Shown here one piece after another: positions 1 to 64,000 of a stretch of DNA of 64,000 nt. A program made the translations under genes and the position numbers. This DNA is from a virus. Taxonomy: Duplodnaviria > Caudoviricetes. The stretch lies in the IMG/VR virus record IMGVR_UViG_3300031853_000038, positions 601 through 64,600 of that record, one strand, 5' to 3'. How positions within the stretch are numbered: position 1 is the first letter of the stretch; the number at the start of each line of letters is the position of its first letter. A model generated the notes under the pieces. The model saw only the letters and a list, made by a program, of their open reading frames with translations, made no database searches and had not been told where the DNA came from.

Positions 1-1025
1 TTTAAACGACAACAATTTGATAGAGATGTAACGGTATCGCTTGTAAATATATTTGAATCTGACCATTTACTGTTATGATTATTTGCCCATCGTGCGAATT
101 CTTCATCTTCAAATTTACCATCTTTATAAATAAGTGATATAGAACTTACTGGAAAAGTCATAACATTTTTAGATTTAATTCCACTCATTTCACTTAAAAA
201 CATCTTTTGAAATTTAACTATTTCCTCAAGGCTATCAATCATTGGCTCTCCATTTGGAAACAAGGCGCCGCCGAATAAAGCTATTAAATAAGGTCTATCA
301 AAAAAGTTTACATTAGTAAAAGCACTTTGAATGGAATCTCTTACGGCTGGCTGATTAATTGCATATACTAAACGTTGAACATTTTGCTTTGCATATGTCT
401 TTTCTGAGCCAGATGTTTTAATACCTAAATAATTTTTATCAACATCTTGTTTCCAAAAATAATACATATATGGAATTAAATCGGGCATTCCGCAAGCACC
501 GGACGTAAGGTTAGATGTATAACTAACAAACTCTTTCACAAAATCAACAAAAGTTGTTAAATGTTGCGCGGGCTCATAATTAAAATCATCAAGAAAGAAT
601 AAACCTTCTTCGGCTAGTCTACGCAAAGTATATGCGTAACAATATGGTTTGAGCGTGGCTGTGTCTGCATCATGTAAATAAAGACTCTTATTCCACTCTT
701 TTTCAAGCCATTGATTAGCAGTTTTAAAACCATATTTTTTATTTAATTCATAATGAATTTTATTAAATGCAAGTAATTTTCTATGAGGTTTGGGCATTTC
801 ATTAGCTAGTGTTCTTGCATCTTTATTTTTAACATTGGAACTACCGTCAGTAGGAGAAGCGTCTGCGACAGTTTCATTATCAATAAAATTATCAATAAAA
901 TCAGTATAATTTAACTGTTCATCTGCAAAACCATTAATTCTTGCAAACTCTTCTCCATATTCTGCTTGCATTTTATTATAAGCAGTTGTAAAATTTTTAC
1001 TTAGTCGTACATGTATATCTGCCAT
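1..1025 (-). CDS. nrdD: Anaerobic (class III) ribonucleoside-triphosphate reductase, N-terminal part; runs off the window edge
   Basis: Manually translated open frame from ATG at 1025 (MADIHVRLSKNF...LYLHDADTATLKPYCYAY...SGACGMPD...TSLSNCCRLK); HD..PYC and SNCCR motifs typical of phage NrdD; next to a glutaredoxin. Missing from the ORF track because it is truncated. Confidence 0.85.
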   Translation of the reverse strand, partial: MADIHVRLSKNFTTAYNKMQAEYGEEFARINGFADEQLNYTDFIDNFIDNETVADASPTDGSSNVKNKDARTLANEMPKPHRKLLAFNKIHYELNKKYGFKTANQWLEKEWNKSLYLHDADTATLKPYCYAYTLRRLAEEGLFFLDDFNYEPAQHLTTFVDFVKEFVSYTSNLTSGACGMPDLIPYMYYFWKQDVDKNYLGIKTSGSEKTYAKQNVQRLVYAINQPAVRDSIQSAFTNVNFFDRPYLIALFGGALFPNGEPMIDSLEEIVKFQKMFLSEMSGIKSKNVMTFPVSSISLIYKDGKFEDEEFARWANNHNSKWSDSNIFTSDTVTSLSNCCRL

Positions 1026-1028
1026 ATT

Positions 1029-1253
1029 TTAACCTCCTAATCGTTGGATGCCTTCAGCCGTATTTAGTAATTGAACAGCTTCTCCAAAATTAACTAAATT
1101 TCCATCTTCTTCAACGATTACAGGAACAGTTTGAACACCATAAGATAAGATTTTATCTTCATCATTTTCAATTTTATACTTAATATTAGCATTATTAAGT
1201 TTTGTTTCTAATATTTTACAAGCGGGGCAGCCCGTAGATAATACCTTTATCAT
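1029..1253 (-). CDS. nrdH: Glutaredoxin-like protein (NrdH-like)
   Basis: 74 aa, CPAC redox motif, TVP motif, directly upstream of nrdD. Confidence 0.7.
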   Translation of the reverse strand: MIKVLSTGCPACKILETKLNNANIKYKIENDEDKILSYGVQTVPVIVEEDGNLVNFGEAVQLLNTAEGIQRLGG

Positions 1254-1447
1254 GCTTCATCCTCCCTTATATCACAATAAACACAAATTCCATTTTCAAA
1301 TTTATGTTCACATTGTTTTCTTAATTGATTATTTTCTTGTATAAGTTTTGCAATTCGTGTATCCAAAACAAAAACTTCTGGTCTAAAGCTCTGGTTAATT
1401 TTAGCATTATTCTTGTCTATTTGCTCTCTAATTTGAAAACCAGTCAT
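1250..1447 (-). CDS. Small hypothetical protein with C-terminal CxH...CxxC zinc finger
   Basis: ORF track; overlapping stop/start coupling with neighbours. Confidence 0.5.
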   Translation of the reverse strand: MTGFQIREQIDKNNAKINQSFRPEVFVLDTRIAKLIQENNQLRKQCEHKFENGICVYCDIREDEA

Positions 1448-1459
1448 TCCTTTTTCCTC

Positions 1460-2572
1460 CTATAATATTTCTGTTAAGCAGCTTTCATAAAATTTCTTAA
1501 ATAAATTATAATTGGCTACTCGTATATAAGCAAAGATTTCTCTTGCTCTTTCTATTGTCAAACTTCTTTTATATCTATATTCAGATTTAAAATTTTGTAC
1601 AAACTTATATAAAGAGTTTTTCTTTCTTCCATTTGTAAAAAAGACAGGGTTCATTTCACATAAACTACCATTAAATAAATCTAATAATAGAAAAAAATCT
1701 TCCCAAATCTTATCTGTAAAGAAGTTATCATCATAAATAAGTGAAATTCTTTTACGGTTCGTACAAGCAATTATAAACTGATCGTACATTTTTTCTACAC
1801 CATTATCCACAAAATCTTGTTGATCCTTAAAACCATAAGTAACAATATATTGTATAGACTTTGAACTGTTTTGAAGAGGAGAAACCTTTAAAAAATGTTT
1901 AAAATAATCTGTTGACATCAATCCATAATAATTTAGATTAAAGAAGGCGGCAGAGCTTCGAAAATATATCCATTTCTCCATATCTTCTTCATTATAAACT
2001 TGTATTGGAAATTTTGTGCTTATCGCATTTATCCCCACTTGTTTCTCTGGATTCTTCTCTAACATTTTTTTAATTACTACTTCACTATCTTTTATTTTAT
2101 TTAAATCATAGTCGTGAAAGAAATAATTATACCCTTTAGACATATCAATTTGTTTTTCAAAATCGCCCCAAATCGTTTTCCCATCTAAGGATAAACGCAT
2201 ATGGCGGCAATTTAAGCATTTCTTAAAAGTTTCTCTATTCTTTTTAAAATCTCCAAAGCTGTCCATCATTTTATCATAAATAGAAGTATCGGGAACCAAA
2301 GTTTCAATTTCTTTTGGTAAAGGAATATATTTATTATTAGAATAGCTTAATCCACCATAGAGAATATTATCATATTTTAATAAGTCTGGAAAATCCCCAT
2401 CATCATAGTCTTTTCTATAAACAAATGTATTAAAAAGGGCAGGATTAAAAAGGGGAGATAATACAGTTATTTCCCCTTTATTTTTATAATATGCAGAATA
2501 TTTCATTAATTCAAGATTTGGCGCAGTATGGATATAGGTAGCCATATCTGCATCATATAATCCTACACTCAT
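1460..2572 (-). CDS. Hypothetical protein; N-terminus resembles phage radical-SAM-associated proteins (PNLxLMKxSAYYK) but has no CxxxCxxC motif
   Basis: 370 aa ORF coupled to the dnaE stop; motif similarity recalled, not searched. Confidence 0.5.
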   Translation of the reverse strand: MSVGLYDADMATYIHTAPNLELMKYSAYYKNKGEITVLSPLFNPALFNTFVYRKDYDDGDFPDLLKYDNILYGGLSYSNNKYIPLPKEIETLVPDTSIYDKMMDSFGDFKKNRETFKKCLNCRHMRLSLDGKTIWGDFEKQIDMSKGYNYFFHDYDLNKIKDSEVVIKKMLEKNPEKQVGINAISTKFPIQVYNEEDMEKWIYFRSSAAFFNLNYYGLMSTDYFKHFLKVSPLQNSSKSIQYIVTYGFKDQQDFVDNGVEKMYDQFIIACTNRKRISLIYDDNFFTDKIWEDFFLLLDLFNGSLCEMNPVFFTNGRKKNSLYKFVQNFKSEYRYKRSLTIERAREIFAYIRVANYNLFKKFYESCLTEIL

Positions 2573-5500
2573 TCTATTTCATCTCTCTCTGTTTTAGTTT
2601 CCAAAGTTCCATCATCATTTATTTTTGTGATTAATTCAACCATATGATATGGAGTTGACTTATATTTCTTACATACAAATTCATTACTTCCGCGGCGAAT
2701 ACCAGTAACAATAATTTTATTTCCTCTTTTTAGCCAAGAACGTTCTACTATTGTCTTTTTTCCAGTAATGGGATTTTTAACTGAAATTTGTTTATCATAA
2801 TTTGTAAATGCGTCTCCGTAAATTTTTACAATAACAATCCCATTTTTAGTTAACAAAGTAACAGTTTTTCTTGTTTTGTCTCTGTCTAATACCGTGCCCA
2901 TAATCCTTGTAATTTTATATAATGGAATTACACGATTATTTTTTTTAAAAGTTTTTTCGATTTGAGGCTCTTCTGGCAAAGAGAAAAAATCTTCACAATT
3001 ATATAAATATTCATCTATATCTTCTAATTCATGTGTTTTAAAATAACAAGAAACGGAGTCCATTTCCCATTTACTATTTGTTCCATCACAATACTTATTC
3101 CACAAATCTTGATATAACCTTTCATTAATCTTATCTTTTAACTCCTCACTATGCTCTTTTACCCATGGTCTTATAATATCCATTTCTTTCTTATAATACT
3201 TTTTTTCCCATAAATCTTTGTTTATAGCAAAGCCACTTTCAGATTTTTCGTTCGGAGAAAGATCGTCAAAATCGCAATTTTTCTCATAAAATTTATAAGC
3301 GATGTTATCCAGCAACAAAATGTCTGCGTCTTTAAATTCTTTTTTCTTGATATATTTCGTAAAATTATAAAAGCGTTTTTGTCTGTCATATTTTTCTGGT
3401 ATCAAATTAAAATCAATAAGCATTTTCATATTTTGCAGAGTAACTCTTTTCTTCTTATCCGCTACTTCGTTAATATACTCAGATAATATATTATTTTTAT
3501 CTCCTATGCTATCAAATGCTCCGCTTTTTATTAAATTTACCATTTTCGGTTTGCTCAACTTTATTTTTGACATAAAATCTTTTAAATCTTGATAGGGTCT
3601 GTTTTCTATAATATCTTTGATAATAGTTTTTCCGACAGAAGTAATTCCGCTTAATCCAAACCTAATGCTATTTGTTTTGACGTCTGGGGTAAAAGTAAAA
3701 CTAGATTTATTGATGTCTGGTGGAGAAACTTTTATTCCAGCCATATTCATTTTTCCAATAGCTGCCGCAATTTTCCCGTAATTATGTTTATCTGCTTTTT
3801 TCTTTTGTTTTCTTTTGGTATTTATAACATCTTCATTTTCCGCTTCATTTTCTTCTTCATCCTCAATATCATCTTCATTTTCGTCATAATCTCCATCTAT
3901 CTCTTCTGCGCCGCCGCTATCACTAATAAGACAAGCGCAATCCCAATAAATTTCAGGATACGAAGTAGCAAGATATAAAGTTTGTATTCCTACAAAAGAG
4001 TAAGCCAATGCGTGAGGTTCTGCGAACGAATAAGACATTTGTGGCGCCATACAAGTTTTCCACACATATTCTGCCAAATTTTCGCTATTGCATCCAGAAA
4101 TAAATTTTTCCTTTAATTTTGGAACTTCGCTTATTTTTTTCTTCGCAACAATTTTTCTAGCTAAGTTTGCGTCTTTAAGAGAAAAATTCGCAACATTCAT
4201 ACAAATCAACATCAATTTTTCTTGCGTCGTTGGGCAACCAGATGTGGGCAGGTAAAATGGTTCTATTTTTTTTATTTCTTCTTTTGTTAAACCATACTCA
4301 TTAACTTCCTCATACCATTGAGACATATCGTCCCTTAGTCTAATATATCTTTCTATTGGACGCTCCTGACCTTTTTCTCCAACCAGTCTAGTTAATGCAT
4401 TTGCCATCATCATTTCTGTTGGATTTTTCGGTTTAATTGATGTTGCTGCCTGCAAACCTACTTGTGTTGAAAATTGAAAGATGTCTAATATATTACCTTG
4501 ACCGAGGGCACTCCAAATTTTTTCGTCCTCGATATTTAAGCTTTTAGGGTGTAAATATTTATTATAGACTTCTCTTAATGGCATTTGAGGAAGTAACGAG
4601 TCTCTTTGTAATAATTGAATTGTAGAAATAAGCCTGTCGCATATTTCTGTAAGTAAAAAATCAAATTTTACATCTCCACACTTTTCCGCTTGATGGAGTG
4701 AGAATTGAGTAATTAAATCTCCACCTGGACTTCTCATTAACGCGCCAGTTTCGCAGCATGAGTTATTATATATAATGACACCAGATGCATGAGTACTTCT
4801 TGTTGAAATTAGTCCTTCAATGCGTTTAACAATATCTAATAATCCCGGATATTTATTTATTTCATTTATAAATGTTTGATTTGGTTTACGATCTTTTTCT
4901 TCGTTTCCATATAACATCTCTGAAATCGTCCATGTGATACCACGTTCTGATGGAATTAAGCTTGAAATATAATGAGCCACATCAATATCAATACCTTCAG
5001 GAAATTCGGCAGACCGATATCCTCTGCAGGCCGTCAAGATCGCAGCGCGTGGTGCGATAGTTGTAAAAGTAGCAACTTGTAGAAGATTTGTTTCGCCAAT
5101 TTGTTCTCTTATTTTCTGAAAGATTCTTGGACGTTTTGAAGGAGCTAGATCTATATCAATATCTGGAAGTTCAGCACGATCTTTATTTAAAAATCTAAAT
5201 GAAGGCAAGTTATAATCCAGAGGATCTAATTGAGTAATTCCTAATAAATAATTTGATAAGAAACAGACAGCGCTTCCACGTCCAGGTCCAACGATTGAAC
5301 CACACTCCCAAAAAAGGTCTATATAACTTTGAAATGTATTAAAATAGGCAAACAAATTATTATTTATTTTTTTTCCTATATTTCTTATAACATCCGCCTC
5401 TTCTTCTAATCTTGCTAAATATGCGTCGTCGTTGGACTTTTCTATATTCTTCAAACCGCTTAAACACTCATTTATCCAATACCTCTCATTCTTATCATCG

Positions 5501-6507
5501 CTTAGTAATAACTTGTATAAAGTTTGATATTTTTCTAGGTGAGGATTTGTTTTTTTAGGATATATTTTAACATCTGTAAAAGGAATTATAGGAGAATTAT
5601 TTAAATCATAATGTTTAATTTTATTTTGAATTTCTAAAGAGTTTACACAGATCTCCTCAAATTCCTCTATAGAAAAGACACCGCCACAATTTTGAAATGC
5701 TTCTTCATCATCCATAAGATATGCGTAGTAATAGAAATCATCGACTTCTCTTTCTCCGTTTTTTGAATTTAGAAAAGCTTTATGAATCTCTCTCTCACTT
5801 GCCGAAAGATAGTGAGCGTCTCCGCCAAAAACTAGTTTTATTCCAAGCCCGCGAGCTATATCTTTTATTCTTTTATTATATTTAACCTGATCTTTTGATG
5901 CACTTGGCGCGACCTCTAAATAAAAGTCTTTTCCAAATAAATCTCTACAAAAGTTACAAAAATTTAAAATTTCAATTTTCTTATCGTATATCGCTTTCTT
6001 ATCCTCTGATTTTTCTAACTCAATTAGTTCAAGAGTTAAATGCGCAACTTCCGATCCTAAACAAGCAGAGCTGGCAATTAATGAGTCTGGGTATTTTCTC
6101 ACTATTGTTGTTAATTCTTGTTTGGTAATTGGGACTCTTTCCATTCCACGATAATTATATAGATTGTACCAAGCAGTTGATGAAATTTCTCTTAATGCAC
6201 GATGCCCCTGCTCGTTTTTCGCAATTAAAATAAAATGCCAAAACTTTTGATCTTTTTTCCTATCATCAATTAAATAAATTTCGTCTCCAAGAGCACAAAC
6301 AAAACCTTCAGGGATTTTTTGTTGCTCTTTTAATTCTTTTTCTGCTTCAAGCCAATCCACGTGCCCACTCAATGATTCATGGTCTGTTAATGTTATACCA
6401 GATAAGCCCAAATCTGCCGCTCTTTGTATTAAATCTTTTGGCTTATTAATGCAATCTATTAAACGTAAATTGCTATATATTGAATGTGAATGTATCTCAA
6501 ATCTCAT
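2569..6507 (-). CDS. dnaE: DNA polymerase III alpha subunit (family C)
   Basis: PHP domain (HSHS, TDHE, GGDAHY), GPGRGSA, PDIDID catalytic motif, IRFGLSGI HhH region, C-terminal OB fold. Confidence 0.95.
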   Translation of the reverse strand: MRFEIHSHSIYSNLRLIDCINKPKDLIQRAADLGLSGITLTDHESLSGHVDWLEAEKELKEQQKIPEGFVCALGDEIYLIDDRKKDQKFWHFILIAKNEQGHRALREISSTAWYNLYNYRGMERVPITKQELTTIVRKYPDSLIASSACLGSEVAHLTLELIELEKSEDKKAIYDKKIEILNFCNFCRDLFGKDFYLEVAPSASKDQVKYNKRIKDIARGLGIKLVFGGDAHYLSASEREIHKAFLNSKNGEREVDDFYYYAYLMDDEEAFQNCGGVFSIEEFEEICVNSLEIQNKIKHYDLNNSPIIPFTDVKIYPKKTNPHLEKYQTLYKLLLSDDKNERYWINECLSGLKNIEKSNDDAYLARLEEEADVIRNIGKKINNNLFAYFNTFQSYIDLFWECGSIVGPGRGSAVCFLSNYLLGITQLDPLDYNLPSFRFLNKDRAELPDIDIDLAPSKRPRIFQKIREQIGETNLLQVATFTTIAPRAAILTACRGYRSAEFPEGIDIDVAHYISSLIPSERGITWTISEMLYGNEEKDRKPNQTFINEINKYPGLLDIVKRIEGLISTRSTHASGVIIYNNSCCETGALMRSPGGDLITQFSLHQAEKCGDVKFDFLLTEICDRLISTIQLLQRDSLLPQMPLREVYNKYLHPKSLNIEDEKIWSALGQGNILDIFQFSTQVGLQAATSIKPKNPTEMMMANALTRLVGEKGQERPIERYIRLRDDMSQWYEEVNEYGLTKEEIKKIEPFYLPTSGCPTTQEKLMLICMNVANFSLKDANLARKIVAKKKISEVPKLKEKFISGCNSENLAEYVWKTCMAPQMSYSFAEPHALAYSFVGIQTLYLATSYPEIYWDCACLISDSGGAEEIDGDYDENEDDIEDEEENEAENEDVINTKRKQKKKADKHNYGKIAAAIGKMNMAGIKVSPPDINKSSFTFTPDVKTNSIRFGLSGITSVGKTIIKDIIENRPYQDLKDFMSKIKLSKPKMVNLIKSGAFDSIGDKNNILSEYINEVADKKKRVTLQNMKMLIDFNLIPEKYDRQKRFYNFTKYIKKKEFKDADILLLDNIAYKFYEKNCDFDDLSPNEKSESGFAINKDLWEKKYYKKEMDIIRPWVKEHSEELKDKINERLYQDLWNKYCDGTNSKWEMDSVSCYFKTHELEDIDEYLYNCEDFFSLPEEPQIEKTFKKNNRVIPLYKITRIMGTVLDRDKTRKTVTLLTKNGIVIVKIYGDAFTNYDKQISVKNPITGKKTIVERSWLKRGNKIIVTGIRRGSNEFVCKKYKSTPYHMVELITKINDDGTLETKTERDEIE

Positions 6508-6518
6508 TTATAAACTCC

Positions 6519-7385
6519 TTATATATATTTCCAATAATATCCATATGCAGTTTTATTATTTCTTGCAGCATACGCTATTCCAGCGTGGCTTTTATTTAAT
6601 GAGCGGCCCGCGGCAGAAGCAGATTCAAACTCTTCAATAATATTCCCTTCTAAGTCTATTTTTTGAACTCTTTTCTTATTGCTTCCAACTTTTGATTTTG
6701 ATGCTACAATGAGCACTATCTCTTCAATATTGTCATCATCTACATACTGCCAAATATAATTATATGCCGTCAACAGTCTACCTGTGCAAGAACTGCAGAT
6801 TGAACCATGGCCTTTGCCAATATATCTTGCTGCGGCAGATGCCGATTCAAAGGTGTTTAAAAGCTCGCCTTCTAAACTATATTGGTTAACAGGTTTTCTA
6901 CTGTGTCTTCCAGCATATTCAGCCCTCCTAGCAAGCGTCATTTCTTCTGTGACACCGACAGAGCGTAAAATATGTCTAACTGTCTTTATATCAATATGTA
7001 GCCGCTCACTTATTTGGACAACTGTGAAACCATCATTCCAAAAATTTGATACTTCCTGTTTTAATATGGGTGCCGGACCATTTTGAGATAAAACTAAATT
7101 ATATCCATTACAATCATCAAAACCTACGTAACTTCTAAACTTGGTTATATATTCTGTTTCAATTTTAAATCTTTCTTCATCTGGACATTCTCTAATTTGC
7201 TCAACCGAAAAATTTTCAATTCCGTATTTCCGCATTGCGTTATACAAATATTCTGTAAATTGTGTGTTTCTTGCTCTTGTTTTATGCTGATTCCATCTAA
7301 TTTGCACTGTACGCGTCGTTTCTCCAATATATACTTTTCCATTAATATTATTTGTTATTTTATAAATATAAGCCATATAATTCAC
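6519..7385 (-). CDS. Free-standing GIY-YIG homing endonuclease with NUMOD1-like repeats
   Basis: YIYKITNNINGKVYIGET; repeated 'VNQYSLEGELLNTFESASAAAR' and 'VQKIDLEGNIIEEFESASAAGR' modules. Confidence 0.9.
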   Translation of the reverse strand: MNYMAYIYKITNNINGKVYIGETTRTVQIRWNQHKTRARNTQFTEYLYNAMRKYGIENFSVEQIRECPDEERFKIETEYITKFRSYVGFDDCNGYNLVLSQNGPAPILKQEVSNFWNDGFTVVQISERLHIDIKTVRHILRSVGVTEEMTLARRAEYAGRHSRKPVNQYSLEGELLNTFESASAAARYIGKGHGSICSSCTGRLLTAYNYIWQYVDDDNIEEIVLIVASKSKVGSNKKRVQKIDLEGNIIEEFESASAAGRSLNKSHAGIAYAARNNKTAYGYYWKYI

Positions 7386-7637
7386 CTCTGCTTATAAGTA
7401 AAAAAATGAATTAGTTAATATATCAAATTGAACATAATATTAATCTTTTTCTATTTGGAAAAGATTTTCTCATTTTCTATATATATTATAACATATTTTC
7501 AATAAAAAATCAAGTTTCTTTTGAAGCGTAGATATATAAATGTTCTACAGCTTTAAAGTTATTTTATTGGTTATATTATCTTTTTCAGCTTTAGCGGTTT
7601 TTTAAGAAAAATAGTAATTTTATCTATTCCCTCTGTT

Positions 7638-9368
7638 TTAAAATCCGTATTCTCCATCTAAAACCTCATAAGCATCTATAAATAATTGTGGAGTGGTTCT
7701 ATTCCCCCACGTATTTATATTTGCGTGACCAACTATATTTAATTTTATATCTCCATTGTATTCAGATAGTTCTTGAATTAAATCTTTTGCAAAAAATTTA
7801 ATATAAGTAACTCCAAATTTTTCAATCTTTAAAGTATCTTTTCTAGCTCCAATAACTTGGATTTCTTGCGGTGTCACATTTATATCTTTTATAAAAATTT
7901 TGTCCTCTGGACAATTCTGCCCCCAGACTTCAGGATATTTGCCAATATCGAAAATTATGTCTTTTACATCTTCATCAGCTGCACTTCTAATAAAATTAAC
8001 ATCATAATAGGCTTCACCAAAATCTATATCTACCAATTCTTCATTGGCATATTCATTCACACGATCTAATGCCTCTTCTCTAAACGAGGTGCCTGCCGCG
8101 TTCGCGTGGCCACTGACGTATTCAAACAACCCGCTATCAGTTAAAAATTGCTTAAAATTAGTTAATGGAGAATTGTTAACTCCCCTCATACTTCCACGAA
8201 AATACCCTTCATCGTTTAATCTAACTATAATAGTTGGTTTCTTAAATTTAGCACTTAATCTCATACAAAGTAATCCATTAATCTCAGAAGGAAAATCATC
8301 ATCGTCTTCTAGAGGAATAATTAGAATCTTATTTTCCAATAATCCTAACTTATGAATACGCATTTCTAGTTTTTCGGTATTGGTTTCTAATAATTTATTC
8401 TGTCGATTGCGTGCATTGGTACATTCGCGTGCACTTTCAATGGATACTTTTTCCATAGTCCCTTTTGCACCGCGTTTATTACAAGGAACCATTCTATCTC
8501 CATCTATAAATGCAAGAAACATTCTTTCTTTTTCTTCCTGAGTACCAACTCTAATCATAGCATTAATTAAAGGAACGATATAAAAAGCTACTGTTGTTGG
8601 ATTAACTACACTTCCCATAGAATAATCTTGTTTTTCAACTAGTGCCTTAAAAAACTTATTCTTAATATTATTAAAACCTGTTTTCATAAAATATCGGTTC
8701 TCTAATTCTAAGACACTGCCCATATCTCCACAAATACCAAGCGCGGCAAGGTCAATTAAATCTTCTACATAATTTGTTCCGTTAATCCGGTCTAAATATC
8801 TACAGAACTGATAGGTAACCCCAGCTCCTGTTAACTCCTTATTTTTATAATCAGGAGAGATTTGATTATTTACAACAAAAGCAGAATTACTTATTTCTAT
8901 ATCTAATTCGTGGTGGTCTAATACTAAAGTACAACAACCTTTTTCTTTATAAATTTTTTCGTGATACTCATAATCATTACTACTTGAATCTGGACACACC
9001 ACTAAACAATAATCTTTATCACTTTCTATAATTTCTTCCCACATATCTTCAAGACCGTGCTGCTTTTTTGTATGAAGAAAATAATCTATTTCTGTTTCAG
9101 GATATAGTCGTTTAGTATATATATAAAAAATTGCGGCTGAAGTAAAACCATCACAATCACTATCAGCAACAAGTGCGATTGGTTTACCTGTATCTAAAGC
9201 CATTTTATAAGCAGTTGCGGCAGGACTTATATTTTTAAATAATCTCGGATCAGATAATAAATCCTCTGTTGGATTTAAAAATTCATCTATATCAACTACA
9301 CCTCTATAGTGCAGTAAATTTTCTAAATAATTTTCAGTATAATTTGGATTTACTAATTTAATTTGCAT
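7638..9368 (-). CDS. recJ: RecJ-like ssDNA exonuclease (DHH family)
   Basis: DSDCDG, LDHH, GHANAAG DHH/DHHA1 motifs. Confidence 0.9.
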   Translation of the reverse strand: MQIKLVNPNYTENYLENLLHYRGVVDIDEFLNPTEDLLSDPRLFKNISPAATAYKMALDTGKPIALVADSDCDGFTSAAIFYIYTKRLYPETEIDYFLHTKKQHGLEDMWEEIIESDKDYCLVVCPDSSSNDYEYHEKIYKEKGCCTLVLDHHELDIEISNSAFVVNNQISPDYKNKELTGAGVTYQFCRYLDRINGTNYVEDLIDLAALGICGDMGSVLELENRYFMKTGFNNIKNKFFKALVEKQDYSMGSVVNPTTVAFYIVPLINAMIRVGTQEEKERMFLAFIDGDRMVPCNKRGAKGTMEKVSIESARECTNARNRQNKLLETNTEKLEMRIHKLGLLENKILIIPLEDDDDFPSEINGLLCMRLSAKFKKPTIIVRLNDEGYFRGSMRGVNNSPLTNFKQFLTDSGLFEYVSGHANAAGTSFREEALDRVNEYANEELVDIDFGEAYYDVNFIRSAADEDVKDIIFDIGKYPEVWGQNCPEDKIFIKDINVTPQEIQVIGARKDTLKIEKFGVTYIKFFAKDLIQELSEYNGDIKLNIVGHANINTWGNRTTPQLFIDAYEVLDGEYGF

Positions 9369-9369
9369 T

Positions 9370-10422
9370 TTATTTCACTCTCACTCTATTTTTTATTAAT
9401 TTTTCAAAAACTTCCTCTCCTTTATCCGTCGGAGAATCTTTTAATTCTAACAAGCCTTCTGTATCATAAATAAAAGAAAAATTACAAAGATTCTCATATT
9501 TTTTACAAATTTTATATAGCTTATTAAAATATTTATCTTCTTGAGGTAGCTCTTCTTTATCAAAAGCTATTATAATTTCTTTTGGTCTACACTCTTTTAT
9601 TAATAATTTTAATTGGTATTTATTTAAATTACTTCCACACGTGGCGACGACACAATTATCTCTTTGGAACTCTTCGGCTTGTAAAACTGACTTTTCTGCT
9701 TCACAGATAATCGCTATACCATTCTTTCGAATATTATCTTTATTTTTATTTAATCCATATAAATTTAAAGATAATTTGTGAGTATACCAAGTATTTCCTA
9801 TTTTAACTGGCATATATTTACCATATAATTTTACTTCTTCTTCATTTAAAGCTCTACCTCTTATACCAATTAATTCATTATTTATATTATAATGGGGTAT
9901 GATTATTTTATTTTGAGAAATAGAATATCTTATATTAAATTTATCCATAGCTTTTTTAGATATATTATCATTTAACCACTCTATTGGATAACTTTTAATA
10001 AACAAATCTAATATACCCTCATCATAGACTTGTAATGTTGGAAGAGTTTGTCTTTTATACTTATCTCCCTTTTTTACATATTTAGTCATTTGAACGAAAT
10101 CTTCAAAATCTTTTATTACAGTACATTGTTCTGCGACATAGTAAACATCTTGAAACCAGTCATATGGAATATTTCGAGTTTCGTAATAATGTTCCAAAAA
10201 TTGAAAAATGGATAGGCTACTGCATTCACTATAGCAATAAAACTTTTTATTTGCTTTATAATAATAAAGTTTCATACTAGCGTTCGCACCGTCTTCATTA
10301 TGGCAAATTGTTTTAAAAACTACACAATCATCTTTTTCTATATAATCATCACTACCAAGTCTAGTTAATAATTTAATAACCGCTTGTGTGTTTAAATTAT
10401 CTATTATATGTTTATAATCCAT
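9370..10422 (-). CDS. dnaG: DNA primase (Zn-binding + TOPRIM)
   Basis: CH...C..C zinc site, IGIRGR, ICEAEKSV and AFDKE TOPRIM motifs; adjacent to the helicase. Confidence 0.75.
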   Translation of the reverse strand: MDYKHIIDNLNTQAVIKLLTRLGSDDYIEKDDCVVFKTICHNEDGANASMKLYYYKANKKFYCYSECSSLSIFQFLEHYYETRNIPYDWFQDVYYVAEQCTVIKDFEDFVQMTKYVKKGDKYKRQTLPTLQVYDEGILDLFIKSYPIEWLNDNISKKAMDKFNIRYSISQNKIIIPHYNINNELIGIRGRALNEEEVKLYGKYMPVKIGNTWYTHKLSLNLYGLNKNKDNIRKNGIAIICEAEKSVLQAEEFQRDNCVVATCGSNLNKYQLKLLIKECRPKEIIIAFDKEELPQEDKYFNKLYKICKKYENLCNFSFIYDTEGLLELKDSPTDKGEEVFEKLIKNRVRVK

Positions 10423-10838
10423 TAATATAACCCATCAAATAGTCCTTTCTTTTCTGTTTCAGCTTTTATACTATTTAAATCTATAACCTTTTCTTCTTCT
10501 TTCTTTTGTGTTGGAAGTATATCTTTTCCGTTATTTAATGTTGATAGAAAATCTAAATCTTCCTCATTTTCATCTGTAAACACAAAATCAACTCGTTTAT
10601 ATCCATCAACAGTATCAAACTCAGCTGTTGTTACAAATAAATCTTCTTTTCTGCAAGTTCCTAAATCTACATAACTCCAAATTTTTACGTTTGTATATCT
10701 TCCTCGTCTTACTTTATAGACGTCCATTACTTGATTTGGAATAATATTAGTTGGAATATCAGATATTAATTCTTCCTCTTCTTGTGTCACTCTACAAACA
10801 ATACACGCAACGTCACATTTATCAATGATACTTCTTGC
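10422..10838 (-). CDS. dnaB: Replicative DnaB-like helicase, exon 2
   Basis: Frame opens at 10838 with ARSIIDKCDVACIVCRVTQ, which continues exon 1 ...NEAVIRG; the ORF track starts it too late. Confidence 0.85.
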   Translation of the reverse strand, partial: ARSIIDKCDVACIVCRVTQEEEELISDIPTNIIPNQVMDVYKVRRGRYTNVKIWSYVDLGTCRKEDLFVTTAEFDTVDGYKRVDFVFTDENEEDLDFLSTLNNGKDILPTQKKEEEKVIDLNSIKAETEKKGLFDGLY

Positions 10839-11841
10839 CGTATACTCCTATATTTCTATAGGTACTGACTATCTCTTAACAAATTAACCAATTTGCCACA
10901 CCTGTTTCGTTTTACGTATCAATAGTAAAACTACTCCCCTCTACGGGGATAGTCGATACATCGCTTATCGTAATATCTTTATATCGTCTACCATTATAAA
11001 TATCATTTATTGTTGTTCTTGAAATTTTTTCATCTAATAAATGGTATACATCCGCACAACTTTTTCCTGAAGCAAATTGTTGCTTCATAAATATTACAAG
11101 TTCTCTAGTAATTTTTTGTCTTGGATGGGGATTATACTTAAAAACTTCTGGCATAATAGATTTCCAAGTTGTACCATGCCACATTTTTTGAAAAGTGCTA
11201 TAAAGAATTCCTTTATCTTTAAAATATTTTTCATAAATATCTCTACTTCTTTTTCCCTCTGAATACCAAATTCTACATTGCTTTACTTCTTCGTTGGTCA
11301 TTTTTGCACAAGGATGATTTTCTGCTCTAGGGGTGTTTCGTCCATCAGATAAATCACCACCTTTTGTAGCATTATATCCTTTATTATAGCTATCATAATA
11401 ACTTATCCAATATATTTCTTTTTCTTTAAGTTCATTTTCACTACATTCTTCGATTATTTTAAAAGAAAAATTTTCTCTACCATATTTTTTCATAGCCATA
11501 TACAATGGTTTTCTAATTTCGTCTGGCTTTGTAGTATGATAACATTTACTATAATGATCTGACCATCTTTTTAAGCAATCTTTAGAAAGTCCTATATATT
11601 TTTTCCCATTTATTAAATTTTCTATACAATAAATACCGCAAATTTTATCCATTATAATCACTCCTTATCTAAAAAGTATTTTATTGTGATTATAAGTGGA
11701 ATTATTGACAATATAATATAATATTTTGATACATGACACGGGATTACCTTTGACTTTACTCAGTAAGGCTTCCCCGTTAGCTAATTATAAATTAACCCGA
11801 CTGATAGGTCGATAAGGTGTGTAAAGGCACAACTTACGTCT
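10839..11841 (-). mobile_element. Group I intron in dnaB (1003 nt) with internal GIY-YIG ORF
   Basis: 5' exon ends in U (AGAGGT), intron ends in G; IGS TTGTGCCTTT pairs with AGAGGT|GCAA with U.G at the splice site; P4-like GCTAACGGGGAA...GGTAATCCCGTG; R GTATCGACTATC; S AAGAGATAGTCA. Confidence 0.9.
10912..11661 (-). CDS. Intron-encoded GIY-YIG homing endonuclease
   Basis: CGIYCIENLINGKKYIG; the 3' end of the ORF overlaps the intron R/P8 core sequence. Confidence 0.9.
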   Translation of the reverse strand: MIIMDKICGIYCIENLINGKKYIGLSKDCLKRWSDHYSKCYHTTKPDEIRKPLYMAMKKYGRENFSFKIIEECSENELKEKEIYWISYYDSYNKGYNATKGGDLSDGRNTPRAENHPCAKMTNEEVKQCRIWYSEGKRSRDIYEKYFKDKGILYSTFQKMWHGTTWKSIMPEVFKYNPHPRQKITRELVIFMKQQFASGKSCADVYHLLDEKISRTTINDIYNGRRYKDITISDVSTIPVEGSSFTIDT

Positions 11842-13065
11842 ACCTCTTATAACAGCTTCATTCTTTATTCCTTTTCCTTCTTCAACTTTTGCATTAGTTT
11901 GTGTAGAGGACATTACAAATATATCTAATTCAACTGCTAATTCTTTTAGTGCAGACGACATCATGGCAAGTGCCACATCTTCACGGACTTTTAAATCTCT
12001 AAATTCAGCTAATAAACTAGGACTTGAAAAAATATAATCGTAAAACACATTTTGGATATCATAGTTTAACCAATTTTCTCTTACAACTGCTTTTAATTGT
12101 GTAATACTTGGATCTGGCATTTCTTTTACAATAAAGTTTTCCGAATATTTTTCCATTATTAGAATAGCTTTTTCAACTCTTTTTTCTTCTTCTTCTGTAT
12201 AATAACCATAAAGAATAGTTTCTTCATTTAAATCAGTAAGATAAGCTAATATTAAGGTCTGAATTTCTTCAAGTTTTTGCTCGGTGGCAATAAATAAAGT
12301 TTTTTCAGTAGCTCCAGTTAATTCCCACATACGTTTTAAACTATTATATCTAATTGGATAAGCCAACATACAAGCATCTCCAACAGCAGCTCTTGTCTTA
12401 CCTACGCCACTAGCCATAGTACGAATATAAAACTTTCCTTTTCTAGCGCCGCGACAAATTGTGTTGAAATCTTGTCCTTGTAGTCTAGAACCTACCTCTG
12501 GGTGAACTTTCATATTCTTAATTAACTTCCTAATACCAGAACTAGCTTCTATGCTTGGACGACTCGAACCTGATTGATATTTACTTTCTACGCCCATTAT
12601 CTTACGTTTATAAAACATAAAAATTTCTTCAACCTGCATATTTTCAAAATTATCATTTATTTCAGCAGCTTTTGGGTTAGCTAAATCTTCACAGTATAAT
12701 TGAGATGTATCAAAACCCATTCTTTTAATATCTTTAATAATATTAAATTTTTTTAAACGCTGATAGTAAAAAGGAAAATTATCAGGTTGTACAATATCCA
12801 AAGCATCTTGTAATATTTCAATGCCGTTACTTCTTTCAAATAAATCTTTTGCTTCTGAGTGAGCATCAAAGTAATTATCAATATCGACAATATTTATGGA
12901 CTGCGCGCCATTTCGTTGAAGATTATAAATTGCAGCAAAAATATATTTTTCCAATAGAGAAGAGAAATCGTCAGTTGAAAGATTATACTTTTCTGAATCC
13001 ATAAGATAGCTGGGATTAAGCATTAATCCACACAGTACTTGATAAATTGTATTTTTATCTACCAT
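11842..13065 (-). CDS. dnaB: Replicative DnaB-like helicase, exon 1
   Basis: Walker A MASGVGKT, ATEQ, FYDYI, SSTQTN; spliced product 546 aa. Confidence 0.9.
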
Positions 13066-13635
13066 TTACTCATCTCCACTTAACAGACTTAAATCAATAA
13101 AGTTCTTTCTTTTTTCTTCTTTTATTTTAGTTACAGTTACGACTTTCTTTTCTTCTTCTTGTTGTTTTGTTGCTTGTTCAAGCAATTTCTTTTTCTTTAA
13201 TATTATATTCCTATAATATCTTTGGGCTTCATCGTATATATAAGGTACTATACCCATACCACCGTTTGCGCGCTCTATGGAATTATTTTTTTCTCCGAAC
13301 CAATACTTTAATGCCATTAAAATTCCACTATCAGTATATCCATATTTATTTATATAATCATTACGCTGTCTGCCCCAGAACGCATAATTTGGCGGCATAC
13401 CTATCGCTGTTAAGTAATTAAATATAGCTTTTCTGCCCATTTCTTCTGCTGTTTTTTTCTCTTTTTCTTTTCTTGCTTTTTCTAAACACTCTGGATGCCA
13501 ATATCTTACGTGGTTATTTTTTCCTTCAACTTTGTTTTCCTGTGTTTTTTCTACAGCTTTTTTACAACCGGGACATACGCCCATTTGAATTTTCTTTTCC
13601 ATACATTTCACCTTTCTCTTATAATTATAACACAT
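13066..13635 (-). CDS. Hypothetical protein with N-terminal Zn ribbon; possible helicase loader
   Basis: CPGC...WHPEC; directly upstream of dnaB with its own promoter. Confidence 0.5.
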   Translation of the reverse strand: MCYNYKRKVKCMEKKIQMGVCPGCKKAVEKTQENKVEGKNNHVRYWHPECLEKARKEKEKKTAEEMGRKAIFNYLTAIGMPPNYAFWGRQRNDYINKYGYTDSGILMALKYWFGEKNNSIERANGGMGIVPYIYDEAQRYYRNIILKKKKLLEQATKQQEEEKKVVTVTKIKEEKRKNFIDLSLLSGDE

Positions 13636-13655
13636 TTTTAAGAAAAAGTCAAATT

Positions 13656-13682
13656 AAAAAGAGGTAGTTAAACTACCTCTTC
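13656..13682 (-). terminator. Rho-independent terminator
   Basis: AGAGGTAG-tttaa-CTACCTCT followed by a T run on the - strand. Confidence 0.7.
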
Positions 13683-13695
13683 CTCATATCTTTAT

Positions 13696-14661
13696 TTAGA
13701 GTTCTTTCATTTCAGCGAGAACAATTTCAAACAGGTCTTTTTGATTTTCTGTAATTTCAGATAGTTTAATTGGACGACCAAAATTATCTAAAATAATTTT
13801 ATTTAATTTATTTATATTGTTCTTATCCATTTCTAAAAGATGTGTCCAAATTGCACGAGCTTCTTCTCTAATTTCTTCAAAACTTCTTTCTCTGTTTTTT
13901 TCTTCAGTTTCTTCATGATCAACAAGTGTGCTGCCATTTTCATTAGCTTCTTTTTCAACTGCCTCAGCAATTGCATCAGTTAATTCTTTATATCCGAAAG
14001 GAATTACTGGTTTTAAATATTTGAAACGACTGCCAGCCATAATCTGAGGTGTTTTACGAGTGTACAAAACTCTTTTTGCACTTCCTTCTTTATCCCAAAT
14101 AATATCAATATATCCAATAATATCAACTAATTGGTTAATTACTTTATATCCACGTTTTGGAAGGTCTGGAGACACAATTTCAATTTCACTACCTTCTGGT
14201 GTTTTTTCCACTCTGGGAACTGAGTGAGCTATTAAAACTATACCGTACCCCATTTGAGTAATTTGTCTTAAACAATCTTGAAATTCTTTTTCTACCAAAC
14301 CATAACCAGCACCATATGGTAAATCTCCAATTTTATTAATATTTTGTTGTGTACATATGAAATCTTCACACATTGTATAAGCAATAGTTGCTGTATCAAT
14401 AGTTATTGTAGAATACATTTCTTTAGCTTCTGGTTGTCGTAATTGACGAATAACTTGTTTAAAAGTTGCCCATTTATCAATATCTACTGCCTTAATTCCG
14501 CCTAAAGCATTAAAACCGTGCTCAAAGCCAAGTAATAAATTTTTTGGCATCTGTACTGAAAAAGATGTCTTTCCGGCTTTAGGCGCGCCGTAAATTAAAA
14601 TGTACTTGCCTTGTAGATCTCTACTTACTTTTGTTGGCTCGATATTTAAAATATCTATCAT
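13696..14661 (-). CDS. AAA ATPase, Sak4-like single-strand annealing/recombination protein
   Basis: YGAPKAGKT Walker A, TIDT Walker B, LIAH; upstream of an SSB-like gene. Confidence 0.75.
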   Translation of the reverse strand: MIDILNIEPTKVSRDLQGKYILIYGAPKAGKTSFSVQMPKNLLLGFEHGFNALGGIKAVDIDKWATFKQVIRQLRQPEAKEMYSTITIDTATIAYTMCEDFICTQQNINKIGDLPYGAGYGLVEKEFQDCLRQITQMGYGIVLIAHSVPRVEKTPEGSEIEIVSPDLPKRGYKVINQLVDIIGYIDIIWDKEGSAKRVLYTRKTPQIMAGSRFKYLKPVIPFGYKELTDAIAEAVEKEANENGSTLVDHEETEEKNRERSFEEIREEARAIWTHLLEMDKNNINKLNKIILDNFGRPIKLSEITENQKDLFEIVLAEMKEL

Positions 14662-14699
14662 TTATACCCCTCCTTTCTATTTAATAGATGAACTTAGGA

Positions 14700-15596
14700 T
14701 TAAAATCCTAAGTCATCACTATTAATAGAGTTTGAAGGTGCAGGAGCTTTCTTTTCGTTAGTCTTATTTTTCATAGCTTCCAGACTAGCCATTCTATTAG
14801 CCAAACCTGCTTTAATGTCTTGTGCATCATATGCACCTTCGCCTTCAACTGGTTCACTACCACCAGTTACAATTAATTCACTTGTACTTACAGTTCTCTC
14901 ATTTACAACGGGATCACCGAAAGCACTTTCCTTAACTTCTCTAATTACCTTATAACTGAAGTTTAACTTACCATTAATTCTAACTGTGTTTCCAGATTCC
15001 CAATTAGAAGAAATATAATTGATAGCCTTTTTATTTTCTACAATAAATGGAACTACATCTAATTTATCACCATACTGAATGATTGCAGTCTGGAGTAAAT
15101 AACGACCTGTTTCATTCTGATCTTTATCCTGCTCATAATCTTGCTTCAATACCACGGCTGTGCAAGTAAACTCTGCCTTTGGATTAAATTCCTCAGACTC
15201 TTTCACTCTTGTTACAAAAGAAGCATTAATACGAGGAAAAGATACCAAATTACCATTTCTACCATAATATTCGTTCATACGAATTTCTCCTTTGGTAATT
15301 CTTACCTTATCTGCATGTGCTTCATCTGATGCACCAATGGAGATATAATTATCCTTAATATTCTTAATATTTTCATATGCCGGATTGATTGAACCCTTTC
15401 TTGTTAGCTTTGTAGCAAACATATATACGGGAACATCAGAAACTACATCTCTTTCACCAATCTTCTGCTCTACACGAATAGTGATTGAACCGCCGATTGC
15501 CTCACACTGTTTTCCGTCTTTTAAAAACTTTTTCTCTTCTAAGTCAGTTTCAGCCAGAATACCTTCAATTTTTACTATATTTTCACTTTGTACCAT
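14700..15596 (-). CDS. Single-stranded DNA-binding-like protein
   Basis: Two OB-like beta-rich halves, acidic C-terminal tail ending DDLGF, replication module context. Confidence 0.6.
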   Translation of the reverse strand: MVQSENIVKIEGILAETDLEEKKFLKDGKQCEAIGGSITIRVEQKIGERDVVSDVPVYMFATKLTRKGSINPAYENIKNIKDNYISIGASDEAHADKVRITKGEIRMNEYYGRNGNLVSFPRINASFVTRVKESEEFNPKAEFTCTAVVLKQDYEQDKDQNETGRYLLQTAIIQYGDKLDVVPFIVENKKAINYISSNWESGNTVRINGKLNFSYKVIREVKESAFGDPVVNERTVSTSELIVTGGSEPVEGEGAYDAQDIKAGLANRMASLEAMKNKTNEKKAPAPSNSINSDDLGF

Positions 15597-15672
15597 AATT
15601 TTTTCCTCTCTTTTTTTAGTTTAATTTAGTTTAATTTATTCTTTAATCTTAATTTATTAAAGGTATCTTAAA

Positions 15673-15696
15673 GTGGAATAGACTTCTCTATTCCAC
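15673..15696 (-). terminator. Stem-loop terminator
   Basis: GTGGAATAGA-gaag-TCTATTCCAC followed by TTT. Confidence 0.6.
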
Positions 15697-15710
15697 TACC
15701 TTTAGAACAA

Positions 15711-15950
15711 TTAGTCCTCAGATGGAGTAAAAGTCTGACCAGCCTCAGTTAGGACAACATAAGTTACTTCCTTATCCTCGACCTTTTCCTTAACACGCTC
15801 TGCTAAGCCCTTCTTCTTTAGGTCAGTTACATTAGCGCCTACACTTCTTGCTCCACGACCAGTAACGTTAGTTAGCTCCTCAATAGAAACCTTACCACCG
15901 TTATTTCTCACATACTCGAATACTTCATTTGACATTTTTGTTAGTTTCAT
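15711..15950 (-). CDS. Small winged-helix DNA-binding protein
   Basis: 79 aa, HTH pattern (SIEELTNVTGRGARSVGANVTDLKKKGL) plus beta wing. Confidence 0.6.
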   Translation of the reverse strand: MKLTKMSNEVFEYVRNNGGKVSIEELTNVTGRGARSVGANVTDLKKKGLAERVKEKVEDKEVTYVVLTEAGQTFTPSED

Positions 15951-16085
15951 TTTACATTACCTCACATAATAAAATTTTATTTATATACAGCCTTAATCGA
16001 CTTTTGAAAGTTTCCTTAACTTTCTATATATATTATAAACAAAATTTAAAGTTTTTTCAAATTTTAACTAATGCTTTATTTTGTC

Positions 16086-18509
16086 TTATTCTTTCGACAG
16101 AGCTACTACAGTATCTTTTTCTTTTAACTTAATAGATTTTACTCCAAGAGTATTCTTACTTAATAAAGGAATAGAATTTACTGAAACTTTAAGCTGCGCG
16201 CCAGAAGAAATAATGACTATATTTTGCTCGTCTTTTATTGGATAGAAGTCAGCTATGTATTCTGTATTTTCTTTTAATTTTTGAATACGTTGACCTTTAG
16301 TATATCTATTAGTGACTCCAAATTCAGAAAACATTGTTCTTTTAAGGTATCCCTTATTAGTAATAGAAACAATTTCTTTTGTATCTTTAGGAACGGTATG
16401 TACTCCAGCGACAACATCTCCATCGTCTAATTTAATTCCTTTTACACCTTTTGCGACTCTACTAATAGCTCTAATATCTTTAGTAGGACAAATTAATAAA
16501 CGACCTTTCTCTGTAACCATACCTATGTTTTCATCATTGGTAAATATAACGTCAAGAAGTTCATCATCTTTATTTAATTCAAGAGCTTTTACTCCTCCAC
16601 TACGTTTTATATTATATTCTGCAAACTTTGTCTTTTTTAACATACCTTGCTTTGTAACAAAAATAATATTTTCTTTGACATCTTTCTTGTTAAAATTTAC
16701 AAGTTCAAAGACTGACTCATTAGGATTTAAACTTAATAGAGCTTCTAATGGAGTTTTTACCTCAATGGGAACATTAATTCCAGCTAAATGATAACAATTA
16801 CAAGAGTTTCCTTTAGTAAAGAAAAGAATTGTATCATTATTATTTGCAGTAATATTTGAGATTACATATTCGTCTTTATCTAATTTAAACTTTGTTCCAA
16901 CGCTATTGCGGCGTTGTACGTATAAAGTTGAAACTTCTGTTGCATAAAGATTATTTTTATTTGTTAAACTAATAGAAAGAGTTTTAACTTCTTTTGGTTC
17001 TTCTTCGTCGTCACCCTCTATATTCATTATTTGAGTGCGGCGAGCGTCGCCAAATTTTTTAGAAATATCTTCCCAGCCTTTTATTATTTCATCATTTAAA
17101 AGTTTCTCATCATTTAAGATATCCGTAATTTTATTTTTATCTATATTAAGTTTATCGAGTTCTGAAACTAATTTTGTTATATCAATTTTAGATAAACGAG
17201 AAAGTTTCAAATCTAGTATGGCTTTTGCTTGTACTTTATCAATATTTAATAATTTTTGAAGTTCTATATTGGCTTCAGAAGAAGAATTAGAAGTTTTAAT
17301 AGTTGTAATTACTTCGTCAATTACATCATAAGCTTTTAATAATCCATTTATAATATGTATGCGATTCTCAATTTTTTCTAAATCATACTTAAAACTTTTA
17401 ATATATACTTTTTTTTCATAATTGATTCTACACTGAAGTAGTTCTTTCCATCCAAAAGTTTTAGGCTTTTCTCCATTATCAAGTAAATTCATATTGATAG
17501 GAAAAAAATATTGTAAAGATGTATTTTTATATAAATATTTTAATGCCGTATCCACACTAGTTTTTCTATCTAAATAAATCCATAGATCCACTTTTCTCTT
17601 TGTATAATCTACATAGTTTTTAATTTTACAATTTTCGTCATTAGCAATCAAATTAGCTAATTCATTACAAATAGTATTTGTATATACAGAATAAGGAAGC
17701 TCTTTAACTTTTAAACATCTTTCTTTATCGTCAAACTCAATAACTGAACGTAATTTACAACTAAAACCATATCCTTTTTTTAGAGATTGTCTTACTTCAT
17801 CTTCATTTAATAATATGGCGCCAGTACAAAAATCTGGCATAATAATTAAATCATCTTCATTTATAGATGGATTTAATAAAAGTTTCTTTAAACTTTCATT
17901 CAATTCTACAATATTAAATTGAGGAATGCTTACTGTCATACCAGAAGAAATAGCCATTGCGCCATTTGCCAAATTATAAAAACCTTTAGATGGTAAAACT
18001 TTTGGGAATTGTCCTTCCAAATCATAAGTATCTTCCCAATCATCAACAGTATTTTTTTCTATATCTTTTAATAAAAATTCTGCTATTTCTGAACCTCTTA
18101 GCTCTGCATAACGAGAAGCAGCGTGATCCTTCGGGTTCATTTGTGTTCCATAATTACCTCTACAATCTTGCAGCGTATATCTGTAGGCAAATGGCTTTGC
18201 CATTCTAATTAAAGTACCATAAGCAGAAGTATCTCCATGCGTGTAGCTGTATCCAGTTGCAGCAGCGACAGATTTTGCAGCTTTTTTAAAAGGCTTTTCG
18301 TGTATAAGTTTATTTATCCATTGTGCATGAAGTATTTGTCTAGCGCCCCATTTTAATCCATCTCTAGCGTCTGGGACTCCCCTTCTTTGTATATTATATC
18401 CAGCATACTCTAAAAAAGCATCTGATAGAGTAGCTGCCATGTCTTTTAATATTAATTCCTGTTCGGTTAATTGCTCATTTTTATTTTTAATTTCATTCAT
18501 ACTATTCAC
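16086..18509 (-). CDS. gyrA: Type IIA topoisomerase subunit A (GyrA-like, with C-terminal beta-pinwheel)
   Basis: PDARDGLK, HGDTS, AASRY catalytic Tyr, QRRNSVG GyrA-box-like motif, repeated GVKxIKL blades. Confidence 0.95.
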   Translation of the reverse strand: MNSMNEIKNKNEQLTEQELILKDMAATLSDAFLEYAGYNIQRRGVPDARDGLKWGARQILHAQWINKLIHEKPFKKAAKSVAAATGYSYTHGDTSAYGTLIRMAKPFAYRYTLQDCRGNYGTQMNPKDHAASRYAELRGSEIAEFLLKDIEKNTVDDWEDTYDLEGQFPKVLPSKGFYNLANGAMAISSGMTVSIPQFNIVELNESLKKLLLNPSINEDDLIIMPDFCTGAILLNEDEVRQSLKKGYGFSCKLRSVIEFDDKERCLKVKELPYSVYTNTICNELANLIANDENCKIKNYVDYTKRKVDLWIYLDRKTSVDTALKYLYKNTSLQYFFPINMNLLDNGEKPKTFGWKELLQCRINYEKKVYIKSFKYDLEKIENRIHIINGLLKAYDVIDEVITTIKTSNSSSEANIELQKLLNIDKVQAKAILDLKLSRLSKIDITKLVSELDKLNIDKNKITDILNDEKLLNDEIIKGWEDISKKFGDARRTQIMNIEGDDEEEPKEVKTLSISLTNKNNLYATEVSTLYVQRRNSVGTKFKLDKDEYVISNITANNNDTILFFTKGNSCNCYHLAGINVPIEVKTPLEALLSLNPNESVFELVNFNKKDVKENIIFVTKQGMLKKTKFAEYNIKRSGGVKALELNKDDELLDVIFTNDENIGMVTEKGRLLICPTKDIRAISRVAKGVKGIKLDDGDVVAGVHTVPKDTKEIVSITNKGYLKRTMFSEFGVTNRYTKGQRIQKLKENTEYIADFYPIKDEQNIVIISSGAQLKVSVNSIPLLSKNTLGVKSIKLKEKDTVVALSKE

Positions 18510-19119
18510 CTATCATTGAAAAATCTACATTTTTCATAATGTACTCTCGTCTATCATCTACTTCTTGCCCCATTAACATATTGATTAAATCATCAAAATC
18601 TTTTTTATCTTTTATTTTAAGTTGCCACCAACGTTTTTGTGAACCAAAGACAGCCTCTTCAGTTTCTTCTGGGGAGTTTTCACCGATACCTTTCTTTCTT
18701 CCTATTGTTTTTGGTGCTCCATATTTTTTTATTATAGAATTTTTTTCTTCTTCTGAAAACGCATATTTTATTTGATTTTTATATTGTAAAACAAATAATG
18801 GCATTTTAATCCATAAAAGACGTCCTTCTTCAAGAAATTTTGGACATAAGTGATAAAATAATGTCATTATTAAGGTTCCGATGTTTGCTCCATCAACGTC
18901 GGCGTCTGATGCTATTCCAACGTATTGGTATCTTAGTTTTTTAGAATTATATTTTTCAAAAAAGCCACAACCAAGTGCACTAAAAATAGCTTTCACTTCT
19001 TCATTTTTTAATATTTTTTCGTCTGGATGCTTTAATGCGGAAATAATCTTTCCTCGAATTGGAATTAGAGCCACCTTATCAATAGGTCTAGCTTGTGCGA
19101 GTGCCCCAAGCGCTGAATC
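18502..19119 (-). CDS. gyrB: Type IIA topoisomerase subunit B, exon 2
   Basis: DSALGAL...PIRGKI...SDADVDG...KGIGE TOPRIM motifs. Confidence 0.9.
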   Translation of the reverse strand, partial: DSALGALAQARPIDKVALIPIRGKIISALKHPDEKILKNEEVKAIFSALGCGFFEKYNSKKLRYQYVGIASDADVDGANIGTLIMTLFYHLCPKFLEEGRLLWIKMPLFVLQYKNQIKYAFSEEEKNSIIKKYGAPKTIGRKKGIGENSPEETEEAVFGSQKRWWQLKIKDKKDFDDLINMLMGQEVDDRREYIMKNVDFSMIGE

Positions 19120-20252
19120 CATTTATATAAATATAAATTGACTATTTCTTCTATCTTAAAAAGATAGTCTATCGTTTCGGTTTTCAGTTACTTCGTTTCC
19201 TAAAATAACGCTATGTGTCAATAATAGCCCTACTCCCCAACAACGGGGATAGTCGATACAGGCTGATTTTATAATGAAATCCAATGAGCTGGCTGATTTG
19301 TACTTGGTACTATACCAGCTGATTTTGTGGTATTTTTGTTTTTATTAATTGCGTGTCGATCGCACTTTGCCCATTTAGAAGCTTCAGTTTCTGATGAAAA
19401 AACTAAACCAGTTTCAATATTTTTTATAGATTTTCCACCATTAGGCTTTTTGCTTTCTTGAAATAAACAATATTTTCTAACTACAGATTGAGAGCGATTT
19501 AAAAGTTGTCCTATTTTATTATATGATAACCCCTTCAATCTTAGTTCTCTCATTTTTTGTATTTCTTCTTCTGAACAAGCTCTTTGTTTATTATTTATTC
19601 CTAATGAAACATTTCCATCTGCATGACTTTTAGCTTGTGTACTATGCCAGCTCCTATTTTCATCCGTATATACTTCTGGAAGAACGTATCTCCAAGTTTC
19701 AAAATGCCATACTTTTTGAAGTCCTCTTTTACTAATAATATGCTGGTATTTTTTATAAACTTCTTTAAAGGGAATATGATTTCCATAAGCGAGCCTAATT
19801 TCTCTAACTTGATTTTCTGTTAATAAAGCCCTGCCGTTAGCTTCTCCAATATTACTTCCACCGCCAGGAGTGCTATTATATCCTTTTTCATAGGAATTAT
19901 AGCGGCGAATCCAATAGATTTCTCGTTCATCTAGTTTATCATATTCACACTTTTCTAATATTTCATAGTAAAAATTGCTTATTCCCAAATTATACATAGC
20001 TAAATGAATTTTTGTATTGTGATCTAAAGCATGAATATTTTTTGCGGAATTTTTGTGACTATACCATCGATTTTCACATTGTACACTTTGTCCGATATAA
20101 ACCAAATTATTAATTTTATTTTTAATTATATAAATACCACAAGTTTTCATTATAAAATCCTCCCACGAGATTTGACCCTCGTTAGCCGACAAGAAATGCC
20201 GACCCCAGTGACGAACTGGCAAAATAGATAAGGGCGATTCTTAATTTGTTTC
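19120..20252 (-). mobile_element. Group I intron in gyrB (1133 nt) with internal GIY-YIG ORF
   Basis: Splits CEG|DSA; 5' exon ends in U, intron ends in G; IGS GAATCGCCCTT pairs with GAGGGT|GATTC; R GTATCGACTATC, S AAGAAATAGTCA. Confidence 0.92.
19269..20150 (-). CDS. Intron-encoded GIY-YIG homing endonuclease (likely start ATG 20150)
   Basis: CGIYIIKNKINNLVYIGQS; RBS GGGAGG upstream of 20150; the longer TTG start in the track runs through intron core RNA. Confidence 0.85.
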   Translation of the reverse strand: MKTCGIYIIKNKINNLVYIGQSVQCENRWYSHKNSAKNIHALDHNTKIHLAMYNLGISNFYYEILEKCEYDKLDEREIYWIRRYNSYEKGYNSTPGGGSNIGEANGRALLTENQVREIRLAYGNHIPFKEVYKKYQHIISKRGLQKVWHFETWRYVLPEVYTDENRSWHSTQAKSHADGNVSLGINNKQRACSEEEIQKMRELRLKGLSYNKIGQLLNRSQSVVRKYCLFQESKKPNGGKSIKNIETGLVFSSETEASKWAKCDRHAINKNKNTTKSAGIVPSTNQPAHWISL

Positions 20253-21509
20253 ACCCTCGCAAACGGCTAAAACAGATCCGCTGTCAGAGCCATGAATTTG
20301 ACAGTCTTTTAATTTATCTGCCAAAATAACTGTTTTTTTCTTTTCATTATTTATTTCTTTTTCTGTATTTAAAATTTGCTGTCTCGCGCGCTCTGCGGCA
20401 GCTTCAGCTTTTTTCTCTTTAGTAAGAACTTCTACTATTTTATCAAACTCATTTTTATGTCTAGCTACAAAATCTTTTATTGCATTACTAAAAACAGTTT
20501 GAGTATAACCACGAAGTTCAGCATTTTGAATTTTATTTTTAGTTTGATTTTGATAGATTGGGTGAGGATGTCGTATATTTACAATATATACAAGTCCTTT
20601 TCTAATCATATCAGCATCGAAATCTCCTTTAGAAAGAGAATTAATTGTTCTAGTGAAGGCTGTTTTAGCTCCAGTTTCAGGAGTGCCGCCATCGCTATTT
20701 AATGCACCATTAGAAAAAATATAACGTGTTTCTTTTCCTCCAGTCCATTGAGCAAATACTTCAACTTCAACTTCATCATCAAATTCTTTATAACCATAAA
20801 TATATGATTTATGGAGAGGTTTTTTAATTTTATCTTTTGCAAAATCTTTTAATCCATTTTGGGAAATAAATTCTATTTTTTTACCTTTATATTCTAAAAT
20901 AAATTTAACTTTAGGTATAAAATAAGAAGTTAATTCTAGCTCATTTTTAATTTTATCATAATCAAAATTAGAAGTAGTTATATTAAAAATAGTTTTATCT
21001 GGAGTAAAAGAAAAAATAGAACCAGTTTCTTTGGTATTACGAATAAATTGTGCTTTTTCTGTCGTAGGAACTCCATCTTTAAATTCTAAACTATATTCTG
21101 CACCATCTCGTCTTGTCCATACCTTGAAAAAAGTAGAACAAACACAAACTGCAGATGTTCCAATACCGTGGCAGCCACGTACTTTCTTATAGTTTGTTGT
21201 ATCAAACTTTCCGCTACTGTGCGCGCTAGTAAATAATTCAATTAATACTTCATCTGTATCTTTATTGGGCCCGTGCGGTACGCCGGCGCCATTATCAATA
21301 CAAGTTATAGTATCACAATCATCAGATAACTGAATAGTGATTATATTACCTCGCCCCATCATTGCTTCATCACAAGCATTATTTAAAACTTCTAAAAAAC
21401 AATTAAATGCAGCGTCTTGCCCATCCGTTCCTATGTACATTCCTGGAGTTGAACGACAAGCTGAACGAAAATCTTTAATTTGAATTGAATCAGCATTATA
21501 ATTACTCAT
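20253..21509 (-). CDS. gyrB: Type IIA topoisomerase subunit B, exon 1 (GHKL ATPase)
   Basis: TPGMYIG, EVLNNACDE, DNGAGVP, HSSGKF, GCHGIG; spliced product 624 aa. Confidence 0.95.
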
Positions 21510-22170
21510 CTGTCTTCCCTGCCTTTCTTATCCAATAAAATTCAGTTGAACTGTATGCTTTCGTCTTATCCCAAAAGAACCAAGCATATGCCTGTGTTCC
21601 ATTTAATTTCTTGGAAAAATCTCCACTTTTTGCACAGTTAATTCTATCAACATATTGATAAATTTTATTGGGTGGATTATATTTAAAAATTAAATCATAT
21701 CTTTTTTGACTTTCAACAAATTGGAGTCTATTAAACATTAAAACTCCTTTTTTAGCTATATCCAATGCGTGATTGACAAAAGGAATCGTTAAAGAAAAAG
21801 GTGGATTCATTACTATATAATCAATACCATCTTCATAAGGATAGTTTGTTGAACAAAAGTCATAAATTTCATCAGCTAAAATTACATCACCAAATTGGAG
21901 TTCAATTTTTGGGTGAGCGGCAATATCCGTTCCAACTATTCCTCCTTCAAAACCACTATCACGAATACCTTTTATCATATGACCACCGCCGGCGCAAGGT
22001 TCAAGAATGGTAATATTTTTAGTATCTTTTAAATTCCAAGGTTTTACTGTTAATATACCATTAGTTACTTCTTCGGGCGGTGTAGCATAATAATCTAAGG
22101 GTTCTCGCTCTTCATTATTTTTATTATATCCAGCGTAGCCGCCAGACTTATCATATTTTCCCATAAGCAA
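21502..22170 (-). CDS. Orphan N6-adenine/N4-cytosine DNA methyltransferase
   Basis: LDYYATP, LEPCAGGGH SAM-binding motif, NPPF catalytic motif; no partner REase nearby. Confidence 0.85.
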   Translation of the reverse strand: MLMGKYDKSGGYAGYNKNNEEREPLDYYATPPEEVTNGILTVKPWNLKDTKNITILEPCAGGGHMIKGIRDSGFEGGIVGTDIAAHPKIELQFGDVILADEIYDFCSTNYPYEDGIDYIVMNPPFSLTIPFVNHALDIAKKGVLMFNRLQFVESQKRYDLIFKYNPPNKIYQYVDRINCAKSGDFSKKLNGTQAYAWFFWDKTKAYSSTEFYWIRKAGKTDE

Positions 22171-22256
22171 CCTCCTATTTATTTCTATTTATATTATATC
22201 ACTTTTTTTCTAAAAAATCAATTTTTATTTGATTTTATAGACTCATCACGAACAGA

Positions 22257-22270
22257 TTTTACTTATAAGT
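22257..22270 (+). promoter_or_regulatory. Putative late promoter motif (TTACTTATA) at the start of the structural/lysis module
   Basis: The same ACTTATA core precedes four homing endonuclease ORFs (7391-7400 -, 11691-11700 -, 44995-45003 +, 55447-55455 +). Confidence 0.45.
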
Positions 22271-22296
22271 AAGGTGGGACGAGAGGTGAAACAAGA

Positions 22297-22473
22297 TTGT
22301 TTTATGTTTTGTCAGAAAAAAAACAAGGTTATCACGTACAAAAAGAATTTGTATGCGATAGCAAGGAAGATTTAGAAAAAATTAGCGATTGTTCTTTGGG
22401 AGATTTGGCTATTGTAGTTTATCCTGCAACGATTTATCTAAGAAATTCTAAAGAGCAATGGTTAGAATTATAA
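22297..22473 (+). CDS. Small tail-module protein (58 aa), paralog of 24562..24744
   Basis: Not in ORF track; TTG start after GAGGTG RBS; MFYVLSEKKQGYHVQKEFVCDSKEDLEKISDCSLGDLAIVVYPATIYLRNSKEQWLEL. Confidence 0.7.
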   Translation: MFYVLSEKKQGYHVQKEFVCDSKEDLEKISDCSLGDLAIVVYPATIYLRNSKEQWLEL

Positions 22474-22483
22474 GGTGATAAAA

Positions 22484-22807
22484 ATGAAAAAATTAAAAAG
22501 TTCAAAACTAAAAGAATATAGTAAACGCTGTATTGCGGCAATCATCACATTATGGTTTGTTGTAGCTCTTTTTGGTATAGGTTTTAATATATATCAACTA
22601 ACTCATACAACAACACCAGAAGCAATAAATTTAGATGCTCTTTATGGGTATGTTGGTTTACCAATGACTGGCGGAATAGTTGGTTATCTAGTTAAATCTG
22701 CTATGGAGAATAAAGAAAAAATTAAAGGTAATATTACTTCTAATGAGGAAATATTATCACAAGTTTATACTTCAGAGGAGGAAACAGATAATGGCAGCGA
22801 TCAATAA
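22484..22807 (+). CDS. Two-TM membrane protein (holin/antiholin-like)
   Basis: Two hydrophobic segments, basic N-terminus, acidic C-terminus. Confidence 0.5.
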   Translation: MKKLKSSKLKEYSKRCIAAIITLWFVVALFGIGFNIYQLTHTTTPEAINLDALYGYVGLPMTGGIVGYLVKSAMENKEKIKGNITSNEEILSQVYTSEEETDNGSDQ

Positions 22808-24260
22808 ACAGGATTTAATAAATTATTTAAAAAAGAGTCCAGAAAATATAAATTTTAATATTTTTGGAGCTATGTTAGATGATTTTAGGAATACCTATGA
22901 AACTGATGAACAGATTGTAGATAAAATAAAAAATATTATAACTAATATTATTGAAGATGGTGATAGTATTAGTCCTGAAGATGATACTATTACTGAATTG
23001 GTGGATTTAATTACGGAATTACTACCTGAAAAAATGATTATTAAACCAGAAGGAACTTTAGAAATAACTCAAAATGGTGAGTACGACGTTATGAATAAAG
23101 CTGGGGTTAATGTAAATGTAGTAGGAATTGTAAACCCCGCTCTTGTGTTATGGGATTGGGAGGGAACAAAACTTGCCGAATATTCTGCCGAGGACGCACT
23201 TGCTTTAACCGAGTTACCTGTACCCAATACACTTCCTGCTTATGCCGGTGTAGATCATGAATTATTGTTGTTTCAGAAATGGAACTGGTCGCTGGCAAAC
23301 ATTAAAACATGGATTCAAAATCATGAAGGTGAAACACGGGACGTTGGTGCGATTTATACCACTACAGATGGACAAGACCACAATTTTTGGGGAAACCCGA
23401 GACTTGATACAGCAACAACTATTGCCATGCAGAAACGTGGAACGACTGGTATTGGGGAAGGTGCATTTAATAACTGTTATTCTCTCACTCAGATCAATAT
23501 TCCTGATAGTGTGACAAGTATTGGGGGCAATGCATTTTATAACTGCTATTCTCTCACTCAGATAAATATTCCCGATAGTGTGACAAGTATTGGAAACAAT
23601 GCGTTTAATAACTGTTTTTCTCTCACTCAGATAAATATACCGGATAGCGTAACGAGTATTGGAGACGATGTGTTTCAGTACTGCTATTCTCTCACTCAGA
23701 TAAATATTCCCGATAATGTGACAAGTATTGGAAACTATGCATTTAATAGCTGCTATTCTCTCACTCAGATAAATATTCCCGATAGTGTGACAAGTATTGG
23801 AAACTATGCATTTAATGGCTGTTTTTCTCTCACTCAGATAAATATTCCCGATAATGTGACAAGTATTGGGACTGGTGTATTTAATAGCTGCTATTCTCTC
23901 ACTCAGATAAATATTCCCGATAGCGTAACGAGTATTGGAGACGATGTGTTTCAGTCCTGCTATTCTCTCACTCAGATAAATATTCCCGATAATGTGACAA
24001 GTATTGGAAACTATGCATTTAATGACTGCAGATGCCTAAATGACATTTTATTAGAATCAAAACCGACGCTTTCAAACACAAACGCATTTAATGGTCTACC
24101 TACAAATTACCGTATTTACGTTCCACGTTCCGATTTGTCGTGGTTTGAAACGGCGACCAACTGGTCAACGATTTACACGCAGAATCACATCGTAGCAATT
24201 GAAGACTATATTGAATATCTCGAATCTCTCGGTTTTAATGTTGATAAATATAAGGAGTAA
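22791..24260 (+). CDS. BspA-type (LRR_5) leucine-rich repeat protein; putative receptor-binding/adhesin
   Basis: Tandem 23-aa CYSLTQINIPDSVTSIGxxxFxx repeats; RBS GAGGAGG before ATG 22791. Confidence 0.9.
   Translation: MAAINKQDLINYLKKSPENINFNIFGAMLDDFRNTYETDEQIVDKIKNIITNIIEDGDSISPEDDTITELVDLITELLPEKMIIKPEGTLEITQNGEYDVMNKAGVNVNVVGIVNPALVLWDWEGTKLAEYSAEDALALTELPVPNTLPAYAGVDHELLLFQKWNWSLANIKTWIQNHEGETRDVGAIYTTTDGQDHNFWGNPRLDTATTIAMQKRGTTGIGEGAFNNCYSLTQINIPDSVTSIGGNAFYNCYSLTQINIPDSVTSIGNNAFNNCFSLTQINIPDSVTSIGDDVFQYCYSLTQINIPDNVTSIGNYAFNSCYSLTQINIPDSVTSIGNYAFNGCFSLTQINIPDNVTSIGTGVFNSCYSLTQINIPDSVTSIGDDVFQSCYSLTQINIPDNVTSIGNYAFNDCRCLNDILLESKPTLSNTNAFNGLPTNYRIYVPRSDLSWFETATNWSTIYTQNHIVAIEDYIEYLESLGFNVDKYKE
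23475..24026 (+). repeat. Eight tandem 69-bp coding repeats (LRR units)
   Basis: Near-identical tg(c/t)t(a/t)ttctctcactcagat...gat(a)gtgtgacaagtattgg core with a short variable block in each unit. Confidence 0.95.
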
Positions 24261-24303
24261 TATTATGATTATACTCCATCTAATAATTAAGGAGGCTAAA
24301 TAA

Positions 24304-24531
24304 ATGAAAATAAATTGGAAAGAAAAACTTTCTTCTCGTAAATTTTGGGCTTTAGTGGCAGCACTTGTATTATCTGTTTTAGTCTTTTTTAATGCAAGCG
24401 ACAATACTGCCACTCAAGTAGGCTCAATTATAACTGCCTTTGGTAGCGTATGTGTTTATACTCTTGCAGAGGCTAGTGTAGACAAAAAACGGTTAGAAGA
24501 AAATTCAGAAACTTATTATGAAGAAGAATAA
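24304..24531 (+). CDS. Holin
   Basis: MKINWKEKLSSRKFWALVAAL..., two TM helices, typical Firmicutes phage holin N-terminus. Confidence 0.75.
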   Translation: MKINWKEKLSSRKFWALVAALVLSVLVFFNASDNTATQVGSIITAFGSVCVYTLAEASVDKKRLEENSETYYEEE

Positions 24532-24561
24532 TACAAAATATATATAAAGGAGGAATTATAT

Positions 24562-24744
24562 ATGCAATTAATACAAAAAGGAAATACTCCTAATACTCCA
24601 ATTGAAACTTGGATTTGTGATACAGAGCAAGAAGTTAGTTCAATTCCTTCTAAAGCACCAATCGGCTCAATAGCAATCGTTTTAACAGATAATGGTATGA
24701 TTATTAAGATGAAAAATAATGTTGGCGATTGGGTTGAGCTGTAA
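24562..24744 (+). CDS. Small tail-module protein (60 aa), paralog of 22297..22473
   Basis: Shared xxCDxxxxxxxI...G.lAiV...N..G.W.EL pattern; directly precedes DGR target 1. Confidence 0.65.
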   Translation: MQLIQKGNTPNTPIETWICDTEQEVSSIPSKAPIGSIAIVLTDNGMIIKMKNNVGDWVEL

Positions 24745-24756
24745 GGTGGTGAGATT

Positions 24757-26775
24757 ATGGATGTATCAACTCTTGCAGTTGCATTAGGATATACTAAAAA
24801 ACAGGTAGAGCAAGCAAAAAGAGAAGGATTTAGAGTTCAAATAGAACAAGATAGAAGTATATTAGAGACTACTGGTGAAGAGAAAATCTTTTATTTTCTA
24901 CCTAAAAATCCACAAAAAACTAAAGATGGATATGATGAATTTGTTTATACAAATAATAATTGGGAGCAGGTAGGAGTAACCGATATAGATTTAACCGACT
25001 ATGCTCAAAAAACATGGGTAAATGATAAATTTATAGAGAATGAAGAAATTTTTATTGGTGACGACGCCCCAGAGGGAAAACAAGTTCTTTGGATAGATGA
25101 AGATGCTGATAATATTAGATATGGTGCGGCATTAGATGTTACAGATTCTATATTAAGTTTAATAGATCAGAATGGTACTCTATTAAGTCAAGTAGATATA
25201 AGTGGTAGAATGGATATAGATGGTGGCACTGTAACTATTGATTATAATAGTTTTACATATGATGGTACAGCAAAAGAGCCTATTGTTACTAGTGTTGTAT
25301 TAGATAGTACTACATTAGTTTATGAAGAAGATTATACTATAAGTAGTTATTCTGCTACAAACGCTGGAAGTTATTCTTTAAAAATTTATGGAATTAATGA
25401 TTATAAAGGTATGATAGAAGTTAATTGGACAATAACTAAAGCTAATCCAACAATTACTGGACCATCAACTATAACCGTTGATACATTAAATGAAACAAAA
25501 GAAGTAGCTTTTACTTCTAATAGTGGCGGTTATTTTAGTTTTAGTGTTGAAAATACTTCTTTAGCTACAGTTTCAAACAATAGTGGTACTGTTTCTATAA
25601 CTTCTGTTGCAAAAGGAGAAACAAATCTTATTGTAAATGTAGCTGAAACTTTAAATTATAACTCCAAACAAGTACTAATTCCTTTAACAATTTTAGATGG
25701 TATGTGTTTCGGAGTAATCTGGAATTATGGCGATAGCTCTCCAGTATTAACTCGTCTTACTAGAGAAAATGATCCTAATCATATAGTAACTCATAGCCCA
25801 ACGATTGAACCAACCGCTTGTATTGGAACTACCGCTGGTCAGTCTTGGTTTGATGATTATATGCCTTGGGCTGGGATGGTTAGAAAAAATTATGTTGACG
25901 GACAAATAGTTAACTTCGTAGATTATTCAAATGGAGAAACTTACGTATACATACCACAATTTTGGAGTAAAATTATAAATAATACAGAAGAAAGTAAGAT
26001 GTATATTTATATATCTGCTGTTCAAGACTCTAGACTTACATTACACCCTGGTAGTGGAAAATATATGAGTCGTTATGAATGTAATAGTAACTTTTTATCT
26101 GCACCAGGCACTGCTCCAAAAGTTAATACTAACTTAGGTGGATTTAGAACTGGTATTACTGCAATTGACAATAAGCATTATCAGTATGATATACATACTT
26201 ATGCAGCTTTAGAACTATTATATATAGTAGAATTTGCACATTTAAATACACAAAGTAAAATTGGTGCAGGTATTACCTCTGGTGGTGCAGCTTTAACTAT
26301 TGGCGAAACGGATATTCTTACTTATCATACTGGTAGAGTGGATGGAACTGCTGATAATGTAAGTGCTGTACAATATAGATGGATAGAAAACTTATGGGGT
26401 AATGTATGGAATTGGGTTGATGGAATATTAATACAAGATGGATTAGTTTATATTTGTAATGATAGAGCAAATTATGCTAGTTCAATAACAAATGATTATG
26501 AGAGTACTGGTTTATATACACCAACTAATAGTAACTGGCATAAAACCGACCAAGATTATAATAATTGTTATTTAATTCCACTAACCACTGGTAGTTCTGA
26601 TTCTACTTACACTTGCGACTACTATTATTATGGCTCCGGGCTTCGTGGCTTGCATGTTGGTGGCAGCTATGGTAGCGGCTCTAATGCGGGCTTGTTCTCT
26701 TGGTTTGGTTACTATGCTCCAGGCGTTACCTTTGCTTATGTCGGTGGGCGCGCTGTGTTAGTAGATAACGAATAA
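24757..26775 (+). CDS. DGR target protein 1 (Ig-like domains + C-terminal C-type-lectin-like domain with VR); probable tail receptor-binding protein
   Basis: ENLWGNVWNWVDG CLec-type motif; VR at the extreme C-terminus. Confidence 0.9.
   Translation: MDVSTLAVALGYTKKQVEQAKREGFRVQIEQDRSILETTGEEKIFYFLPKNPQKTKDGYDEFVYTNNNWEQVGVTDIDLTDYAQKTWVNDKFIENEEIFIGDDAPEGKQVLWIDEDADNIRYGAALDVTDSILSLIDQNGTLLSQVDISGRMDIDGGTVTIDYNSFTYDGTAKEPIVTSVVLDSTTLVYEEDYTISSYSATNAGSYSLKIYGINDYKGMIEVNWTITKANPTITGPSTITVDTLNETKEVAFTSNSGGYFSFSVENTSLATVSNNSGTVSITSVAKGETNLIVNVAETLNYNSKQVLIPLTILDGMCFGVIWNYGDSSPVLTRLTRENDPNHIVTHSPTIEPTACIGTTAGQSWFDDYMPWAGMVRKNYVDGQIVNFVDYSNGETYVYIPQFWSKIINNTEESKMYIYISAVQDSRLTLHPGSGKYMSRYECNSNFLSAPGTAPKVNTNLGGFRTGITAIDNKHYQYDIHTYAALELLYIVEFAHLNTQSKIGAGITSGGAALTIGETDILTYHTGRVDGTADNVSAVQYRWIENLWGNVWNWVDGILIQDGLVYICNDRANYASSITNDYESTGLYTPTNSNWHKTDQDYNNCYLIPLTTGSSDSTYTCDYYYYGSGLRGLHVGGSYGSGSNAGLFSWFGYYAPGVTFAYVGGRAVLVDNE
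26629..26760 (+). repeat. DGR variable repeat VR1
   Basis: 132 nt; 24 mismatches to TR, all at TR adenines. Confidence 0.97.
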
Positions 26776-26789
26776 TTTAATTTTGTTTT

Positions 26790-26810
26790 TAAGCACTTAA
26801 TCTCAGTGCT
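26790..26810 (+). other. Hairpin downstream of VR1 (DGR target-recognition hairpin candidate)
   Basis: AAGCACT-taatctc-AGTGCTT about 30 nt after the IMH region. Confidence 0.45.
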
Positions 26811-26839
26811 TTATATATAAAGGTTCTTTTATAGGTAAT

Positions 26840-26971
26840 TATAGCTCCGGGCTTCGTAGCTTGAATGTTGGTAGCAACTATAGTAACAGCTCTAATGCAG
26901 GATTGTTCTATTGGAATGGTAACAATGATCCAGGCAATACCAATGCTAATATCGGTGAGCACGCTGTGTTA
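26840..26971 (+). repeat. DGR template repeat (TR)
   Basis: AAC/AAT/AGC-rich copy of both VRs, immediately upstream of the RT; ends GCTGTGTTA then diverges (IMH* ATTT versus IMH GTAG). Confidence 0.97.
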
Positions 26972-27107
26972 ATTTATTCGCGCATACTTATCTATATTAG
27001 AGCCGTACCTCTTGGTAAAAACTGCGGTCGCGACGGAATTAGTGTAGGTTTTTAGAAATTCGAAAGTTCTAGACTGCCTTTGAGATTAACACATTCAGGA
27101 GGTAAGT

Positions 27108-28187
27108 ATGTCTAAGAAAATTGGATATATTTATAATAAGATGCTTACTAAAGAAGCTATTGAAAGTGCTTTAATACGAGCATCTAAACATAAAAAGAAA
27201 AGACGACAAGTGCGTAAGGCATTAGAAAATAAAGAACAAACTATTAAAGATATACAGAAAATTTTATTAGATGAAAGTTTTGTTCCACAAGCGCCTTTTG
27301 AAAAAACCATTTGGGATACTTCTAGTGGAAAAGAAAGACACGTAGCTTATGTACGTTTCTTCCCAGATGCAATAATACACACACTTATCGTAGAAAGATT
27401 AGAAGAAATTTTTAGCCCGCGGTTTGATCCTCATAGTTGCTCTGCCATTCCTAAACGAGGTGGTGCCGCGGCAAAGAAATATGTAGAGAAAGCAATACAA
27501 GAAGATCCAGAACATACAAAATATTGTTTAAAACTAGATATTTCAAAATACTTCCAAAGTATTGATAAAGATGTATTGATGAAACAATTACATCACATTA
27601 TAAAAGACAAACGTTTTTTAAAAATATGTAGTGATATTATTAACAGTTATATAGAAAATCCAGAACAACCCGAAAAAGGAATAGCTATTGGCTTCTTTCC
27701 ATCTCAATGGTTTGGGAATTCTTATTTAACTGATTTAGATAGATATATTCGTACTTTAAAAGGAGTACATTATTATTGCAGATATATGGATGATATGGTT
27801 TTATTTAGTGACAATAAAGAAGATTTACATCAAGCTAAAGAATTAATAGAAAATTTTTTGAATAGTTTTTTAAAACTAAAATTAAAATCAAATTATCAAC
27901 TTTTTCCAATAGATAAAAGACCACTGGATTTTGTTGGTTATATATTTTATAGAGAATATATTATTTTACGTCGGAAAACCGCAAATAAAACAATAAAACA
28001 AAGTAGACGCATTTATAAAATGCAAAAAAATAATAATCCTATTGACTTCCATAACGCTAGTGGATTTTTATCTCGTTCTGGACAGTGTAAACATTTTAAT
28101 AGTAGATTATTTAGTAAACGTTATGTTAATAATATAAATTTAGAAAATTTAAAAGGAGTGGTAAAAAATGAAGGCTTGCGCAAATGA
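27108..28187 (+). CDS. DGR reverse transcriptase
   Basis: KLDISKYFQSID, GIAIGFFPSQWFGNSYL (DGR-type SQ), YMDD, LDFVGY; no maturase/endonuclease domain. Confidence 0.97.
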   Translation: MSKKIGYIYNKMLTKEAIESALIRASKHKKKRRQVRKALENKEQTIKDIQKILLDESFVPQAPFEKTIWDTSSGKERHVAYVRFFPDAIIHTLIVERLEEIFSPRFDPHSCSAIPKRGGAAAKKYVEKAIQEDPEHTKYCLKLDISKYFQSIDKDVLMKQLHHIIKDKRFLKICSDIINSYIENPEQPEKGIAIGFFPSQWFGNSYLTDLDRYIRTLKGVHYYCRYMDDMVLFSDNKEDLHQAKELIENFLNSFLKLKLKSNYQLFPIDKRPLDFVGYIFYREYIILRRKTANKTIKQSRRIYKMQKNNNPIDFHNASGFLSRSGQCKHFNSRLFSKRYVNNINLENLKGVVKNEGLRK

Positions 28188-28482
28188 TAAACCAAATGTT
28201 TTTACTTTTGAAAAATATCCTCGCGGTGGATATATATTATGGTTAAGAGAAAATTTTCATAAAATTGAAAAAGAAGAGCCAGATTCTCAAGATAGCTGGA
28301 TTTATGATGAATATACAATTTTAATACCACAATATTTAACTAATAATTTTATTGAACAACATTTTGAAGAATATTTAGAAAACGCAAGAAGAGAAGAAGC
28401 TTCAAATCCAATTGATAGATTAAGCTCCGCCGAAGATGCAATTCAAGATATTCTTGAAATATTAGCTGAAATAACTGGTTAA
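28168..28482 (+). CDS. Small acidic protein, likely tail-fibre-associated; not Avd-like
   Basis: Overlaps the RT stop; LRENF...WIYDEY pattern and C-terminal coiled segment. Confidence 0.55.
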   Translation: MKACANDKPNVFTFEKYPRGGYILWLRENFHKIEKEEPDSQDSWIYDEYTILIPQYLTNNFIEQHFEEYLENARREEASNPIDRLSSAEDAIQDILEILAEITG

Positions 28483-28494
28483 GGTGGTGTTAAA

Positions 28495-29985
28495 ATGCCA
28501 AGAATTAAATATAAAAATAGTCAAGGAAGTTGGGTAGATCTTGGTTTTACTGCTGGAAAAGATGGAAAAAGCGTAATAAGCGCTGAAATTAATGACGGCG
28601 GAGAATTAATACTTACATTAACAGATGGAAGTACAATTAATGCCGGAATAGTTAGAAATAATACTACAAATATTAAAGGTGGAACTTTAATTTTAGATTA
28701 TAGTGAATTTGATTATGATGGAACCAGTAAATTTCCTACAGTAGTTTCTTTTACTGTGCAAGGAAAAACTTTAGTTCAAAATGAGGATTTTTTAATTATT
28801 GGTCAGCCGCAATCTAATATAGGTGAGTATAGTTTTGTAATTTATGGTATTAATAAATACGGCGGTTCACTTGAGATTGAATGGTCTATAGTACAACCAA
28901 GTTTTACCTGTTTTGGAGTAGTTTGGAATTATGGAACTTCTTCTCCTGCATTAGTTAGGCTAACAGCTGAAAGTGACCCTAATGGATATGTTACAAATAG
29001 TCCAAATACAGAGCCAACCGCTTGTATTGGTAGTACCGAAGGCTCCTCTGTTTTTGACGGATATATGCCCTGGGCTGGTATAGAGAGAAAAAACTATACA
29101 AATGAGGGGCTAGTTGATTTTACTGGATATGATAACGGAGAAACTTATGTTTATATCCCTAAATTTTATTCTAAAATTGTAAATGATACGGAAAAAAGTA
29201 AAATGTATTTTTATATTGCCTCTAATCCTGTTCAAGGATTTACGTTACATAAAGGCAGCGGACGATACGTAGCTCGTTATCAGTGTAATAACGAATTTAA
29301 GTCGGCCCCTGGTACAAACCCAAAGGTCAACACAAATTTAACCAGTTTTAGAAATGGAATTACCGCGATTGATAACTATCATTTTCAATATGATATACAT
29401 ACTTATAATGCTTTACAGTTATTATATATTGTAGAATGGGCAAATCTAAATACTCAAAGTATGATTGGTGCTGGTATTACTTCTGGTTCAGTACAAACAT
29501 TAGGACAAACCGATATTCTAACTTATCATACTGGTAGAGTTAGTGGTACAGATAATGTTAGCGCTGTACAGTATAGATGGATTGAAAATCCTTGGGGTAA
29601 TGTATGGGATTGGATTGATGGTATTCTAATTCAAGATGGTAAAGTTTATATTTGTAATGATGAAACATTATATGCTAGTTCTATTACAAATAGTTATAAC
29701 GATACCGGTATAGTAACACCAACAAGTGGCTCTGGTTGGCTTAAAACCGAAAGTGATTATAATAACCAATATATTTTTCCAAAAACTGTCGGTGGTTCTG
29801 ATTCCACATATTTATGTGATAATTCATGGTTTAGCTCCGGGCTTCGTGGCTTGTTTGTTGGTGGCGGCTTTAGTAACGGCTCTTATGCGGGCTTGTTCTA
29901 TTGGAATGGTAGCGCTGATCCGGGCGATGCCTATGCTGCTATCGGTGGGCGCGCTGTGTTAGTAGGTTTAGAGGAAAATAATTAA
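28495..29985 (+). CDS. DGR target protein 2 (Ig-like + CLec-like domain with VR)
   Basis: C-terminal ~350 aa clearly paralogous to target 1 (CFGVVWNYG...ENPWGNVWDWIDG); VR at C-terminus. Confidence 0.9.
   Translation: MPRIKYKNSQGSWVDLGFTAGKDGKSVISAEINDGGELILTLTDGSTINAGIVRNNTTNIKGGTLILDYSEFDYDGTSKFPTVVSFTVQGKTLVQNEDFLIIGQPQSNIGEYSFVIYGINKYGGSLEIEWSIVQPSFTCFGVVWNYGTSSPALVRLTAESDPNGYVTNSPNTEPTACIGSTEGSSVFDGYMPWAGIERKNYTNEGLVDFTGYDNGETYVYIPKFYSKIVNDTEKSKMYFYIASNPVQGFTLHKGSGRYVARYQCNNEFKSAPGTNPKVNTNLTSFRNGITAIDNYHFQYDIHTYNALQLLYIVEWANLNTQSMIGAGITSGSVQTLGQTDILTYHTGRVSGTDNVSAVQYRWIENPWGNVWDWIDGILIQDGKVYICNDETLYASSITNSYNDTGIVTPTSGSGWLKTESDYNNQYIFPKTVGGSDSTYLCDNSWFSSGLRGLFVGGGFSNGSYAGLFYWNGSADPGDAYAAIGGRAVLVGLEENN
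29830..29961 (+). repeat. DGR variable repeat VR2
   Basis: 132 nt; 23 mismatches to TR, all at TR adenines. Confidence 0.97.
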
Positions 29986-30003
29986 TTAAGATAAGGTGAT
30001 TAT

Positions 30004-30111
30004 ATGATTAATTTTTATGTAAATAGAATAAAGCAAGGAAAGATGACTCTTGAAGAAGTGCCAGAAAAATGGCGTGAACAAGTAAGAGAAAAATTAGAAA
30101 ATATAGATTAA
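30004..30111 (+). CDS. XkdX/CD1375-like small tail protein (35 aa)
   Basis: MINFYVNRIKQGKMTLEEVPEKWREQVREKLENID; RBS AAGGTG; below the ORF-track size cutoff. Confidence 0.7.
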   Translation: MINFYVNRIKQGKMTLEEVPEKWREQVREKLENID

Positions 30112-30155
30112 TAATATAAATAGTATTATATAAAATATTTAAGGGAGGCGTTATT

Positions 30156-31118
30156 ATGGCTATTACTGCTAATACAATTATTAATGAAGCAAAAAAATTA
30201 GAAGGATATAGAGCGACTTATAATTCTTGTATTCCAAATAATTGGTATTATGGACATAATGTTGGCGGAGGAACTGCTTGGTGTGCAGCTTATGTATGTT
30301 ATGTTTTTAATAAAGCTGGCACAAGCAATCTAATTCCAGTAAAATCTGCTAACTGTGGAGTACTTGCTAGAGGTTTTTATGATAAAGGACAATTAGTAAA
30401 ATCAGGATATAAAGCAGGAGATGTAGTGTTCTTCCATTGGTCAAATGACTCTAGTTCTAGTGTGCCTGGAGTTTATACTTTAGACCACGTTGGAATTATT
30501 ATTTCTAACAATGGTAATGGAACTTATACAACGATTGAAGGTAATACTGGAAATTCAGCTTATGGAGAGTGTTTAATTAGAACTCGTTATGCAAGTCAAA
30601 TTTCTTGTTGTGGTAGACCAAAATATGGAACTTCTACTACTACAAAAAGTTCTACGAGTTCTAAGACCACTACTACCAAAAATACTAATAATTCTAATCC
30701 AAATGTTTACTACAAAGTTCGTACTGCAAAAAGTGGTTGGCTTCCTGAAGTCAAAAATCTTAATGACTATGCTGGTATAGAAAATCAACCTATTACAGAT
30801 GTTGCTATTAAAGTTGATAAAGGTTCCATTTGGTACCAAGTTCATGTAAAAGGTGGAAAATGGTTAGGTAAAATTACTGGTTATAATATTAAAGATTCTC
30901 AAAAGGGTTATGCAGGTAATGGAAAACCTATTGATGCTATTCGTATGGTATATACTTCACCTTCTGGAGTAACTAAAAAAGCGAAATATAAAGTAAGTCC
31001 AACCAATACTTCTGCTTTTTATGATTGGCAAATAAATACAAATACAGATAAAGGACAGGACGGTTATGCTGGTTCTTTTGGTGTTACTCTTGATAAATTA
31101 TATATTAGTTTGGTATAA
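30156..31118 (+). CDS. Endolysin 1: CHAP-type amidase/peptidase + C-terminal W-repeat cell-wall-binding domain
   Basis: AWCAAYV, DHVGII, TIEGNT; Thr/Ser linker; YQVHVKGGKWL..GYAG..PIDAI repeats. Confidence 0.85.
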   Translation: MAITANTIINEAKKLEGYRATYNSCIPNNWYYGHNVGGGTAWCAAYVCYVFNKAGTSNLIPVKSANCGVLARGFYDKGQLVKSGYKAGDVVFFHWSNDSSSSVPGVYTLDHVGIIISNNGNGTYTTIEGNTGNSAYGECLIRTRYASQISCCGRPKYGTSTTTKSSTSSKTTTTKNTNNSNPNVYYKVRTAKSGWLPEVKNLNDYAGIENQPITDVAIKVDKGSIWYQVHVKGGKWLGKITGYNIKDSQKGYAGNGKPIDAIRMVYTSPSGVTKKAKYKVSPTNTSAFYDWQINTNTDKGQDGYAGSFGVTLDKLYISLV

Positions 31119-31129
31119 GGAGTGATATT

Positions 31130-32311
31130 ATGGCAAGTATTGTAAATACTAAGGGTGTTGATATTTCTTATTGGAATGGAAATATTGACTTATCAAAAGT
31201 TAAAAAAGCAGGATATTCTTGGGTAATGATACGTTGTGGGTGGGGTAATGACTCCACCTCCAACGATGATAGTAAATTTGCAGCTAACGTAGAAAAAGCA
31301 GAAAAATTAGGAATGCCTTGGGGAGTATATTTATTCTCATATGCTTGCTCTACCGCAGAGGCTAAAAGTGAATTAGCTCATATTGATAGATTATTAAAAG
31401 CTCAAAAGAAAAAAGGTTATTTACCAACTTTACCAATAGCTATTGACATAGAACCTACAGATACAGTAAAGAAAAAAGGTGGTTGGACTTCTTCTAATTT
31501 AACCAATGTTGCTATAATTATTCTTGATGGTTTAAAAAATCTTGGGTATTATCCTATTATTTATACTGGATATGAAGAATTAGCAATGATGAATAATCAT
31601 ATTAGAAATGACTATGATTGTTGGTTTGCACAATGGAGCAGCAAGCCAAGTGCTTATAAGTATAATAGACTTGGAATGTGGCAATATGGCGGAGAAACTA
31701 ATATTATTGAAAGTAATAGTATTTCTGGTGTAGGAGTTATAGATAAAGATATAGCATATAAAGATTATCCTTCAATAATTAAAAAAGGCGGATATAATGG
31801 ATGGAAAAAAACTTCTGGAACTACTACAACCACTACAAAAACCAATACAGAAGTAACAACTCCTTCAATTAGCATTCAAGGTGTAACTGCTGATAAGCAA
31901 TTAGGAATAATTAAAGATGGCTCCACATATGCGGGTGTTTTAGGCAAAAATTTAGTAGCTATTGCTGCAAAAGTTACTAAAGGAACTATTGAATATAGTG
32001 TCCATATTAAAGGCGGAAAATGGTTAGATAAAGTTACTGGTTTTAACTTTAAAGACTATGAGAACGGATATGCAGGAAGTGGGAACCCAGCAACAAAAGG
32101 AAAGGCAATAGATGCGGTAAAAATGTATTATAAAACTCCATCAGATGTAGCTAAGAAATATGGGTATTATAAAGTAGCCTATAGAGTTCATATTAAGGGC
32201 GGAAAATGGTTAGATTGGCAATATGATACAGAAACCACCAAAGGACAAGATGGTTATGCTGGTATATATGGAAAAACCATTGATGCTATAGAAGTAAAAT
32301 TAGTAAAATAA
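31130..32311 (+). CDS. Endolysin 2: GH25 muramidase + related C-terminal binding domain
   Basis: KGVDISYWNG, IAIDIE, WFAQW, MWQYG; Thr linker; YRVHIKGGKWL..GYAG..IDAI. Confidence 0.9.
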   Translation: MASIVNTKGVDISYWNGNIDLSKVKKAGYSWVMIRCGWGNDSTSNDDSKFAANVEKAEKLGMPWGVYLFSYACSTAEAKSELAHIDRLLKAQKKKGYLPTLPIAIDIEPTDTVKKKGGWTSSNLTNVAIIILDGLKNLGYYPIIYTGYEELAMMNNHIRNDYDCWFAQWSSKPSAYKYNRLGMWQYGGETNIIESNSISGVGVIDKDIAYKDYPSIIKKGGYNGWKKTSGTTTTTTKTNTEVTTPSISIQGVTADKQLGIIKDGSTYAGVLGKNLVAIAAKVTKGTIEYSVHIKGGKWLDKVTGFNFKDYENGYAGSGNPATKGKAIDAVKMYYKTPSDVAKKYGYYKVAYRVHIKGGKWLDWQYDTETTKGQDGYAGIYGKTIDAIEVKLVK

Positions 32312-32338
32312 AAAGAGAGGCTTGACCTCTCTTTTTTT
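32311..32338. terminator. Bidirectional terminator between converging lysis and repair operons
   Basis: A-run + GAGAGG-cttga-CCTCTC + T-run. Confidence 0.8.
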
Positions 32339-33392
32339 ATTCCCACTTTTTTATTTTAGGGGCTTTATTACTTTTTAAATTTCTAATCCAAATTAATAAA
32401 TCTTTAGCTCTGGTCGCGGCAACATAGGCAACTCTTCTTTCTTCATCAGAAAAAGGTTTTACTCCCAAAACTATAACATTTTTATTTTCCAATCCTTTTG
32501 CGGAGTGTATAGTAAGAACTTTTACAGTATTTTCTTTTATCTTCCTTCTTAATTCGTCGGTACTTAAATCACCTTTTTTAAATGAATCCCAAGGTATATC
32601 ATTCTCACTTAATATATCTCCTACAAAATCTATTTGACTGTTTGTTCGAGTTAATATAAACCAATCTCCATATGAGTCATTTGATTTAATTGCATCAATA
32701 ATAAAAGATTTATTAAAATTTTTTAATCGAATAACCTCTCCGCTATTGTTCATACATATAGCTCGTTTATATATTTTATCTTCTACCAAATCCATAAAAT
32801 CACTAGCAAATTCAACTATTTCCGCGCCAGACCGATAATTTGTAGTCATCATATAAACTTTTGTCTTTTCGTCTCTTGCCATATTTAAGAAAATAGAAAC
32901 ATCAGCTGATCTGAATGAGAAGATATTTTGATAGTCATCTCCAACAACCATAATATTGGAAGGATTTAGTAATTGAAAAAATTCATTTTCTTTTTGACTA
33001 ATATCTTGAAACTCATCAACAAGTAAATGTTCTACAAAGGGAAAAGTTATATCATTATTTTTAATCAATTCAAAAAATTCATCAAAATCTTCGTCTTCTA
33101 TATATTTTACTGTACTAATTCCATTACTTAATAAAATCTTATTAGCAAAGCCGTGAATTGTTCCTATATACGCATTACCGATTATGTTCCCTAATCTTTC
33201 TTTCATTTCATCGGCGGCAGCGTTCGTAAAAGTAATTGCTACAATTCCATCAGTTTTAACTCCATCTTCGATTAATCTTTTAATTCTTTCTGTTAAAACT
33301 CTTGTCTTTCCTGAACCGCTGCCAGCAATTACTAAGATTTGTGATTCATTTGAGTTTACTATTTCTTTTTGTACTTTATCTAGTTCAATCAT
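32337..33392 (-). CDS. Compact UvrD/Rep-like SF1 helicase
   Basis: AGSGSGKT, TFTNAAA, DEFQD, GDDYQ, NYRS, TIHSAKGLE, YVAATRAK; 1B/2B domains largely absent. Confidence 0.9.
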   Translation of the reverse strand: MIELDKVQKEIVNSNESQILVIAGSGSGKTRVLTERIKRLIEDGVKTDGIVAITFTNAAADEMKERLGNIIGNAYIGTIHGFANKILLSNGISTVKYIEDEDFDEFFELIKNNDITFPFVEHLLVDEFQDISQKENEFFQLLNPSNIMVVGDDYQNIFSFRSADVSIFLNMARDEKTKVYMMTTNYRSGAEIVEFASDFMDLVEDKIYKRAICMNNSGEVIRLKNFNKSFIIDAIKSNDSYGDWFILTRTNSQIDFVGDILSENDIPWDSFKKGDLSTDELRRKIKENTVKVLTIHSAKGLENKNVIVLGVKPFSDEERRVAYVAATRAKDLLIWIRNLKSNKAPKIKKWE

Positions 33393-33457
33393 TTTATCGC
33401 ACCCTTTTAAATTTATATCTTTTACCTATTATATTATAGAATAAAAAGAGGAAGAAA

Positions 33458-33928
33458 TCAAATTTCTTCCTCTTCTTCTACATTTGAAATAATTTCCCAT
33501 CGTTGCATTCGTTCATAATATTTATCAATGTAATGGTTACCATTAAGTTTTTTATAATCTTTATAAGTATCCTCTAACTTTTCATGTTCATATAGTGGGA
33601 TTTGTTGGGTTTTTTTGTATTTTTGATAAATAGCCATAATTTGATACCTTAAGGTATCACGAATGCCATAGAGGAGATTCTCAATTGTTTCATTTTGTTT
33701 CAAATTAATACTCTTAATTTCTTGGAGTTCTTTCTGCATTTCTAACATATATTTTTCAAAATATTGTGGAAGTAATTCGTCTAAATCTCTCTTAATTAAT
33801 TTTTTTCTTTTACCTTTAAAAAAGTTAAACTGAATACCACTAAATTTTCCAATAGTTAGAATAGCCCCAACAACACCTCCAATCAAAATAATAATATTAC
33901 AGATTGTTTGTATAACCATTGGACTCAC
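33458..33928 (-). CDS. Hypothetical protein with N-terminal TM helix
   Basis: Hydrophobic N-terminus followed by a coiled-coil-like region. Confidence 0.5.
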   Translation of the reverse strand: MSPMVIQTICNIIILIGGVVGAILTIGKFSGIQFNFFKGKRKKLIKRDLDELLPQYFEKYMLEMQKELQEIKSINLKQNETIENLLYGIRDTLRYQIMAIYQKYKKTQQIPLYEHEKLEDTYKDYKKLNGNHYIDKYYERMQRWEIISNVEEEEEI

Positions 33929-33967
33929 CTCACTATAATGAAGTGAGTTTTTTTGACAATTAGTCTA

Positions 33968-34372
33968 CTATTTTGGAATTAACTTATCATTATGGTACTG
34001 GCTTTTTACTATAAAATCTTCATTATCTAATATATCTTCAAGTTTATTAATATTATCTATCTCCCAATATGGAACGCGATATAAGGTTATATTGTGAGCA
34101 AGACAATAAGCGTTCTTTCTTCTATCTCTTCCAAGCGCGTTTAGATATTTTGTATTGTTCTTATGAAAATACTTTATTCGTTGGAAGTGCGCCTCGCCAT
34201 CATATTCTATTAATATAAATTGTTTCCAGTTATCACTGTATATGGCAAAATCAAAACGATAAGGTTTACCTTTACTTGACTTTAAATCTGGAAAGGTTTT
34301 TTCTATTGTAAAATTTACTCCTTCTTCTTGGATAAGTCGCTGTATTTTTTCAGCGCCTTTACTTAATTTCAC
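33968..34372 (-). CDS. DUF559/Vsr-like PD-(D/E)xK endonuclease
   Basis: RFDFAI...LIEYDGEAH...RDRRKNAYC..HNITLYRVPYW. Confidence 0.7.
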   Translation of the reverse strand: MKLSKGAEKIQRLIQEEGVNFTIEKTFPDLKSSKGKPYRFDFAIYSDNWKQFILIEYDGEAHFQRIKYFHKNNTKYLNALGRDRRKNAYCLAHNITLYRVPYWEIDNINKLEDILDNEDFIVKSQYHNDKLIPK

Positions 34373-35520
34373 ACCCCGTCACCCCAAATTTTTTCATAAT
34401 TACAATCAATTAATTTAAGGTCCGGTCTAAAGTCCACAAGTCTTCCATGACGAAGCGCGCGGTCTTCTGTGAACTCCATTGCAGTTACTTCAATAGGTAA
34501 ATCTTTATATTTATCTATATTTGCTTTAATTTCATCGGATACGCCGCTTAACCAACCAATAGGGAATATTTTTCCTTTTCTAAGAACACCTATCTCAAGG
34601 CTTCCAGCCCAACCATAAAAATAGGGTTTTGTAACTGGTTCAATAGGAGCGCCTTCATAATAATCTTTCCAGTGCTCTCCTTCCAATTTTTTAAGGGTTC
34701 TTACATTTTCCCAGTATTTCCAAGTTTCAATTTCTTTTCCAGAATAAAGTCTAGTAGGTGCGGCAGTCTTACCAGTAAAGAAGCAGTCTATAGTTTGGGA
34801 GATTTCTTTCTTAATCTTTAGCGTTTTTCTGGCGCTGCGCTTACCAGGCTCAGGATAAGTACCTTTTTTAGTAATAACCACTCCTTCACCGCCTTCTTCT
34901 AAAATTTTTTGAAGAACCTCCCAGAGTTTAGCTCCTTCATAATAACGTGCAAAAACAACCTCCGAAAATGGAGATTTTATAATAGTGTTTTTATTTTGAG
35001 TTAAGTATTTAAAGTCTTTATCTATTATAATATTTATATATTTAATACGGTCTTCTATTGGACACTTCAAAAGAGACTTGCCGTTATATGCCCACACATC
35101 AAAAATATAGTAATATAGTTTATTTCCAGTTTCTTGACGTTTAATAGCTTTTTGTTCTAAACAACCCATAATAGTAGTTACATTATGTGAACCTTCGTTA
35201 TTTGGAAAATAAAGCTCTCCAAGTAGACAAGTCCCATTAGGCAAGAGGTCAAAAAACTTCTGTAAATGTGGGACATGACCGATTTTGTTTAAGAAGTTAC
35301 CTTTTACGGATCGGTTTCTACCTTGAAGCGTCATATTACCTTCCATATCTTTAACAAAACGATAATAGGCTCCATCAATTTTTCTAGAACCAATATAATC
35401 TCCGCTAAAAATCATTTGTTTTGTTTCAGCTTTGGGATCTTTTTTATAGCTCTTGGGAAAAGACCAATATTTTTCACTTTCTAGCTCAAAAAAATTTACT
35501 CCATCAATTAAATTACTCAT
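34369..35520 (-). CDS. lig: ATP-dependent DNA ligase
   Basis: KIDG adenylation motif, GELY, FDVW, EGVV, LKIK. Confidence 0.9.
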   Translation of the reverse strand: MSNLIDGVNFFELESEKYWSFPKSYKKDPKAETKQMIFSGDYIGSRKIDGAYYRFVKDMEGNMTLQGRNRSVKGNFLNKIGHVPHLQKFFDLLPNGTCLLGELYFPNNEGSHNVTTIMGCLEQKAIKRQETGNKLYYYIFDVWAYNGKSLLKCPIEDRIKYINIIIDKDFKYLTQNKNTIIKSPFSEVVFARYYEGAKLWEVLQKILEEGGEGVVITKKGTYPEPGKRSARKTLKIKKEISQTIDCFFTGKTAAPTRLYSGKEIETWKYWENVRTLKKLEGEHWKDYYEGAPIEPVTKPYFYGWAGSLEIGVLRKGKIFPIGWLSGVSDEIKANIDKYKDLPIEVTAMEFTEDRALRHGRLVDFRPDLKLIDCNYEKIWGDGV

Positions 35521-35531
35521 TTTACCTCTCC

Positions 35532-36068
35532 TTAAAATTTTACTAAATTATCTACGAACTTCATAGCTTCTTTTTCTAATTCTTCAATGCCCTTATCATT
35601 TTTAATTTCATAAGTATAAGTATAATTTAAAACTTCCTCATCTGCATGGTTGGATTGAGGTAGTTTTTCAATTTCTTCTCGTCTTACAATTAAAGTTTCC
35701 GCCCCAAGAATATCCACAAATTTCTGAATTTCTTTTGGTTCACGGCAATGTATAAAGAAAATAATCTTATCTTCTGGTATTCCAACTTCTCTTGTAAAAT
35801 GAAGATAAGTTTGAGATATTTGATTCCTTACTACTTCAAAAGGAAAATTGTTATATTCAGTACATAAATTTTTTAAATCACTTAAAAATTTTCTGTCTTT
35901 AGATTCCTTTAAGCCATTCCAACCAACTTGTGTTGCTAATTTTTTAATTGCATCAATAGTAGAGATTTTTCCACCCATAATTCCTCTTGATGTCATATAA
36001 TTTAAACATAAATCACAAAATGTATCTTTTCCAGACAAAGGGAAACCGTTAATCACTATTATTTTCAT
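35532..36068 (-). CDS. P-loop nucleotide (dNMP-like) kinase
   Basis: GFPLSGKDT Walker A; CREPKE. Confidence 0.7.
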   Translation of the reverse strand: MKIIVINGFPLSGKDTFCDLCLNYMTSRGIMGGKISTIDAIKKLATQVGWNGLKESKDRKFLSDLKNLCTEYNNFPFEVVRNQISQTYLHFTREVGIPEDKIIFFIHCREPKEIQKFVDILGAETLIVRREEIEKLPQSNHADEEVLNYTYTYEIKNDKGIEELEKEAMKFVDNLVKF

Positions 36069-36544
36069 AAGTATTCCTCCGCAAATCTCGCTCCTCTATT
36101 AGCCAGTTCATCAGCTATTTCATTATATTTATGACCAGAATGACCTTTAACTTTTTTAAATAAAAAATTTTCATTCTCAAAATAAGGAATTAATTTTTCC
36201 CATAAATCTTTATTCTTTACTGGTTCTTTTTTAGAATTAACCCAACCATTTATTACCCATTTTTTCCACCAACCTTGAGATATACAGCTGTGTATATAAG
36301 CAGAATCGGTATAAATAATACAATGATCGTCCTTATTAAATGTAAGTAAAAGATTTTCGTAACTTTTACAGGCTTCAATGACAGCTGTCATTTCCATCCT
36401 ATTGTTGGTTGTATTTTTTTCTCCGCTATATACTTGATAAGGTTCTTTTTCGTCTTTATTAATAATAGCTACGAAACCCCAACCGCCGCAAGCGTCATTT
36501 TTACCATTACCTTTACAGCTTCCATCAGTATAAATTTCAATCAT
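36065..36544 (-). CDS. rnhA: Ribonuclease HI
   Basis: YTDGSC, TTNNRME, TDSAY, VKNKDLW, KVKGH, NEIADELA. Confidence 0.95.
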   Translation of the reverse strand: MIEIYTDGSCKGNGKNDACGGWGFVAIINKDEKEPYQVYSGEKNTTNNRMEMTAVIEACKSYENLLLTFNKDDHCIIYTDSAYIHSCISQGWWKKWVINGWVNSKKEPVKNKDLWEKLIPYFENENFLFKKVKGHSGHKYNEIADELANRGARFAEEYL

Positions 36545-36962
36545 TTACTTCTACTCCTTTCTTATAATAACTATCATAAATTTCCTCATACATATTAAAA
36601 GGAAAATTAAATTCTTTTTGAACGAATTCTAAGTTCTCAACAATATCTCCATTTTCATCTTCTTTTTTAGCTTTCTTTATTTTAACAGAAGATTTTCTTA
36701 ATTTTATTTTTAATTTCATATATTGTATAAATGAATTTAAATTATAAATAGATATTAATATAGGTAAATCATCTTCTTCTTTATTAAACATACTTATTAT
36801 TTTGATTATTTCTACTATTAATAAATCTGTCTTATCTTTTATATTAAAATTTGGAATATAATAACCACGTCTTTTATTATGTTTAGCCATACTTTTAGTA
36901 TTTATAATAAGACAATTTAAAATTTTATCATAAAAATTATATAAAACTTCTTTATTTTCCAT
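36537..36962 (-). CDS. Hypothetical protein
   Basis: ORF track; first gene after a - strand promoter. Confidence 0.5.
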   Translation of the reverse strand: MENKEVLYNFYDKILNCLIINTKSMAKHNKRRGYYIPNFNIKDKTDLLIVEIIKIISMFNKEEDDLPILISIYNLNSFIQYMKLKIKLRKSSVKIKKAKKEDENGDIVENLEFVQKEFNFPFNMYEEIYDSYYKKGVEVND

Positions 36963-36996
36963 ATAAATATTACTCCTTATTATTTTTTCTATAATA

Positions 36997-37076
36997 ATTA
37001 TAATACTTTTTTAGAGAGAAATCAAATTATTTTTAATTTCTTAAAAATTTGATTTTTTAGTGAAATATGATATAAT
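36997..37076. promoter_or_regulatory. Divergent sigma70/sigmaA-type promoters
   Basis: - strand TTGATT-17-TATAAT (37025-36997); + strand TTGATT-16-TATAAT (37049-37076). Confidence 0.65.
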
Positions 37077-37177
37077 ATATTTTTATATATAAATATAAAT
37101 GAAAAGGGAAAATTTGATAAAAAGACAAAAAAGGACTATAATTTTTATAGAAATTCAGAAAGAGAGAGGTAATAAAT

Positions 37178-38680
37178 ATGAATTTTAGTGAAGTTATAAA
37201 AGAAAATGCAACAAGAAAGTACACCGAAAATGGTGCGAGAGCTTATAACACAACAGGCGACAAGTTACTTGACTTGTTTTCAACTGTTGGTTCATTAAGA
37301 ACTCGCTCAGAAGAGGAAATAAGAGAGAAGTACAGATTGGCTTTCAATGAAGATCAGCTGCTTGCTACAAAATTACTATTCTATACAGGTAATATCCGTG
37401 GTGGTCTTGGCGAGAGAAGAACTTTCAGAATTTGTCTGAAGTGGCTTGCACAGGAGCATCCTGAGATTGCGGTAAAGAACATTCCTTTGGTTGCGGCGTT
37501 TAACCGTTGGGACTCACTTTTTGAGCTTATCGGCACTGATGTAGAAAACGCAATGTGGGCATATATTGCTGAAACTTTTGCAAATGATATTTCAAATCTT
37601 ACGGTGGCGAAAGTTACAAGAGCAGAGCCTCACATTTCTTTGCTTGCGAAGTGGCTTCCTTCAGAGAACGCTTCTTCAAAGAAGACTCGTAAACTTGCAA
37701 AAACTGTAATTAATAAACTTAGACTATCTCCTAAGCAGTATCGTCAAATTCTTTCTGCACTTCGCGCGCAGCTCAAAGTTGTAGAAAAGAGTATGAGTGC
37801 AAGGGAGTGGGATCAAATTGTTTACAGCGGAGTTCCTTCTTACGCTATGAAGAACTACAGAAACGCTTTTGAGCGTCATGACTCAGAACGTTTCAAGGAA
37901 TTTATTGGTGCGGTAAAGAAGGGAGAAAAGAAGATTAATGCTTCTACACTTTTCCCTTACGACCTTATTCACCAATATACAAGTTGCTCAAGCTGGGATT
38001 TCAATGTAGCAAACTACGATGAAGTTCTGGAGCAGCAATGGAAGGCTCTTCCTAATTACGTAGATGAAGGTACTGAAGTACTTGTAATGGCAGATACGTC
38101 TGGCTCAATGTTCTACGGAGATACTCGTCCTATGGAAACTTCTGTAGGTTTGGCTATTTACTTCGCACAACGTAATAAAGGAATGTATCACAATACATTT
38201 ATGACATTCAGTAGCACTCCTGCTTACTACTCAATCGATGAAGGAGCTTCTTTGAGAGATTGTATCCGGAAGGTAAGCCGTGGTCCTTGGACAGGTTCAA
38301 CAAACCTTACTGGGGCTATGAGAAAGATTCTCCACGACGCAGTTAGCAACTCTGTAGCTCCTGAGGAAATGCCTAAGGCGTTGGTAGTTATTTCTGATAT
38401 GGAAATCGATGCGGCGCAGCGTTGGGGCTCAGACAAGTGGGATTATGCAGATGCTCTTGCAGAGGAGTTCGAGAGAGCGGGCTACACAATGCCTAAGTTG
38501 ATTTTCTGGAATGTAAATTCAAGAAATGACACTTTCCTTACTAAGAACAAGAATACTCTTCTTGTTAGTGGACAGTCACCTTCTACTTTTAGAAGTGTGT
38601 TGAAGTCTATTAATAAGACAGCGTATGAAGCTATGCTGGAAGTATTGAATGATCCTATGTATGATTGCGTAAGAGTTTAA
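37178..38680 (+). CDS. DUF2828-type TROVE/Ro60-like protein with C-terminal vWA domain
   Basis: TENGARAYNTTGD.LLDLF, RGGLGERR, RWDSL, AKWLPSE, vWA DTSGSM, STNL, ISDMEID, FWNV; GC-richer codon usage than its neighbours. Confidence 0.8.
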   Translation: MNFSEVIKENATRKYTENGARAYNTTGDKLLDLFSTVGSLRTRSEEEIREKYRLAFNEDQLLATKLLFYTGNIRGGLGERRTFRICLKWLAQEHPEIAVKNIPLVAAFNRWDSLFELIGTDVENAMWAYIAETFANDISNLTVAKVTRAEPHISLLAKWLPSENASSKKTRKLAKTVINKLRLSPKQYRQILSALRAQLKVVEKSMSAREWDQIVYSGVPSYAMKNYRNAFERHDSERFKEFIGAVKKGEKKINASTLFPYDLIHQYTSCSSWDFNVANYDEVLEQQWKALPNYVDEGTEVLVMADTSGSMFYGDTRPMETSVGLAIYFAQRNKGMYHNTFMTFSSTPAYYSIDEGASLRDCIRKVSRGPWTGSTNLTGAMRKILHDAVSNSVAPEEMPKALVVISDMEIDAAQRWGSDKWDYADALAEEFERAGYTMPKLIFWNVNSRNDTFLTKNKNTLLVSGQSPSTFRSVLKSINKTAYEAMLEVLNDPMYDCVRV

Positions 38681-38690
38681 CTTAATATTG

Positions 38691-38711
38691 AAGCGGAGTT
38701 TATCTCCGCTT
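38691..38711 (+). terminator. Terminator after the DUF2828 gene
   Basis: AAGCGGAG-tttat-CTCCGCTT. Confidence 0.6.
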
Positions 38712-38730
38712 TAAATTAAGGAGTCATAAA

Positions 38731-38886
38731 ATGAAATTGATAAATAAAGTAGTTTTAGATGATAATGGAAACTATTACGAAATCTACGAATTTGAGAGCG
38801 AAAAAGAAAAAGAAGAATTTATGAAAAAGAGAGAAAGGCATAAAGAAATAAGAGAAAAGCTAAAAAAAAAGAAGAAGGATATTTAA
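38731..38886 (+). CDS. Small charged hypothetical protein (51 aa)
   Basis: ATG after AAGGAG; MKLINKVVLDDNGNYYEIYEF...KKKKKDI. Confidence 0.45.
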   Translation: MKLINKVVLDDNGNYYEIYEFESEKEKEEFMKKRERHKEIREKLKKKKKDI

Positions 38887-38970
38887 CTGAGGAAGAAGAA
38901 ATCGAATATAATAAGATATTGGATAGCTTATATAAACCTACAGGAATTAATATCTTTGATTTATGCTAAT

Positions 38971-39020
38971 TTGACTTTTTTATAAAATTTTTCTATAATA
39001 TATATAGAAAAAGAAAAGAA
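38971..39020 (+). promoter_or_regulatory. Member of a repeated phage early promoter family (TTGA(C/T)T-17-TATAAT-ATATATAGAAAA)
   Basis: About 14 copies: + at 38971, 44226, 44415, 48581, 52779, 54479, 60948, 62036; - at 7513, 13652, 16060, 22221, 33461, 37025. Confidence 0.85.
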
Positions 39021-39032
39021 AAGAGGAATAAA

Positions 39033-39335
39033 ATGGCTCGCACAATTACAAATGATCAGATAATTGAGATGAATGAGTTATATCTTAAAATCAAAACATA
39101 TGCTGGTGTGAGCCGTGCAATGGGTGGTTCACCATCTCCTACAACTGTTAAAAAGTATATAATTCCGAACTATATTTCAAAAGAAAATAGAAAAATGAAA
39201 GTATTTCATAAAGACGATTTGCCAGAGTTCGCCACGGAAATTTTCGATGGAGTAGATAATTGGGGCGATTTATGTTTGCTTTCTAAAGATGAACAAGAAG
39301 GAATAAAAGAATTTTGGAATGAACTTACAATGTAG
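39033..39335 (+). CDS. Hypothetical protein with HTH-like N-terminus
   Basis: TYAGVSRAMGGSPSPTTVKKY. Confidence 0.55.
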   Translation: MARTITNDQIIEMNELYLKIKTYAGVSRAMGGSPSPTTVKKYIIPNYISKENRKMKVFHKDDLPEFATEIFDGVDNWGDLCLLSKDEQEGIKEFWNELTM

Positions 39336-39343
39336 AAAGGATT

Positions 39344-39649
39344 TTGAAAATGGTATATTTTCTTTTTGATGAAAGTCCTATACAGGTTGGTAAATATTTA
39401 ATAAGACCGAACTACCCATTACTTCCTTTAAAAGGTACGAAGGGAAGTTATGGAATACTTGAGGCTCGAATTATGAATCTTCCTTACGCAGACTATTTGA
39501 GAATGTGTAGAGATTTGTATGGAGCAGAAGTTATTGGTAAAAATCATATGTATCCAGTAGCTTACTTTCAAGATAAAAAGAAAGCTCAGCCATTAATTGA
39601 TGAGCTTAATAAAAGAGCAAAAATATTATTAAATAAAAGAAAGAGGTAA
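39344..39649 (+). CDS. Hypothetical protein
   Basis: ORF track, operon context. Confidence 0.55.
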   Translation: MKMVYFLFDESPIQVGKYLIRPNYPLLPLKGTKGSYGILEARIMNLPYADYLRMCRDLYGAEVIGKNHMYPVAYFQDKKKAQPLIDELNKRAKILLNKRKR

Positions 39650-39654
39650 TTTAA

Positions 39655-40080
39655 ATGGTAAAATTTTTAGACAAAAGTGCAGTAGATTTTATTGTCAAGC
39701 TAAATGACGGCGTGGTCGTAGCGAGGTTTGCAAATCCCGAGGAACTATCTTATAGAATTGTAGAAAAGGTTATAAGTCCAAAAGCAGAATTCTACATTTC
39801 TCCGAAGGACGTTGAATCACTAATTGAAAGAATGTCTACCGTGCGCGGAGTGGCAAAATGTGCGCCAGAGGATACTTTTGACGTTAAGACTGGTAAGAGA
39901 ATTGCACTATCTCATTTGAGATATAAGACAATTAGGTCAATTTCAAAGCTAGTTTTGAGGCGCATTGAAGCCATTCATAAGGAGTATGATAGACTTACAG
40001 TGATGGTTGACGATGGAGTCAAATTCTTGGAAGTTGAAAATGATAGGCTGAAGAAAATCTACGAAGAAATTGATAATTAA
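39655..40080 (+). CDS. Hypothetical protein (GVAKCAPEDTFD...GKRIA family common in phages)
   Basis: Motif recalled from phage hypotheticals; followed by a terminator at about 40097-40133. Confidence 0.55.
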   Translation: MVKFLDKSAVDFIVKLNDGVVVARFANPEELSYRIVEKVISPKAEFYISPKDVESLIERMSTVRGVAKCAPEDTFDVKTGKRIALSHLRYKTIRSISKLVLRRIEAIHKEYDRLTVMVDDGVKFLEVENDRLKKIYEEIDN

Positions 40081-40145
40081 ATAAATGTACAAAGCGGTCT
40101 TTCTCTTTACTTTTTAAAGAGAAAGATTTTTTTGGGTGGTACAAT

Positions 40146-40544
40146 ATGAGAGTAATTAATTTAAATTTTTTTGAACAAAAAAGCACAACATTTTTATCCT
40201 ATAAAGAAGATAGAAATTGTGTTACAATTAATTTTCACGTAGGAGAGAAATTAGCATCTAAAGAAAATGGTAATTATATTTATGAATTAATTTTCTTTTC
40301 TCTTGATGATAATAAAAATAAAACACAAGAAATAACAAGCGCAATTAATGGAGTAGTTTCTTGTGAACTTAATCTTTATACTGTTAATCATATATCTAAA
40401 AAAGGATATTTACAATTAAGAATTATAATGAATGAAGAAGATATTAATGAAGAAAATACCAGTAAGAGAATTGGAGTAGTTCATAGTGTTAAATATCCCT
40501 ATATTATTGAGGATAATTTAGATTTTAGGGTGGTGAATATATGA
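40146..40544 (+). CDS. Hypothetical protein, possible baseplate-upper-like domain
   Basis: Beta-rich; coupled to the large tail gene. Confidence 0.4.
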   Translation: MRVINLNFFEQKSTTFLSYKEDRNCVTINFHVGEKLASKENGNYIYELIFFSLDDNKNKTQEITSAINGVVSCELNLYTVNHISKKGYLQLRIIMNEEDINEENTSKRIGVVHSVKYPYIIEDNLDFRVVNI

Positions 40545-43500
40545 GAATTATTAAAGGAACCGATTTAGGATTTGAAGATATTAATTTTCCATTGAAAGTT
40601 ATTGATATTGATTTTTATAATGTAACAAGAAAAACGCTTTTTTTTGGACATACAAATGATAATAATTTTACAGTATTACATTTAATTGTTCCTGAAGAAT
40701 ATCGAGAAGAATTATTGTCATCTTTAGCTTCAAGTCAAGAGAGTGAAGAGAATCAAGCTCAAGAGAATAATAGCCGTTTAGTAATTAAAGCTAGTTTTTA
40801 TAATAAAACATTAGACAAAAAAGTTATAACAGTCCCAGTAGTAGATACCGCAAATGAAGAATTTTATCTTTTTTTAACGAATGGAGATATATTAAATTCA
40901 GCATATAACGGAGAATTACAATTTTTTATCATAAGAGAAAATATTAGAGATGCTGCAACTAGACAATTAGTTGCTTCAAGTAATAAAATTTCATACATAG
41001 TCGAAGAAAGCCTATCATTAGAAACCTCAGAAGATGTAACGAATGTTATTCAATCTTATGCATCAAGATTAGAAGGTATGATAGAAGAATTTAGTGCCGC
41101 TGCAGATAGTTTTAATGGTTTAGAGAATAGAGTCGAAAGTTTAGAGAATTATAGTCTATCTTTTAAAGAAGATAAAGTTGATAATATTAGAGGTTTTATT
41201 GTTGAAGTTATACCAACAGAAGGTAACAGTAACAATAAATCACGCTTCTTTTTTAGTACACTTGGTGCGTTAAAAGTTCAAACCAAACCAAAAGATGAGG
41301 ACTGGCTTGAGGATGACAGATGGTTAGATTTTGAAACAACAAGCCCAACAGAGCTTACTCAAGAGATGGTTGAAAAAATTGACCAAGCATTAACTGCAAT
41401 TCCAGCTGATGTTGAGAGAAATACTAATAAAATAACTTCTATTTATAGTGCGACTGATATTCAAAATGATACTACACATTATCCAAGTATGGCGGCAATG
41501 TATAGATATATCCAAGCGCAATTAAATAATTTTTATGATGAACTTTATGAATTAGATTTTGATGGAAAAGCTGATAAACCTTCTGGGAATGGAGTGCAGT
41601 CTTTTTTAAATCAAATAATTATTACTGATTCTAGTAAACAGTTACTATGTTCTGGAAGACAATTTGGAAATAATTATAATTTTAGTCTAGATTCTAATCA
41701 AAATTTAAACTATATACCTACTGAGCAATCAGTTATTAACTATGTAGAAGATAAAGTATCAGAACATAAAGATTTTGCTACTTTTAATAATTTAAAAGAA
41801 ATATCAGATGACCTTGCTGCGCCGTATGGAGGTAACTTCTTTTTATTAGAAGATACCAACGAAAGTGTTGAAAATTTCAAATTAACTATTGTTAATAACC
41901 ATTTTACTTTAAATGGCACTTTAAATGAAGATACTACTTTTACTATAAATTGTAAAGATTCTGGTGAAATAAGTTTAATTGGTAATGAAAGTCAAATTAA
42001 ATGGGTACATTTAATTTTTTATGATATGTATGATAAAAATAATAATATTATACCAATAAGTGGTAACATCACTTATGATTTGCCAGGTTATCCAGGTACT
42101 CCAGACTTAGATTTTAATTCTAATTTAATTTCAAATCGAATACTTAATGGTGGAAAATGTTATTTAGCATCAAAAAATGAGTACAGTTCAAATAATACAA
42201 ATTTAAATACAATAAGTGGTAATTCAATAGAAATAACTCTTGGTGCAGGAACGTATGATAATGAAACTTTTAATTTAATTGCACAATTTACTAGAGATTC
42301 AATAAATAGGGTTATTAATAATATTGCTTATAACGAGGTAAAAACTTTTAATATAAACGAGGACGTTTTGCCAGAAAAAATAACTGATTTACCAGGTCGA
42401 GCTGACACAATTGAAAGTAATATAAATGCTATCAATACGATTTTAAATGGGATAAATACAAATGGAACTACACTCGAAGATTATAATATCGAAGATGCAT
42501 ATACAAAAGATGAGATTGAAGAGAGAGATTTAAATTTCATTGAACCCACTAATACTAATAAAATAATTTTAAAAAATAAAACGTATTCAGTAGATGGAGT
42601 AAATGTTGAAGTAAGTGATTGGAATAAAATCCATGTATATACCACTGATAATAGTAATATAAATACAACAATAAGTTTGGATGCATTACTATTTGGAGAT
42701 TCAAGAAATCAACTTTTATTTTTAGAAGAAATAGATAACTCTAATCTAAGCGATGATATTTTATTTTTAAAATTTCATTATCTTACTACAGGTGGAAGTT
42801 TAAATTATACTCATGATGTTTATAGTGATATTAATAATAGTGATGCTATATACATTAAAGGAGATCTTAATCCTGACAGTAGTAATTTTAATGAAGGCTG
42901 GCTGTCTATTACAGTAACGGGTCAATTAGATTACACGTTTAGTCTAAGAACTTATGATAGAGGATATAATCCTGAAACCTCTGAAATTAAATCTACAGTA
43001 AAAATTAAAGAAGATTTATTAAAAGAATATAATAATAATATAAATGATAGTATTGGTAGTTTAATTAACACTTCTATTCGTAAAGATGAATTATATATAT
43101 TTTCTGAAGATAATGAACTTCTTAGTTTTCCGTATGGCCAAGGGCCTCCTCCAGGCGCGACGAAATATTCTCTTTCTAACGCATCAGCAAATATTACTAC
43201 AATAACTGAAAATTCACTAAATAAAATACAAATTAATATAACTGGTAATACCCCTATTACTACTCAATACGCAGATTTAGTATTAAATCAAAATATCACT
43301 TTAGAGCATGGTAAATTATATAATATTATAATTTATTGCGACAATAATACAAATAATAGAGCTGTAGATTTTACTTTAAATGCTATTGAAAATAATAATA
43401 ACGTTCCTTATAAGATATATCATCTAGATAATAATTATGACGATGGCACCATTAACAAAATAAATTATATTAATGACAGAATCTATATTGATTCTGCTAA

Positions 43501-43957
43501 TGATATAGAAATAAATAATATTACTTGTACACCAAAGGCTGGAAGTACGGGAGGAACTTATTATATATCTGTAAAACCATCAGTAGGAGTTATAAAAGAA
43601 GAATGTCTTGGTTTAGAGAGATTTATAGAAAATGGTGAAGTTAATACATTGATGGAAAATTACACTAACGCATCAGCGCATAAATTAATAGGAACTTATC
43701 AATTAAACAATGATTATTGTTACCTCGCCGCAGATGCAACGTTTCCAAGTAATCAATCACCAGCTATTTATTCATTACCAGTCGCCGCCGTATCAAATGT
43801 TACTACACTTGCCACTGGAACACAAGATACATATAAAGTCTTAATTCAAATACAAAGTGGCGATTCAAGTACTACTTATATTAAAATAAGTCCATTAGAC
43901 GGTAGTGTAACTACTGCAGATACAGCGCATTTCACTTTATGTTATAAATATAAATAA
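40541..43957 (+). CDS. Large tail fibre/baseplate-associated structural protein
   Basis: 1138 aa, Asn/Thr-rich, coiled segment, GKADK and DAYTKDEI fibre motifs, C-terminal beta domain. Confidence 0.6.
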   Translation: MRIIKGTDLGFEDINFPLKVIDIDFYNVTRKTLFFGHTNDNNFTVLHLIVPEEYREELLSSLASSQESEENQAQENNSRLVIKASFYNKTLDKKVITVPVVDTANEEFYLFLTNGDILNSAYNGELQFFIIRENIRDAATRQLVASSNKISYIVEESLSLETSEDVTNVIQSYASRLEGMIEEFSAAADSFNGLENRVESLENYSLSFKEDKVDNIRGFIVEVIPTEGNSNNKSRFFFSTLGALKVQTKPKDEDWLEDDRWLDFETTSPTELTQEMVEKIDQALTAIPADVERNTNKITSIYSATDIQNDTTHYPSMAAMYRYIQAQLNNFYDELYELDFDGKADKPSGNGVQSFLNQIIITDSSKQLLCSGRQFGNNYNFSLDSNQNLNYIPTEQSVINYVEDKVSEHKDFATFNNLKEISDDLAAPYGGNFFLLEDTNESVENFKLTIVNNHFTLNGTLNEDTTFTINCKDSGEISLIGNESQIKWVHLIFYDMYDKNNNIIPISGNITYDLPGYPGTPDLDFNSNLISNRILNGGKCYLASKNEYSSNNTNLNTISGNSIEITLGAGTYDNETFNLIAQFTRDSINRVINNIAYNEVKTFNINEDVLPEKITDLPGRADTIESNINAINTILNGINTNGTTLEDYNIEDAYTKDEIEERDLNFIEPTNTNKIILKNKTYSVDGVNVEVSDWNKIHVYTTDNSNINTTISLDALLFGDSRNQLLFLEEIDNSNLSDDILFLKFHYLTTGGSLNYTHDVYSDINNSDAIYIKGDLNPDSSNFNEGWLSITVTGQLDYTFSLRTYDRGYNPETSEIKSTVKIKEDLLKEYNNNINDSIGSLINTSIRKDELYIFSEDNELLSFPYGQGPPPGATKYSLSNASANITTITENSLNKIQINITGNTPITTQYADLVLNQNITLEHGKLYNIIIYCDNNTNNRAVDFTLNAIENNNNVPYKIYHLDNNYDDGTINKINYINDRIYIDSANDIEINNITCTPKAGSTGGTYYISVKPSVGVIKEECLGLERFIENGEVNTLMENYTNASAHKLIGTYQLNNDYCYLAADATFPSNQSPAIYSLPVAAVSNVTTLATGTQDTYKVLIQIQSGDSSTTYIKISPLDGSVTTADTAHFTLCYKYK

Positions 43958-43973
43958 TAGGAGGAAAAATATC

Positions 43974-44222
43974 GTGGAGAAAAAAATTACATTAGACTTA
44001 CTTACACAAGATTCAGTTAGTGTATTAACTCAAATTACAATTGAATATAATGGAAAAAGAATAGAGGCTGAACGAACAAGGGTAGCTTATCCAAACTCCA
44101 TCTCAGGAAGAAGAAAATTATTATATGAAGTAGGAGAGCCGTATTATACTTCTGTATTAGCAATTTGGGGAGAAGAACCTACTATAATTGATCCAACTCC
44201 TGTTATAATGCCAGTAGAATAA
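43974..44222 (+). CDS. Small tail-fibre-associated protein
   Basis: Follows the fibre gene with a strong RBS; ITLDLLTQDSVSVL...RVAYPNS..GR...AIWGEEPT. Confidence 0.5.
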   Translation: MEKKITLDLLTQDSVSVLTQITIEYNGKRIEAERTRVAYPNSISGRRKLLYEVGEPYYTSVLAIWGEEPTIIDPTPVIMPVE

Positions 44223-44289
44223 AAATTGATTTTTTATAAAAAATATACTATAATATATATAGAAAAGTTAAGGAAAGGAAATAAAAACT

Positions 44290-44385
44290 ATGAAAAATAC
44301 CTTTGATGACTTTGACTTATGTATTACTCCAGAAGAGCTTCCTGAGTATTTAGAATACTTAGAAATGGAAGACGATTGGGCATAA
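44290..44385 (+). CDS. Acidic micropeptide (31 aa) under its own early promoter
   Basis: MKNTFDDFDLCITPEELPEYLEYLEMEDDWA; RBS AAAGGA. Confidence 0.55.
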   Translation: MKNTFDDFDLCITPEELPEYLEYLEMEDDWA

Positions 44386-44637
44386 TATATATAAGGTAAA
44401 AGAGAGAAAAAAATTTGAAAAATTTATAAACTTTTGATATAATATATATAGAAAAGTTAAGAAAAGGAAAGATATTTTAGATAAGTTATGGCGAAAAGAG
44501 AGGGTGGCAAGTATCCCCCCTTCATAAAAGACCACCCTCTCGGCGGCAATAGACTATTACTTATTTTTGATATAAACCTCTTCAAAGCAGTTTGGCGGCT
44601 CTGCGTTATCAAAAGCCGCGCGACTTTCTTAAAATAA

Positions 44638-44895
44638 TTAAGGATTTCGATACCGTTTGAGAGATTAAGTTACTATTAAGAGAACTGGGAGAGCTGGTAT
44701 CGGGGAGCATCGAAAGGCTCAGTGAGTGCGTTCTGGTTATTAAGATACCAGTGGCGAATAGAGTCGGGAAAGCCGAATGATACGCCTATCTCCTATATAT
44801 TTATAGGAATTGAGGGACTCCAAGGTGCGGGTAACGACCGCAAGACGCTCAATCGTAAGGCACTGTGAAACTCAGTAAAGCACTCGAATCCTTAA
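44638..44895 (+). ncRNA. Unassigned structured RNA (~258 nt)
   Basis: Ends pair (TTAAGGATTTCGA / TCGAATCCTTAA); internal stems CTGGTATC/GATACCAG, ATTGAG/CTCAAT, TCCTATA/TATAGGA; long-range GAGTGC/GCACTC. Confidence 0.6.
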
Positions 44896-44936
44896 TGTAA
44901 ATGGGACGGTAGCCCAACGGCAGAGGCAATGGACTT

Positions 44937-45835
44937 TTTCTGGTAGAAAATTTTCAGTTTTAACTTAAAACTTTATATCCAATTATTATTTTTCTTACTT
45001 ATATATGAAAATAATAAGAGGTGGTTTTATGAAAAAATGGGAAAATTTTTCTAAGGAAGAATTAGAACAATTTGTAAAAAACAGTTATTCCTACGCTGAA
45101 GTTTGTAAGCAATGTGGTTATTCACCAACTGGTGGTAGCTCAGTCAAATCTATAAAAGAAATGATTGAACATTATCATTTTGATATATCACACTTTACAA
45201 AACAAAGTTGGAATAAGAATAATTTTGATTATTCTCGTTTTAGAAAAGGAAACAATATTAAAAGGGGTGAAGCGGCTAAGGCGCTAACCTTTTTAAGAGG
45301 ACACCGATGTGAGAATTGTAACAATCAAGAATGGTTAGGTCAAAAAATACCACTTGAAATACACCACATTGACGGAGATAATCAAAATAATGAAATGGAT
45401 AATTTGCAACTTTTATGTCCAAATTGTCACGCTTTAACTGAAAATTGGCGTGGAAAAAATATTAATCAAGGTATTGAGAAAGTATCTGATGAAGATTTTG
45501 TTAATGCGTTAAAAAATTCACCCAATATTAGACAAGCATTGATTAAATTAGGTTTGTCACCAAAAGGTGGAAATTATGTTAGAGCAAATGAATTGATTGT
45601 AAAATATCAAATTGTTCATCTTCTGGAGCAGTAATCTTGGAAACTTATTACTGAATGATGGCTAATTCGGTGAATAACCAGAGAACGCCGAGCTAAATCA
45701 GTCAATTTAAATGGTTGTAAATGTGTAGAGACTATATACCATCTACCTAAGTCTTAAAATAAAAGATAAGGTAAAGACATAGTCCAGACTACAACGTAAT
45801 ATAATATTGCGGCTATAGTGATATAGAGTAGTAAG
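44937..45835 (+). mobile_element. Group I intron (899 nt) in the tRNA anticodon, encoding an HNH endonuclease
   Basis: P GCTAATTCGGTGAA, Q GAACGCCGAGCT, R TGTAGAGACTATA, S AAGACATAGTCC; ends in G. Confidence 0.9.
45029..45634 (+). CDS. Intron-encoded HNH homing endonuclease
   Basis: CENC...PLEIHHIDGDNQNNEMDNLQLLCPNCH; RBS GAGGTG before ATG 45029. Confidence 0.9.
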   Translation: MKKWENFSKEELEQFVKNSYSYAEVCKQCGYSPTGGSSVKSIKEMIEHYHFDISHFTKQSWNKNNFDYSRFRKGNNIKRGEAAKALTFLRGHRCENCNNQEWLGQKIPLEIHHIDGDNQNNEMDNLQLLCPNCHALTENWRGKNINQGIEKVSDEDFVNALKNSPNIRQALIKLGLSPKGGNYVRANELIVKYQIVHLLEQ

Positions 45836-46099
45836 AAAATCCATCAAGTGAGGGTTCGAATCCCTCTCGTCCTACCAAGTCATAGCAAAACTCGACTAGG
45901 TTAATAAAGATGCGCGGTTGACTGACCTTAAAGTTAAGAATTAAGAGTTATAACTCAAAAAAATGTAGTGAAATTTTTATGATTTTACTTACAAGTACCT
46001 TCTCAGACGAGAGTGTCTATGACATTACTGGCTTGGCGGAGTAGTAATTGAGGCACATAACAGTTGGTAGTAACCTGTTCGCAATATTAAAACTACATT

Positions 46100-46199
46100 T
46101 AGACACACACAGCAATCTTTTATATTTTATTTAGTTAAAAGATTTAGATGATGAACAAGAAAATAATATAGTTTATGGAAATTTTATTTCTTGTGTCTA
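46100..46199 (+). ncRNA. CAGCAA-stem RNA A (no tRNA module)
   Basis: TAGACAC-ACACAGCAAT...GTGTCTA terminal stem. Confidence 0.5.
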
Positions 46200-46282
46200 G
46201 TTAAAAAAGAGGTAAAATGAAAGTAAACATAATATTATTTTAAACACAAGCGGCGCCAACAAAAAGTCTTGGCGCTATATTT

Positions 46283-46359
46283 GGCTCACTGGCGCAATTG
46301 GCTAGCGCAATTCACTTGTAATGAATAGGTTTAGAGTTCGAATCTCTAGTGAGCCTCCA
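46283..46359 (+). tRNA. tRNA-Thr(TGT)
   Basis: Cloverleaf, ATTCA-CTTGTAA-TGAAT, CCA. Confidence 0.95.
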
Positions 46360-46384
46360 AGTATTTTTATTGAAGGAAGATTAT

Positions 46385-46567
46385 ATGACTGGTAGAGATT
46401 TTCTAAACACTTTTATACAAGAGATACCCTCTCGTGGATTAGATGACGTTGGAGTATATATATGTATGAAATCAAACGAATATGAGTGTCAAAGTTTCAA
46501 AATTAAGGAAATTTCTAATGACGGCAATAATGATAGTATAACTATTTATATATCTAAAGTTGACTAA
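46385..46567 (+). CDS. Small hypothetical protein between tRNAs
   Basis: MTGRDFLNTFIQ...; RBS GAAGGAAG. Confidence 0.5.
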   Translation: MTGRDFLNTFIQEIPSRGLDDVGVYICMKSNEYECQSFKIKEISNDGNNDSITIYISKVD

Positions 46568-46574
46568 TAAATAT

Positions 46575-46652
46575 GGCACCATAGTGGAATCGGTATAACA
46601 CGCTACCCTTTCAAGGTAGAGAGTCTGGGTTCAATCCCCAGTGGTGTCACCA
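46575..46652 (+). tRNA. tRNA-Glu(TTC)
   Basis: CTACC-CTTTCAA-GGTAG, CCA. Confidence 0.95.
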
Positions 46653-47010
46653 TTGTCCGAACCTTAGAAGTAAATAATGACAATAAACTATGTTTATATT
46701 TCGACGGGATAAAACGTGTGGGTGAAAGCCAACCCATAATAAGGGCCGAGGTGCGCAGCGGCATGACGAAGTAGGTTTTTTTAAAGCTCGTAGGGATGGA
46801 TTTTCACAGTTTAAACTACCACCGGCAACTATAGTTGATATGTGGCTAGTCACTAACGAGAATAAATAAAAGCGAAAGTAAAACTGAAAGCTTAAGTCGT
46901 AAAATCGGATTGAAGTGACCTTGGCAAGTTAGGCAGAGCGTGGATTCAGATGGAGTCGTCTTTAAGGTTTTATACGATGACTAAATACTAACTATATAAA
47001 ACCTATTTAT

Positions 47011-47087
47011 GCTCAAGTGACGGAATAGGCATACGTGCTTGATTCAAAATCAAGATTTTAAGAGTTCGACTCTCTTCTTGAGTACCA
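47011..47087 (+). tRNA. tRNA-Leu(CAA), short variable loop
   Basis: CTTGA-TTCAAAA-TCAAG, CCA. Confidence 0.9.
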
Positions 47088-47101
47088 AATTCAAATTAAT
47101 T

Positions 47102-47178
47102 GGGAGTATCGTATAATTGGAAGTATAGTTTGACTCCAAATCAAAAAGGCATCTGTTCGATTCGGATTGCTCCTGCCA
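47102..47178 (+). tRNA. tRNA-Trp(CCA)
   Basis: TTTGA-CTCCAAA-TCAAA, CCA. Confidence 0.9.
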
Positions 47179-47189
47179 TAATTAAGTTT

Positions 47190-47266
47190 GATTCTGTAGC
47201 CGAACTGGTAAAGGCGTTGGTCTGCAAAACCAAAATTTCGCGGTTCAAGTCCGCGCAGAATCTCCA
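47190..47266 (+). tRNA. tRNA-Cys(GCA)
   Basis: TTGGT-CTGCAAA-ACCAA, U73, CCA. Confidence 0.95.
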
Positions 47267-47412
47267 TAAGTACCGATTGTGGGTGCTCAAAAAATACACT
47301 TTAGGGCAACCGTACGCCCTCGTTAGTAACGGAGTAATTGTAGTATACTTAATGTCTACACGGCAGTTGAGGTGTCGATAGAATGTAGGTGCACATACAG
47401 ACCTCTCCATAT

Positions 47413-47489
47413 ACTTCAGCAGCTCAACTGGTTCGAGCACTTGCCTTATAAGCGAGAGGTTAGTGGTTCAAGCCCACTCTGGAGTACCA
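47413..47489 (+). tRNA. tRNA-Ile(TAT)
   Basis: CTTGC-CTTATAA-GCGAG, A73, CCA. Confidence 0.9.
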
Positions 47490-47702
47490 TATGCGCAGAT
47501 GGATTAATAGTAACCTTAAGCTAGCATGCGCTATATAAGTATGGCTTCAATCACTATTAAGATTTTGGACTTCAGTACTACGTCGTGAAGACAAATAAAA
47601 CTTATGCATCAGGCTATATTGGAGTAAACGTAGTAAAAATATAGCAAATATTGGGTAAAACAAGACGGAAGTTGATTCTTAGGGACACCAATATTATAAT
47701 AT

Positions 47703-47791
47703 GGGTAGGTCGCCTAGTTTGGTAATGGCGGCAGACTGTAACTCTGCTTCGTTTCGACGATTCGTTGGTTCAAATCCAACCCTGCCCACCA
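47703..47791 (+). tRNA. tRNA-Tyr(GTA)
   Basis: GCAGA-CTGTAAC-TCTGC, long variable arm, CCA. Confidence 0.95.
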
Positions 47792-47904
47792 AATAGATAG
47801 AAGCCAGAGCGCAAGACCACGGCGTTTTCCCAAACTGCTGCAGCTCGACGCCAAAAAGCAAATGTAACAATAGTGACCAAACTTGCCTTTCTATCTTTAT
47901 ATAT

Positions 47905-47980
47905 GCTACTGTAGCTCAGTAGGTAGAGCACTAGACTGAAAATCTAGGTAGCGTTGGTTCGATCCCAGCCGGTAGCACCA
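47905..47980 (+). tRNA. tRNA-Phe(GAA)
   Basis: CTAGA-CTGAAAA-TCTAG, CCA. Confidence 0.95.
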
Positions 47981-48244
47981 GTAGCGCAAGAGGATTCATA
48001 GTAGCCGGGAACGACAGCGCTATACAAGTGTCAAACGAATTACTATGAAGGGCTGGACGTAAGTCCCGGGTCCACCGAAGTAGGGGAGACTCCCCTTTTA
48101 ATAACGTTCTCAGTAGTTGTGCGCCGAGAACTTGGACAGCCGTAAAGGAAATCCCTGCAACACCAGCAAAGGGTTGGTATCGACATATGTGGCGCCCACT
48201 TTAAAAATTATACCTTTATGGTTTATAGAAAGGAATAAAATAAA

Positions 48245-48385
48245 ATGAGAACAAAACTGTATTACAAAAATCGAATTAAGCTGCTTCGTTCAAGAGATGA
48301 AGCTAGGAATGAGTCTTTTAATAATAGAATTATTAACGCTCTAAAAAGAGAATATAGAAGAAAGTTCAAAGAAGAAATTGATTAA
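48245..48385 (+). CDS. Small basic hypothetical protein (46 aa)
   Basis: MRTKLYYKNRIKLLRSRDEARNESFNNRIINALKREYRRKFKEEID; RBS AAAGGA. Confidence 0.5.
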   Translation: MRTKLYYKNRIKLLRSRDEARNESFNNRIINALKREYRRKFKEEID

Positions 48386-48454
48386 TTTTTAGGCGCGCGC
48401 AGCGAGAGATAATAGTTCATATATAAAAACCTCTTTCTAAGCGTCTTGAAATAT

Positions 48455-48566
48455 AAAGCACAGGCAGCAAATACTTATCTTGTGGCGTAAAGGTTAGCGC
48501 ATCAACCTTAAAAAGTTGACGATAGCAGTTCGAATCTGCTCAAGATTGAAATATAGAAGGTGCTTT
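48455..48566 (+). ncRNA. CAGCAA-stem RNA B enclosing a tRNA-like body with an 8-nt anticodon loop
   Basis: AAAGCAC-AGGCAGCAAAT...GTGCTTT; D arm GCGT/GCGC, TCAAC-CTTAAAAA-GTTGA, AGCAG-TTCGAAT-CTGCT; no CCA. Confidence 0.65.
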
Positions 48567-48643
48567 GAATAAAAAATTTTTTGACTTTTTTATAAATTTT
48601 TAGTATAATATTTATAGAAAAATTAAGAAAGGAAAATAAATAT

Positions 48644-48715
48644 TGCGGGCTAGAGTAGTGGTTACTCAACAGTTTCATAGGCTGTGTTAGGTCGGTTCGA
48701 TTCCGACGCCCGCAA
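48644..48715 (+). tRNA. tRNA with CAT anticodon (elongator Met or Ile2); no encoded CCA
   Basis: TGCGGGC/GCCCGCA acceptor, ACAGT-TTCATAG-GCTGT; followed directly by a ribozyme. Confidence 0.85.
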
Positions 48716-48770
48716 GAGACACATCTATATAGCCTCCACGTGGCGTGTCTTGGGTAATGCTAATATATAG
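48716..48770 (+). ncRNA. Theta (minimal HDV-like) ribozyme 1
   Basis: P1 GAGACAC/GTGTCTT (G1.U), P2 CTATATA/TATATAG, P3 GCC/GGC, L3 TCCACGT, GG, J4/2 GCTAA. Confidence 0.9.
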
Positions 48771-48782
48771 AATTAAATATAT

Positions 48783-48855
48783 TCCTCAATAGCACAACTG
48801 GTAGTGCACGGCGCTGTTAACGCCGGGGTTGCAGGATCGTACCCTGCTTGAGGAG
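48783..48855 (+). tRNA. tRNA-Asn(GTT); no encoded CCA
   Basis: CGGCG-CTGTTAA-CGCCG, G73. Confidence 0.92.
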
Positions 48856-48911
48856 GATTCTCGAGTACTATACTTCCACGTAGTGAGAATTGGGTAACGC
48901 TAGATTAGTAC
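48856..48911 (+). ncRNA. Theta (minimal HDV-like) ribozyme 2
   Basis: P1 GATTCTC/GAGAATT, P2 GTACTA/TAGTAC, P3 ACT/AGT, L3 TCCACGT, GG-GTAACG-CTAG. Confidence 0.9.
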
Positions 48912-48937
48912 ATTATTATAAAGAGGAGCTGAGTTTA

Positions 48938-49588
48938 TTGGCATACATTTATAAAATAACAAATAGAATTAATGGAAAGGTTTATATTGGTCAAACAAGT
49001 TTAACTATTAAACATCGTTTACAACAGCATATCAGAGATTCTAAACGTCAAACAATGGAAAATAGACCTTTATATAGAGCTTTTAAAAAATATGGGTATA
49101 ATAATTTTATTATAGAAGAAGTTGAACAATGTAAAAATGATGAAGTAAATGAAAAAGAAAAATATTGGATAAAATATTATGATTCTTATCATAATGGATA
49201 TAATGCTACACTTGGAGGAGAAGGAAGTATAACTATTGATCGTCAATTAGTAATAAATACTTATAAAAAATTACAAACTTGCAAAGCGGTAGCAGAAGAA
49301 TTAAAAATTAATTCAGGTACAGTTAGTGATATTCTTAAAAGTCAAGGAATAGTAGTTACTTCTTCACAAGAATTAAATAGAAAAAGAAACGGAAAACCAG
49401 TAAATATAATTGATGATAATGGAAATATTTTAATAACTTTTAATACATTAAAAGATGCAGCATTATACATTCAAAAAGAAAAAAATATTACAACAGATTG
49501 TAAAGGTATTGTCTCTCATATAAGAGATGTTTGTAATAAAAAAAGAAAAACTGCTTATTCACATAAATGGAAATGGAAAGACACTTAA
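48938..49588 (+). CDS. GIY-YIG homing endonuclease with NUMOD1-like C-terminus (likely TTG start at 48938)
   Basis: AYIYKITNRINGKVYIGQT; RBS GAGGAG; the longer track start overlaps ribozyme 2. Confidence 0.9.
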   Translation: MAYIYKITNRINGKVYIGQTSLTIKHRLQQHIRDSKRQTMENRPLYRAFKKYGYNNFIIEEVEQCKNDEVNEKEKYWIKYYDSYHNGYNATLGGEGSITIDRQLVINTYKKLQTCKAVAEELKINSGTVSDILKSQGIVVTSSQELNRKRNGKPVNIIDDNGNILITFNTLKDAALYIQKEKNITTDCKGIVSHIRDVCNKKRKTAYSHKWKWKDT

Positions 49589-49611
49589 GAAAAGGAGTTG
49601 ATGTAAATAAA

Positions 49612-50169
49612 ATGAGTATTTATTTAATTTCTGATACTCATTTTGGTCACGACCGTGAATTTATTTTTCAACCTCGCGGCTTTAGAGATATTTATTCTCA
49701 CGATCAAAATATAATTCATAATTGGAATTCAGTTGTAGGTAAAAATGATACTGTGTATCATCTTGGTGATGTAATGCTTGGGGATAATGTCCACGGATTA
49801 GAGTGTTTAAAGCAATTAAACGGTCAAATTCATATTATTCGCGGCAATCACGATACGAATCCACGCTTAGCACTATATAAAGAGTGTGATAATGTAGTAG
49901 AAGTTCGTGATGCGGCTTATCTCAAATATGGGAAATATCATTTTTTCCTTACACATTATCCTTGTAATAGTGGTAGCCTTGAAAAAGATTCTTTAAAGGG
50001 TATGACTTGTAACTTTTTTGGACACACTCACCAACAAACTAATTTTTACAGAGATATTCCATATATGTATCACGTAGGTGTTGATTCACATAATTGTACT
50101 CCTGTTAATATTGATGATGCTATCAATGATATGAAGGTTAAAATTGAGGAATGTAAGAATTTTCTTTAA
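49612..50169 (+). CDS. Calcineurin-like metallophosphoesterase
   Basis: SDTHFGH, LGD, RGNHD, THYP, GHTH. Confidence 0.9.
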   Translation: MSIYLISDTHFGHDREFIFQPRGFRDIYSHDQNIIHNWNSVVGKNDTVYHLGDVMLGDNVHGLECLKQLNGQIHIIRGNHDTNPRLALYKECDNVVEVRDAAYLKYGKYHFFLTHYPCNSGSLEKDSLKGMTCNFFGHTHQQTNFYRDIPYMYHVGVDSHNCTPVNIDDAINDMKVKIEECKNFL

Positions 50170-50189
50170 AACTAATCTTCCTCATAAAT

Positions 50190-50264
50190 CGAGGTGTAGT
50201 CTAGTTCGGCTAAGGCGCGCGGTTTGGGACCGTGATATCGGGGGTTCAAATCCCTCCACTTCGA
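50190..50264 (+). tRNA. tRNA-Pro(TGG); no encoded CCA
   Basis: CGCGG-TTTGGGA-CCGTG, C1-G72, A73. Confidence 0.92.
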
Positions 50265-50320
50265 GGGTACCAGTACAGATATGTTCACGTCGTGTACCTG
50301 TTTAAAACAAGAGTCTGTGC
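50265..50320 (+). ncRNA. Theta-like ribozyme 3 (variant, 6-bp P1)
   Basis: P1 GGGTAC/GTACCT (G1.U), P2 GTACAGA/TCTGTGC, P3 ATG/CGT, L3 TTCACGT. Confidence 0.7.
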
Positions 50321-50347
50321 AATACTATAAATAGGAGCTGTTTAATT

Positions 50348-50968
50348 ATGGCATACATTTATAAAATTACTAATAAAATAAATGGAAAAATTTATATAGG
50401 AAAAACATTAAAATCTATTGAAAATAGATGGAGAGAGCATATAAAGGCTTTTGATAAAAAAGAATGTGAAAACAGACCTTTATATAGGGCTTTTAAAAAA
50501 TATGGCATTGAAAATTTTAATATAGAGGAAATTGAAAAGTGTCCAGAACGAGATGCAAGTAATAGAGAGTGCTATTGGATAGAGCAGTATGGCTCTTTTA
50601 AAAATGGTTATAATGCTACTTTAGGTGGAGATGGAAAAAGATATGCTGATTATGATTTAATTTTTAATTTATGGGAAAATGGAAATGATATAAAAACCAT
50701 TCATAAAATTACAAAATATGATGCAGATACAATACGTTCTGCTTTAGATGATAATAATATTACTTCAGAGATACGAAAGCAAAGGCAATATAAAGGTTTT
50801 TCTAAACCAGTAGCAATGTTAGATAAAGACACTAAAGAAATTTTAAAAGTTTTTTCTTCTATTTCAGAAGCATATAAATTTTTAAATAAAAATGGTGATG
50901 GTCATATTTCAAGTGTGTGTAAGGGAAAAAGAAAAACTGCTTATGGATATAGCTGGAAATTAATTTAG
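50348..50968 (+). CDS. GIY-YIG homing endonuclease, paralog of 48938..49588
   Basis: MAYIYKITNKINGKIYIGKT...GYNATLGGDG...KRKTAYGYSWK. Confidence 0.9.
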   Translation: MAYIYKITNKINGKIYIGKTLKSIENRWREHIKAFDKKECENRPLYRAFKKYGIENFNIEEIEKCPERDASNRECYWIEQYGSFKNGYNATLGGDGKRYADYDLIFNLWENGNDIKTIHKITKYDADTIRSALDDNNITSEIRKQRQYKGFSKPVAMLDKDTKEILKVFSSISEAYKFLNKNGDGHISSVCKGKRKTAYGYSWKLI

Positions 50969-50987
50969 ATAAATAAGTAAAATTATT

Positions 50988-51006
50988 AATCCCTCCACTT
51001 CGACCA
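50988..51006 (+). repeat. Direct repeat of the tRNA-Pro 3' end (AATCCCTCCACTTCGA) followed by CCA
   Basis: Identical to 50249..50264. Confidence 0.9.
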
Positions 51007-51401
51007 TATGCTGTGCTATCGGTGATACGGGCGGTTATGTTCTACATATTTTTGGAAAACGTATCCTTGGGAACGCCCTAAAATACGTCAGTATAGTCTT
51101 TTATAATAGTTTTCTAATACTGGTTGTTATATGAAAACTAATTCGCCCGTAGTTAATGGTTCAAATTCTACTAGCAAACTTCCACGATGGTGTTAGAAAA
51201 GTGGATAGAATAACGGTACCGCATACTGCAAGCGCTGTAATAGTATCCGTGGCGGATTCTCCTTTTAGCCTATGATTGAAAAAGTATTTATACTTTTTGG
51301 AAGAAGTGGTTTGGCAAGACCGTTTCTGATTTTTTCTTTGAATTGCCCCAGACGTCTTCGGACTATGGGTTAGGGAATAAGATGAGTCTTATTCCTTATA
51401 T

Positions 51402-51496
51402 GGCGTCCTAATCCTAATTGGTAAGGAAATAGTCTTGAAAACTATTAGTAGTCGCAGAGGTGCGGTGTCTCGGTTCGAGTCCGAGGGGCGTCGCCA
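51402..51496 (+). tRNA. tRNA-Ser(TGA)
   Basis: ATAGT-CTTGAAA-ACTAT, long variable arm, G73, CCA. Confidence 0.92.
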
Positions 51497-51684
51497 AGTA
51501 AGTTGGAAATTAAAAATGGGCAGCAAAAACAGAGGTAGGTAAATTTTACTGTTTTTACTTTCTGTCGGTATCTATACTGATGAAAGGGGTTTTCCTTGCC
51601 GAAGTACAAGGTGCGTATTGCCGAAAAAACCTACATTATTTTATAAATTTTGGAGATTATAAGTAAATAATTTTGGAGGTTTAT

Positions 51685-51927
51685 ATGAGTCATCGTAGAA
51701 AGATGGAAGAAAAACATAGATTAAAACATTTATATCATCAAACGCAATCTTTCTATGAAACTGGCGTCTACTATGATGAAGATAAAAAACGCTATATACG
51801 ATGGTATGCTCCAAGAAGAGCTAAATATTATCGTAGAATAAGTAATAAAAAAGTTCGTCATACAAAATATTTAGTAAATGGTAATACATATAAGAAATAT
51901 TTTGATTATTGGTGGGAACTTTATTAA
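51685..51927 (+). CDS. Small basic hypothetical protein
   Basis: RBS GGAGGT; YYRRISNKKVRH...YKKYFDYWW. Confidence 0.6.
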   Translation: MSHRRKMEEKHRLKHLYHQTQSFYETGVYYDEDKKRYIRWYAPRRAKYYRRISNKKVRHTKYLVNGNTYKKYFDYWWELY

Positions 51928-52273
51928 AATAAATATAATGACAAGAGAAACTTACTTAGGTACCCAATGAGTAAGAGAGGTTTCGCAACTCGAACGTTGT
52001 TTCCGTGTGCGGAAAATACAACAGTATCTGTATAGGAGTCATGACCTATTAAAATTCTGGCTATAAAATTTAGACAGAGAGCCAAGAAGTAGACTAAAGT
52101 CATTATGATTGGAACATTCAGCGCCACAAAGGTCTGCGGGTTTAAGCGATTGTTGTCGATAGGAATAATCGCCCTTTAAAAGTGGAAAGGATAACTTTTA
52201 CGTTCTCTTACGTATGGAGCGGCGAGTGGTATTCGTCGATAACTTTGCGCTAAATAATACCCTACAGTCATCT

Positions 52274-52349
52274 GGCTCGTTAGTTAAGTTGGTCACAACG
52301 CTGGATTCTCAGTCCAGAGGCAAGAGTTCGAATCTCTTACGAGTTACCA
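52274..52349 (+). tRNA. tRNA-Glu(CTC)
   Basis: CTGGA-TTCTCAG-TCCAG, CCA. Confidence 0.92.
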
Positions 52350-52572
52350 CTGGCAAGGTGGCGCTTAACGGTCAAAGTTTGGCGGTATCTTTAAAAACCG
52401 CTATATAGGGTAAGGCAAATTTGTAAGTGTGATTCCTGATTAGGTATTTTATTATAATACCTAAAGGAAAATAGGGTTTTGCCAATATCGAATAGAAAGA
52501 GGTTGATTTCGATATAGTAGCTGGTCAGAGGAGAGTGCAGAAAGCTACTTAAAAACACGAGGTTACTCCATT

Positions 52573-52609
52573 TAGACACATACAGCAACTTATATTAATG
52601 TGGTGTTTA
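52573..52609 (+). ncRNA. CAGCAA-stem RNA C (minimal)
   Basis: TAGACAC-ATACAGCAAC...GTGTTTA. Confidence 0.5.
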
Positions 52610-52840
52610 GAAATGAAAAGAAAGGGAAAGAATATATGAAAAAAATATCAGAGATAGCAAAAGAAATGTCTTCCTTCATTGATTCTATAAGTTTATATCT
52701 TACAGATAGTGAGCTAGCCCAAGCTGCAATAATTGAACGAGATTTACATCATTATGCTAATCTTAACGAATAAAATTTTTGACTTTTTTATAAATTTTTA
52801 GTATAATATATATAGAAAAGTTAAGAAAGAAAAAGAAAAT

Positions 52841-52959
52841 AAAGCACAGACAGCAAAGATTATTTTATAACGATTTTGGAACTTGAAGTAGTGGGTTCGA
52901 GTCCCACCCCAAATGAATGGGTAGCTCAACAGGCAGAGCGCAAGTAGTTATAGTGCTTT
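52841..52959 (+). ncRNA. CAGCAA-stem RNA D: YrlA-like Y RNA with a circularly permuted tRNA domain
   Basis: AAAGCAC/GTGCTTT, TATAAC/GTTATA, ACTTG/CAAGT, then T arm GTGGG-TTCGAGT-CCCAC, loop-closed acceptor CCCA-AATGAA-TGGG, D arm TA-GCTC-AACAGGCA-GAGC. Confidence 0.75.
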
Positions 52960-53027
52960 GTGTAATTGGAAAAACAAAAATTCCAGCAATCAACAAATGT
53001 GTGGTTAGCTGACCTTAAAGCCTATTC

Positions 53028-53102
53028 GGTCGTATAGTTCAATAGTTAGAATAGTGCCCTGTCACGGCACAGACGAGGGAGCATAACCCTCTATGACCGC
53101 CA
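53028..53102 (+). tRNA. tRNA-Asp(GTC), atypical T loop AGCATAA
   Basis: GTGCC-CTGTCAC-GGCAC, G73, CCA. Confidence 0.88.
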
Positions 53103-53332
53103 ACGCTTAGTAGCACAATGCGTTCAATCGTTAGTGGTTTCGGATTATCAACCACCCAATACCCAAAGGATAACTGTTGCTACGCAGAAACACTCAGGGC
53201 TTTATTCAACAATAAATTTGTGAGTTGTAAGTTGAATAAGAGTATTGATATTAAACTCTCGCCGCTAGCTCATGCGGGATATAAACGAGGATGCCGGAGC
53301 CACTGGACTAACGAGATAAATTCCAGTTATAT

Positions 53333-53408
53333 ACAGATGTAGCACAGTAGGTTAGTGCGCATGACTGATAATCGTATTACAGAAGTTCGAATCTTCTCGT
53401 CTGTACCA
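53333..53408 (+). tRNA. tRNA-Ile(GAT)
   Basis: CATGA-CTGATAA-TCGTA, A73, CCA. Confidence 0.88.
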
Positions 53409-53412
53409 TATA

Positions 53413-53477
53413 AAGACACAGACAGCAATTATAATTTAGGAATAAACTTTTAATTTATAACCCTGAACTTGTGTCTT
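53413..53477 (+). ncRNA. CAGCAA-stem RNA E with an isolated Lys(TTT)-like anticodon stem-loop
   Basis: AAGACAC-AGACAGCAAT...AGG-ATAAA-CTTTTAA-TTTAT-CCT...GTGTCTT. Confidence 0.6.
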
Positions 53478-53493
53478 GTACCTTGATAATTTA

Positions 53494-54075
53494 ATAAGTG
53501 CTTTGACAATTTACAACCCAGTGCTAAAACAAGAATGCTCTGTTCTTGCTGGGGTACGACGAAATGGTCAGCGCAACGAAAGATGGATACATCTGGATAG
53601 CGGAATATCCAACTGTTTTAAAGTAGAGATACTTTAAAAGAAGGACGAACTCCAACACCAAAGTCGTAGCACACTTATTGTCGCAAGTAAAGGTAGGATG
53701 CGCATCGCTAGCGTAATAGACGCTTCAGATGGAGAAAAATCTTAGTTAGGTTCAGCTTGGTAACTGAACAAACCTAAGAAAAACCAATAAGCTAGTTTGC
53801 CGTGAAACGAAGAAATTCGTGTATAAGATGTGTATGCAACTCCGAGTAGGTAAAGGCAATGCAAATTGGATTTGAGGATTATAGTTAAAAATAATTTGCT
53901 GAATAGATGCTGAAAGGTACGGGTAGTCAATCCCGTATAGGTTAGTTTTTCGGAAACAGGGATAAGAAGTATAGAGGTCGCTACTTTATGCTCAGCCTTA
54001 TTCTTCCTATTGACTGAATATGCTTGAAGATAGTAAGATGTAGAATGAAGGTTCGTAAATTGTCAAAGCACTTAT
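53494..54075 (+). ncRNA. Large structured ncRNA, 582 nt (ROOL-like by size and context)
   Basis: Perfect 21-bp terminal inverted repeat ATAAGTGCTTTGACAATTTAC/GTAAATTGTCAAAGCACTTAT; many internal hairpins; no good ORF; inside a phage tRNA array. Confidence 0.65.
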
Positions 54076-54098
54076 AACTTATATATTAAATAAAAGAG

Positions 54099-54386
54099 GT
54101 GTTATTATTGTTATCTGAAGAAAAAATTTTAGATATTATCAAAGCGGTTAGAGAAAATCCTTTTTTAGATCGATATAAAGGACTTTTAAAAAGTCAGCCT
54201 CATCTTAATGTTGCTTTAGAAAATAACAAACTTAAATTATGCTCTATTAAATTTTTAGGGTATGATAAAATTATGATTACACCTCTTGGAATTACTTTTA
54301 TTCCATATCATTCTTCTGAACAAAAAGAAAAGCTTTTGGCTTCTATAGATTGGGAAGATTTATGTCAAAAATTAGGAATAGATTAA
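54099..54386 (+). CDS. Hypothetical protein
   Basis: ORF track; RBS AAGAGG. Confidence 0.45.
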   Translation: MLLLLSEEKILDIIKAVRENPFLDRYKGLLKSQPHLNVALENNKLKLCSIKFLGYDKIMITPLGITFIPYHSSEQKEKLLASIDWEDLCQKLGID

Positions 54387-54390
54387 ATAT

Positions 54391-54465
54391 GCGCGTGTAG
54401 CAAAGCGGTTATGCACACGACTTTTAATCGTGTTTAGGTGGGTCCGACTCCCACTACGCGCACCA
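54391..54465 (+). tRNA. tRNA-Lys(TTT)
   Basis: CACGA-CTTTTAA-TCGTG, CCA. Confidence 0.93.
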
Positions 54466-54532
54466 CAATTAAAATTTTTTGACTTTTTTATAAATTTTTA
54501 GTATAATATATATAGAAAAGTTAAGAAAGATA

Positions 54533-54568
54533 AAGATACTTGCAACATACCAATAAATAAAGTGTCTT
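54533..54568 (+). ncRNA. Degenerate CAGCAA-stem element F
   Basis: AAGATAC-TTGCAAC...GTGTCTT directly after a promoter repeat, the same position as element D. Confidence 0.35.
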
Positions 54569-54574
54569 GTATAT

Positions 54575-54646
54575 GGGGCTGTGGCGCAACGGGAGCGTAT
54601 CTGATTTGCATTCAGAGGGTTGTGGGTTCAAATCCCATCAGTTCCA
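54575..54646 (+). tRNA. tRNA-Ala(TGC); no encoded CCA
   Basis: G3.U70, TCTGA-TTTGCAT-TCAGA, A73. Confidence 0.93.
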
Positions 54647-54701
54647 GTCGTTCTAACTGTAAGCCTCCACGTGGCGAACGATGGGTAATGCTAATTACAG
54701 T
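54647..54701 (+). ncRNA. Theta (minimal HDV-like) ribozyme 4
   Basis: P1 GTCGTTC/GAACGAT (G1.U), P2 ACTGTAA/TTACAGT, P3 GCC/GGC, L3 TCCACGT, GG-GTAATG-CTAA. Confidence 0.92.
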
Positions 54702-54734
54702 AATAAAAAGAAAGAAAGAAAGAAGGAAGAAAAT

Positions 54735-55118
54735 ATGGCTCGTTTTCTTTGCTATGCAACAGAAAATAAATACGGCGGTCTTCACGGTATAGAAAATACT
54801 TTTATAACAGAAGCTGAGGATATTGAAGAGGCTCAGAGTGAATGTTTTGAAGCTAGCATTGAACTTATGGGTTCTTATGGAGATATAGAAGAAGAGCTTT
54901 GGGAAGAAGCTAAATTTCATCTTAGTGATGAAGAAGCAGAAGACCAAGACAAACTTGATGAAGCTTTTTGGGAATGTCAATGTGAGAACGCTTGCGCTCA
55001 AGTTTGGGAAGTAGATGAAAAGAAAGCGGGAAACCTTTCTACTTATGAACTTGATACAATAGCTTGTAACGAGGGATACGAAACTTTCCTTGAAGAGTAT
55101 TGCATTCAAGAAGATTAA
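54735..55118 (+). CDS. Highly acidic hypothetical protein (likely start ATG 54735)
   Basis: Glu/Asp-rich; RBS GAAGGA; the track start overlaps ribozyme 4. Confidence 0.6.
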   Translation: MARFLCYATENKYGGLHGIENTFITEAEDIEEAQSECFEASIELMGSYGDIEEELWEEAKFHLSDEEAEDQDKLDEAFWECQCENACAQVWEVDEKKAGNLSTYELDTIACNEGYETFLEEYCIQED

Positions 55119-55121
55119 TAC

Positions 55122-55196
55122 GGGGTCATTAGTGTAGAGGTAACACGGCTGTTTGTGGCACAGCAATCCTTGATTCGATTTCAAGATGTCCCACCA
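55122..55196 (+). tRNA. tRNA-His(GTG)
   Basis: GCTGT-TTGTGGC-ACAGC; encoded G-1 candidate opposite A73; CCA. Confidence 0.85.
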
Positions 55197-55201
55197 ATTA
55201 T

Positions 55202-55292
55202 AAGGCTCACACAGCAAAGATTTTTTATGGTTTAAATGATACTCTGCAAAAGTGTTGTGAAAAGGTTCGATTCCTTTAAAATTATGAGCCTT
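55202..55292 (+). ncRNA. CAGCAA-stem RNA G enclosing a degenerate tRNA-Cys(GCA)-like body
   Basis: AAGGCTCA-CACAGCAAA...TGAGCCTT; ATACT-CTGCAAA-AGTGT; AAAGG-TTCGATT-CCTTT; AT-only acceptor-like stem, no CCA. Confidence 0.65.
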
Positions 55293-55299
55293 GATATAC

Positions 55300-55336
55300 G
55301 CCGCTATAGCCCAATTGGCAGGAGGCAATAGTTTTA
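55300..55336 (+). pseudogene. 5' half of a Leu-type tRNA, truncated in the anticodon loop
   Basis: GCCGCTA-TA-GCCCAATTGGCAGGAGGC-A-ATAGT-TTTA; no matching 3' half in the window. Confidence 0.75.
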
Positions 55337-55492
55337 TAAAACAAAGAAAAAGATATTATATCTTTTTAAAAATATTTTATATAAAATATAAAATCGAACT
55401 TATAAATTTTAATGTGCCAAAAAATTGTACTTGTACTATATCTTTTTTACTTATAATTAGAATAAAATAATTATAATTAAAAGGGTGTTAGT

Positions 55493-56248
55493 ATGAGAAC
55501 AGATATTTTAGATAGAAAAGAAGATATTCTTAATTGGATTAGAGAGAAAAAACCAAAATCTTATATAGCCGCACAGTTAAAATGCAAGCCTTCGACTCTG
55601 AATAATTATTTAGAAAAAATGGATATTAAATATGCTGGCCGTCAAGATTGGAATAAGGGTAAAACATTTAACAATTATATTCCAGCACAAGAATATGCAA
55701 AAAAAGATTTTGTTAAAAGTTATATTTTAAAAGAAAAACTAATTAAAGAAGGTATAAAGGAATATCGTTGTGAAATTTGCGGTTTAACTGAATGGCAGAA
55801 TAAACCTATACCATTAGAATTACATCATAAAGATTGTAATCATTTTAATAACAATTTTAATAATTTACAAATATTATGTCCAAATTGCCATGCTCAACAA
55901 GAAGGTAACGCAGGAGCGAATTCAAACCATTATAATACTCAACATATGAACAAAATTAAAAATGAAATAATTAAAGAAAAGAAAAAAATTTGTCCAATCT
56001 GTAAAAAAAATGAAATTAATTTTTCTTCAAAAATGTGTATAGATTGTATGCATATTTCTCGAAGATTGGTTGAAAGACCAGATAGAGAAGCATTTAAAAC
56101 ACTTATTAGAACCATACCTTTTGTACAAATTGGTAAAAAATTTGGAGTTTCTGATAATGCTATTCGTAAATGGTGCAAAACTTATAATTTACCCTCAAAG
56201 GTATCAGAAATAAAACAATACTCTGATGAAGAATGGAAAAAGTTATAA
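55493..56248 (+). CDS. Free-standing HNH homing endonuclease
   Basis: CEICG...PLELHHKDCNHFNNNFNNLQILCPNCH; C-terminal CPIC..CIDC and HTH. Confidence 0.9.
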   Translation: MRTDILDRKEDILNWIREKKPKSYIAAQLKCKPSTLNNYLEKMDIKYAGRQDWNKGKTFNNYIPAQEYAKKDFVKSYILKEKLIKEGIKEYRCEICGLTEWQNKPIPLELHHKDCNHFNNNFNNLQILCPNCHAQQEGNAGANSNHYNTQHMNKIKNEIIKEKKKICPICKKNEINFSSKMCIDCMHISRRLVERPDREAFKTLIRTIPFVQIGKKFGVSDNAIRKWCKTYNLPSKVSEIKQYSDEEWKKL

Positions 56249-56250
56249 AT

Positions 56251-56335
56251 GGCGGTGTGATGGAATTGGCAGACAACGTACATTTAGACTGTACGGTCAT
56301 AAGACGTGCACGTTCAAGTCGTGTCACCGCCACCA
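56251..56335 (+). tRNA. tRNA-Leu(TAG), long variable arm
   Basis: GTACA-TTTAGAC-TGTAC, CCA; starts 3 nt after the HNH stop. Confidence 0.93.
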
Positions 56336-56709
56336 CGCGGTTTATTCCTTAGTGCGGTTACAAAAGGAACTCTATTCAAGGAGTATATTTCTTGAATGGC
56401 GATTTAATTATTGTTAAACTACAGCGTATTAAGTGTTCAAAACCAAATTCAAATCTTTATAACGTAGATATACCTGCGGTTGGGCTGTACATTTGTGTAA
56501 AGATTAGGGGTTAAAGGGAAAAGTAGATATATCGTTTTATTTGTAATTGAGGCGTGGAAGAGAAATGTTATTACTTGAAATCATATGTATGTAATAATAT
56601 TTTGTAGGCGAGGCAACCGAGACCAACTAATAGTGTTGAGGGCGAGTAAGTTATAAAGATTACCTTATATCTACTGATTACTTTTACTATAATGAAAGGG
56701 TTGATATAT

Positions 56710-56979
56710 ATGAGAGCAAAAATTTTTATGGACACATTTGAACAGGCTAAACAGGTAGAGGCTATTGCAAAAGGATGTGAAAAACCAGTTTATATTAAAG
56801 ATAACACTGGGTTATGTGTAAGCGCAAAATCACTTGTGGGTATTCTCCACGCAATGGAGTTCTCAGAGCTGTGGCTTGAATCAGATGGAGATTATTTCAC
56901 AAAATTTAAAGACTTTATTATCGGTTCGGTGCTTGAAGACAATGATAATACTATTCTAAAGAGGGAACCAGCTTTCTAA
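56710..56979 (+). CDS. HPr-like protein
   Basis: VSAKSLVGIL (HPr Ser46-type motif); size; no catalytic His15 equivalent seen. Confidence 0.6.
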   Translation: MRAKIFMDTFEQAKQVEAIAKGCEKPVYIKDNTGLCVSAKSLVGILHAMEFSELWLESDGDYFTKFKDFIIGSVLEDNDNTILKREPAF

Positions 56980-57003
56980 AACTTTAATTAGGAGGTTTTA
57001 GAA

Positions 57004-57294
57004 ATGAGTCGTTCCTTTAAGAAAAATCCATCTTTTAATCCTTTTAGAGGCGGAGTTAGAAAAATCGCAAAAAGAAGAGCCAATAAGAGATTAAGGGCGC
57101 AGAAACATACCAGAGGAATTTGCGGCAATCATAGTATGTATCGTCGATTATTTAATCGTTGTGATACTGAATGGCTAAAAAGCTGGTACGGGTGGAATTG
57201 GAAAGATTATCAAATTCTTTGGGAGAAAGACGAGATATCATCTGACTGTAAAAAGTTATTTAATCAATGGCAAAAATACTATAAGAGAGAGTAA
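57004..57294 (+). CDS. Small basic hypothetical protein
   Basis: MSRSFKKNP...KRRANKRLR; RBS GGAGG. Confidence 0.6.
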   Translation: MSRSFKKNPSFNPFRGGVRKIAKRRANKRLRAQKHTRGICGNHSMYRRLFNRCDTEWLKSWYGWNWKDYQILWEKDEISSDCKKLFNQWQKYYKRE

Positions 57295-57311
57295 TAATTT
57301 TCTCCATAAAT

Positions 57312-57388
57312 GTGGGTATAGTGTTCAACGGCTAGCATACCTGTCTTCCAAACAGGTGGTACGGGTTCAAATCCTGCTACCCACACCA
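57312..57388 (+). tRNA. tRNA-Gly(TCC)
   Basis: CCTGT-CTTCCAA-ACAGG, CCA. Confidence 0.9.
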
Positions 57389-57517
57389 ACAAAAAACCTC
57401 GAACCATCGGAAGGATTATTATTGTTGTTATCTATGATGGTATGATAATATACATAATAATTCGGGCAGTTTAAAGGTAACTGTCCTTTTATATTAATGA
57501 AATAGAAAGGTATCAAT

Positions 57518-57679
57518 ATGTTTTGGAATATTTTAATTATCATAGGCATAGCTATAATTATTGCCATAGTAGGATTTTTCTATCTTTCTATATATGCATT
57601 ATGCAAAGTATCAAGTGAAGAAGCTAGACTTGAAGAAGAATTTAGCATTGGTTTTTTAGAAAAGCCAAATGATAAATAG
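57518..57679 (+). CDS. Small single-TM membrane protein (53 aa)
   Basis: MFWNILIIIGIAIIIAIVGFFYLSIYALCK...; RBS GAAAGG. Confidence 0.55.
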   Translation: MFWNILIIIGIAIIIAIVGFFYLSIYALCKVSSEEARLEEEFSIGFLEKPNDK

Positions 57680-57757
57680 ATTTGCCCTCGTAACTAATAC
57701 CAGAAAATAAACAGCCTTTTAATAATGCAGAAATGTTTATAAAAAGTTAGTTTATAT

Positions 57758-57831
57758 AGCGGCGTCGTATAAAGGTATTATAGTGGACTTTGAATCCATT
57801 GAAGGTGGGTCAGTACCACCCGCCGCTGCCA
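57758..57831 (+). tRNA. tRNA-Gln(TTG), atypical T loop GTCAGTA
   Basis: GTGGA-CTTTGAA-TCCAT, G73, CCA. Confidence 0.88.
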
Positions 57832-57851
57832 ATAATATTTAGGAGATTATA

Positions 57852-58109
57852 ATGAAGATTATTAAGAAAGGAAATCCGTCTAAAATAGGAACATTTGAAT
57901 TTGATTGCAGAAAATGTGGATGTATTTTTGAAGCCAAAGAAGGGGAATATGTAAGAAAAGTAAGTAGTGATACTTTTTTTATATATTGTGATTGTCCTTG
58001 CTGCGGCAATACAATACGAAGACTGGATATGGAAACTACTATGGAGTCTCGTGAGTGGTCTCAAAATATAGGAGCGGGAACAAGATTTGAGAAAAGAGGC
58101 TTGTGGTAA
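57852..58109 (+). CDS. Small Zn-ribbon protein
   Basis: FDCRKCGCIFEA...CPCCG. Confidence 0.6.
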   Translation: MKIIKKGNPSKIGTFEFDCRKCGCIFEAKEGEYVRKVSSDTFFIYCDCPCCGNTIRRLDMETTMESREWSQNIGAGTRFEKRGLW

Positions 58110-58399
58110 TGCGTAATAATCAAGTTGAAATTAAAGTAACGCGTTTTAATGATGAGATTCCAAAAACAGCCTGTATTTTTCCAGAGGAAGATATAAAAGC
58201 TTATACTATGAGTACATATACTGATAGTAATAATGTTTTTGAAGCACTCGCGGCAGCGTATCTTAATATTTTAAAAGCTATTAAAGAAGATGAAGATTTC
58301 CCTAAATTTGGCGATTCAGGTGATGTTAAAAGAACCTATAAGGTAGCTACTAAGGAAGAAAAACCTCCTTCAACGGGTAAATGGGAGTTGGGCTTTTAA
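58103..58399 (+). CDS. Hypothetical protein
   Basis: ORF track, coupled to neighbours. Confidence 0.5.
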   Translation: MVMRNNQVEIKVTRFNDEIPKTACIFPEEDIKAYTMSTYTDSNNVFEALAAAYLNILKAIKEDEDFPKFGDSGDVKRTYKVATKEEKPPSTGKWELGF

Positions 58400-59109
58400 T
58401 GAGTAGAGCGTTCTGTACGGGAGATACGCATACACAATTTAAACGTATTTGTCGTTTTTGTTATGAAAAAAGAACAAGTTTAGACGATTATTTAATAATT
58501 TTAGGTGATGTTGGTCTTAATTATCACTTAAATAGCTTTGATGTTCCAAATAAAAAATATTTAGCTAGACTTCCAATTACACTTCTATGTATTCACGGCA
58601 ATCACGAAGAGCGAGCTTGGAATTTAGATTCTTATAAAAGAGTCTATAACGAAGACTTACAATGTTATGTATATGTAGAAGAAGCATATCCAAATATTCT
58701 ATTTATTGAAGATGGAGTTTTTTATCTTAAAGGTAAAAAGTGTTTAGCTATTGGCGGCGCCTATAGTATAGATAAATATTATCGACTAAGAATGGGTTAT
58801 CATTGGTTTCCCTCTGAGCAGCCGACTGAGGAAGAAAAAGAAAAAATATTTCAAATAGTTGATACTGAGAACTCATTTAATTATATCTTCTCACACACAG
58901 TTCCACTTAAATACGAAAGAGAATTGGAAGATTTATTCCTACCTTCAATAAACCAATCTATGGTAGATAAATCAACCGAAAAATTTTTAGATAAAGTGGA
59001 AGATAAAATTATATATGACCATTGGTATTTTGGTCATTACCACGCAAGTTTTGACCTTACTGACAAGGTGACAATTCTCTTTAACGAATTTATTGAATTA
59101 AACCTTTAA
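58399..59109 (+). CDS. Calcineurin-like metallophosphoesterase
   Basis: GDTH, LGDVG, HGNHE, FSHT, FGHYH. Confidence 0.9.
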   Translation: MSRAFCTGDTHTQFKRICRFCYEKRTSLDDYLIILGDVGLNYHLNSFDVPNKKYLARLPITLLCIHGNHEERAWNLDSYKRVYNEDLQCYVYVEEAYPNILFIEDGVFYLKGKKCLAIGGAYSIDKYYRLRMGYHWFPSEQPTEEEKEKIFQIVDTENSFNYIFSHTVPLKYERELEDLFLPSINQSMVDKSTEKFLDKVEDKIIYDHWYFGHYHASFDLTDKVTILFNEFIELNL

Positions 59110-59147
59110 TCAGATAAGGTCCGGACTTTATCTGTTCATATAGATTC

Positions 59148-59175
59148 GGGCAATCGTTGAGATTGTCCTTTTTTG
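59148..59175 (+). terminator. Rho-independent terminator
   Basis: GGGCAATC-gttga-GATTGTCC followed by a T run. Confidence 0.7.
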
Positions 59176-59191
59176 TTTTGGGAGGAATTTT

Positions 59192-60913
59192 ATGGCAAAG
59201 AATAGAGAGCTTGGACATATCTTACAAAAAGGCTCAATTACTGATGAATATATATATTATGAAAGACTCTATGATGATGGACATTTTTCTTTATATAATA
59301 GAATTGGTCAAGAGATAAGAGATGCCGATCGAGTGTGGCAACAAAATGGACATTTAGATAGTGAACAGTTATACGCTATGGCAAAAATAGAGGCACAAAA
59401 AGAAAAAGATATGTTAGAAAAAATATTTCAAGTAGATAGTTTTGATAAAGTAGAAATTAACAAAGATTTTTATAAAAATTTTGTTAAAGCATTAAATGAA
59501 GCATTAAATTTAAAAAAGGTTTTTGAAAGAAATACTATACTAATGCAAAACACTAAAGGACAAAAAAATGTTCTAAGTTTTTTTGATGGATATTTCTATA
59601 ACGCTTGGAAAGCAAACTGGCCCAAGATAGCGGAAGAAGCGGAAAAATTATTTTATACTAATACCAAAAGACCATTAGATGATTGTATTGGAGAGGTCTT
59701 AGACAAAAAAATGCCAGAAATTCTTACAGAGGCAATTACTGAGTGGTTAGTAGTTGCCGATAAAGAAAATGGAATTAAAAATAATGATATGGCTGCGAAG
59801 GATGCCTATAAAGAAGTTTATGATAGAATTATGAGTTTTGGTTTAGATAAAAATACTAACCCATTTATTAGAACTTTATATGAACAGTATCACTTAGATG
59901 AAGTTGTTGAGATGATAAAAGGAAGAGTAGCTTCAAGGAAAACTTCTTCAGGAAAATTAAATGTAGGTAATCGTTCTAAACAAGCTATTGAAAAAATATT
60001 AGGTAGTAAATCTAATAAAGTAAAAGGTCAAAGAGCGGGTTTTACATATGAAGCTTTTAGAGATCAAGCATTAGGTATTATTGCTGATAAAATAAGAGGA
60101 AAAGGATATAAGGTTACGAACGATTGGACAGGAACGAAAGGAAATCAAAGTGCTGACCATACTTTATATATAGGATTCGACTTATCCCCAATTCAACAAA
60201 TTTTAGATGATTGGACAATTTCTACCACAGGTAGTTTAAGAGAATATAATTACAATAAAATAAAAGAAGTTCAAGATAAATTAAAAAATGTGAAAGAAGG
60301 AGGATATGTAGTATACATATCTGACAAAAACTATTCTATGAACGAAGGCTTTAAAGAAAGAGGTGGTTTTGCCGCAAAAAGCCAGAAATATAATAATTTT
60401 AAAGATGTAATGATCAACGTAGAGAAAAATTTTAATATAATTATGCCTGCAATTTTACAATGCATCCCAGGTGCTATAGGAAGTAATAGTGGACAAAAAG
60501 AAAAATGGGAAGATGAAATAGCTAATTATATAGCTTATATGCTGTTTGATGATTTTGATACAATTGGAAAGGATATGATTAATCAGGGTAATATAAATTA
60601 TATACATATTATGGATTTAAATGGAGTTATGATTCCTTTATCTTTAATTTTATTTCTATTATCTGAAGCTATGAGAAAAGCTGATTTCTCAGATAAAAGT
60701 TCTTATGTTAGTACTAGTATTACATTACCAGATAGTATATTATATCCAGGAGAGCCAGACCGGTTTACGGATAATTCAGGGGTAAGCCCTACAGAAACAG
60801 AGCTAATTCAAATGTGGAATGAGCAAAGGCAAGAAGCTATTTCAAAAACGATGATTCAGATTCATTTTCTTAAAGATTTAAAAGAAATTTTACAAGAATA
60901 TGTTAAATTCTAA
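59192..60913 (+). CDS. Hypothetical protein (573 aa), possibly virion-associated
   Basis: Long ORF bounded by terminators; no motif recognised. Confidence 0.55.
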   Translation: MAKNRELGHILQKGSITDEYIYYERLYDDGHFSLYNRIGQEIRDADRVWQQNGHLDSEQLYAMAKIEAQKEKDMLEKIFQVDSFDKVEINKDFYKNFVKALNEALNLKKVFERNTILMQNTKGQKNVLSFFDGYFYNAWKANWPKIAEEAEKLFYTNTKRPLDDCIGEVLDKKMPEILTEAITEWLVVADKENGIKNNDMAAKDAYKEVYDRIMSFGLDKNTNPFIRTLYEQYHLDEVVEMIKGRVASRKTSSGKLNVGNRSKQAIEKILGSKSNKVKGQRAGFTYEAFRDQALGIIADKIRGKGYKVTNDWTGTKGNQSADHTLYIGFDLSPIQQILDDWTISTTGSLREYNYNKIKEVQDKLKNVKEGGYVVYISDKNYSMNEGFKERGGFAAKSQKYNNFKDVMINVEKNFNIIMPAILQCIPGAIGSNSGQKEKWEDEIANYIAYMLFDDFDTIGKDMINQGNINYIHIMDLNGVMIPLSLILFLLSEAMRKADFSDKSSYVSTSITLPDSILYPGEPDRFTDNSGVSPTETELIQMWNEQRQEAISKTMIQIHFLKDLKEILQEYVKF

Positions 60914-60916
60914 TTG

Positions 60917-60945
60917 AGTTAAAGTTTTTACTTTAACTCTTTTTT
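60917..60945 (+). terminator. Rho-independent terminator
   Basis: GAGTTAAAG-ttttta-CTTTAACTC followed by a T run. Confidence 0.7.
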
Positions 60946-61005
60946 ATTTGATTTTTTTATAATTTTTTAGTATAATATATATAGAAAATAAGAAAAGAGG
61001 TTAAT

Positions 61006-61350
61006 ATGATTAATATTTGTAAGATTGACTATGACGACGAAGAAAAGTTTGAAGCAGAAGTTATTAGGCGAATAGATTCAAAAGAAAATTTTGATGAAGA
61101 TGAGTTAAGCGAACTTCTTTGGAGATTGGACGAAGTAGATAGAATCCAATATGATGATGATAGATGGACTCGACCAGTTTCTTCTATTCTTAGAATCGGC
61201 GAAAGGTTTTTCCAATTAGATTGGGATAAGGGACTGACAGAGTATCAAGAAAGCTACTTCGACGAGCAACCTTTTGAAGTTTTTTGTAAGGAAAAGGTTG
61301 TAGTGGAAAAAGAGTGGTTCCCAATTAAGGAGAGAAAAGAGAATGAGTAA
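61006..61350 (+). CDS. Acidic hypothetical protein (early)
   Basis: Follows a promoter repeat; DDDRWTR...DWDKGLTEYQE. Confidence 0.6.
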   Translation: MINICKIDYDDEEKFEAEVIRRIDSKENFDEDELSELLWRLDEVDRIQYDDDRWTRPVSSILRIGERFFQLDWDKGLTEYQESYFDEQPFEVFCKEKVVVEKEWFPIKERKENE

Positions 61351-61708
61351 TAAAGATAAAATTAAAGACTTTATCGAGAATTTTAAAAACAGAAACGGTA
61401 AAGAAAATCGTTTAGGAATTGAAGAATTTTTTATGAACGGTGGCTGTTACTGGTTCTCAAAAATTCTAAGTAATCTTTTCCCGCAAGGAAAAATTCTTTA
61501 TGACTTGCGTAGTAATCACTTTTTATTTTATGGAGGCTACTCACTAAACATAAAAGAAGAAGGAATCTTTGATATTCGTGGAGAAGTTACCGAGGCATAT
61601 CTCCCTTGGTTGCTACAAGGTACAGTGGTTGAATGGGATAGATATGATGATACAGCACACAAGTCTAGAATTTGGAGAGATTGTATTGCTTTTGAGGAGG
61701 TAAAGTAA
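61343..61708 (+). CDS. Hypothetical protein
   Basis: FMNGGCYWFSKIL...NHF...DIRG. Confidence 0.6.
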   Translation: MSNKDKIKDFIENFKNRNGKENRLGIEEFFMNGGCYWFSKILSNLFPQGKILYDLRSNHFLFYGGYSLNIKEEGIFDIRGEVTEAYLPWLLQGTVVEWDRYDDTAHKSRIWRDCIAFEEVK

Positions 61709-61893
61709 TGGCTTGGGTTATGCAATGCGACAGGTGTAAAAAAATTTTTAATCATTGCTCAGAAGGTTATCGTGGCATCTACGTAAAATATAAAAAAGAT
61801 GATAAAGATTACCCTTCTAAAAATATTTATAAAGAACTGTGCCCTGAGTGTATAAAATGTATTGTTGAATACTTGCAAGAGGGAGAAAAATAA
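61708..61893 (+). CDS. Small Zn-finger protein
   Basis: CDRC...LCPEC. Confidence 0.6.
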   Translation: MAWVMQCDRCKKIFNHCSEGYRGIYVKYKKDDKDYPSKNIYKELCPECIKCIVEYLQEGEK

Positions 61894-61896
61894 TAT

Positions 61897-62034
61897 ATGA
61901 ATATAAACGAAGCAATAGAATGGTTAAAATCCTTAAAACGTTCAATAGGTAGCTGTGACCACTATGCTTTATGGCACTATGCAGAAGCTATTGATAAAAT
62001 TATAAAATTATTAGATGAAATAGAAGAAAAATAA
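61897..62034 (+). CDS. Small hypothetical protein (45 aa)
   Basis: MNINEAIEWLKSLK...; manual translation. Confidence 0.5.
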   Translation: MNINEAIEWLKSLKRSIGSCDHYALWHYAEAIDKIIKLLDEIEEK

Positions 62035-62086
62035 TTTGATTTTTTAATAAAAATATTATATAATATATATAGAAAATTAAAAAGAG

Positions 62087-62689
62087 GTGTTTAAAATGCA
62101 AGGTATGTTTAACGGAATGTTTGGAAAAATTCAAAATGGAATGTGTCGTTTATCTTATACGGGCGGCATCGCTGTTAAAACCAGCAATGGTTATAAAACC
62201 TATGACGTAAAGAAAGGAAAGCTGATTAACTGCACTAATTTTGCGCTTGATATCGGCAATGATTTCTTCTTTGTAATTCCTACTAATAAAGTAGAAAAGG
62301 GAGATATTATTCTTGTTGACGGAAAGCCACGCTGTGTAATTGAAGGCGGCAAGGATTCTATTAAAGTAGTGAATTATGAAAATTCGACTATTGACAATAT
62401 TCTTCCTGAGCGTCACGTATTTATGGGTAATACTTATTTTTATGGTAAGATTGTATCTATGTTTGGTAACAATTTTGCTAAGGGTAAGGACGGAATGAGT
62501 AAGATGATGTCCTATATGATGATGGCTGAAATGTTGAAGGGTAACGGAACAAATTCTAATAACGGTATGAGCGCGATGCTTCCATTTATGATGATGAATG
62601 GTTCTAACGGTTTCGCCGATATGTTTGATGGAATGTTTGATTTCGATGAAGACATTGAAGATAATGAAGATAAAAAGGAGAATGAGTAA
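62087..62689 (+). CDS. Hypothetical protein with Met/Gly/Asn-rich C-terminus
   Basis: First gene of the vWA-PurA-like operon. Confidence 0.6.
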   Translation: MFKMQGMFNGMFGKIQNGMCRLSYTGGIAVKTSNGYKTYDVKKGKLINCTNFALDIGNDFFFVIPTNKVEKGDIILVDGKPRCVIEGGKDSIKVVNYENSTIDNILPERHVFMGNTYFYGKIVSMFGNNFAKGKDGMSKMMSYMMMAEMLKGNGTNSNNGMSAMLPFMMMNGSNGFADMFDGMFDFDEDIEDNEDKKENE

Positions 62690-63570
62690 TGGGTTACGGT
62701 AGTTGGTCAAATAACACATATGCAGATTATTCTAAAAGTGTAGGTAGAACAGTAACTAATATTAACGGCATTAACTATGTTGATGGTGACTATTCCGCGC
62801 AGGAACTTTACCGTTCACGGCGACTGGATCCCGCTCTTGATCCAAAGAACGTGGTTCGTGAGTGTTGCGACAGTGAAGAGCATCCTAACACTATTCCAGT
62901 TATTCTGGCTCTTGATGTAACTGGTAGTATGGGTAACACTGCTGTTGAAGTAGCAAAGAAACTTAATGAGATTATGACTAATCTTTATGAGGAAGTTTCT
63001 GACGTACAGTTTATGATTATGGGTATCGGCGATTTGTATTGCGATGCAGCTCCAATTCAGGCTTCGCAGTTTGAATCTGATATTCGTATCGCAGAGCAGC
63101 TTGATAAGATTTATTTTGAAGGCGGCGGAGGCGGTAACGGCTATGAGTCTTATACCGCGGCTTGGTACTTCGGACTTTATCATACCAAGCTTGATTGTTG
63201 GAAGAGAGGAAAGAAGGGTATCATTATCACTATGGGTGACGAACCTCTGAATCCATATCTTCCTCACAGAGATTTGACGATTGCTACGGGAGATACTCTT
63301 GAAGCAGATGTCGATACAGGTAATCTGTATAATGAGGTCATTGAAAAGTTTGATGTATATCATCTTGGAGTAGCCGAAAAGGGTAACTGTTACTTCAGAT
63401 ACAGAGATAGAGTCGTAGAGAGCTTCAAGAAGTATTTTGATAACGAGCATTTCAAGGAAGTATCTCTTGATAATCTTGCGACTGTAATCGCAAATATTGT
63501 TATTGAAAATCAAAACGGAAAGGATAACGAGGTCGCGGCAGATACGGCTTTTGACGAGATTTCGTGGTAA
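62689..63570 (+). CDS. vWA domain protein
   Basis: LALDVTGSMG MIDAS, GGGGNGYESY, ITMGDE. Confidence 0.85.
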   Translation: MGYGSWSNNTYADYSKSVGRTVTNINGINYVDGDYSAQELYRSRRLDPALDPKNVVRECCDSEEHPNTIPVILALDVTGSMGNTAVEVAKKLNEIMTNLYEEVSDVQFMIMGIGDLYCDAAPIQASQFESDIRIAEQLDKIYFEGGGGGNGYESYTAAWYFGLYHTKLDCWKRGKKGIIITMGDEPLNPYLPHRDLTIATGDTLEADVDTGNLYNEVIEKFDVYHLGVAEKGNCYFRYRDRVVESFKKYFDNEHFKEVSLDNLATVIANIVIENQNGKDNEVAADTAFDEISW

Positions 63571-63575
63571 GATAA

Positions 63576-64000
63576 ATGGAAGTCAAAATTGTTGTGGGCG
63601 CCAATTATGGCGACGAAGGAAAGGGTATGGCAACAGCTTATTTCTCCAAACAAGCATATGAAAATAAGCAGAGATGCCTGAATATTCTTTATAACGGAAG
63701 TTGTCAGAGAGGACATACCGTTGAATTAAAAAATGGTACAAAGCACGTCTTTCATCATTTCGGTAGTGGTACTTTTTATGGCGCTCATACATATTTTGAC
63801 CGTCATTTTATCATAAATCCTATCTTTTTTGTTAGAGAATATTACGAATTGGCTGAAAAGGGTTATGAGCCTATTTGTTATGCAAATGAAGATTGTACTA
63901 TTGCCACTCCTTTTGATGCGATTTTGAATCAAATCTTTGAAAGAGGAAGAGGAAAGAACAAACACGGCTCGTGCGGTTTTGGAGTCTTTGAAACAGTTAA
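63576..64000 (+). CDS. purA: Adenylosuccinate synthetase-like protein, N-terminal part (truncated by the window edge)
   Basis: Manual translation MEVKIVVGANYGDEGKG...NGSCQRGHTV...HVFHHFGSG...HGSCGFGVFETV. Confidence 0.8.
   Translation, partial: MEVKIVVGANYGDEGKGMATAYFSKQAYENKQRCLNILYNGSCQRGHTVELKNGTKHVFHHFGSGTFYGAHTYFDRHFIINPIFFVREYYELAEKGYEPICYANEDCTIATPFDAILNQIFERGRGKNKHGSCGFGVFETV

Follow-up and report, generated by a model that had tools for sequence, protein, structure and literature searches.

Theta-like ribozymes joined to N73 of CCA-less tRNAs probably head GIY-YIG homing endonuclease cassettes in a bovine-gut phage

We analyzed a 64,000-nt stretch of a tailed phage genome (IMG/VR record IMGVR_UViG_3300031853_000038), referred to here as the window. 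ARAGORN found 22 tRNAs in it, all on the + strand, in agreement with the number in the original prediction. Eighteen of them had been said to encode CCA; the corrected count is 17 with CCA and 5 without. The four tRNAs previously listed as CCA-less, Met(CAT), Asn, Pro, and Ala, were confirmed, but there is also a fifth CCA-less element. No ribozyme was found 3′ of this element, and it is probably a tRNA-like module, not a working tRNA, since its anticodon loop has 8 nt, it lacks a ribozyme, and an 8-bp outer stem encloses it. Each of the other four is followed by an HDV-like fold (Rz1 to Rz4; Table 1). A ribozyme was therefore present at 4/5 CCA-less and 0/17 CCA-encoding tRNAs (Fisher p = 7e-4), or at 4/4 versus 0/17 when the fifth element was left out (Fisher p = 2e-4). 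The missing CCA is tied to the presence of a ribozyme, and this link is not due to chance.

Table 1. Positions of the tRNA, ribozyme, endonuclease, repeat, and promoter features in the window
Feature	Positions	Strand	Details
Fifth CCA-less tRNA-like element	48476..48548	+	8-nt anticodon loop; U1:U72 mismatch; inside 8-bp outer stem
Predicted near-consensus sigma-70-type promoter	48581..48609	+	11/12 hexamer matches; 17-nt spacer
tRNA with CAT anticodon (Met/Ile2 type)	48644..48715	+	no CCA; N73 = A at 48715; Rfam tRNA 49.3 bits
Rz1, canonical theta ribozyme	48716..48770	+	P1 7 bp, P2 7 bp, P3 3 bp; putative catalytic C 48760
tRNA-Asn(GTT)	48783..48855	+	no encoded CCA; N73 = G
Rz2, near-canonical theta ribozyme	48856..48911	+	J4/2 CTAG; putative catalytic C 48900
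HEG1, GIY-YIG homing endonuclease	48938..49588	+	PF01541; TTG start; ribosome-binding site directly 3′ of Rz2
tRNA-Pro(TGG)	50190..50264	+	without CCA at its end; last 16 nt (50249-50264) = left repeat copy
Rz3, variant minimal HDV-like ribozyme	50265..50320	+	P1 6 bp, P2 8 bp, P3 3 bp; candidate catalytic C 50308
HEG2, GIY-YIG + NUMOD1 homing endonuclease	50348..50968	+	domain matches; leader similar to that of HEG1
Right repeat copy	50988..51006	+	16-nt tRNA-Pro 3′ end, then CCA (repeat comparison)
Identical promoter copy	52779-52807		repeat of 48581..48609
Promoter copy upstream of tRNA-Ala/Rz4	54479..54507	+	identical repeat of 48581..48609
tRNA-Ala(TGC)	54575..54646	+	no encoded CCA; N73 = A
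Rz4, canonical theta ribozyme	54647..54701	+	putative catalytic C 54691

Comparison of the tRNA 3′ boundaries set by the Rfam tRNA model with the starts of the folds gave an offset of 0 nt after N73 for all four elements, each fold starting at the base directly 3′ of N73, as originally described. Other parts of that description held as well: the first P1 pair is G.U in 4/4, and L3 reads TCCACGT in all but one copy, which has TTCACGT. P1, P2, and P3 are completely paired, with sequences that differ from copy to copy. The helices of the nested double pseudoknot (P1 of 7 bp, P2, P3 of 3 bp, and P1.1 of 2 bp) pair in Rz1, Rz2, and Rz4, and partly in Rz3; P2 of Rz2 can be drawn with 6 bp or, allowing one bulge, with 7 bp. 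The candidate catalytic C is the first base of J4/2, eight bases past P1′, in all four. [quoted passage not shown] All four elements fall by position into the tRNA-associated subgroup, whose cleavage sites are at most 5 nt to either side of a tRNA 3′ end, usually that of a CCA-less tRNA.

A theta CM (R1) built solely from other phages (40 IMG/VR theta ribozymes, 100% paired, with 6/7 P1 pairs covarying) scored Rz1 at 66.2 bits (E 1.7e-14), Rz4 at 62.1 bits, and Rz2 at 53.0 bits (E 3e-11), over a next best match of 10 bits in 128 kb. These three matches begin exactly at N73+1. Rfam RF02682 matched the same elements from the same start bases at 34.0 (Rz4), 32.4 (Rz1), and 24.5 (Rz2) bits, all under the threshold of 44, and no theta family was among the Rfam 15 matches for these elements. 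Sequence, structure, and position support the view that Rz1, Rz2, and Rz4 are tRNA-associated theta ribozymes that would form tRNA 3′ ends. The proposed theta identity is supported for three of the elements, at 53 to 66 bits; Rz3 is noncanonical, lacks a full-length match, and may represent a variant subtype.

In Rz3, the canonical GG/GTAAYG/CTAA series reads GT (after P1), TTAAAA (L4), and CAAGA (J4/2), with TTCACGT as L3, and P1.1 is a single G-C pair together with U.U. Rz3 departs from the canonical theta ribozymes at about eight of their invariant positions; the theta CM gave only a 5.6-bit partial alignment, and the CPEB3 model RF00622, whose threshold is 35, gave 13.7 bits. The exact Rz3 core was not found elsewhere in IMG/VR. 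Its core type, defined by L3 T-[T/G]-C-R-C-G-Y, G-[T/C] after P1, and an A/T-rich L4, recurs between N73 and a GIY-YIG endonuclease in at least five other, unrelated phage contigs (L090, L091, L094, L095, and L155). Between L090 and L091 there is a compensatory change in P1, and L095 carries a compensatory P1.1 (TGC with GC). A related strain (run X3) retains the CAAGA junction, with a P2 change that improves pairing. It is plausible from these comparisons that Rz3 is a variant theta-like subtype with a role in forming the tRNA 3′ end.

Two of the four ribozymes, Rz2 and Rz3, lead endonuclease genes, HEG1 and HEG2, which are paralogous (41% identical) and have similar leaders. Behind Rz4, a ribosome-binding site is followed by an ORF (54735-55118) with no family match. 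Rz3 and HEG2 are bracketed by the 16-nt repeat, of which the right copy still carries CCA and may be a remnant of the original CCA-encoding tRNA-Pro end. In a contig of run X2, 50248 is joined to 50988, i.e., 50249-50987 is skipped, with 16 ambiguous bases; ribozyme and endonuclease are both missing, and tRNA-Pro-CCA is restored. By its sequence, this joint shows what appears to be a cassette-free tRNA-Pro-CCA allele, seen in a single contig from a single run, and a repeat-to-repeat deletion would give an equal joint. The run X3 contig keeps the ribozyme and has no endonuclease. We detected no repeat bracketing Rz2, and no repeat or endonuclease remnant behind Rz1 or Rz4. Elsewhere in the window, another three GIY-YIG genes are set among replication genes, and a group I intron adjoins an HNH gene.

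Across IMG/VR, a GIY-YIG endonuclease was found 3′ of 17/71 theta ribozymes and in 0/69 upstream controls (p = 5e-6), starting 1 to 66 nt downstream of the ribozyme. At seven of these 17 loci, the endonuclease stop is immediately followed by a 12- to 17-nt repeat whose end coincides exactly with N73, and in 3 of the 7 CCA comes next. Counted from the endonuclease side, a ribozyme was present at 0/15 CCA-encoding versus 10/21 CCA-less tRNAs (p = 0.002). Most of the 80 loci examined for the endonuclease clade (64) are without a ribozyme; 15 lie behind CCA-encoding tRNAs and 11 behind CCA-less tRNAs, none of these with a ribozyme. Because most clade loci are ribozyme-free, with 15 of them behind CCA-encoding tRNAs, the endonuclease may have joined preexisting tRNA-ribozyme units in some lineages. 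One ribozyme sequence was found identical with an intact, an internally deleted, or no endonuclease, and an identical tRNA plus ribozyme was seen both with and without the endonuclease. Presence/absence polymorphism of the cassette at a defined site was thus seen in IMG/VR as well as in the X2 and X3 contigs, the empty site of the window being represented by one contig.

A predicted promoter precedes the tRNA-Met/Rz1/tRNA-Asn/Rz2/HEG1 series, and the ribozyme-led endonuclease genes have no promoter of their own, being fused to the tRNA transcription unit. The repeated promoters would drive joint transcription of tRNA and ribozyme. The ribozyme would then fold as a nested double pseudoknot and cut 5′ of G1, freeing a tRNA whose last base is N73, bearing a 2′,3′-cyclic phosphate, and leaving a downstream RNA that begins with the ribozyme and a 5′-OH. 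The 5′ end of the tRNA would be produced by RNase P, and its 3′ end would need healing and the addition of CCA by a nucleotidyltransferase. We found neither a CCA-adding enzyme nor a clear end-healing one on this partial contig, so the host probably supplies the nucleotidyltransferase. We infer that cleavage takes place, that the cyclic-phosphate end is healed, and that homing is active.

We consider it probable that theta-kind ribozymes, three canonical and one variant, are fused to N73 and head mobile endonuclease cassettes. Such a cassette would comprise the ribozyme and a GIY-YIG homing endonuclease, seated between N73 and the former CCA. As its leading module, the ribozyme would separate the endonuclease mRNA from the tRNA, which may therefore lose little by the insertion. 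Rz2 and Rz3 would still head intact endonuclease genes, and Rz1 and Rz4 may be read as solo ribozymes, i.e., cassettes after endonuclease loss; a cassette origin is what we infer for Rz1, Rz2, and Rz4. The match between ribozymes and CCA-less tRNAs was left unexplained in the original prediction, and the evidence points to cassette insertion at N73, which would displace CCA. If true, this cassette behavior on tRNA 3′ ends would explain the missing CCA.

The ribozymes could instead serve solely in tRNA 3′ processing, their published role, with independent GIY-YIG genes that prefer tRNA 3′ flanks having landed beside two of them by chance. The ribozyme-free clade loci (15/80 behind CCA-encoding tRNAs and 11 more behind CCA-less ones), the identical tRNA plus ribozyme with and without the endonuclease, and the lack of an endonuclease trace at Rz1 and Rz4 would all fit. 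However, the X2 allele drops ribozyme and endonuclease together and regains tRNA-Pro-CCA, repeats ending at N73 enclose the two as a unit both here and at seven loci of IMG/VR, and the endonuclease ribosome-binding site lies 1 to 66 nt past P2 with no promoter of its own, which makes this reading unlikely. For Rz3 alone, a decayed, inactive relic is possible, if somewhat doubtful, in which case host RNase Z would form the tRNA-Pro 3′ end, as is usual for CCA-less tRNAs in Bacillota. The partial theta CM match, the P1.1 reduced to one pair, the altered L4 and J4/2, and a core found nowhere else in IMG/VR in its exact form are what a relic might present, yet full pairing of P1, P2, and P3 is unexpected under neutral decay and the candidate catalytic C keeps its expected spacing. 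The design of L3 and P1.1 is also common to the CPEB3 consensus and to the five phage loci with covarying helices, and the related strain retained the core while its P2 pairing improved. That all these elements resemble ribozymes by accident is next to inconceivable, given three matches of 53 to 66 bits over a 10-bit background, each of which starts one base past N73 of a tRNA without CCA (Fisher p below 1e-3).

The 2024 theta ribozyme paper put forward the hypothesis that the ribozymes control when certain tRNAs are released as part of a genetic-code switch. Theta ribozymes are indeed enriched beside suppressor tRNAs in code-15 phages, suppressors make up 20% of theta-associated tRNAs (CCA is encoded in 4.5%), and recoding affects 53% + 6% of the genomes that carry tRNA-associated theta ribozymes (PMC10879173). 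However, ARAGORN found no CTA, TTA, or TCA anticodon in the window, all four ribozyme-bearing tRNAs are ordinary sense tRNAs, and TAG or TGA readthrough adds just 3.7 to 4.2 points to the 74.4% of the window covered by code 11 ORFs of ≥100 amino acids, with no longer maximum ORF. This hypothesis is very improbable here and, as far as this contig goes, nearly refuted. A standard code without a suppressor tRNA had been pointed out as unusual, but it is ordinary for the family, in which about 41% of such genomes are unrecoded (PMC10879173).

Among known systems, the closest are the theta ribozymes themselves (Kienbeck et al. 2024, PMC10879173), whose architecture and core are identical in Rz1 and Rz4 and nearly so in Rz2, the segmentation of Rz1 and Rz4 being equal to the published one base for base. 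They likewise occur in animal-gut phages (here bovine), abut the 3′ ends of tRNAs without CCA at their cleavage site, and have tRNA-Met(CAT) among their partners. Rz3, in contrast, falls outside the theta motif, its TTCACGT having 0 occurrences in the portion of the supplementary tables available to us (PMC10879173). The ribozyme family is thus already published, and its link to GIY-YIG homing endonucleases is the new part; the article makes no mention of homing endonucleases, mobility, target repeats, RNase Z, or a cyclic-phosphate end. Rz3 resembles the mammalian CPEB3 ribozyme (RF00622) in its L3 UUCACGU and in the G-U after P1 that leads to a one-pair P1.1, whereas CPEB3 has a full P4 helix and an intronic mammalian location; the likeness is one of design and implies no descent.

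The seg-type genes of T4 are freestanding phage GIY-YIG homing endonucleases. HEG1 and HEG2 share the GIY-YIG + NUMOD1 architecture of such genes (PF01541 for HEG1, GIY-YIG + NUMOD1 for HEG2), but the ribozyme-led copies are promoterless and fused to a tRNA transcription unit. As presented in PMC11331408, R2 and other non-LTR retrotransposons are likewise mobile elements in a structural-RNA gene that are cotranscribed with it and freed by an HDV-like ribozyme at their own 5′ boundary; for some R2 ribozymes the cut falls precisely on the insertion boundary, and the fold may protect the new 5′ end (citing Eickbush & Eickbush 2010). R2 differs in that it enters eukaryotic rDNA through reverse transcription and leaves the host gene copy disrupted, whereas the phage case would be a DNA-level homing-endonuclease cassette in tRNA genes, whose cut would give the host RNA a usable end. 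Group I introns with homing endonucleases in phage genes and bacterial tRNA genes offer a further parallel, as PMC3984707 describes, in that the insertion is neutralized in the RNA by a ribozyme and spread in the DNA by an endonuclease; unlike them, the phage tRNA cassette would work without splicing or exon ligation.

A covariance model, built from 40 distinct sequences aligned out of 72 parsed IMG/VR stretches with the conserved core and independent of the window, was run over the window with filters off. It scored 66.2 bits at 48716 (Rz1, behind tRNA-Met), 62.1 at 54647 (Rz4, behind tRNA-Ala) and 53.0 at 48856 (Rz2, behind tRNA-Asn), with the next best match at 10.2. All P1, P3 and P1.1 cells were paired in the reference alignment, and compensatory changes were found in six of the seven P1 pairs. 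Rz1 and Rz4 fit exactly the published theta segmentation, P1(7), J1/2, P2(7), P3(3), T, CC, ACGT, P3′, P1′, GG, GTAAYG, CTAA, P2′ (PMC10879173), and Rz2 departs from it in two places, a CTAG J4/2 and a bulge in P2. The nearest Rfam family, RF02682, gave sub-threshold matches beginning at the same three positions. On sequence grounds, we consider the elements to be real, and Rz1, Rz2 and Rz4 to be clear members of the known theta family. The original prediction of four theta ribozymes holds for these three, but Rz3, behind tRNA-Pro, lies outside the published motif. Nested-only minimum free energy folding was discarded as support, being uninformative for a pseudoknot (z-scores of -0.8 to +0.7), and two RNA runs (X19 and X21) barely covered the ribozymes and so do not inform on cleavage or expression there.

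At the tRNA-Pro 3′ flank, the theta covariance model gave no full-length match, only a 5.6-bit partial one. Rz3 nevertheless parses as the same fold, with a P1 of 6 bp beginning with a G.U pair, a P2 of 8 bp, a P3 of 3 bp, TTCACGT as L3, a P1.1 with a single G-C pair and U.U, and a candidate catalytic C eight bases past P1′. In Rfam, it matches the CPEB3 ribozyme best, and that family's consensus shares both its L3 and the G-U that follows P1. When searching from the endonuclease side, we found this core type between a tRNA N73 and a homologous endonuclease at four further IMG/VR loci (L090, L091, L094, and L155), with a compensatory P1 change between L090 and L091, and a TGC/GC version with covarying P1.1 at L095. 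A metagenome contig (run X3) also carries Rz3, keeping the CAAGA junction, with L4 shorter by one A and a G-to-A change in P2 that turns a U.G pair into U-A. Because of the shared fold, the recurrence at other loci and the X3 contig, we read Rz3 as a putative ribozyme of a recurring variant subtype beyond the published motif rather than as debris. Such a CPEB3-like variant adds to the range of sequences among active-looking minimal HDV-like cores, and since it escapes the published search motif, the published ribozyme counts are probably too low. The published theta set has 1,753 tRNA-associated and 7,704 isolated members. The exact Rz3 core was found twice in IMG/VR, both times as a coding-sequence coincidence, and a distant search with tRNA-Pro plus Rz3 matched only unrelated tRNA-Pro genes. 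A relaxed descriptor returned a further HDV-like candidate at L079 (374-426, + strand; L3 TTCTCGT, CCAA junction), with a GIY-YIG gene about 800 nt further downstream; the candidate may be a false positive or one more variant.

ARAGORN called 22 tRNAs in the window. Reading their ends, we counted 17 with an encoded CCA and 5 without it, correcting an earlier count of 18 with CCA. The Rfam tRNA model stops at 48715, 48855, 50264 and 54646 for the CAT, Asn, Pro and Ala tRNAs. The claim that ribozymes stand behind exactly the CCA-less tRNAs is borne out for these four ordinary tRNAs, but not for the fifth CCA-less element, behind which no ribozyme was found. The association was significant however that element was counted (Fisher p = 7e-4 or 2e-4). 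Its anticodon loop is 8 nt long (ARAGORN anticodon "taaa"), it has U:U at 1:72, and an outer stem of 8 bp surrounds it; the element appears to be a tRNA-like part of some larger RNA. No suppressor anticodon was called in the window, and TAG or TGA readthrough added just some 4 points to ORF coverage, with the largest ORFs no longer. The standard code without a suppressor, offered as an unusual feature, is ordinary; about 41% of the genomes with tRNA-associated theta ribozymes use the standard code and suppressors make up only 20% of the theta partner tRNAs (PMC10879173).

The window takes up almost the whole of a single-contig assembly of 64.6 kb and encodes replication genes of phage type (Pol III alpha, DnaB, primase, gyrase, NrdD, RNase H, and ligase). 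A Gram-positive host is suggested by its CHAP and GH25 lysins. Its DNA recurs in many bovine-gut metagenome studies, and megablast of the tRNA island found no match among GenBank phages. The RNA island at 46-58 kb holds the 22 tRNAs, a ROOL RNA, a DUF3800-XI motif and a YrlA-like element.

Features of the window, with positions, strand and observations
Feature	Positions	Strand	Observation
GIY-YIG gene	6519-7385		among replication genes
GIY-YIG gene	10912-11661		among replication genes
Gyrase B	20241-21509, 18502-19122	-	in two pieces (region 18502-21509)
GIY-YIG gene	19269-20222		between the gyrase B pieces
Reverse transcriptase region	22743-29985	+	BspA-type LRR protein and two large ORFs without family match; layout looks like a diversity-generating retroelement
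Reverse transcriptase	27108-28187		within this region
DUF2828 + DUF7788 protein	37178-38680	+	might be partner of YrlA-like element
HNH endonuclease ORF	45005-45634	+	end overlapped by group I intron match (region 45005-45805)
Group I intron match	45606-45805	+	55.6 bits; just upstream of tRNA island
tRNA called Leu(CAA)	47011-47087	+	77 nt including CCA, of class I size; lacks the long variable arm that a bacterial tRNA-Leu should have
DUF3800-XI RNA motif	48049-48095	+	49.4 bits, above threshold; between tRNA-Phe and tRNA-like element
tRNA-like element	48476-48548	+	CCA-less
Element with outer stem	48454-48567	+	resembles a Y-RNA-like stem bearing a tRNA mimic
Rz1	48716-48770		behind tRNA-Met(CAT)
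Rz2	48856-48911		behind tRNA-Asn
GIY-YIG gene	48938-49588		after Rz2
YfcE-type phosphoesterase	49567-50169		inside tRNA array
tRNA-Pro 3′ end	50249-50264		last 16 nt
Rz3	50265-50320		behind tRNA-Pro
GIY-YIG gene	50348-50968		after Rz3
tRNA-Pro 3′-end copy	50988-51003		followed by CCA
High-depth stretch	51025-51259	+	just after tRNA-Pro remnant; depth in RNA-library contigs is highest here (52.8 and 173); perhaps a small RNA of high abundance
Terminator-like hairpin	51245-51257		near high-depth stretch
Terminator-like hairpin	51302-51327		near high-depth stretch
Repeated-promoter copy	52779-52807		YrlA-like element sits behind it
YrlA (Y RNA-like) match	52863-52970	+	sub-threshold, 34.5 bits vs threshold 69
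ROOL RNA	53493-54073	+	full-length, 324.7 bits; within phage tRNA island
ROOL overlap	53657-54050		metatranscriptome contigs of two studies
Rz4	54647-54701		behind tRNA-Ala
tRNA-like match	55219-55284	+	near threshold, 27.6 bits vs 29; just after tRNA-His

The last 16 nt of tRNA-Pro recur once in the window, and between the two copies lie Rz3 and one GIY-YIG homing endonuclease gene, and nothing else. Comparing public contigs with this region, we found one metagenome contig (run X2) in which 50248 is followed directly by 50988, the joint being ambiguous over 16 bases, i.e., an allele in which tRNA-Pro runs directly into CCA, without ribozyme or endonuclease. In the X3 contig, the ribozyme is present and the endonuclease absent. 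The GIY-YIG gene after Rz2 is paralogous to that after Rz3, with 41% identity and a similar leader. We failed to find a tRNA 3′-end repeat or an endonuclease remnant behind Rz1, Rz2 or Rz4.

The arrangement recurs in IMG/VR; our evidence base comprises the window, about 150 IMG/VR loci and two metagenome runs. An endonuclease homologue starts 1-66 nt past P2 on the same strand in 17 of the 71 theta ribozymes with downstream sequence, compared with none of 69 upstream control segments (p = 5e-6). At 7 of these 17 loci, the endonuclease stop is followed by an N73-ending copy of the tRNA 3′ end (12-17 nt), with CCA after it in 3. Conversely, a tRNA was called just upstream in 36 of the best 80 endonuclease homologues, and a ribozyme stood behind 10 of 21 CCA-less tRNAs versus 0 of 15 CCA-encoding ones. 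The endonuclease was seen intact, with an internal deletion (L067), cut down to the final 34 codons (L014), or missing altogether behind an identical ribozyme (L023, L046, and L071), as in the life cycle that homing endonuclease genes usually follow. In L017, L049 and L054, the in-frame stops of the ribozyme-linked GIY-YIG genes are TAG only, and L054 also has a CTA-anticodon tRNA; these copies are therefore probably intact in TAG-recoded phages, to which the endonuclease seems to have adapted.

HDV-like ribozymes cleave 5′ of G1, leaving a 2′,3′-cyclic phosphate upstream and a 5′-OH downstream. [quoted passage not shown] The tRNA-ribozyme(-endonuclease) units would be transcribed from three identical promoters or by read-through, and the ribozyme cut would set the N73 end, which would then be healed and receive CCA. 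The endonuclease mRNA, without a promoter of its own, would be released and carry the folded ribozyme at the 5′ terminus. For the healing and the CCA addition, no enzyme turned up on the 64.6-kb fragment, 40 ORFs of which yielded neither a CCA-adding enzyme nor a DRB0094-type RNA ligase, an absence that means little in a fragment. The phosphoesterase inside the tRNA array has weak YfcE/aq_1665-type matches only, and the sole relative reached through its gene (L001) has no tRNAs nearby; that the phosphoesterase acts as the cyclic-phosphate healing enzyme is speculation, as nothing links it to that step.

Taken alone, the original prediction would modestly add one more phage, from the bovine gut, standard-code and probably infecting Gram-positive bacteria, to the family described in 2024. 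By our sequence comparisons, the added value lies in the variant core type and in the link to an endonuclease cassette. Homing, GIY-YIG, mobility, RNase Z and cyclic phosphate are unmentioned in PMC10879173 and its supplements, and full-text literature searches, of incomplete coverage, returned no link of HDV-like or theta ribozymes to homing endonucleases at tRNA genes. Insertion of such cassettes, if true, would account for the CCA-less theta-linked tRNAs, for one ribozyme sequence behind many isotypes, and for the common solo ribozymes as cassette relics. It gives a concrete and testable reason why the family's tRNA partners lack CCA and are promiscuous, and why isolated copies are many. 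The findings also point towards a natural system where a selfish DNA insertion is made harmless by a small ribozyme. As a functional parallel, the R2 retrotransposon comes closest, as an HDV-like ribozyme cuts it from its rRNA co-transcript (PMC11331408). The theta cassette would then be a third case of ribozyme-assisted hiding of a mobile element in a structural-RNA gene, beside the group I intron with its endonuclease and R2 with its HDV-like ribozyme.

Follow-up and report, generated by a model that had tools for sequence, protein, structure and literature searches.

A ribozyme and a GIY-YIG endonuclease gene as a probable mobile cassette at the 3′ end of a phage tRNA-Pro gene

The window analysed here is a stretch of 64,000 nt from a virus of the Caudoviricetes (positions 601 to 64,600 of IMG/VR record IMGVR_UViG_3300031853_000038), and it includes a tRNA array in which a tRNA-Pro gene is followed by a ribozyme-like sequence, an endonuclease gene and a second copy of the tRNA 3′ end. 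The features of the array that concern this study are the following.

48581-48609, + strand: strong sigma-70-like promoter, called by consensus match (11/12)
48856-49588, + strand: tRNA-Asn cassette, composed of a canonical theta ribozyme (48856-48911) and a GIY-YIG gene (48938-49588)
50190-50264, + strand: tRNA-Pro(UGG), with discriminator A50264 and without encoded CCA (ARAGORN 50189-50265; Rfam tRNA 50190-50264, 55 bits)
50249-50264, + strand: repeat copy 1 (R1), tRNA-Pro positions 58 (T-loop) to 73 (discriminator A73)
50265-50320, + strand: minimal HDV-like ribozyme (theta-type, variant class) of 56 nt, by structure parse and shuffle test, with predicted cleavage
50265-50270/50294-50299, 50273-50280/50313-50320 and 50281-50283/50291-50293, + strand: ribozyme helices P1, P2 and P3, respectively
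50284-50290 and 50308-50312, + strand: ribozyme loop L3 (7 nt) and joining segment J4/2, with candidate catalytic C50308 at the first J4/2 position
50321-50347, + strand: leader of 27 nt with a GGAG ribosome-binding site, conserved in related nuclease units
50348-50968, + strand: intact gene for a free-standing GIY-YIG/NUMOD1 homing endonuclease of 206 aa (Pfam; PHROG homing endonuclease families)
50969-50987, + strand: AT-rich spacer of 19 nt, from the stop codon to repeat copy 2
50988-51006, + strand: repeat copy 2 (R2, 50988-51003) plus CCA (51004-51006), the relic of a former CCA-encoding tRNA-Pro 3′ end
51302-51337, + strand: terminator-like hairpin and T run, called by consensus match, about 300 nt 3′ of the relic

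The two copies of the 16-mer are identical, and no further site was found in the 64-kb window with two mismatches allowed. In shuffled sequence the mean number of matches to the 16-mer was 0.03, and none of 100 shuffles contained two or more. The first-pass annotation had described a 16-bp duplication with CCA behind the second copy and only a theta-like ribozyme and a GIY-YIG gene between the copies; both descriptions are exact, the rest of the interval being just the leader and the spacer. That annotation had also placed the invasion at the discriminator. Insertion at the tRNA 3′ end stands, but with two identical copies any position in the 16 bp would serve equally well as the insertion point, and the discriminator is only one of 17 equivalent parsings. 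Integrase-driven islands, which enter tRNA genes and bring a substitute 3′ end with them, have direct repeats of the tRNA 3′ end as their hallmark, and the tRNA-Pro locus shares with them both the flanking repeat and a gene that stays whole. An insertion of the integrase or transposase type with target-site duplication, already disfavoured, is nevertheless extremely improbable, as is a chance repeat. The repeats have no integrase or transposase gene between them or next to them, no recombinase of the tyrosine or serine type is encoded in the insert that they bound, the GIY-YIG gene is the only + strand ORF of at least 40 aa between the repeats, the insert measures about 0.7 kb, and at the end of the restored gene a ribozyme stands in place of CCA; against chance stand the expectation of 0.03 and the recurrence of the pattern in other lineages.

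CCA is encoded by 17 of the 22 tRNAs of the array and is absent from those then followed by a ribozyme, while in related arrays 8/9 tRNA-Pro(UGG) genes end in CCA. Searched for as an exact string, the tRNA-Pro 3′ end had no match among IMG/VR contigs and a single match in JGI metagenomes, L060, the tRNA-Pro of which carries the identical 25-nt 3′ end and then CCA; its downstream DNA differs, and L060 is thus not a true empty allele of the window locus. The proposal that the ancestral tRNA-Pro ended in TTCGA-CCA is supported by all three observations. Among loci sampled by the nuclease, CCA is missing from 12/18 nuclease-adjacent tRNAs as compared with 25/160 others.

Theta ribozymes, described by Kienbeck et al. 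(2024, PMC10879173), are minimal HDV-like ribozymes that adjoin gut-phage tRNAs at their 3′ ends, and the window copy has in common with them G1 next to the discriminator, a CCA-less tRNA, the helix plan and the segment lengths. We parsed the helices by coordinates, using the theta segmentation given in the supplement of that paper, as MAFFT alignments of the ribozymes were out of structural register. The sequence fits this segmentation with pairing at 6/6 positions of P1 (G1.U included), 8/8 of P2 and 3/3 of P3, and the nested double-pseudoknot order P1-P2-P3-L3-P3′-P1′-J1/4-L4-J4/2-P2′ is satisfied, G1 (G50265) being located directly 3′ of A50264 and paired with T50299. The same topology was reached by 7 of 100,000 shuffles of the 56 nt. 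In a set of 14 related ribozymes, 229/230 helix cells are paired, with free covariation in P1 and P2, and P3 of the window ribozyme bears a compensatory change. The published theta ribozymes examined have a complementary P1.1 and CTAA, CTGA, CCGA, CCAA or CAAA at J4/2 (PMC10879173), whereas P1.1 of the window ribozyme consists of C-G plus U.U, which makes one Watson-Crick pair instead of two base pairs, and its J4/2, CAAGA, departs from the published CTAA-like descriptor. L3 reads TTCACGT as against TCCACGT in canonical theta. No Rfam match to 50265-50320 was obtained even at E≤5; the three canonical theta copies of the same array score 24-34 bits against HDV-F-prausnitzii, under the gathering score. 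The U.U variant class was found at 63 IMG/VR loci, and its sole representative in this array is the one between the repeats. From its fold, the ribozyme is predicted to cleave between A73 and G1.

The endonuclease gene gives a full-length match to the PF01541 (GIY-YIG) profile (E=7e-12) and a NUMOD1 match of 23.5 bits (cut-off 22.8), and a total of 56 related nuclease loci were found in IMG/VR. T4 SegB is 39% identical over 96 aa, all within the N-terminal catalytic domain; the C-terminal DNA-binding half has no detectable similarity to SegB, and therefore the target specificity of SegB is not transferable to the window nuclease. The SegB site of T4 is 27 bp long, with the T-arm motif GGTTCRANTCC and CCAR on either side of a degenerate middle; the enzyme cuts beside CCAR and drives the inheritance of flanking tRNA genes (PMC2330249), and SegB homologues are enriched near tRNAs (PMC13096335). 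Like the window gene, T4/T6 SegB is a free-standing GIY-YIG gene located behind a tRNA, at about 40 nt, in a phage tRNA array. SegB, with its target from the T arm through CCAR, can give rise to duplications and propagates the tRNA DNA next to it. Differences lie in the C-terminal half, which is NUMOD1-type in the window nuclease, in the ribozyme, which SegB lacks, and in the duplicated tRNA end, which T4 lacks. The tRNA-Pro allele reconstructed without interruption has the T-arm motif as well as CCA, with a T where the SegB site has a purine. The nearest nuclease relative, L004 (59% aa identity), likewise goes with a variant-class ribozyme, behind another tRNA, and the variable stems of the two ribozymes compare at 0.59 (median 0.55), indicating no special closeness. 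The nuclease protein tree is an uninformative star, in part owing to the in-frame TAG of many relatives, and in the test of joint inheritance the ribozyme class follows nuclease similarity weakly (best of 35 partitions).

The promoter at 48581-48609 probably drives tRNA-Met, tRNA-Asn, the tRNA-Asn cassette, a phosphoesterase gene, tRNA-Pro and the tRNA-Pro cassette. Between the end of the phosphoesterase gene and tRNA-Pro lie 20 nt. The nuclease of the tRNA-Asn cassette has 41% aa identity to that of the tRNA-Pro cassette, and no relic was found at that cassette. Downstream of the tRNA-Pro relic, the fold of 50960-51405 (z = -1.6) gave no support for a structured RNA. Megablast of 48700-52400 gave no match among GenBank phages; phosphoesterase homologues at 97% and 91% identity exist in ENA, Logan and JGI, which indicates that close relatives of this phage exist.

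The adjacency of theta ribozymes and GIY-YIG genes, which the first-pass annotation had wanted counted, was sampled both from the nuclease and from the ribozyme, and it is strongly enriched either way; variant-class loci were sampled in addition. Among ribozyme-sampled IMG/VR loci, a gene of this endonuclease family comes immediately after 17 of the 72 canonical theta ribozymes; once duplicates are removed, the nuclease lies behind 10/34 ribozyme-bearing tRNAs and 4/418 others (p=1e-9). Starting from the nuclease, the ribozyme is present on 8/18 nuclease-adjacent tRNAs and 4/160 others (p=8e-7), and the variant-class sample has the nuclease next to the ribozyme in 7/63 loci. Most theta ribozymes are without the nuclease, half of the immediate tRNA neighbours of the nuclease family (8/16) are without a ribozyme, and some copies are located away from tRNAs. 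Members of the family also lie directly 3′ of CCA-ending tRNAs that have no ribozyme, indicating that the ribozyme is dispensable for harmless insertion in general; the earlier proposal that the ribozyme renders the insertion harmless therefore does not apply as a general requirement.

The duplicated tRNA end recurs as well. In at least five other lineages, with tRNA-Met or tRNA-Pro, the 3′ end of the lineage's own tRNA is repeated over 13-17 nt just after the nuclease stop codon; the copy begins at tRNA positions 57-61 and ends at 73.

L094, tRNA-Met: 16/16 positions identical
L103/L139: 15/15, plus CCA
L108: 13/14, a decayed copy
L117, tRNA-Pro: 14 exact
L122, tRNA-Met: 13 exact
L078: 17/17, with the nuclease gene cut down to about 46 codons

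The spacer between stop codon and relic is 19 nt in the window cassette as against 0-1 nt in the sister cassettes. The relic is missing in 12 of about 18 ribozyme-nuclease cassettes; none was found in the first 31 nuclease loci or near 52 distinct variant-class ribozymes.

Filled and empty alleles were found in one sister lineage. L139 corresponds to L143 plus a 726-bp insert of ribozyme and endonuclease with a 15-bp duplication, in flanks of 97-99.7% identity: L143 856-1796 matches L139 3198-4138 at 99.7% over 941 nt, L143 1782-3142 matches L139 4850-6208 at 97.1% over 1368 nt, and the stretch of L143 shared by both blocks is precisely the 15-nt repeat. Ribozyme and endonuclease were thus gained or lost together at a CCA-ending tRNA-type 3′ end, in agreement with the view of the two as one cassette. 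As to the empty allele that had been predicted for related phages, one was found in this sister lineage (L143, against the filled L139 and L103) but not for the window locus itself. L136 and L078 are degenerate, and L143 could be a revertant that arose by recombination between the repeats instead of a naive allele. An empty allele of L094 was searched for and none was found. L087, L114 and L140 carry the identical ribozyme with neither nuclease nor relic; the ribozyme either persists after loss of the nuclease or can occur alone. In both L139 and L143, an HNH element splits a tRNA-like gene.

Such disruption, by which endonuclease genes break tRNA genes in these arrays, would fit a different origin of the relic, namely as the remnant of a second, tandem tRNA-Pro of the CCA type, the 5′ 57 nt of which were overwritten by nuclease insertion, the upstream ribozyme-bearing tRNA-Pro having always been present. 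We consider this very improbable, for none of the related arrays contains two tRNA-Pro(UGG) genes and the empty allele L143 has one tRNA-type 3′ end, not two. A more serious competitor, although still unlikely, takes the ribozyme as a passenger and the endonuclease gene as the sole mobile agent, which would first have landed behind a resident tRNA-Pro-ribozyme unit, as it does elsewhere behind tRNAs that have no ribozyme; one-sided homing would later have transferred the block of tRNA 3′ part, ribozyme and nuclease to a different phage with a CCA-type allele, with left homology provided by the tRNA and an illegitimate right join that left the recipient 3′ end as the relic. In most relatives, homology to the nuclease unit indeed begins after the ribozyme, near 50326 (blastn matches to L005, L007, L009, L011, L012 and L016 start at query position 138-139), nuclease without ribozyme and ribozyme without nuclease both occur, one-sided homing with illegitimate junctions is known for T4 introns (PMC2988022), and SegB co-converts flanking tRNA genes (PMC2330249). 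However, the relic lies 0-1 nt past the stop codon in four lineages, which is unexpectedly regular for illegitimate joins, and in L139/L143 the relic is kept although both flanks are homologous, with no conversion tract on the tRNA-side flank (3 mismatches in 941 nt).

With its anatomy, its recurrence, the statistical association of its parts and their gain or loss as a unit in the sister lineage, 50265-51003 is best read, and with good probability, as a compact mobile cassette of a ribozyme and a Seg-like nuclease that was inserted into the 3′ end of a formerly CCA-encoding tRNA-Pro. The displaced tRNA end (positions 58-73 plus CCA) would then persist as the 19-nt relic just 3′ of the nuclease gene. 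The array promoter would yield one RNA with tRNA, ribozyme and nuclease gene, and cleavage between A73 and G1, as judged from the fold, would release a tRNA in need of end-healing and CCA addition together with a nuclease mRNA beginning with the folded ribozyme; neither a CCA-adding enzyme nor an RNA ligase was found in the record (64.6 kb, completeness about 49%). If it acts as T4 SegB does, the nuclease would cut tRNA alleles with uninterrupted T arm, acceptor and CCA, and repair would copy the cassette into the cut allele. The filled allele would split this target, copy 1 having the T arm without CCA and copy 2 having CCA without the 5′ half of the T arm, and the carrier should therefore be immune. 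Copy 2 might also act as a short right-hand homology arm, in which case homing would need the tRNA alone and not the surrounding genome.

The description of such an element as an intron-like homing element, given at first, is apt in a loose sense. As in group I introns with homing endonucleases, a ribozyme is packaged with the endonuclease gene, and an insertion into an RNA gene is thereby tolerated; as in twin-ribozyme introns, where GIR1 caps the endonuclease mRNA (PMC3984707; PMC2219692), a ribozyme would also shape the 5′ end of that mRNA. The window cassette would, however, only cleave, without splicing or exon ligation, and it sits at the gene end, where it replaces CCA and leaves the gene body uninterrupted; as the element follows position 73, there is no downstream exon to ligate. 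A group I intron was also considered and rejected, with no Intron_gpI match in 50265-51006 and the one match of the window at 45606-45805. The R2 retrotransposon, a selfish element co-transcribed with the structural-RNA gene in which it resides, reportedly has a 5′ HDV-like ribozyme that frees its mRNA from the host RNA. It differs in that it is a eukaryotic retroelement, moves through RNA and inactivates the rRNA copy it enters, whereas the window element is DNA-based and the tRNA would stay usable.

Theta ribozymes might further be seen as the RNA part of a homing cassette that is complete in itself, a reading that we put forward tentatively, as possible rather than probable. In this scheme, the nuclease would cut any uninterrupted copy of a given tRNA in the T-arm-to-CCA region, and the arms would be the tRNA on the left and the 13-19-nt relic, with or without CCA, on the right; by carrying its own arms, the cassette could enter that tRNA irrespective of the phage genome and of the flanking DNA. 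The ribozyme would keep the tRNA usable, free the nuclease mRNA and abolish the site that the nuclease cuts. Once the cassette is fixed, the nuclease gene would decay, as exemplified by L136 and L078, and then be lost, leaving behind CCA-less tRNAs the 'solo' theta ribozymes that are dominant in published catalogues.

Theta ribozymes were reported in 2024 as a very abundant, unexplained feature of gut-phage tRNAs in a paper (PMC10879173) that contains no occurrence of endonucleases or homing and does not mention duplicated tRNA ends, and we found no paper in the searchable literature that links theta ribozymes with homing endonucleases. The adjacency (about a quarter in the unbiased IMG/VR sample), the duplicated tRNA ends and the 726-bp presence/absence make spread by a homing endonuclease a concrete, testable origin for the existence of theta ribozymes and for their placement behind many tRNAs. 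The cassette reading would explain the absence of CCA from ribozyme-linked tRNAs, and it predicts the nuclease target. Besides self-splicing introns and inteins, self-cleavage at the gene end would be a third route into an essential gene without killing, and the arrangement could serve in phage engineering as the model for a compact and portable cassette directed to tRNA sites. A ribozyme-endonuclease cassette design that recurs in gut phages may thus explain how theta ribozymes have spread.

The 16-nt sequence that ends tRNA-Pro(UGG) occurs exactly twice in the window, against a chance expectation of 0.03, and the interval between the copies is filled completely by a ribozyme candidate, a leader, an ORF and a spacer, as follows:

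50249-50264, first repeat copy, tRNA-Pro(UGG) positions 58-73, with A50264 as the discriminator
50265-50320, ribozyme candidate of 56 nt, between the repeats
27 nt between ribozyme and nuclease ORF, leader containing a ribosome-binding site
50348-50968, intact GIY-YIG/NUMOD1 ORF of 206 aa
19 nt from the ORF end to the second copy, spacer
50988-51003, second repeat copy, followed by CCA

Given the two exact copies and the CCA after the second, the duplication and the ribozyme/GIY-YIG insert proposed in the first-pass annotation are real. The repeat lies at the tRNA end as described, but insertion precisely at the discriminator cannot be read from it, because an exact repeat gives no resolution inside itself.

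The Rfam model HDV-F-prausnitzii matched the ribozyme copies of tRNA-Met, tRNA-Asn and tRNA-Ala weakly (24-34 bits), and the Pro copy had no Rfam match. Using the segment scheme in the supplement of the theta ribozyme paper (PMC10879173), the Pro copy fits the theta segments, with 6/6 pairs in P1 including G1.U, 8/8 in P2 and 3/3 in P3, the last with one compensatory and one wobble change from the consensus; L3 is TTCACGT and the first J4/2 base is C50308. It differs from the published motif in P1.1, where one C-G pair is joined by U.U, and in J4/2, which is CAAGA. In a set of 14 related ribozymes, taken from the window and from other phages, pairing is kept in 229 of 230 helix cells while P1 and P2 vary freely in sequence; when the 56 nt were shuffled, only 7 of 100,000 permutations reached the same topology. 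Ribozymes of the variant class, defined by U|UC in L3 and by GU following P1', are common, with 63 IMG/VR loci in an exact-pattern scan. In our reading the Pro copy is a genuine theta-type ribozyme of this class, with predicted self-cleaving activity.

An uninterrupted allele of the window's own tRNA-Pro locus, the empty allele called for earlier, was not found by exact search of IMG/VR and JGI metagenomes, but one was obtained for a sister lineage represented by loci L103 and L139. Exact search with the uninterrupted target of this lineage (T arm, acceptor and CCA) identified L143, from a different sample. L143 856-1796 is 99.7% identical to L139 3198-4138 over 941 nt, L143 1782-3142 is 97.1% identical to L139 4850-6208 over 1368 nt, and the stretch of L143 shared by both blocks is precisely the 15-nt repeat. 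L139 is thus L143 plus 726 bp (ribozyme, leader and nuclease gene) and a 15-bp duplication, indicating that ribozyme and nuclease were gained or lost jointly at a CCA-followed 3' end. L143 may be a naive allele or a revertant by recombination between the repeats; the unit is identical either way. A third allele type (L087, L114 and L140) carries the identical ribozyme plus 4 nt and then a 20-nt spacer, with neither nuclease nor relic of the tRNA end, in flanks 93-98% identical to L103 (L087 98%, L114 90-93%), and in L136 the nuclease gene has internal deletions. These allele states fit the usual homing endonuclease gene life cycle of invasion, decay and loss, and show the ribozyme to be capable of outlasting the nuclease. 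They are also compatible with the rival reading, in which the ribozyme may pre-exist the nuclease.

Upstream of the cassette, the lineage of L103, L139 and L143 has a tRNA-like RNA with a T arm, the 3' strand of the acceptor and a CAU loop, which was called by neither ARAGORN nor Rfam. In L139 (3350-4100) and L143 (1009-1757) this gene is split in the anticodon loop by an element of 749 nt that contains an HNH ORF and is absent from L103. Rfam detected no group I intron in the element, and whether it is present does not depend on the state of the ribozyme cassette.

The first 31 nuclease loci contained no relic of a tRNA end, and relics recur among the loci sampled by ribozyme.

Relics downstream of the nuclease gene, with the upstream tRNA, the match to its own 3' end and the following nucleotides
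L094, tRNA-Met, 16/16, no CCA
L103 and L139, tRNA-like with CAU loop, 15/15, CCA
L108 (L103/L139 lineage), 13/14, decayed, CTA
L117, tRNA-Pro, 14 exact, 16/18, no CCA
L122, tRNA-Met, 13 exact, 15/17, no CCA
L078, tRNA-Met, 17/17, nuclease gene down to about 46 codons, no CCA

Every relic resembles its own upstream tRNA, and therefore the repeat comes from the target and not from conserved cassette sequence. The first nucleotide of a relic always falls in the 3' half of the T loop (tRNA positions 57-61) and the last at position 73; relics begin 0-1 nt past the nuclease stop codon in four lineages and 19 nt past it in the window, and the ribozyme is inside the repeats in every case. About 12 other ribozyme-nuclease cassettes, including that of tRNA-Asn in the window, have no relic. 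The L078 cassette, like that of L136, is decaying: at 8320-8470, the mini-ORF of about 46 codons joins the first and last residues of the nuclease and is flanked by the ribozyme and the 17-nt relic.

The window nuclease falls in phage homing-endonuclease PHROGs and has 56 relatives in IMG/VR, most of them 25-120 nt behind a tRNA in phage tRNA arrays. In T4, segB lies 41 nt downstream of tRNA-Ile; the window protein aligns with SegB in the catalytic domain alone, where 96 aa are 39% identical. A second cassette behind tRNA-Asn (48856-49588) consists of a canonical ribozyme and a nuclease of the same family, which is 41% identical to that of tRNA-Pro, and the two genes are thus not paralogues of recent origin. 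For most relatives, homology to the nuclease unit starts at about 50326, just past the ribozyme, and the alignment with the nearest relative, L004 (59% aa), extends through the ribozyme and T arm as well. The same nuclease family is found directly after CCA in L010, L013, L016 and L019, so that the ribozyme is not generally needed for a harmless insertion. In mechanism the element differs from an intron, since no splicing takes place. In-frame TAG codons (1-9) occur in the nuclease ORFs of L006, L009-L012, L016-L018, L028, L033 and L034, and one in-frame TGA in that of L019, with no in-frame stop in the window gene. Several of the TAG-bearing loci encode a tRNA with a CTA anticodon, and TAG is therefore probably read as sense in those phages.

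As for the association of ribozyme with nuclease, among de-duplicated loci sampled by nuclease, counting a tRNA as adjacent if it lies no more than 130 nt upstream of the gene, a ribozyme is present on 8/18 adjacent tRNAs and 4/160 others (odds ratio 31, p=8e-7), and on 8/16 when only immediate neighbours are taken. Encoded CCA is absent in 12/18 of the adjacent tRNAs against 25/160 of the others. The theta/GIY-YIG adjacency count suggested earlier was made on 76 loci selected by the exact canonical core pattern, blind to the nuclease: the family lies 10-76 nt downstream of 17/72 ribozymes (10/34 against 4/418 after de-duplication of tRNA contexts, p=1e-9), and 17/23 family nuclease genes there are directly behind a theta core. 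In the variant-class sample a nuclease follows 7/63 ribozymes. The pairing is more than coincidence. Evidence for given ribozyme-nuclease pairs being carried together from one tRNA to another is weak. The theta ribozyme paper does not mention endonucleases or homing (PMC10879173), and no paper combining "theta ribozyme" with "homing endonuclease" was found in the literature searched.

The IMG/VR record (64.6 kb, estimated 49% complete) carries at 46-58 kb of the window a dense RNA-gene island with 22 tRNAs, ROOL RNA, a group I intron and DUF3800-XI RNA, in which strong promoters recur and several homing endonuclease genes are located. CCA is encoded in 17/22 array tRNAs; in four of the five CCA-less ones (Met, Asn, Pro and Ala) a G follows directly and opens an HDV-like fold. 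The features in and around the island are:

45005-45634, HNH ORF, with the group I intron within 44903-45880
45606-45805, group I intron (Rfam 55.6 bits)
45851-45880, tRNA 3' end plus CCA, downstream of the intron and HNH ORF
48049-48095, DUF3800-XI RNA, 49.4 bits, among tRNAs
48475-48549, tRNA-like gene, the fifth CCA-less RNA, 8-nt anticodon loop, ARAGORN anticodon "taaa"
48571-48640, 52769-52838 and 54469-54538, three near-identical promoter modules of about 70 nt (TTGACT, 17 nt, TATAAT), spaced through the island
49567-50169, calcineurin-like metallophosphoesterase gene, 20 nt upstream of tRNA-Pro, located between the two cassettes with ribozymes
52863-52970, YrlA-like match, 34.5 bits, sub-threshold, among tRNAs
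53493-54073, ROOL RNA, 324.7 bits, among tRNAs
7131-7376, 11371-11640 and 19875-20141, minus strand, GIY-YIG domain genes outside the island

The 44903-45880 region looks like an intron-split tRNA gene lacking an ARAGORN call. The tRNA-like gene at 48475-48549 has a counterpart in L009 (5750-5848), a related 134-kb phage contig. In total the half-genome has five GIY-YIG genes, and HNH genes at 45005-45634 and 55493-56248.

The anatomy, recurrence, association and joint gain or loss of the unit are observed; the functional steps that follow are inferred. The array promoter at 48581 matches 11/12 consensus positions, and a hairpin resembling a terminator lies at 51302; together they suggest a single transcript of tRNA-Met, tRNA-Asn, the first cassette, the phosphoesterase gene, tRNA-Pro and its cassette. 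Ribozyme cleavage between A73 and G1 would leave the freed tRNA ending in a 2',3'-cyclic phosphate, and this end would need healing and CCA addition. The metallophosphoesterase, which the closest relatives of the window carry at 91-97% identity, is a candidate for the healing enzyme; the sequenced half-genome has no CCA-adding enzyme and no RNA ligase. An AAA_33 kinase-like domain is fused to some of its homologues (P0025 and P0045). The same cut would also free the nuclease mRNA with the folded ribozyme at its start, for which R2 elements, carrying a 5' HDV-like ribozyme, offer an analogy.

By analogy, T4 SegB is the best lead to the target of the window nuclease. Its 27-bp site is made up of the T-arm sequence GGTTCRANTCC, degenerate positions and CCAR, and it cuts beside CCAR, or closer to the T arm if CCAR is absent (PMC2330249); the cleavage sites of T6 SegB have the reverse complement of the T-loop motif in common (PMC13096335). 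Both T-arm motif and CCA are present in the uninterrupted forms of the window and L143 targets, and the filled allele splits the site, the first copy being without CCA and the second without the 5' half of the T arm, which should confer self-immunity. The relic boundaries at 57-61 would mark the break or the junction. The duplication might have arisen by one-sided homing with an illegitimate right junction, as documented for T4 introns (PMC2988022), or by widely staggered cuts inside a 27-bp-type site. Once present, the second copy, with or without CCA, would give 13-19 nt of right-hand homology, and later homing may therefore need the tRNA gene alone.

Follow-up and report, generated by a model that had tools for sequence, protein, structure and literature searches.

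The element at positions 52841-52959 of the window, a circularly permuted tRNA-like RNA of about 120 bases, is most likely a partner RNA of a Ro60-shaped protein that the phage itself encodes. The window, that is, the whole 64,000-nt stretch of DNA analysed here, derives from a 64.6-kb IMG/VR viral record that is estimated to be ~49% complete and that has no close phage relative in GenBank, with neither blastn of the element nor tblastn of a neighbouring 1138-aa protein returning a match. Probably, this is a Y-RNA-like phage RNA in which a terminal stem and bulge—the handle—dock on a Ro60-like ring, while a tRNA elbow engages a host factor. Three observations lead to this reading: the handle sits where the Ro60-binding helix and motif sit in Y RNAs, the proposed partner is predicted to share the ring and von Willebrand factor A (vWA) fold of Ro60, and the genes for the two are linked.

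From 5′ to 3′, on the plus strand, as are all window features below, the RNA comprises a closing stem of 7-9 bp, an 18-nt bulge, an anticodon-type stem, a T arm, an acceptor-like hairpin, and a D arm. Every segment that the first-pass annotation had listed is present, base for base, where it had been placed within 52841-52959. The 5′ strand of the closing stem (52839-52847, with its core AAAGCAC at 52841-52847) pairs with the 3′ strand at 52953-52961 (GTGCTTT at 52953-52959, then G-T); the AAAGCAC/GTGCTTT core can thereby be extended to 9 bp with one G.U. The bulge that follows, AGACAGCAAAGATTATTT (52848-52865), is unpaired and carries the conserved CAGCAA (52851-52856), which throughout the family is found 1-4 nt past the closing stem. 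An extra stem, formed by TATAAC (52866-52871) and GTTATA (52947-52952), appears in the MFE fold and is not conserved in relatives.

Within the permuted body, the 3′ strand of the anticodon-type stem comes first (ACTTG, 52881-52885, tRNA positions 39-43) and pairs with the 5′ strand at the far end (CAAGT, 52941-52945, tRNA positions 27-31). Between them lie the 5-nt variable region AAGTA (52886-52890); a T arm, GTGGG-TTCGAGT-CCCAC (52891-52907), with 5 bp and the loop TTCGAGT; the acceptor-like hairpin CCCA-AATGAA-TGGG (52908-52921), with 4 bp and a 6-nt loop; and a segment at 52922-52940 comprising U8-A9 (TA, 52922-52923), the D arm GCTC-AACAGGCA-GAGC (52924-52939), and G26 (52940). The T arm and the D-arm segment are recovered both by the YrlA model and by a model built from relatives, the variable region was assigned from its sequence and from covariation of position 48 in relatives, and the acceptor-like hairpin and the GTTATA strand were read directly. 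The segments are as long as in a class I tRNA, and the residues that form the elbow are present: U8, A14, G18G19, A21, G53:C61, T54-T55-C56, and A58. Where relatives keep the Levitt pair, the window element has A15/A48.

The order of a standard cloverleaf, with acceptor ends and an anticodon loop, is absent. That tRNA scanners would overlook such an RNA had been anticipated, and neither ARAGORN nor the Rfam tRNA model (RF00005), run on the window, called the element as a tRNA. The acceptor-like segment spans only 8-14 nt across the relatives and is therefore regarded as a closed stub rather than a chargeable end. The permuted body should thus fold into a tRNA elbow that lacks both a chargeable end and an anticodon, as its sequence would predict. 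Rejoining the parts gives a 4-bp closed stub and no anticodon loop, and a tRNA with a 7-bp acceptor stem is not possible; judged from the sequence, the element cannot mature into a decoding tRNA.

The proposed fold, at -28.4 kcal/mol, lies 2.3 above the MFE (-30.7), and the single-sequence fold z-score is weak (-1.9), so the case for the element rests on comparison with its relatives. Several structural identities for the handle were considered and rejected. By inspection, it contains no GA/AG tandem after a 3-nt linker, as a kink-turn would; a bulge-helix-bulge splice motif fits poorly, as the 3′ strand is continuous; and an internal pseudoknot was dropped because CAGCAA has no complement in the D, T, or acceptor loops.

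The RNA lies behind a promoter of its own, as had been proposed from the TTGACT-17-TATAAT arrangement. The sequence at 52779-52807 matches the sigma-70 consensus at 11 of 12 positions and belongs to a 41-nt cassette (52779-52819; -35 TTGACT at 52779-52784, -10 TATAAT at 52802-52807, and a conserved AT-rich start region). This cassette, TTGACTTTTTTATAAA..TATAATATATATAGAAAA, occurs five times on the plus strand of the window (38971, 48581, 52779, 54479, and 60948), whereas shuffled sequences are expected to hold none; its copies precede both protein-coding and RNA genes and hence represent a genuine recurrent phage promoter.

The surrounding region is a tRNA array, with 22 tRNA genes called by ARAGORN between 46.2 and 57.8 kb of the window. 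It also holds a ROOL RNA, a group I intron, a DUF3800-XI RNA, and sub-threshold matches to HDV-like ribozymes, and it encodes GIY-YIG and HNH endonucleases and metallophosphoesterases. The ROOL RNA is full length (53493-54073, +; Rfam RF03087, 324.7 bits) and lies between the handle RNA with a Lys-type loop, described below, and tRNA-Lys. The DUF3800-XI motif (48049-48095, +) scores 49.4 bits, above its cut-off. Matches to the F. prausnitzii HDV-like ribozyme at 48716-48772, 48856-48954, and 54647-54715 (+) reach 24-34 bits against a cut-off of 44 and start directly 3′ of tRNA-Met, tRNA-Asn, and tRNA-Ala, respectively. An HNH endonuclease ORF (45005-45634, +) overlaps the 5′ end of the group I intron match (45606-45805, 55.6 bits). 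Elsewhere in the window, a BspA-type leucine-rich-repeat protein (22743-24260) is encoded near a reverse transcriptase gene (27108-28187, +), and the two (22743-28187) may constitute a diversity-generating retroelement.

The element begins ~25 nt past the predicted transcription start and ends 66 nt short of tRNA-Asp. This placement is what would be expected if it were a cis-acting leader or processing element of the tRNA-Asp/tRNA-Ile/ROOL unit that, for example, lets RNase P or RNase Z enter at a tRNA-like structure and has no existence as a separate RNA. That explanation is improbable: members of the family occur in many positions, some follow a DUF2828 gene, end at a terminator of their own, and have no tRNA close by, and the closed acceptor stub would make a poor substrate for either RNase P or RNase Z.

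The handle is not confined to this RNA. Defined as a covarying closing stem of 7-10 bp, a linker of 0-4 nt, and an unpaired CAGCAA on the 5′ side—all of which the element has—it is common to at least five other RNAs of the window's tRNA array and to many uncultured and cultured phages. The six copies in the window lie at 46099-46200, 48454-48567, ~52571-52613, 52839-52961, 53413-53477, and 55201-55293. Five handles in the window have stems of at least 8 bp, where dinucleotide shuffles yield 0.15 and not one in 300 has as many, and CAGCAA occurs 10 times in the array where 2.4 occurrences are expected. The closing stems covary among the window paralogs (GCAC/GTGC, ACAC/GTGT, and GCTC/GAGC). A G lies directly 3′ of the handle's 3′ strand in all six window copies and in most copies from other phages. 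The 3′ junction of the family is A-rich before the closing stem and G/T after it; in the window element the G is kept, and the A-rich junction is replaced by GTTATA.

What the handles enclose differs from copy to copy: an elbow-only permuted tRNA, a whole tRNA, a Lys anticodon stem-loop, or an anticodon-like hairpin with a T arm. The handle scan identified the paralog at 46099-46200, which has an AT-rich payload, and that at 48454-48567, which encloses a complete tRNA whose anticodon loop has 8 nt (called by ARAGORN at 48475-48549 with the anticodon 'taaa'); instead of a frameshift suppressor, this may be a tRNA mounted on a handle. The same scan found the 65-nt paralog at 53413-53477, which carries a Lys(UUU)-type anticodon stem-loop with a 5-bp stem and the loop CTTTTAA. 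In the copy at 55201-55293, which bears the anticodon-like hairpin and T arm, the Rfam tRNA model scores 27.6 bits at 55219-55284.

Relatives of the element are found in other viruses. A pattern scan of IMG/VR for a T loop, 8-17 nt, and a D arm returned more than 118 loci, and requiring CAGCAA upstream left 20, all with the architecture of the window element. These ~20 handle loci with permuted tRNA bodies all fall within phage tRNA arrays, and an Rfam search of them found no family at its gathering score; one (L055), searched by blastn, had no match in GenBank. In their arrays there are additional copies of the handle, which carry different payloads derived from tRNAs. Two of these related jumbo-phage arrays also encode a tmRNA (L055 4162-4492 and L064 6897-7359).

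A MAFFT alignment of whole elements misaligned the D arm and the closing stems; for this reason, covariation was counted by a regular-expression parse of 15 permuted members, and a covariance model, R1, was built from the nine cleanly aligning members of other phages, the window element being excluded. Among the 15 parsed relatives, covariation is seen at four of the five pairs of the anticodon-type stem and at three pairs of the T stem. Position 15 of the D loop covaries with position 48 of the variable loop—a tertiary tRNA pair—as G15:C48 in 11 members and A15:U48 in 3; the window copy, with its two adenines, is the exception. R1 nevertheless recovers the element at 52851-52945 with 58.5 bits (E ~1e-13), the next match in the window scoring 19 bits.

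Such conservation bears on whether the element might be the debris of tRNA rearrangement, or else a permuted precursor from which, as in Cyanidioschyzon, a decoding tRNA is made. Permuted tRNA genes are known from red algae (Cyanidioschyzon merolae), and an array riddled with homing endonuclease genes (GIY-YIG, HNH) is a plausible place for rearrangement. Even so, this origin is extremely unlikely, for 15 phages conserve the architecture with covarying pairs, an independent model retrieves the element at the E value above, the acceptor segment of 8-14 nt has neither discriminator nor CCA, and there is no anticodon loop to rebuild.

The proposed protein partner is encoded at 37178-38680 (+). 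Its product, of 500 aa, contains DUF2828 and DUF7788 by Pfam, the latter a vWA domain with an invariant DxSxS MIDAS motif. The AlphaFold model (pLDDT 83.9, pTM 0.82) predicts a Ro60 fold: in Foldseek it matches Ro60 over nearly its full length, and the top 13 matches are all Ro60/TROVE, with E down to 5e-9. DUF2828 homologs occur in 708 GenBank phage records, where some are annotated as 'Ro-like RNA binding protein', and an atlas look-up returned DUF2828 clusters from viruses and plants only.

Handle RNAs and DUF2828 occur together, whereas classic YrlA-type RNAs occur with TROVE. Handle-type records have no TROVE, and DUF2828 was found in 13 of the 18 searched, including all eight genomes estimated to be at least 95% complete. 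The five records without DUF2828 comprise three fragments that are less than 10% complete and two records that bear TROVE (L069 and L125). Among classic YrlA-type viral records, TROVE is present in 15/17 and DUF2828 in 0/17. In 50 further records, DUF2828 was found only in two that have convincing handles in a sufficiently complete record; the remaining crude handle-scan matches among those 50 looked like chance. Chance matches of the crude scan in GC-rich coding DNA occur at L008, L022, L023, L033, L051, L076, L102, and L108; they look unlike true handles, and their records lack DUF2828.

In cultured phages, moreover, handles are found directly next to the gene. Listeria phage A511 has three tandem handle RNAs, the last ending 35 nt upstream of gp57, its DUF2828 gene. 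Mycobacteriophage Rumpelstiltskin has three in tandem just after its 'Ro-like RNA binding protein' gene, ending at a terminator, and the middle one is a permuted tRNA mimic. Handles likewise adjoin the DUF2828 gene in Staphylococcus SEP9, Campylobacter CP8, Enterococcus EF5, Bacillus PBC2, Salmonella Mushroom (Felix O1-like), and Synechococcus BUCT-ZZ01, and one of the PBC2 copies is a permuted mimic with the variant CAGCTA. The linkage spans phages of Actinobacteria, Firmicutes, Proteobacteria, and Cyanobacteria. For Mushroom (L142) and PBC2 (L146), the feature tables place the tRNAs opposite the DUF2828 strand, whereas ARAGORN assigns them to the strand of that gene, in the orientation of the handle RNAs. 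When 80 IMG/VR DUF2828 loci were taken protein first, 64 strict handles lay on the strand of the gene as against 10 on the other, and the distance to the gene was mostly no more than ~500 nt. In the window, the DUF2828 gene lies 14 kb from the element rather than adjacent to it, and its flanks contain no handle.

Part of this co-occurrence could stem from a shared context, as both handles and DUF2828 genes tend toward tRNA arrays; the tandem handles of SEP9 and Rumpelstiltskin, which lie beside the gene and away from tRNAs, argue against it. In phage Bas63, the Ro60-like gp130 is encoded just upstream of tRNA genes, and its deletion leads to sensitivity to the Ppl defence system (10.1101/2024.10.10.617714). 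The authors of that study surmised that there are Y RNAs among the neighbouring 'tRNAs', without identifying them (10.1101/2024.10.10.617714).

The distance of 14 kb, together with the location of the window's handle RNAs in a tRNA array, would suit a free-standing decoy, in which the handle does no more than stabilise the RNA or mark it for processing. No Ro60-like protein would then be needed for the tRNA parts, among them the elbow and the Lys loop at 53413, to titrate host nucleases that target tRNAs or host enzymes that bind them. The payloads are indeed parts of tRNAs, and CTTTTAA Lys(UUU)-type loops are mounted on handles both in the window and in five other phages (L031 6923, L123 382, L121 4928, L055 4571, and L021 2225). 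As tRNA-Lys is a known target of anticodon nucleases, a decoy role for the Lys-loop handle RNAs is worth considering. A decoy that works alone is possible but on balance unlikely: it accounts neither for the conservation of the handle sequence all the way from actinophages to cyanophages, nor for the strand-specific placement of handles beside the DUF2828 gene, nor for the presence of that gene in every complete handle genome. Decoying could also coexist with docking on a Ro60-like ring, as the job of the resulting ribonucleoprotein (RNP).

The relation of the element to YrlA was the central suggestion of the first-pass annotation. YrlA RNAs are defined by a tRNA-like T/acceptor/D domain, a Ro60-binding module with the motif GNCGAA(N)G, and a nearby gene for a TROVE-domain Ro60 (Chen et al. 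2014, PMC4201824). The permuted T-acceptor-D topology held up, as it matches the arrangement described by Chen and colleagues (PMC4201824) and as the Rfam YrlA model (RF02553), the search that had been suggested, aligns end to end, model positions 1-114 falling on window 52863-52970. At 34.5 bits, that alignment nevertheless falls well short of the gathering score (69), and it leaves the closing helices largely unpaired; a local search gives an E value of 5e-6. Sub-threshold matches to the YrlA model arise in 6 of 14 control genomes too, and the score alone consequently proves little. Neither GNCGAA(N)G nor CGAA is present in the element's bulge, which has CAGCAA instead, and the 64.6-kb record contains no TROVE gene. 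Among the three defining features, the element thus shares only the tRNA-like domain, and the identification stands for the topology and fails for a canonical YrlA.

With roughly half of the phage genome in hand (the record being ~49% complete), one might suppose that the element is after all a canonical YrlA that works with a TROVE-type Rsr from the host or from the missing half, and the full-length alignment with its E value would accord with this. Such an arrangement is nonetheless highly unlikely given the shortfall against the gathering score, the similar matches in control genomes, the absent GNCGAA/CGAA motif, and the absence of TROVE from eight of eight handle-type genomes that are at least 95% complete, when classic-type records almost always have it. 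R1, for its part, scores classic YrlA-type viral RNAs at 41-59 bits, as high as the handle type, and so failed as a discriminator between the two: they share a tRNA-like body and can be told apart only by handle and partner. The element is best described, as far as comparison of the RNAs suggests, as working like YrlA but belonging to a different, undescribed branch.

Classic viral YrlA-type RNAs carry GTTACTTC... upstream and mostly GYGYAGR-type motifs at the motif position. In a 35.6-kb complete virus with a TROVE gene (L069), a classic YrlA-type RNA at ~9177-9345 of the reverse strand has CAGCAA exactly where its relatives mostly have CGYAGR. CAGCAA is hence not strictly exclusive to the RNAs linked with DUF2828, and CAGCAA and CGYAGR may be positional variants of one Ro-binding element.

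The proposed mechanism of the Y-RNA-like element involves two modules. The first, the handle (a stem of 7-9 bp with its CAGCAA bulge), occupies the place that in known Y RNAs is taken by the CGAA bulge and the helix that binds Ro60, and it would dock on the phage's Ro60-shaped ring (DUF2828 and vWA, 37178-38680). In the second, the permuted body—anticodon-type stem, T arm, closed acceptor stub, and D arm—would form a tRNA elbow that, by analogy with YrlA, may recruit or sequester a host factor that recognises tRNA. Candidates for that factor are PNPase, RNase P, tRNA-modifying enzymes, and tRNA-targeting defence nucleases; PNPase is suggested by the Ro60/Rsr-Y RNA-PNPase complexes and by the Ro60-Yrl of phiLo (PMC12135203), which binds the host PNPase and dampens its activity (PMC12135203). 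The RNA would be transcribed from the promoter at 52779-52807, ahead of tRNA-Asp, and a cut by RNase P at the 5′ end of tRNA-Asp would then free it. We infer the binding of RNA to protein, the processing, and the identity of the host factor from these likenesses.

Ro60 and Y RNAs form an RNA-surveillance system that is conserved from bacteria to humans, and its phage versions are only beginning to be studied. The window element appears to belong to a second, apparently undescribed branch of this kind, with a different family of ring protein, a different handle, and swappable tRNA-derived cargo. A literature search found no paper that describes handle RNAs or pairs them with DUF2828, the five papers that it returned on DUF2828 are not concerned with RNA, and no Rfam family covers handle RNAs. 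Within phage tRNA arrays, their genes constitute a class overlooked by tRNA scanners and Rfam alike, and the RNAs themselves are concrete candidate partners for a protein that counters bacterial defence in a phage of the Felix O1 type.

Comparison with known systems sets the element apart from most other small RNAs that it resembles. The rnaC and rnaD RNAs of phage T4 are likewise small non-tRNA RNAs among phage tRNA genes, but the T4 sequence has no visible closing stem with a CAGCAA handle and no permuted T and D arms, and they were rejected as homologs. In the permuted tRNA genes of C. merolae, the 3′ part precedes the 5′ part, and the termini are joined by a flanking stem near the anticodon region. 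Both the order and the flanking stem are shared by the element, which differs in lacking a full acceptor stem, an anticodon loop, and a bulge-helix-bulge.

A more distant likeness is to the Class I RNAs of Dictyostelium (RF01414), which are 42-65 nt long and have a short covarying 5′-3′ stem of 6 bp, an 11-nt motif by the 5′ strand, and a variable remainder (PMC7919456). The conserved positions of that motif are T, C, C, A, and A at 3, 6, 9, 10, and 11 (Kjellin et al. 2021, PMC7919456), and the RNAs start with AAG, end with CUGU, and are reported to bind an RRM protein (PMC7919456). Handle RNAs share the covarying 5′-3′ stem and the unpaired motif by its 5′ strand; the Class I positions fit xxTxxCAGCAA, and many phage handles likewise start with AAG and end with CUGU. 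The window element has the stem and the ACAGCAA end of the motif at a length of ~120 nt, whereas Class I RNAs are eukaryotic, shorter, and RRM-bound. The RF01414 model gives two weak matches to the A511 handles (23.1 and 19.6 bits against a cut-off of 41.5) and none in the window, the 65-nt handle RNA at 53413-53477 included. The link is a lead rather than a finding, and common descent is not established. A broader proposal, speculative and rather unlikely, is that handle and DUF2828 ring form a platform that can be programmed through its payloads (elbow-only tRNA bodies, Lys anticodon loops, half tRNAs, and whole tRNAs). Each of these would deliver to the Ro60-like ring a different host enzyme or defence nuclease that recognises tRNA, so that it is blocked or the RNA damage it causes is dealt with, with the family extending to eukaryotes and Class I RNAs as its amoebal branch.

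The closest counterparts remain the YrlA-type Y RNAs (RF02553; PMC4201824), including Yrl1 and Yrl2 of Thermus phage phiLo (PMC12135203). In Y RNAs generally, the 5′-3′ stem flanks a bulge that bears the conserved motif (PMC4201824, PMC12135203), and in the phiLo study, Y RNA-like RNAs were recognised as a 5′-3′ stem flanking a CGAA bulge (PMC12135203). The element has the same two modules, namely a closing 5′-3′ stem with a motif-bearing bulge and a tRNA-like domain, the latter with the same order of T arm, acceptor-like hairpin, and D arm and, in the element's relatives, with covariation of the Levitt pair. Both kinds are encoded by phages that also encode a ring and vWA protein of Ro60 fold (predicted for DUF2828), and both often adjoin its gene. 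They differ in motif, CAGCAA in the element against GNCGAA(N)G/CGAA in YrlA, with the element below the Rfam cut-off, and in partner, the one proposed for the element being a DUF2828 and DUF7788 protein rather than Pfam TROVE, two families that are mutually exclusive in the records tested. They differ, finally, in what the handle is used for: that of the element carries many other payloads as well, and several copies of it are scattered through a single tRNA array.
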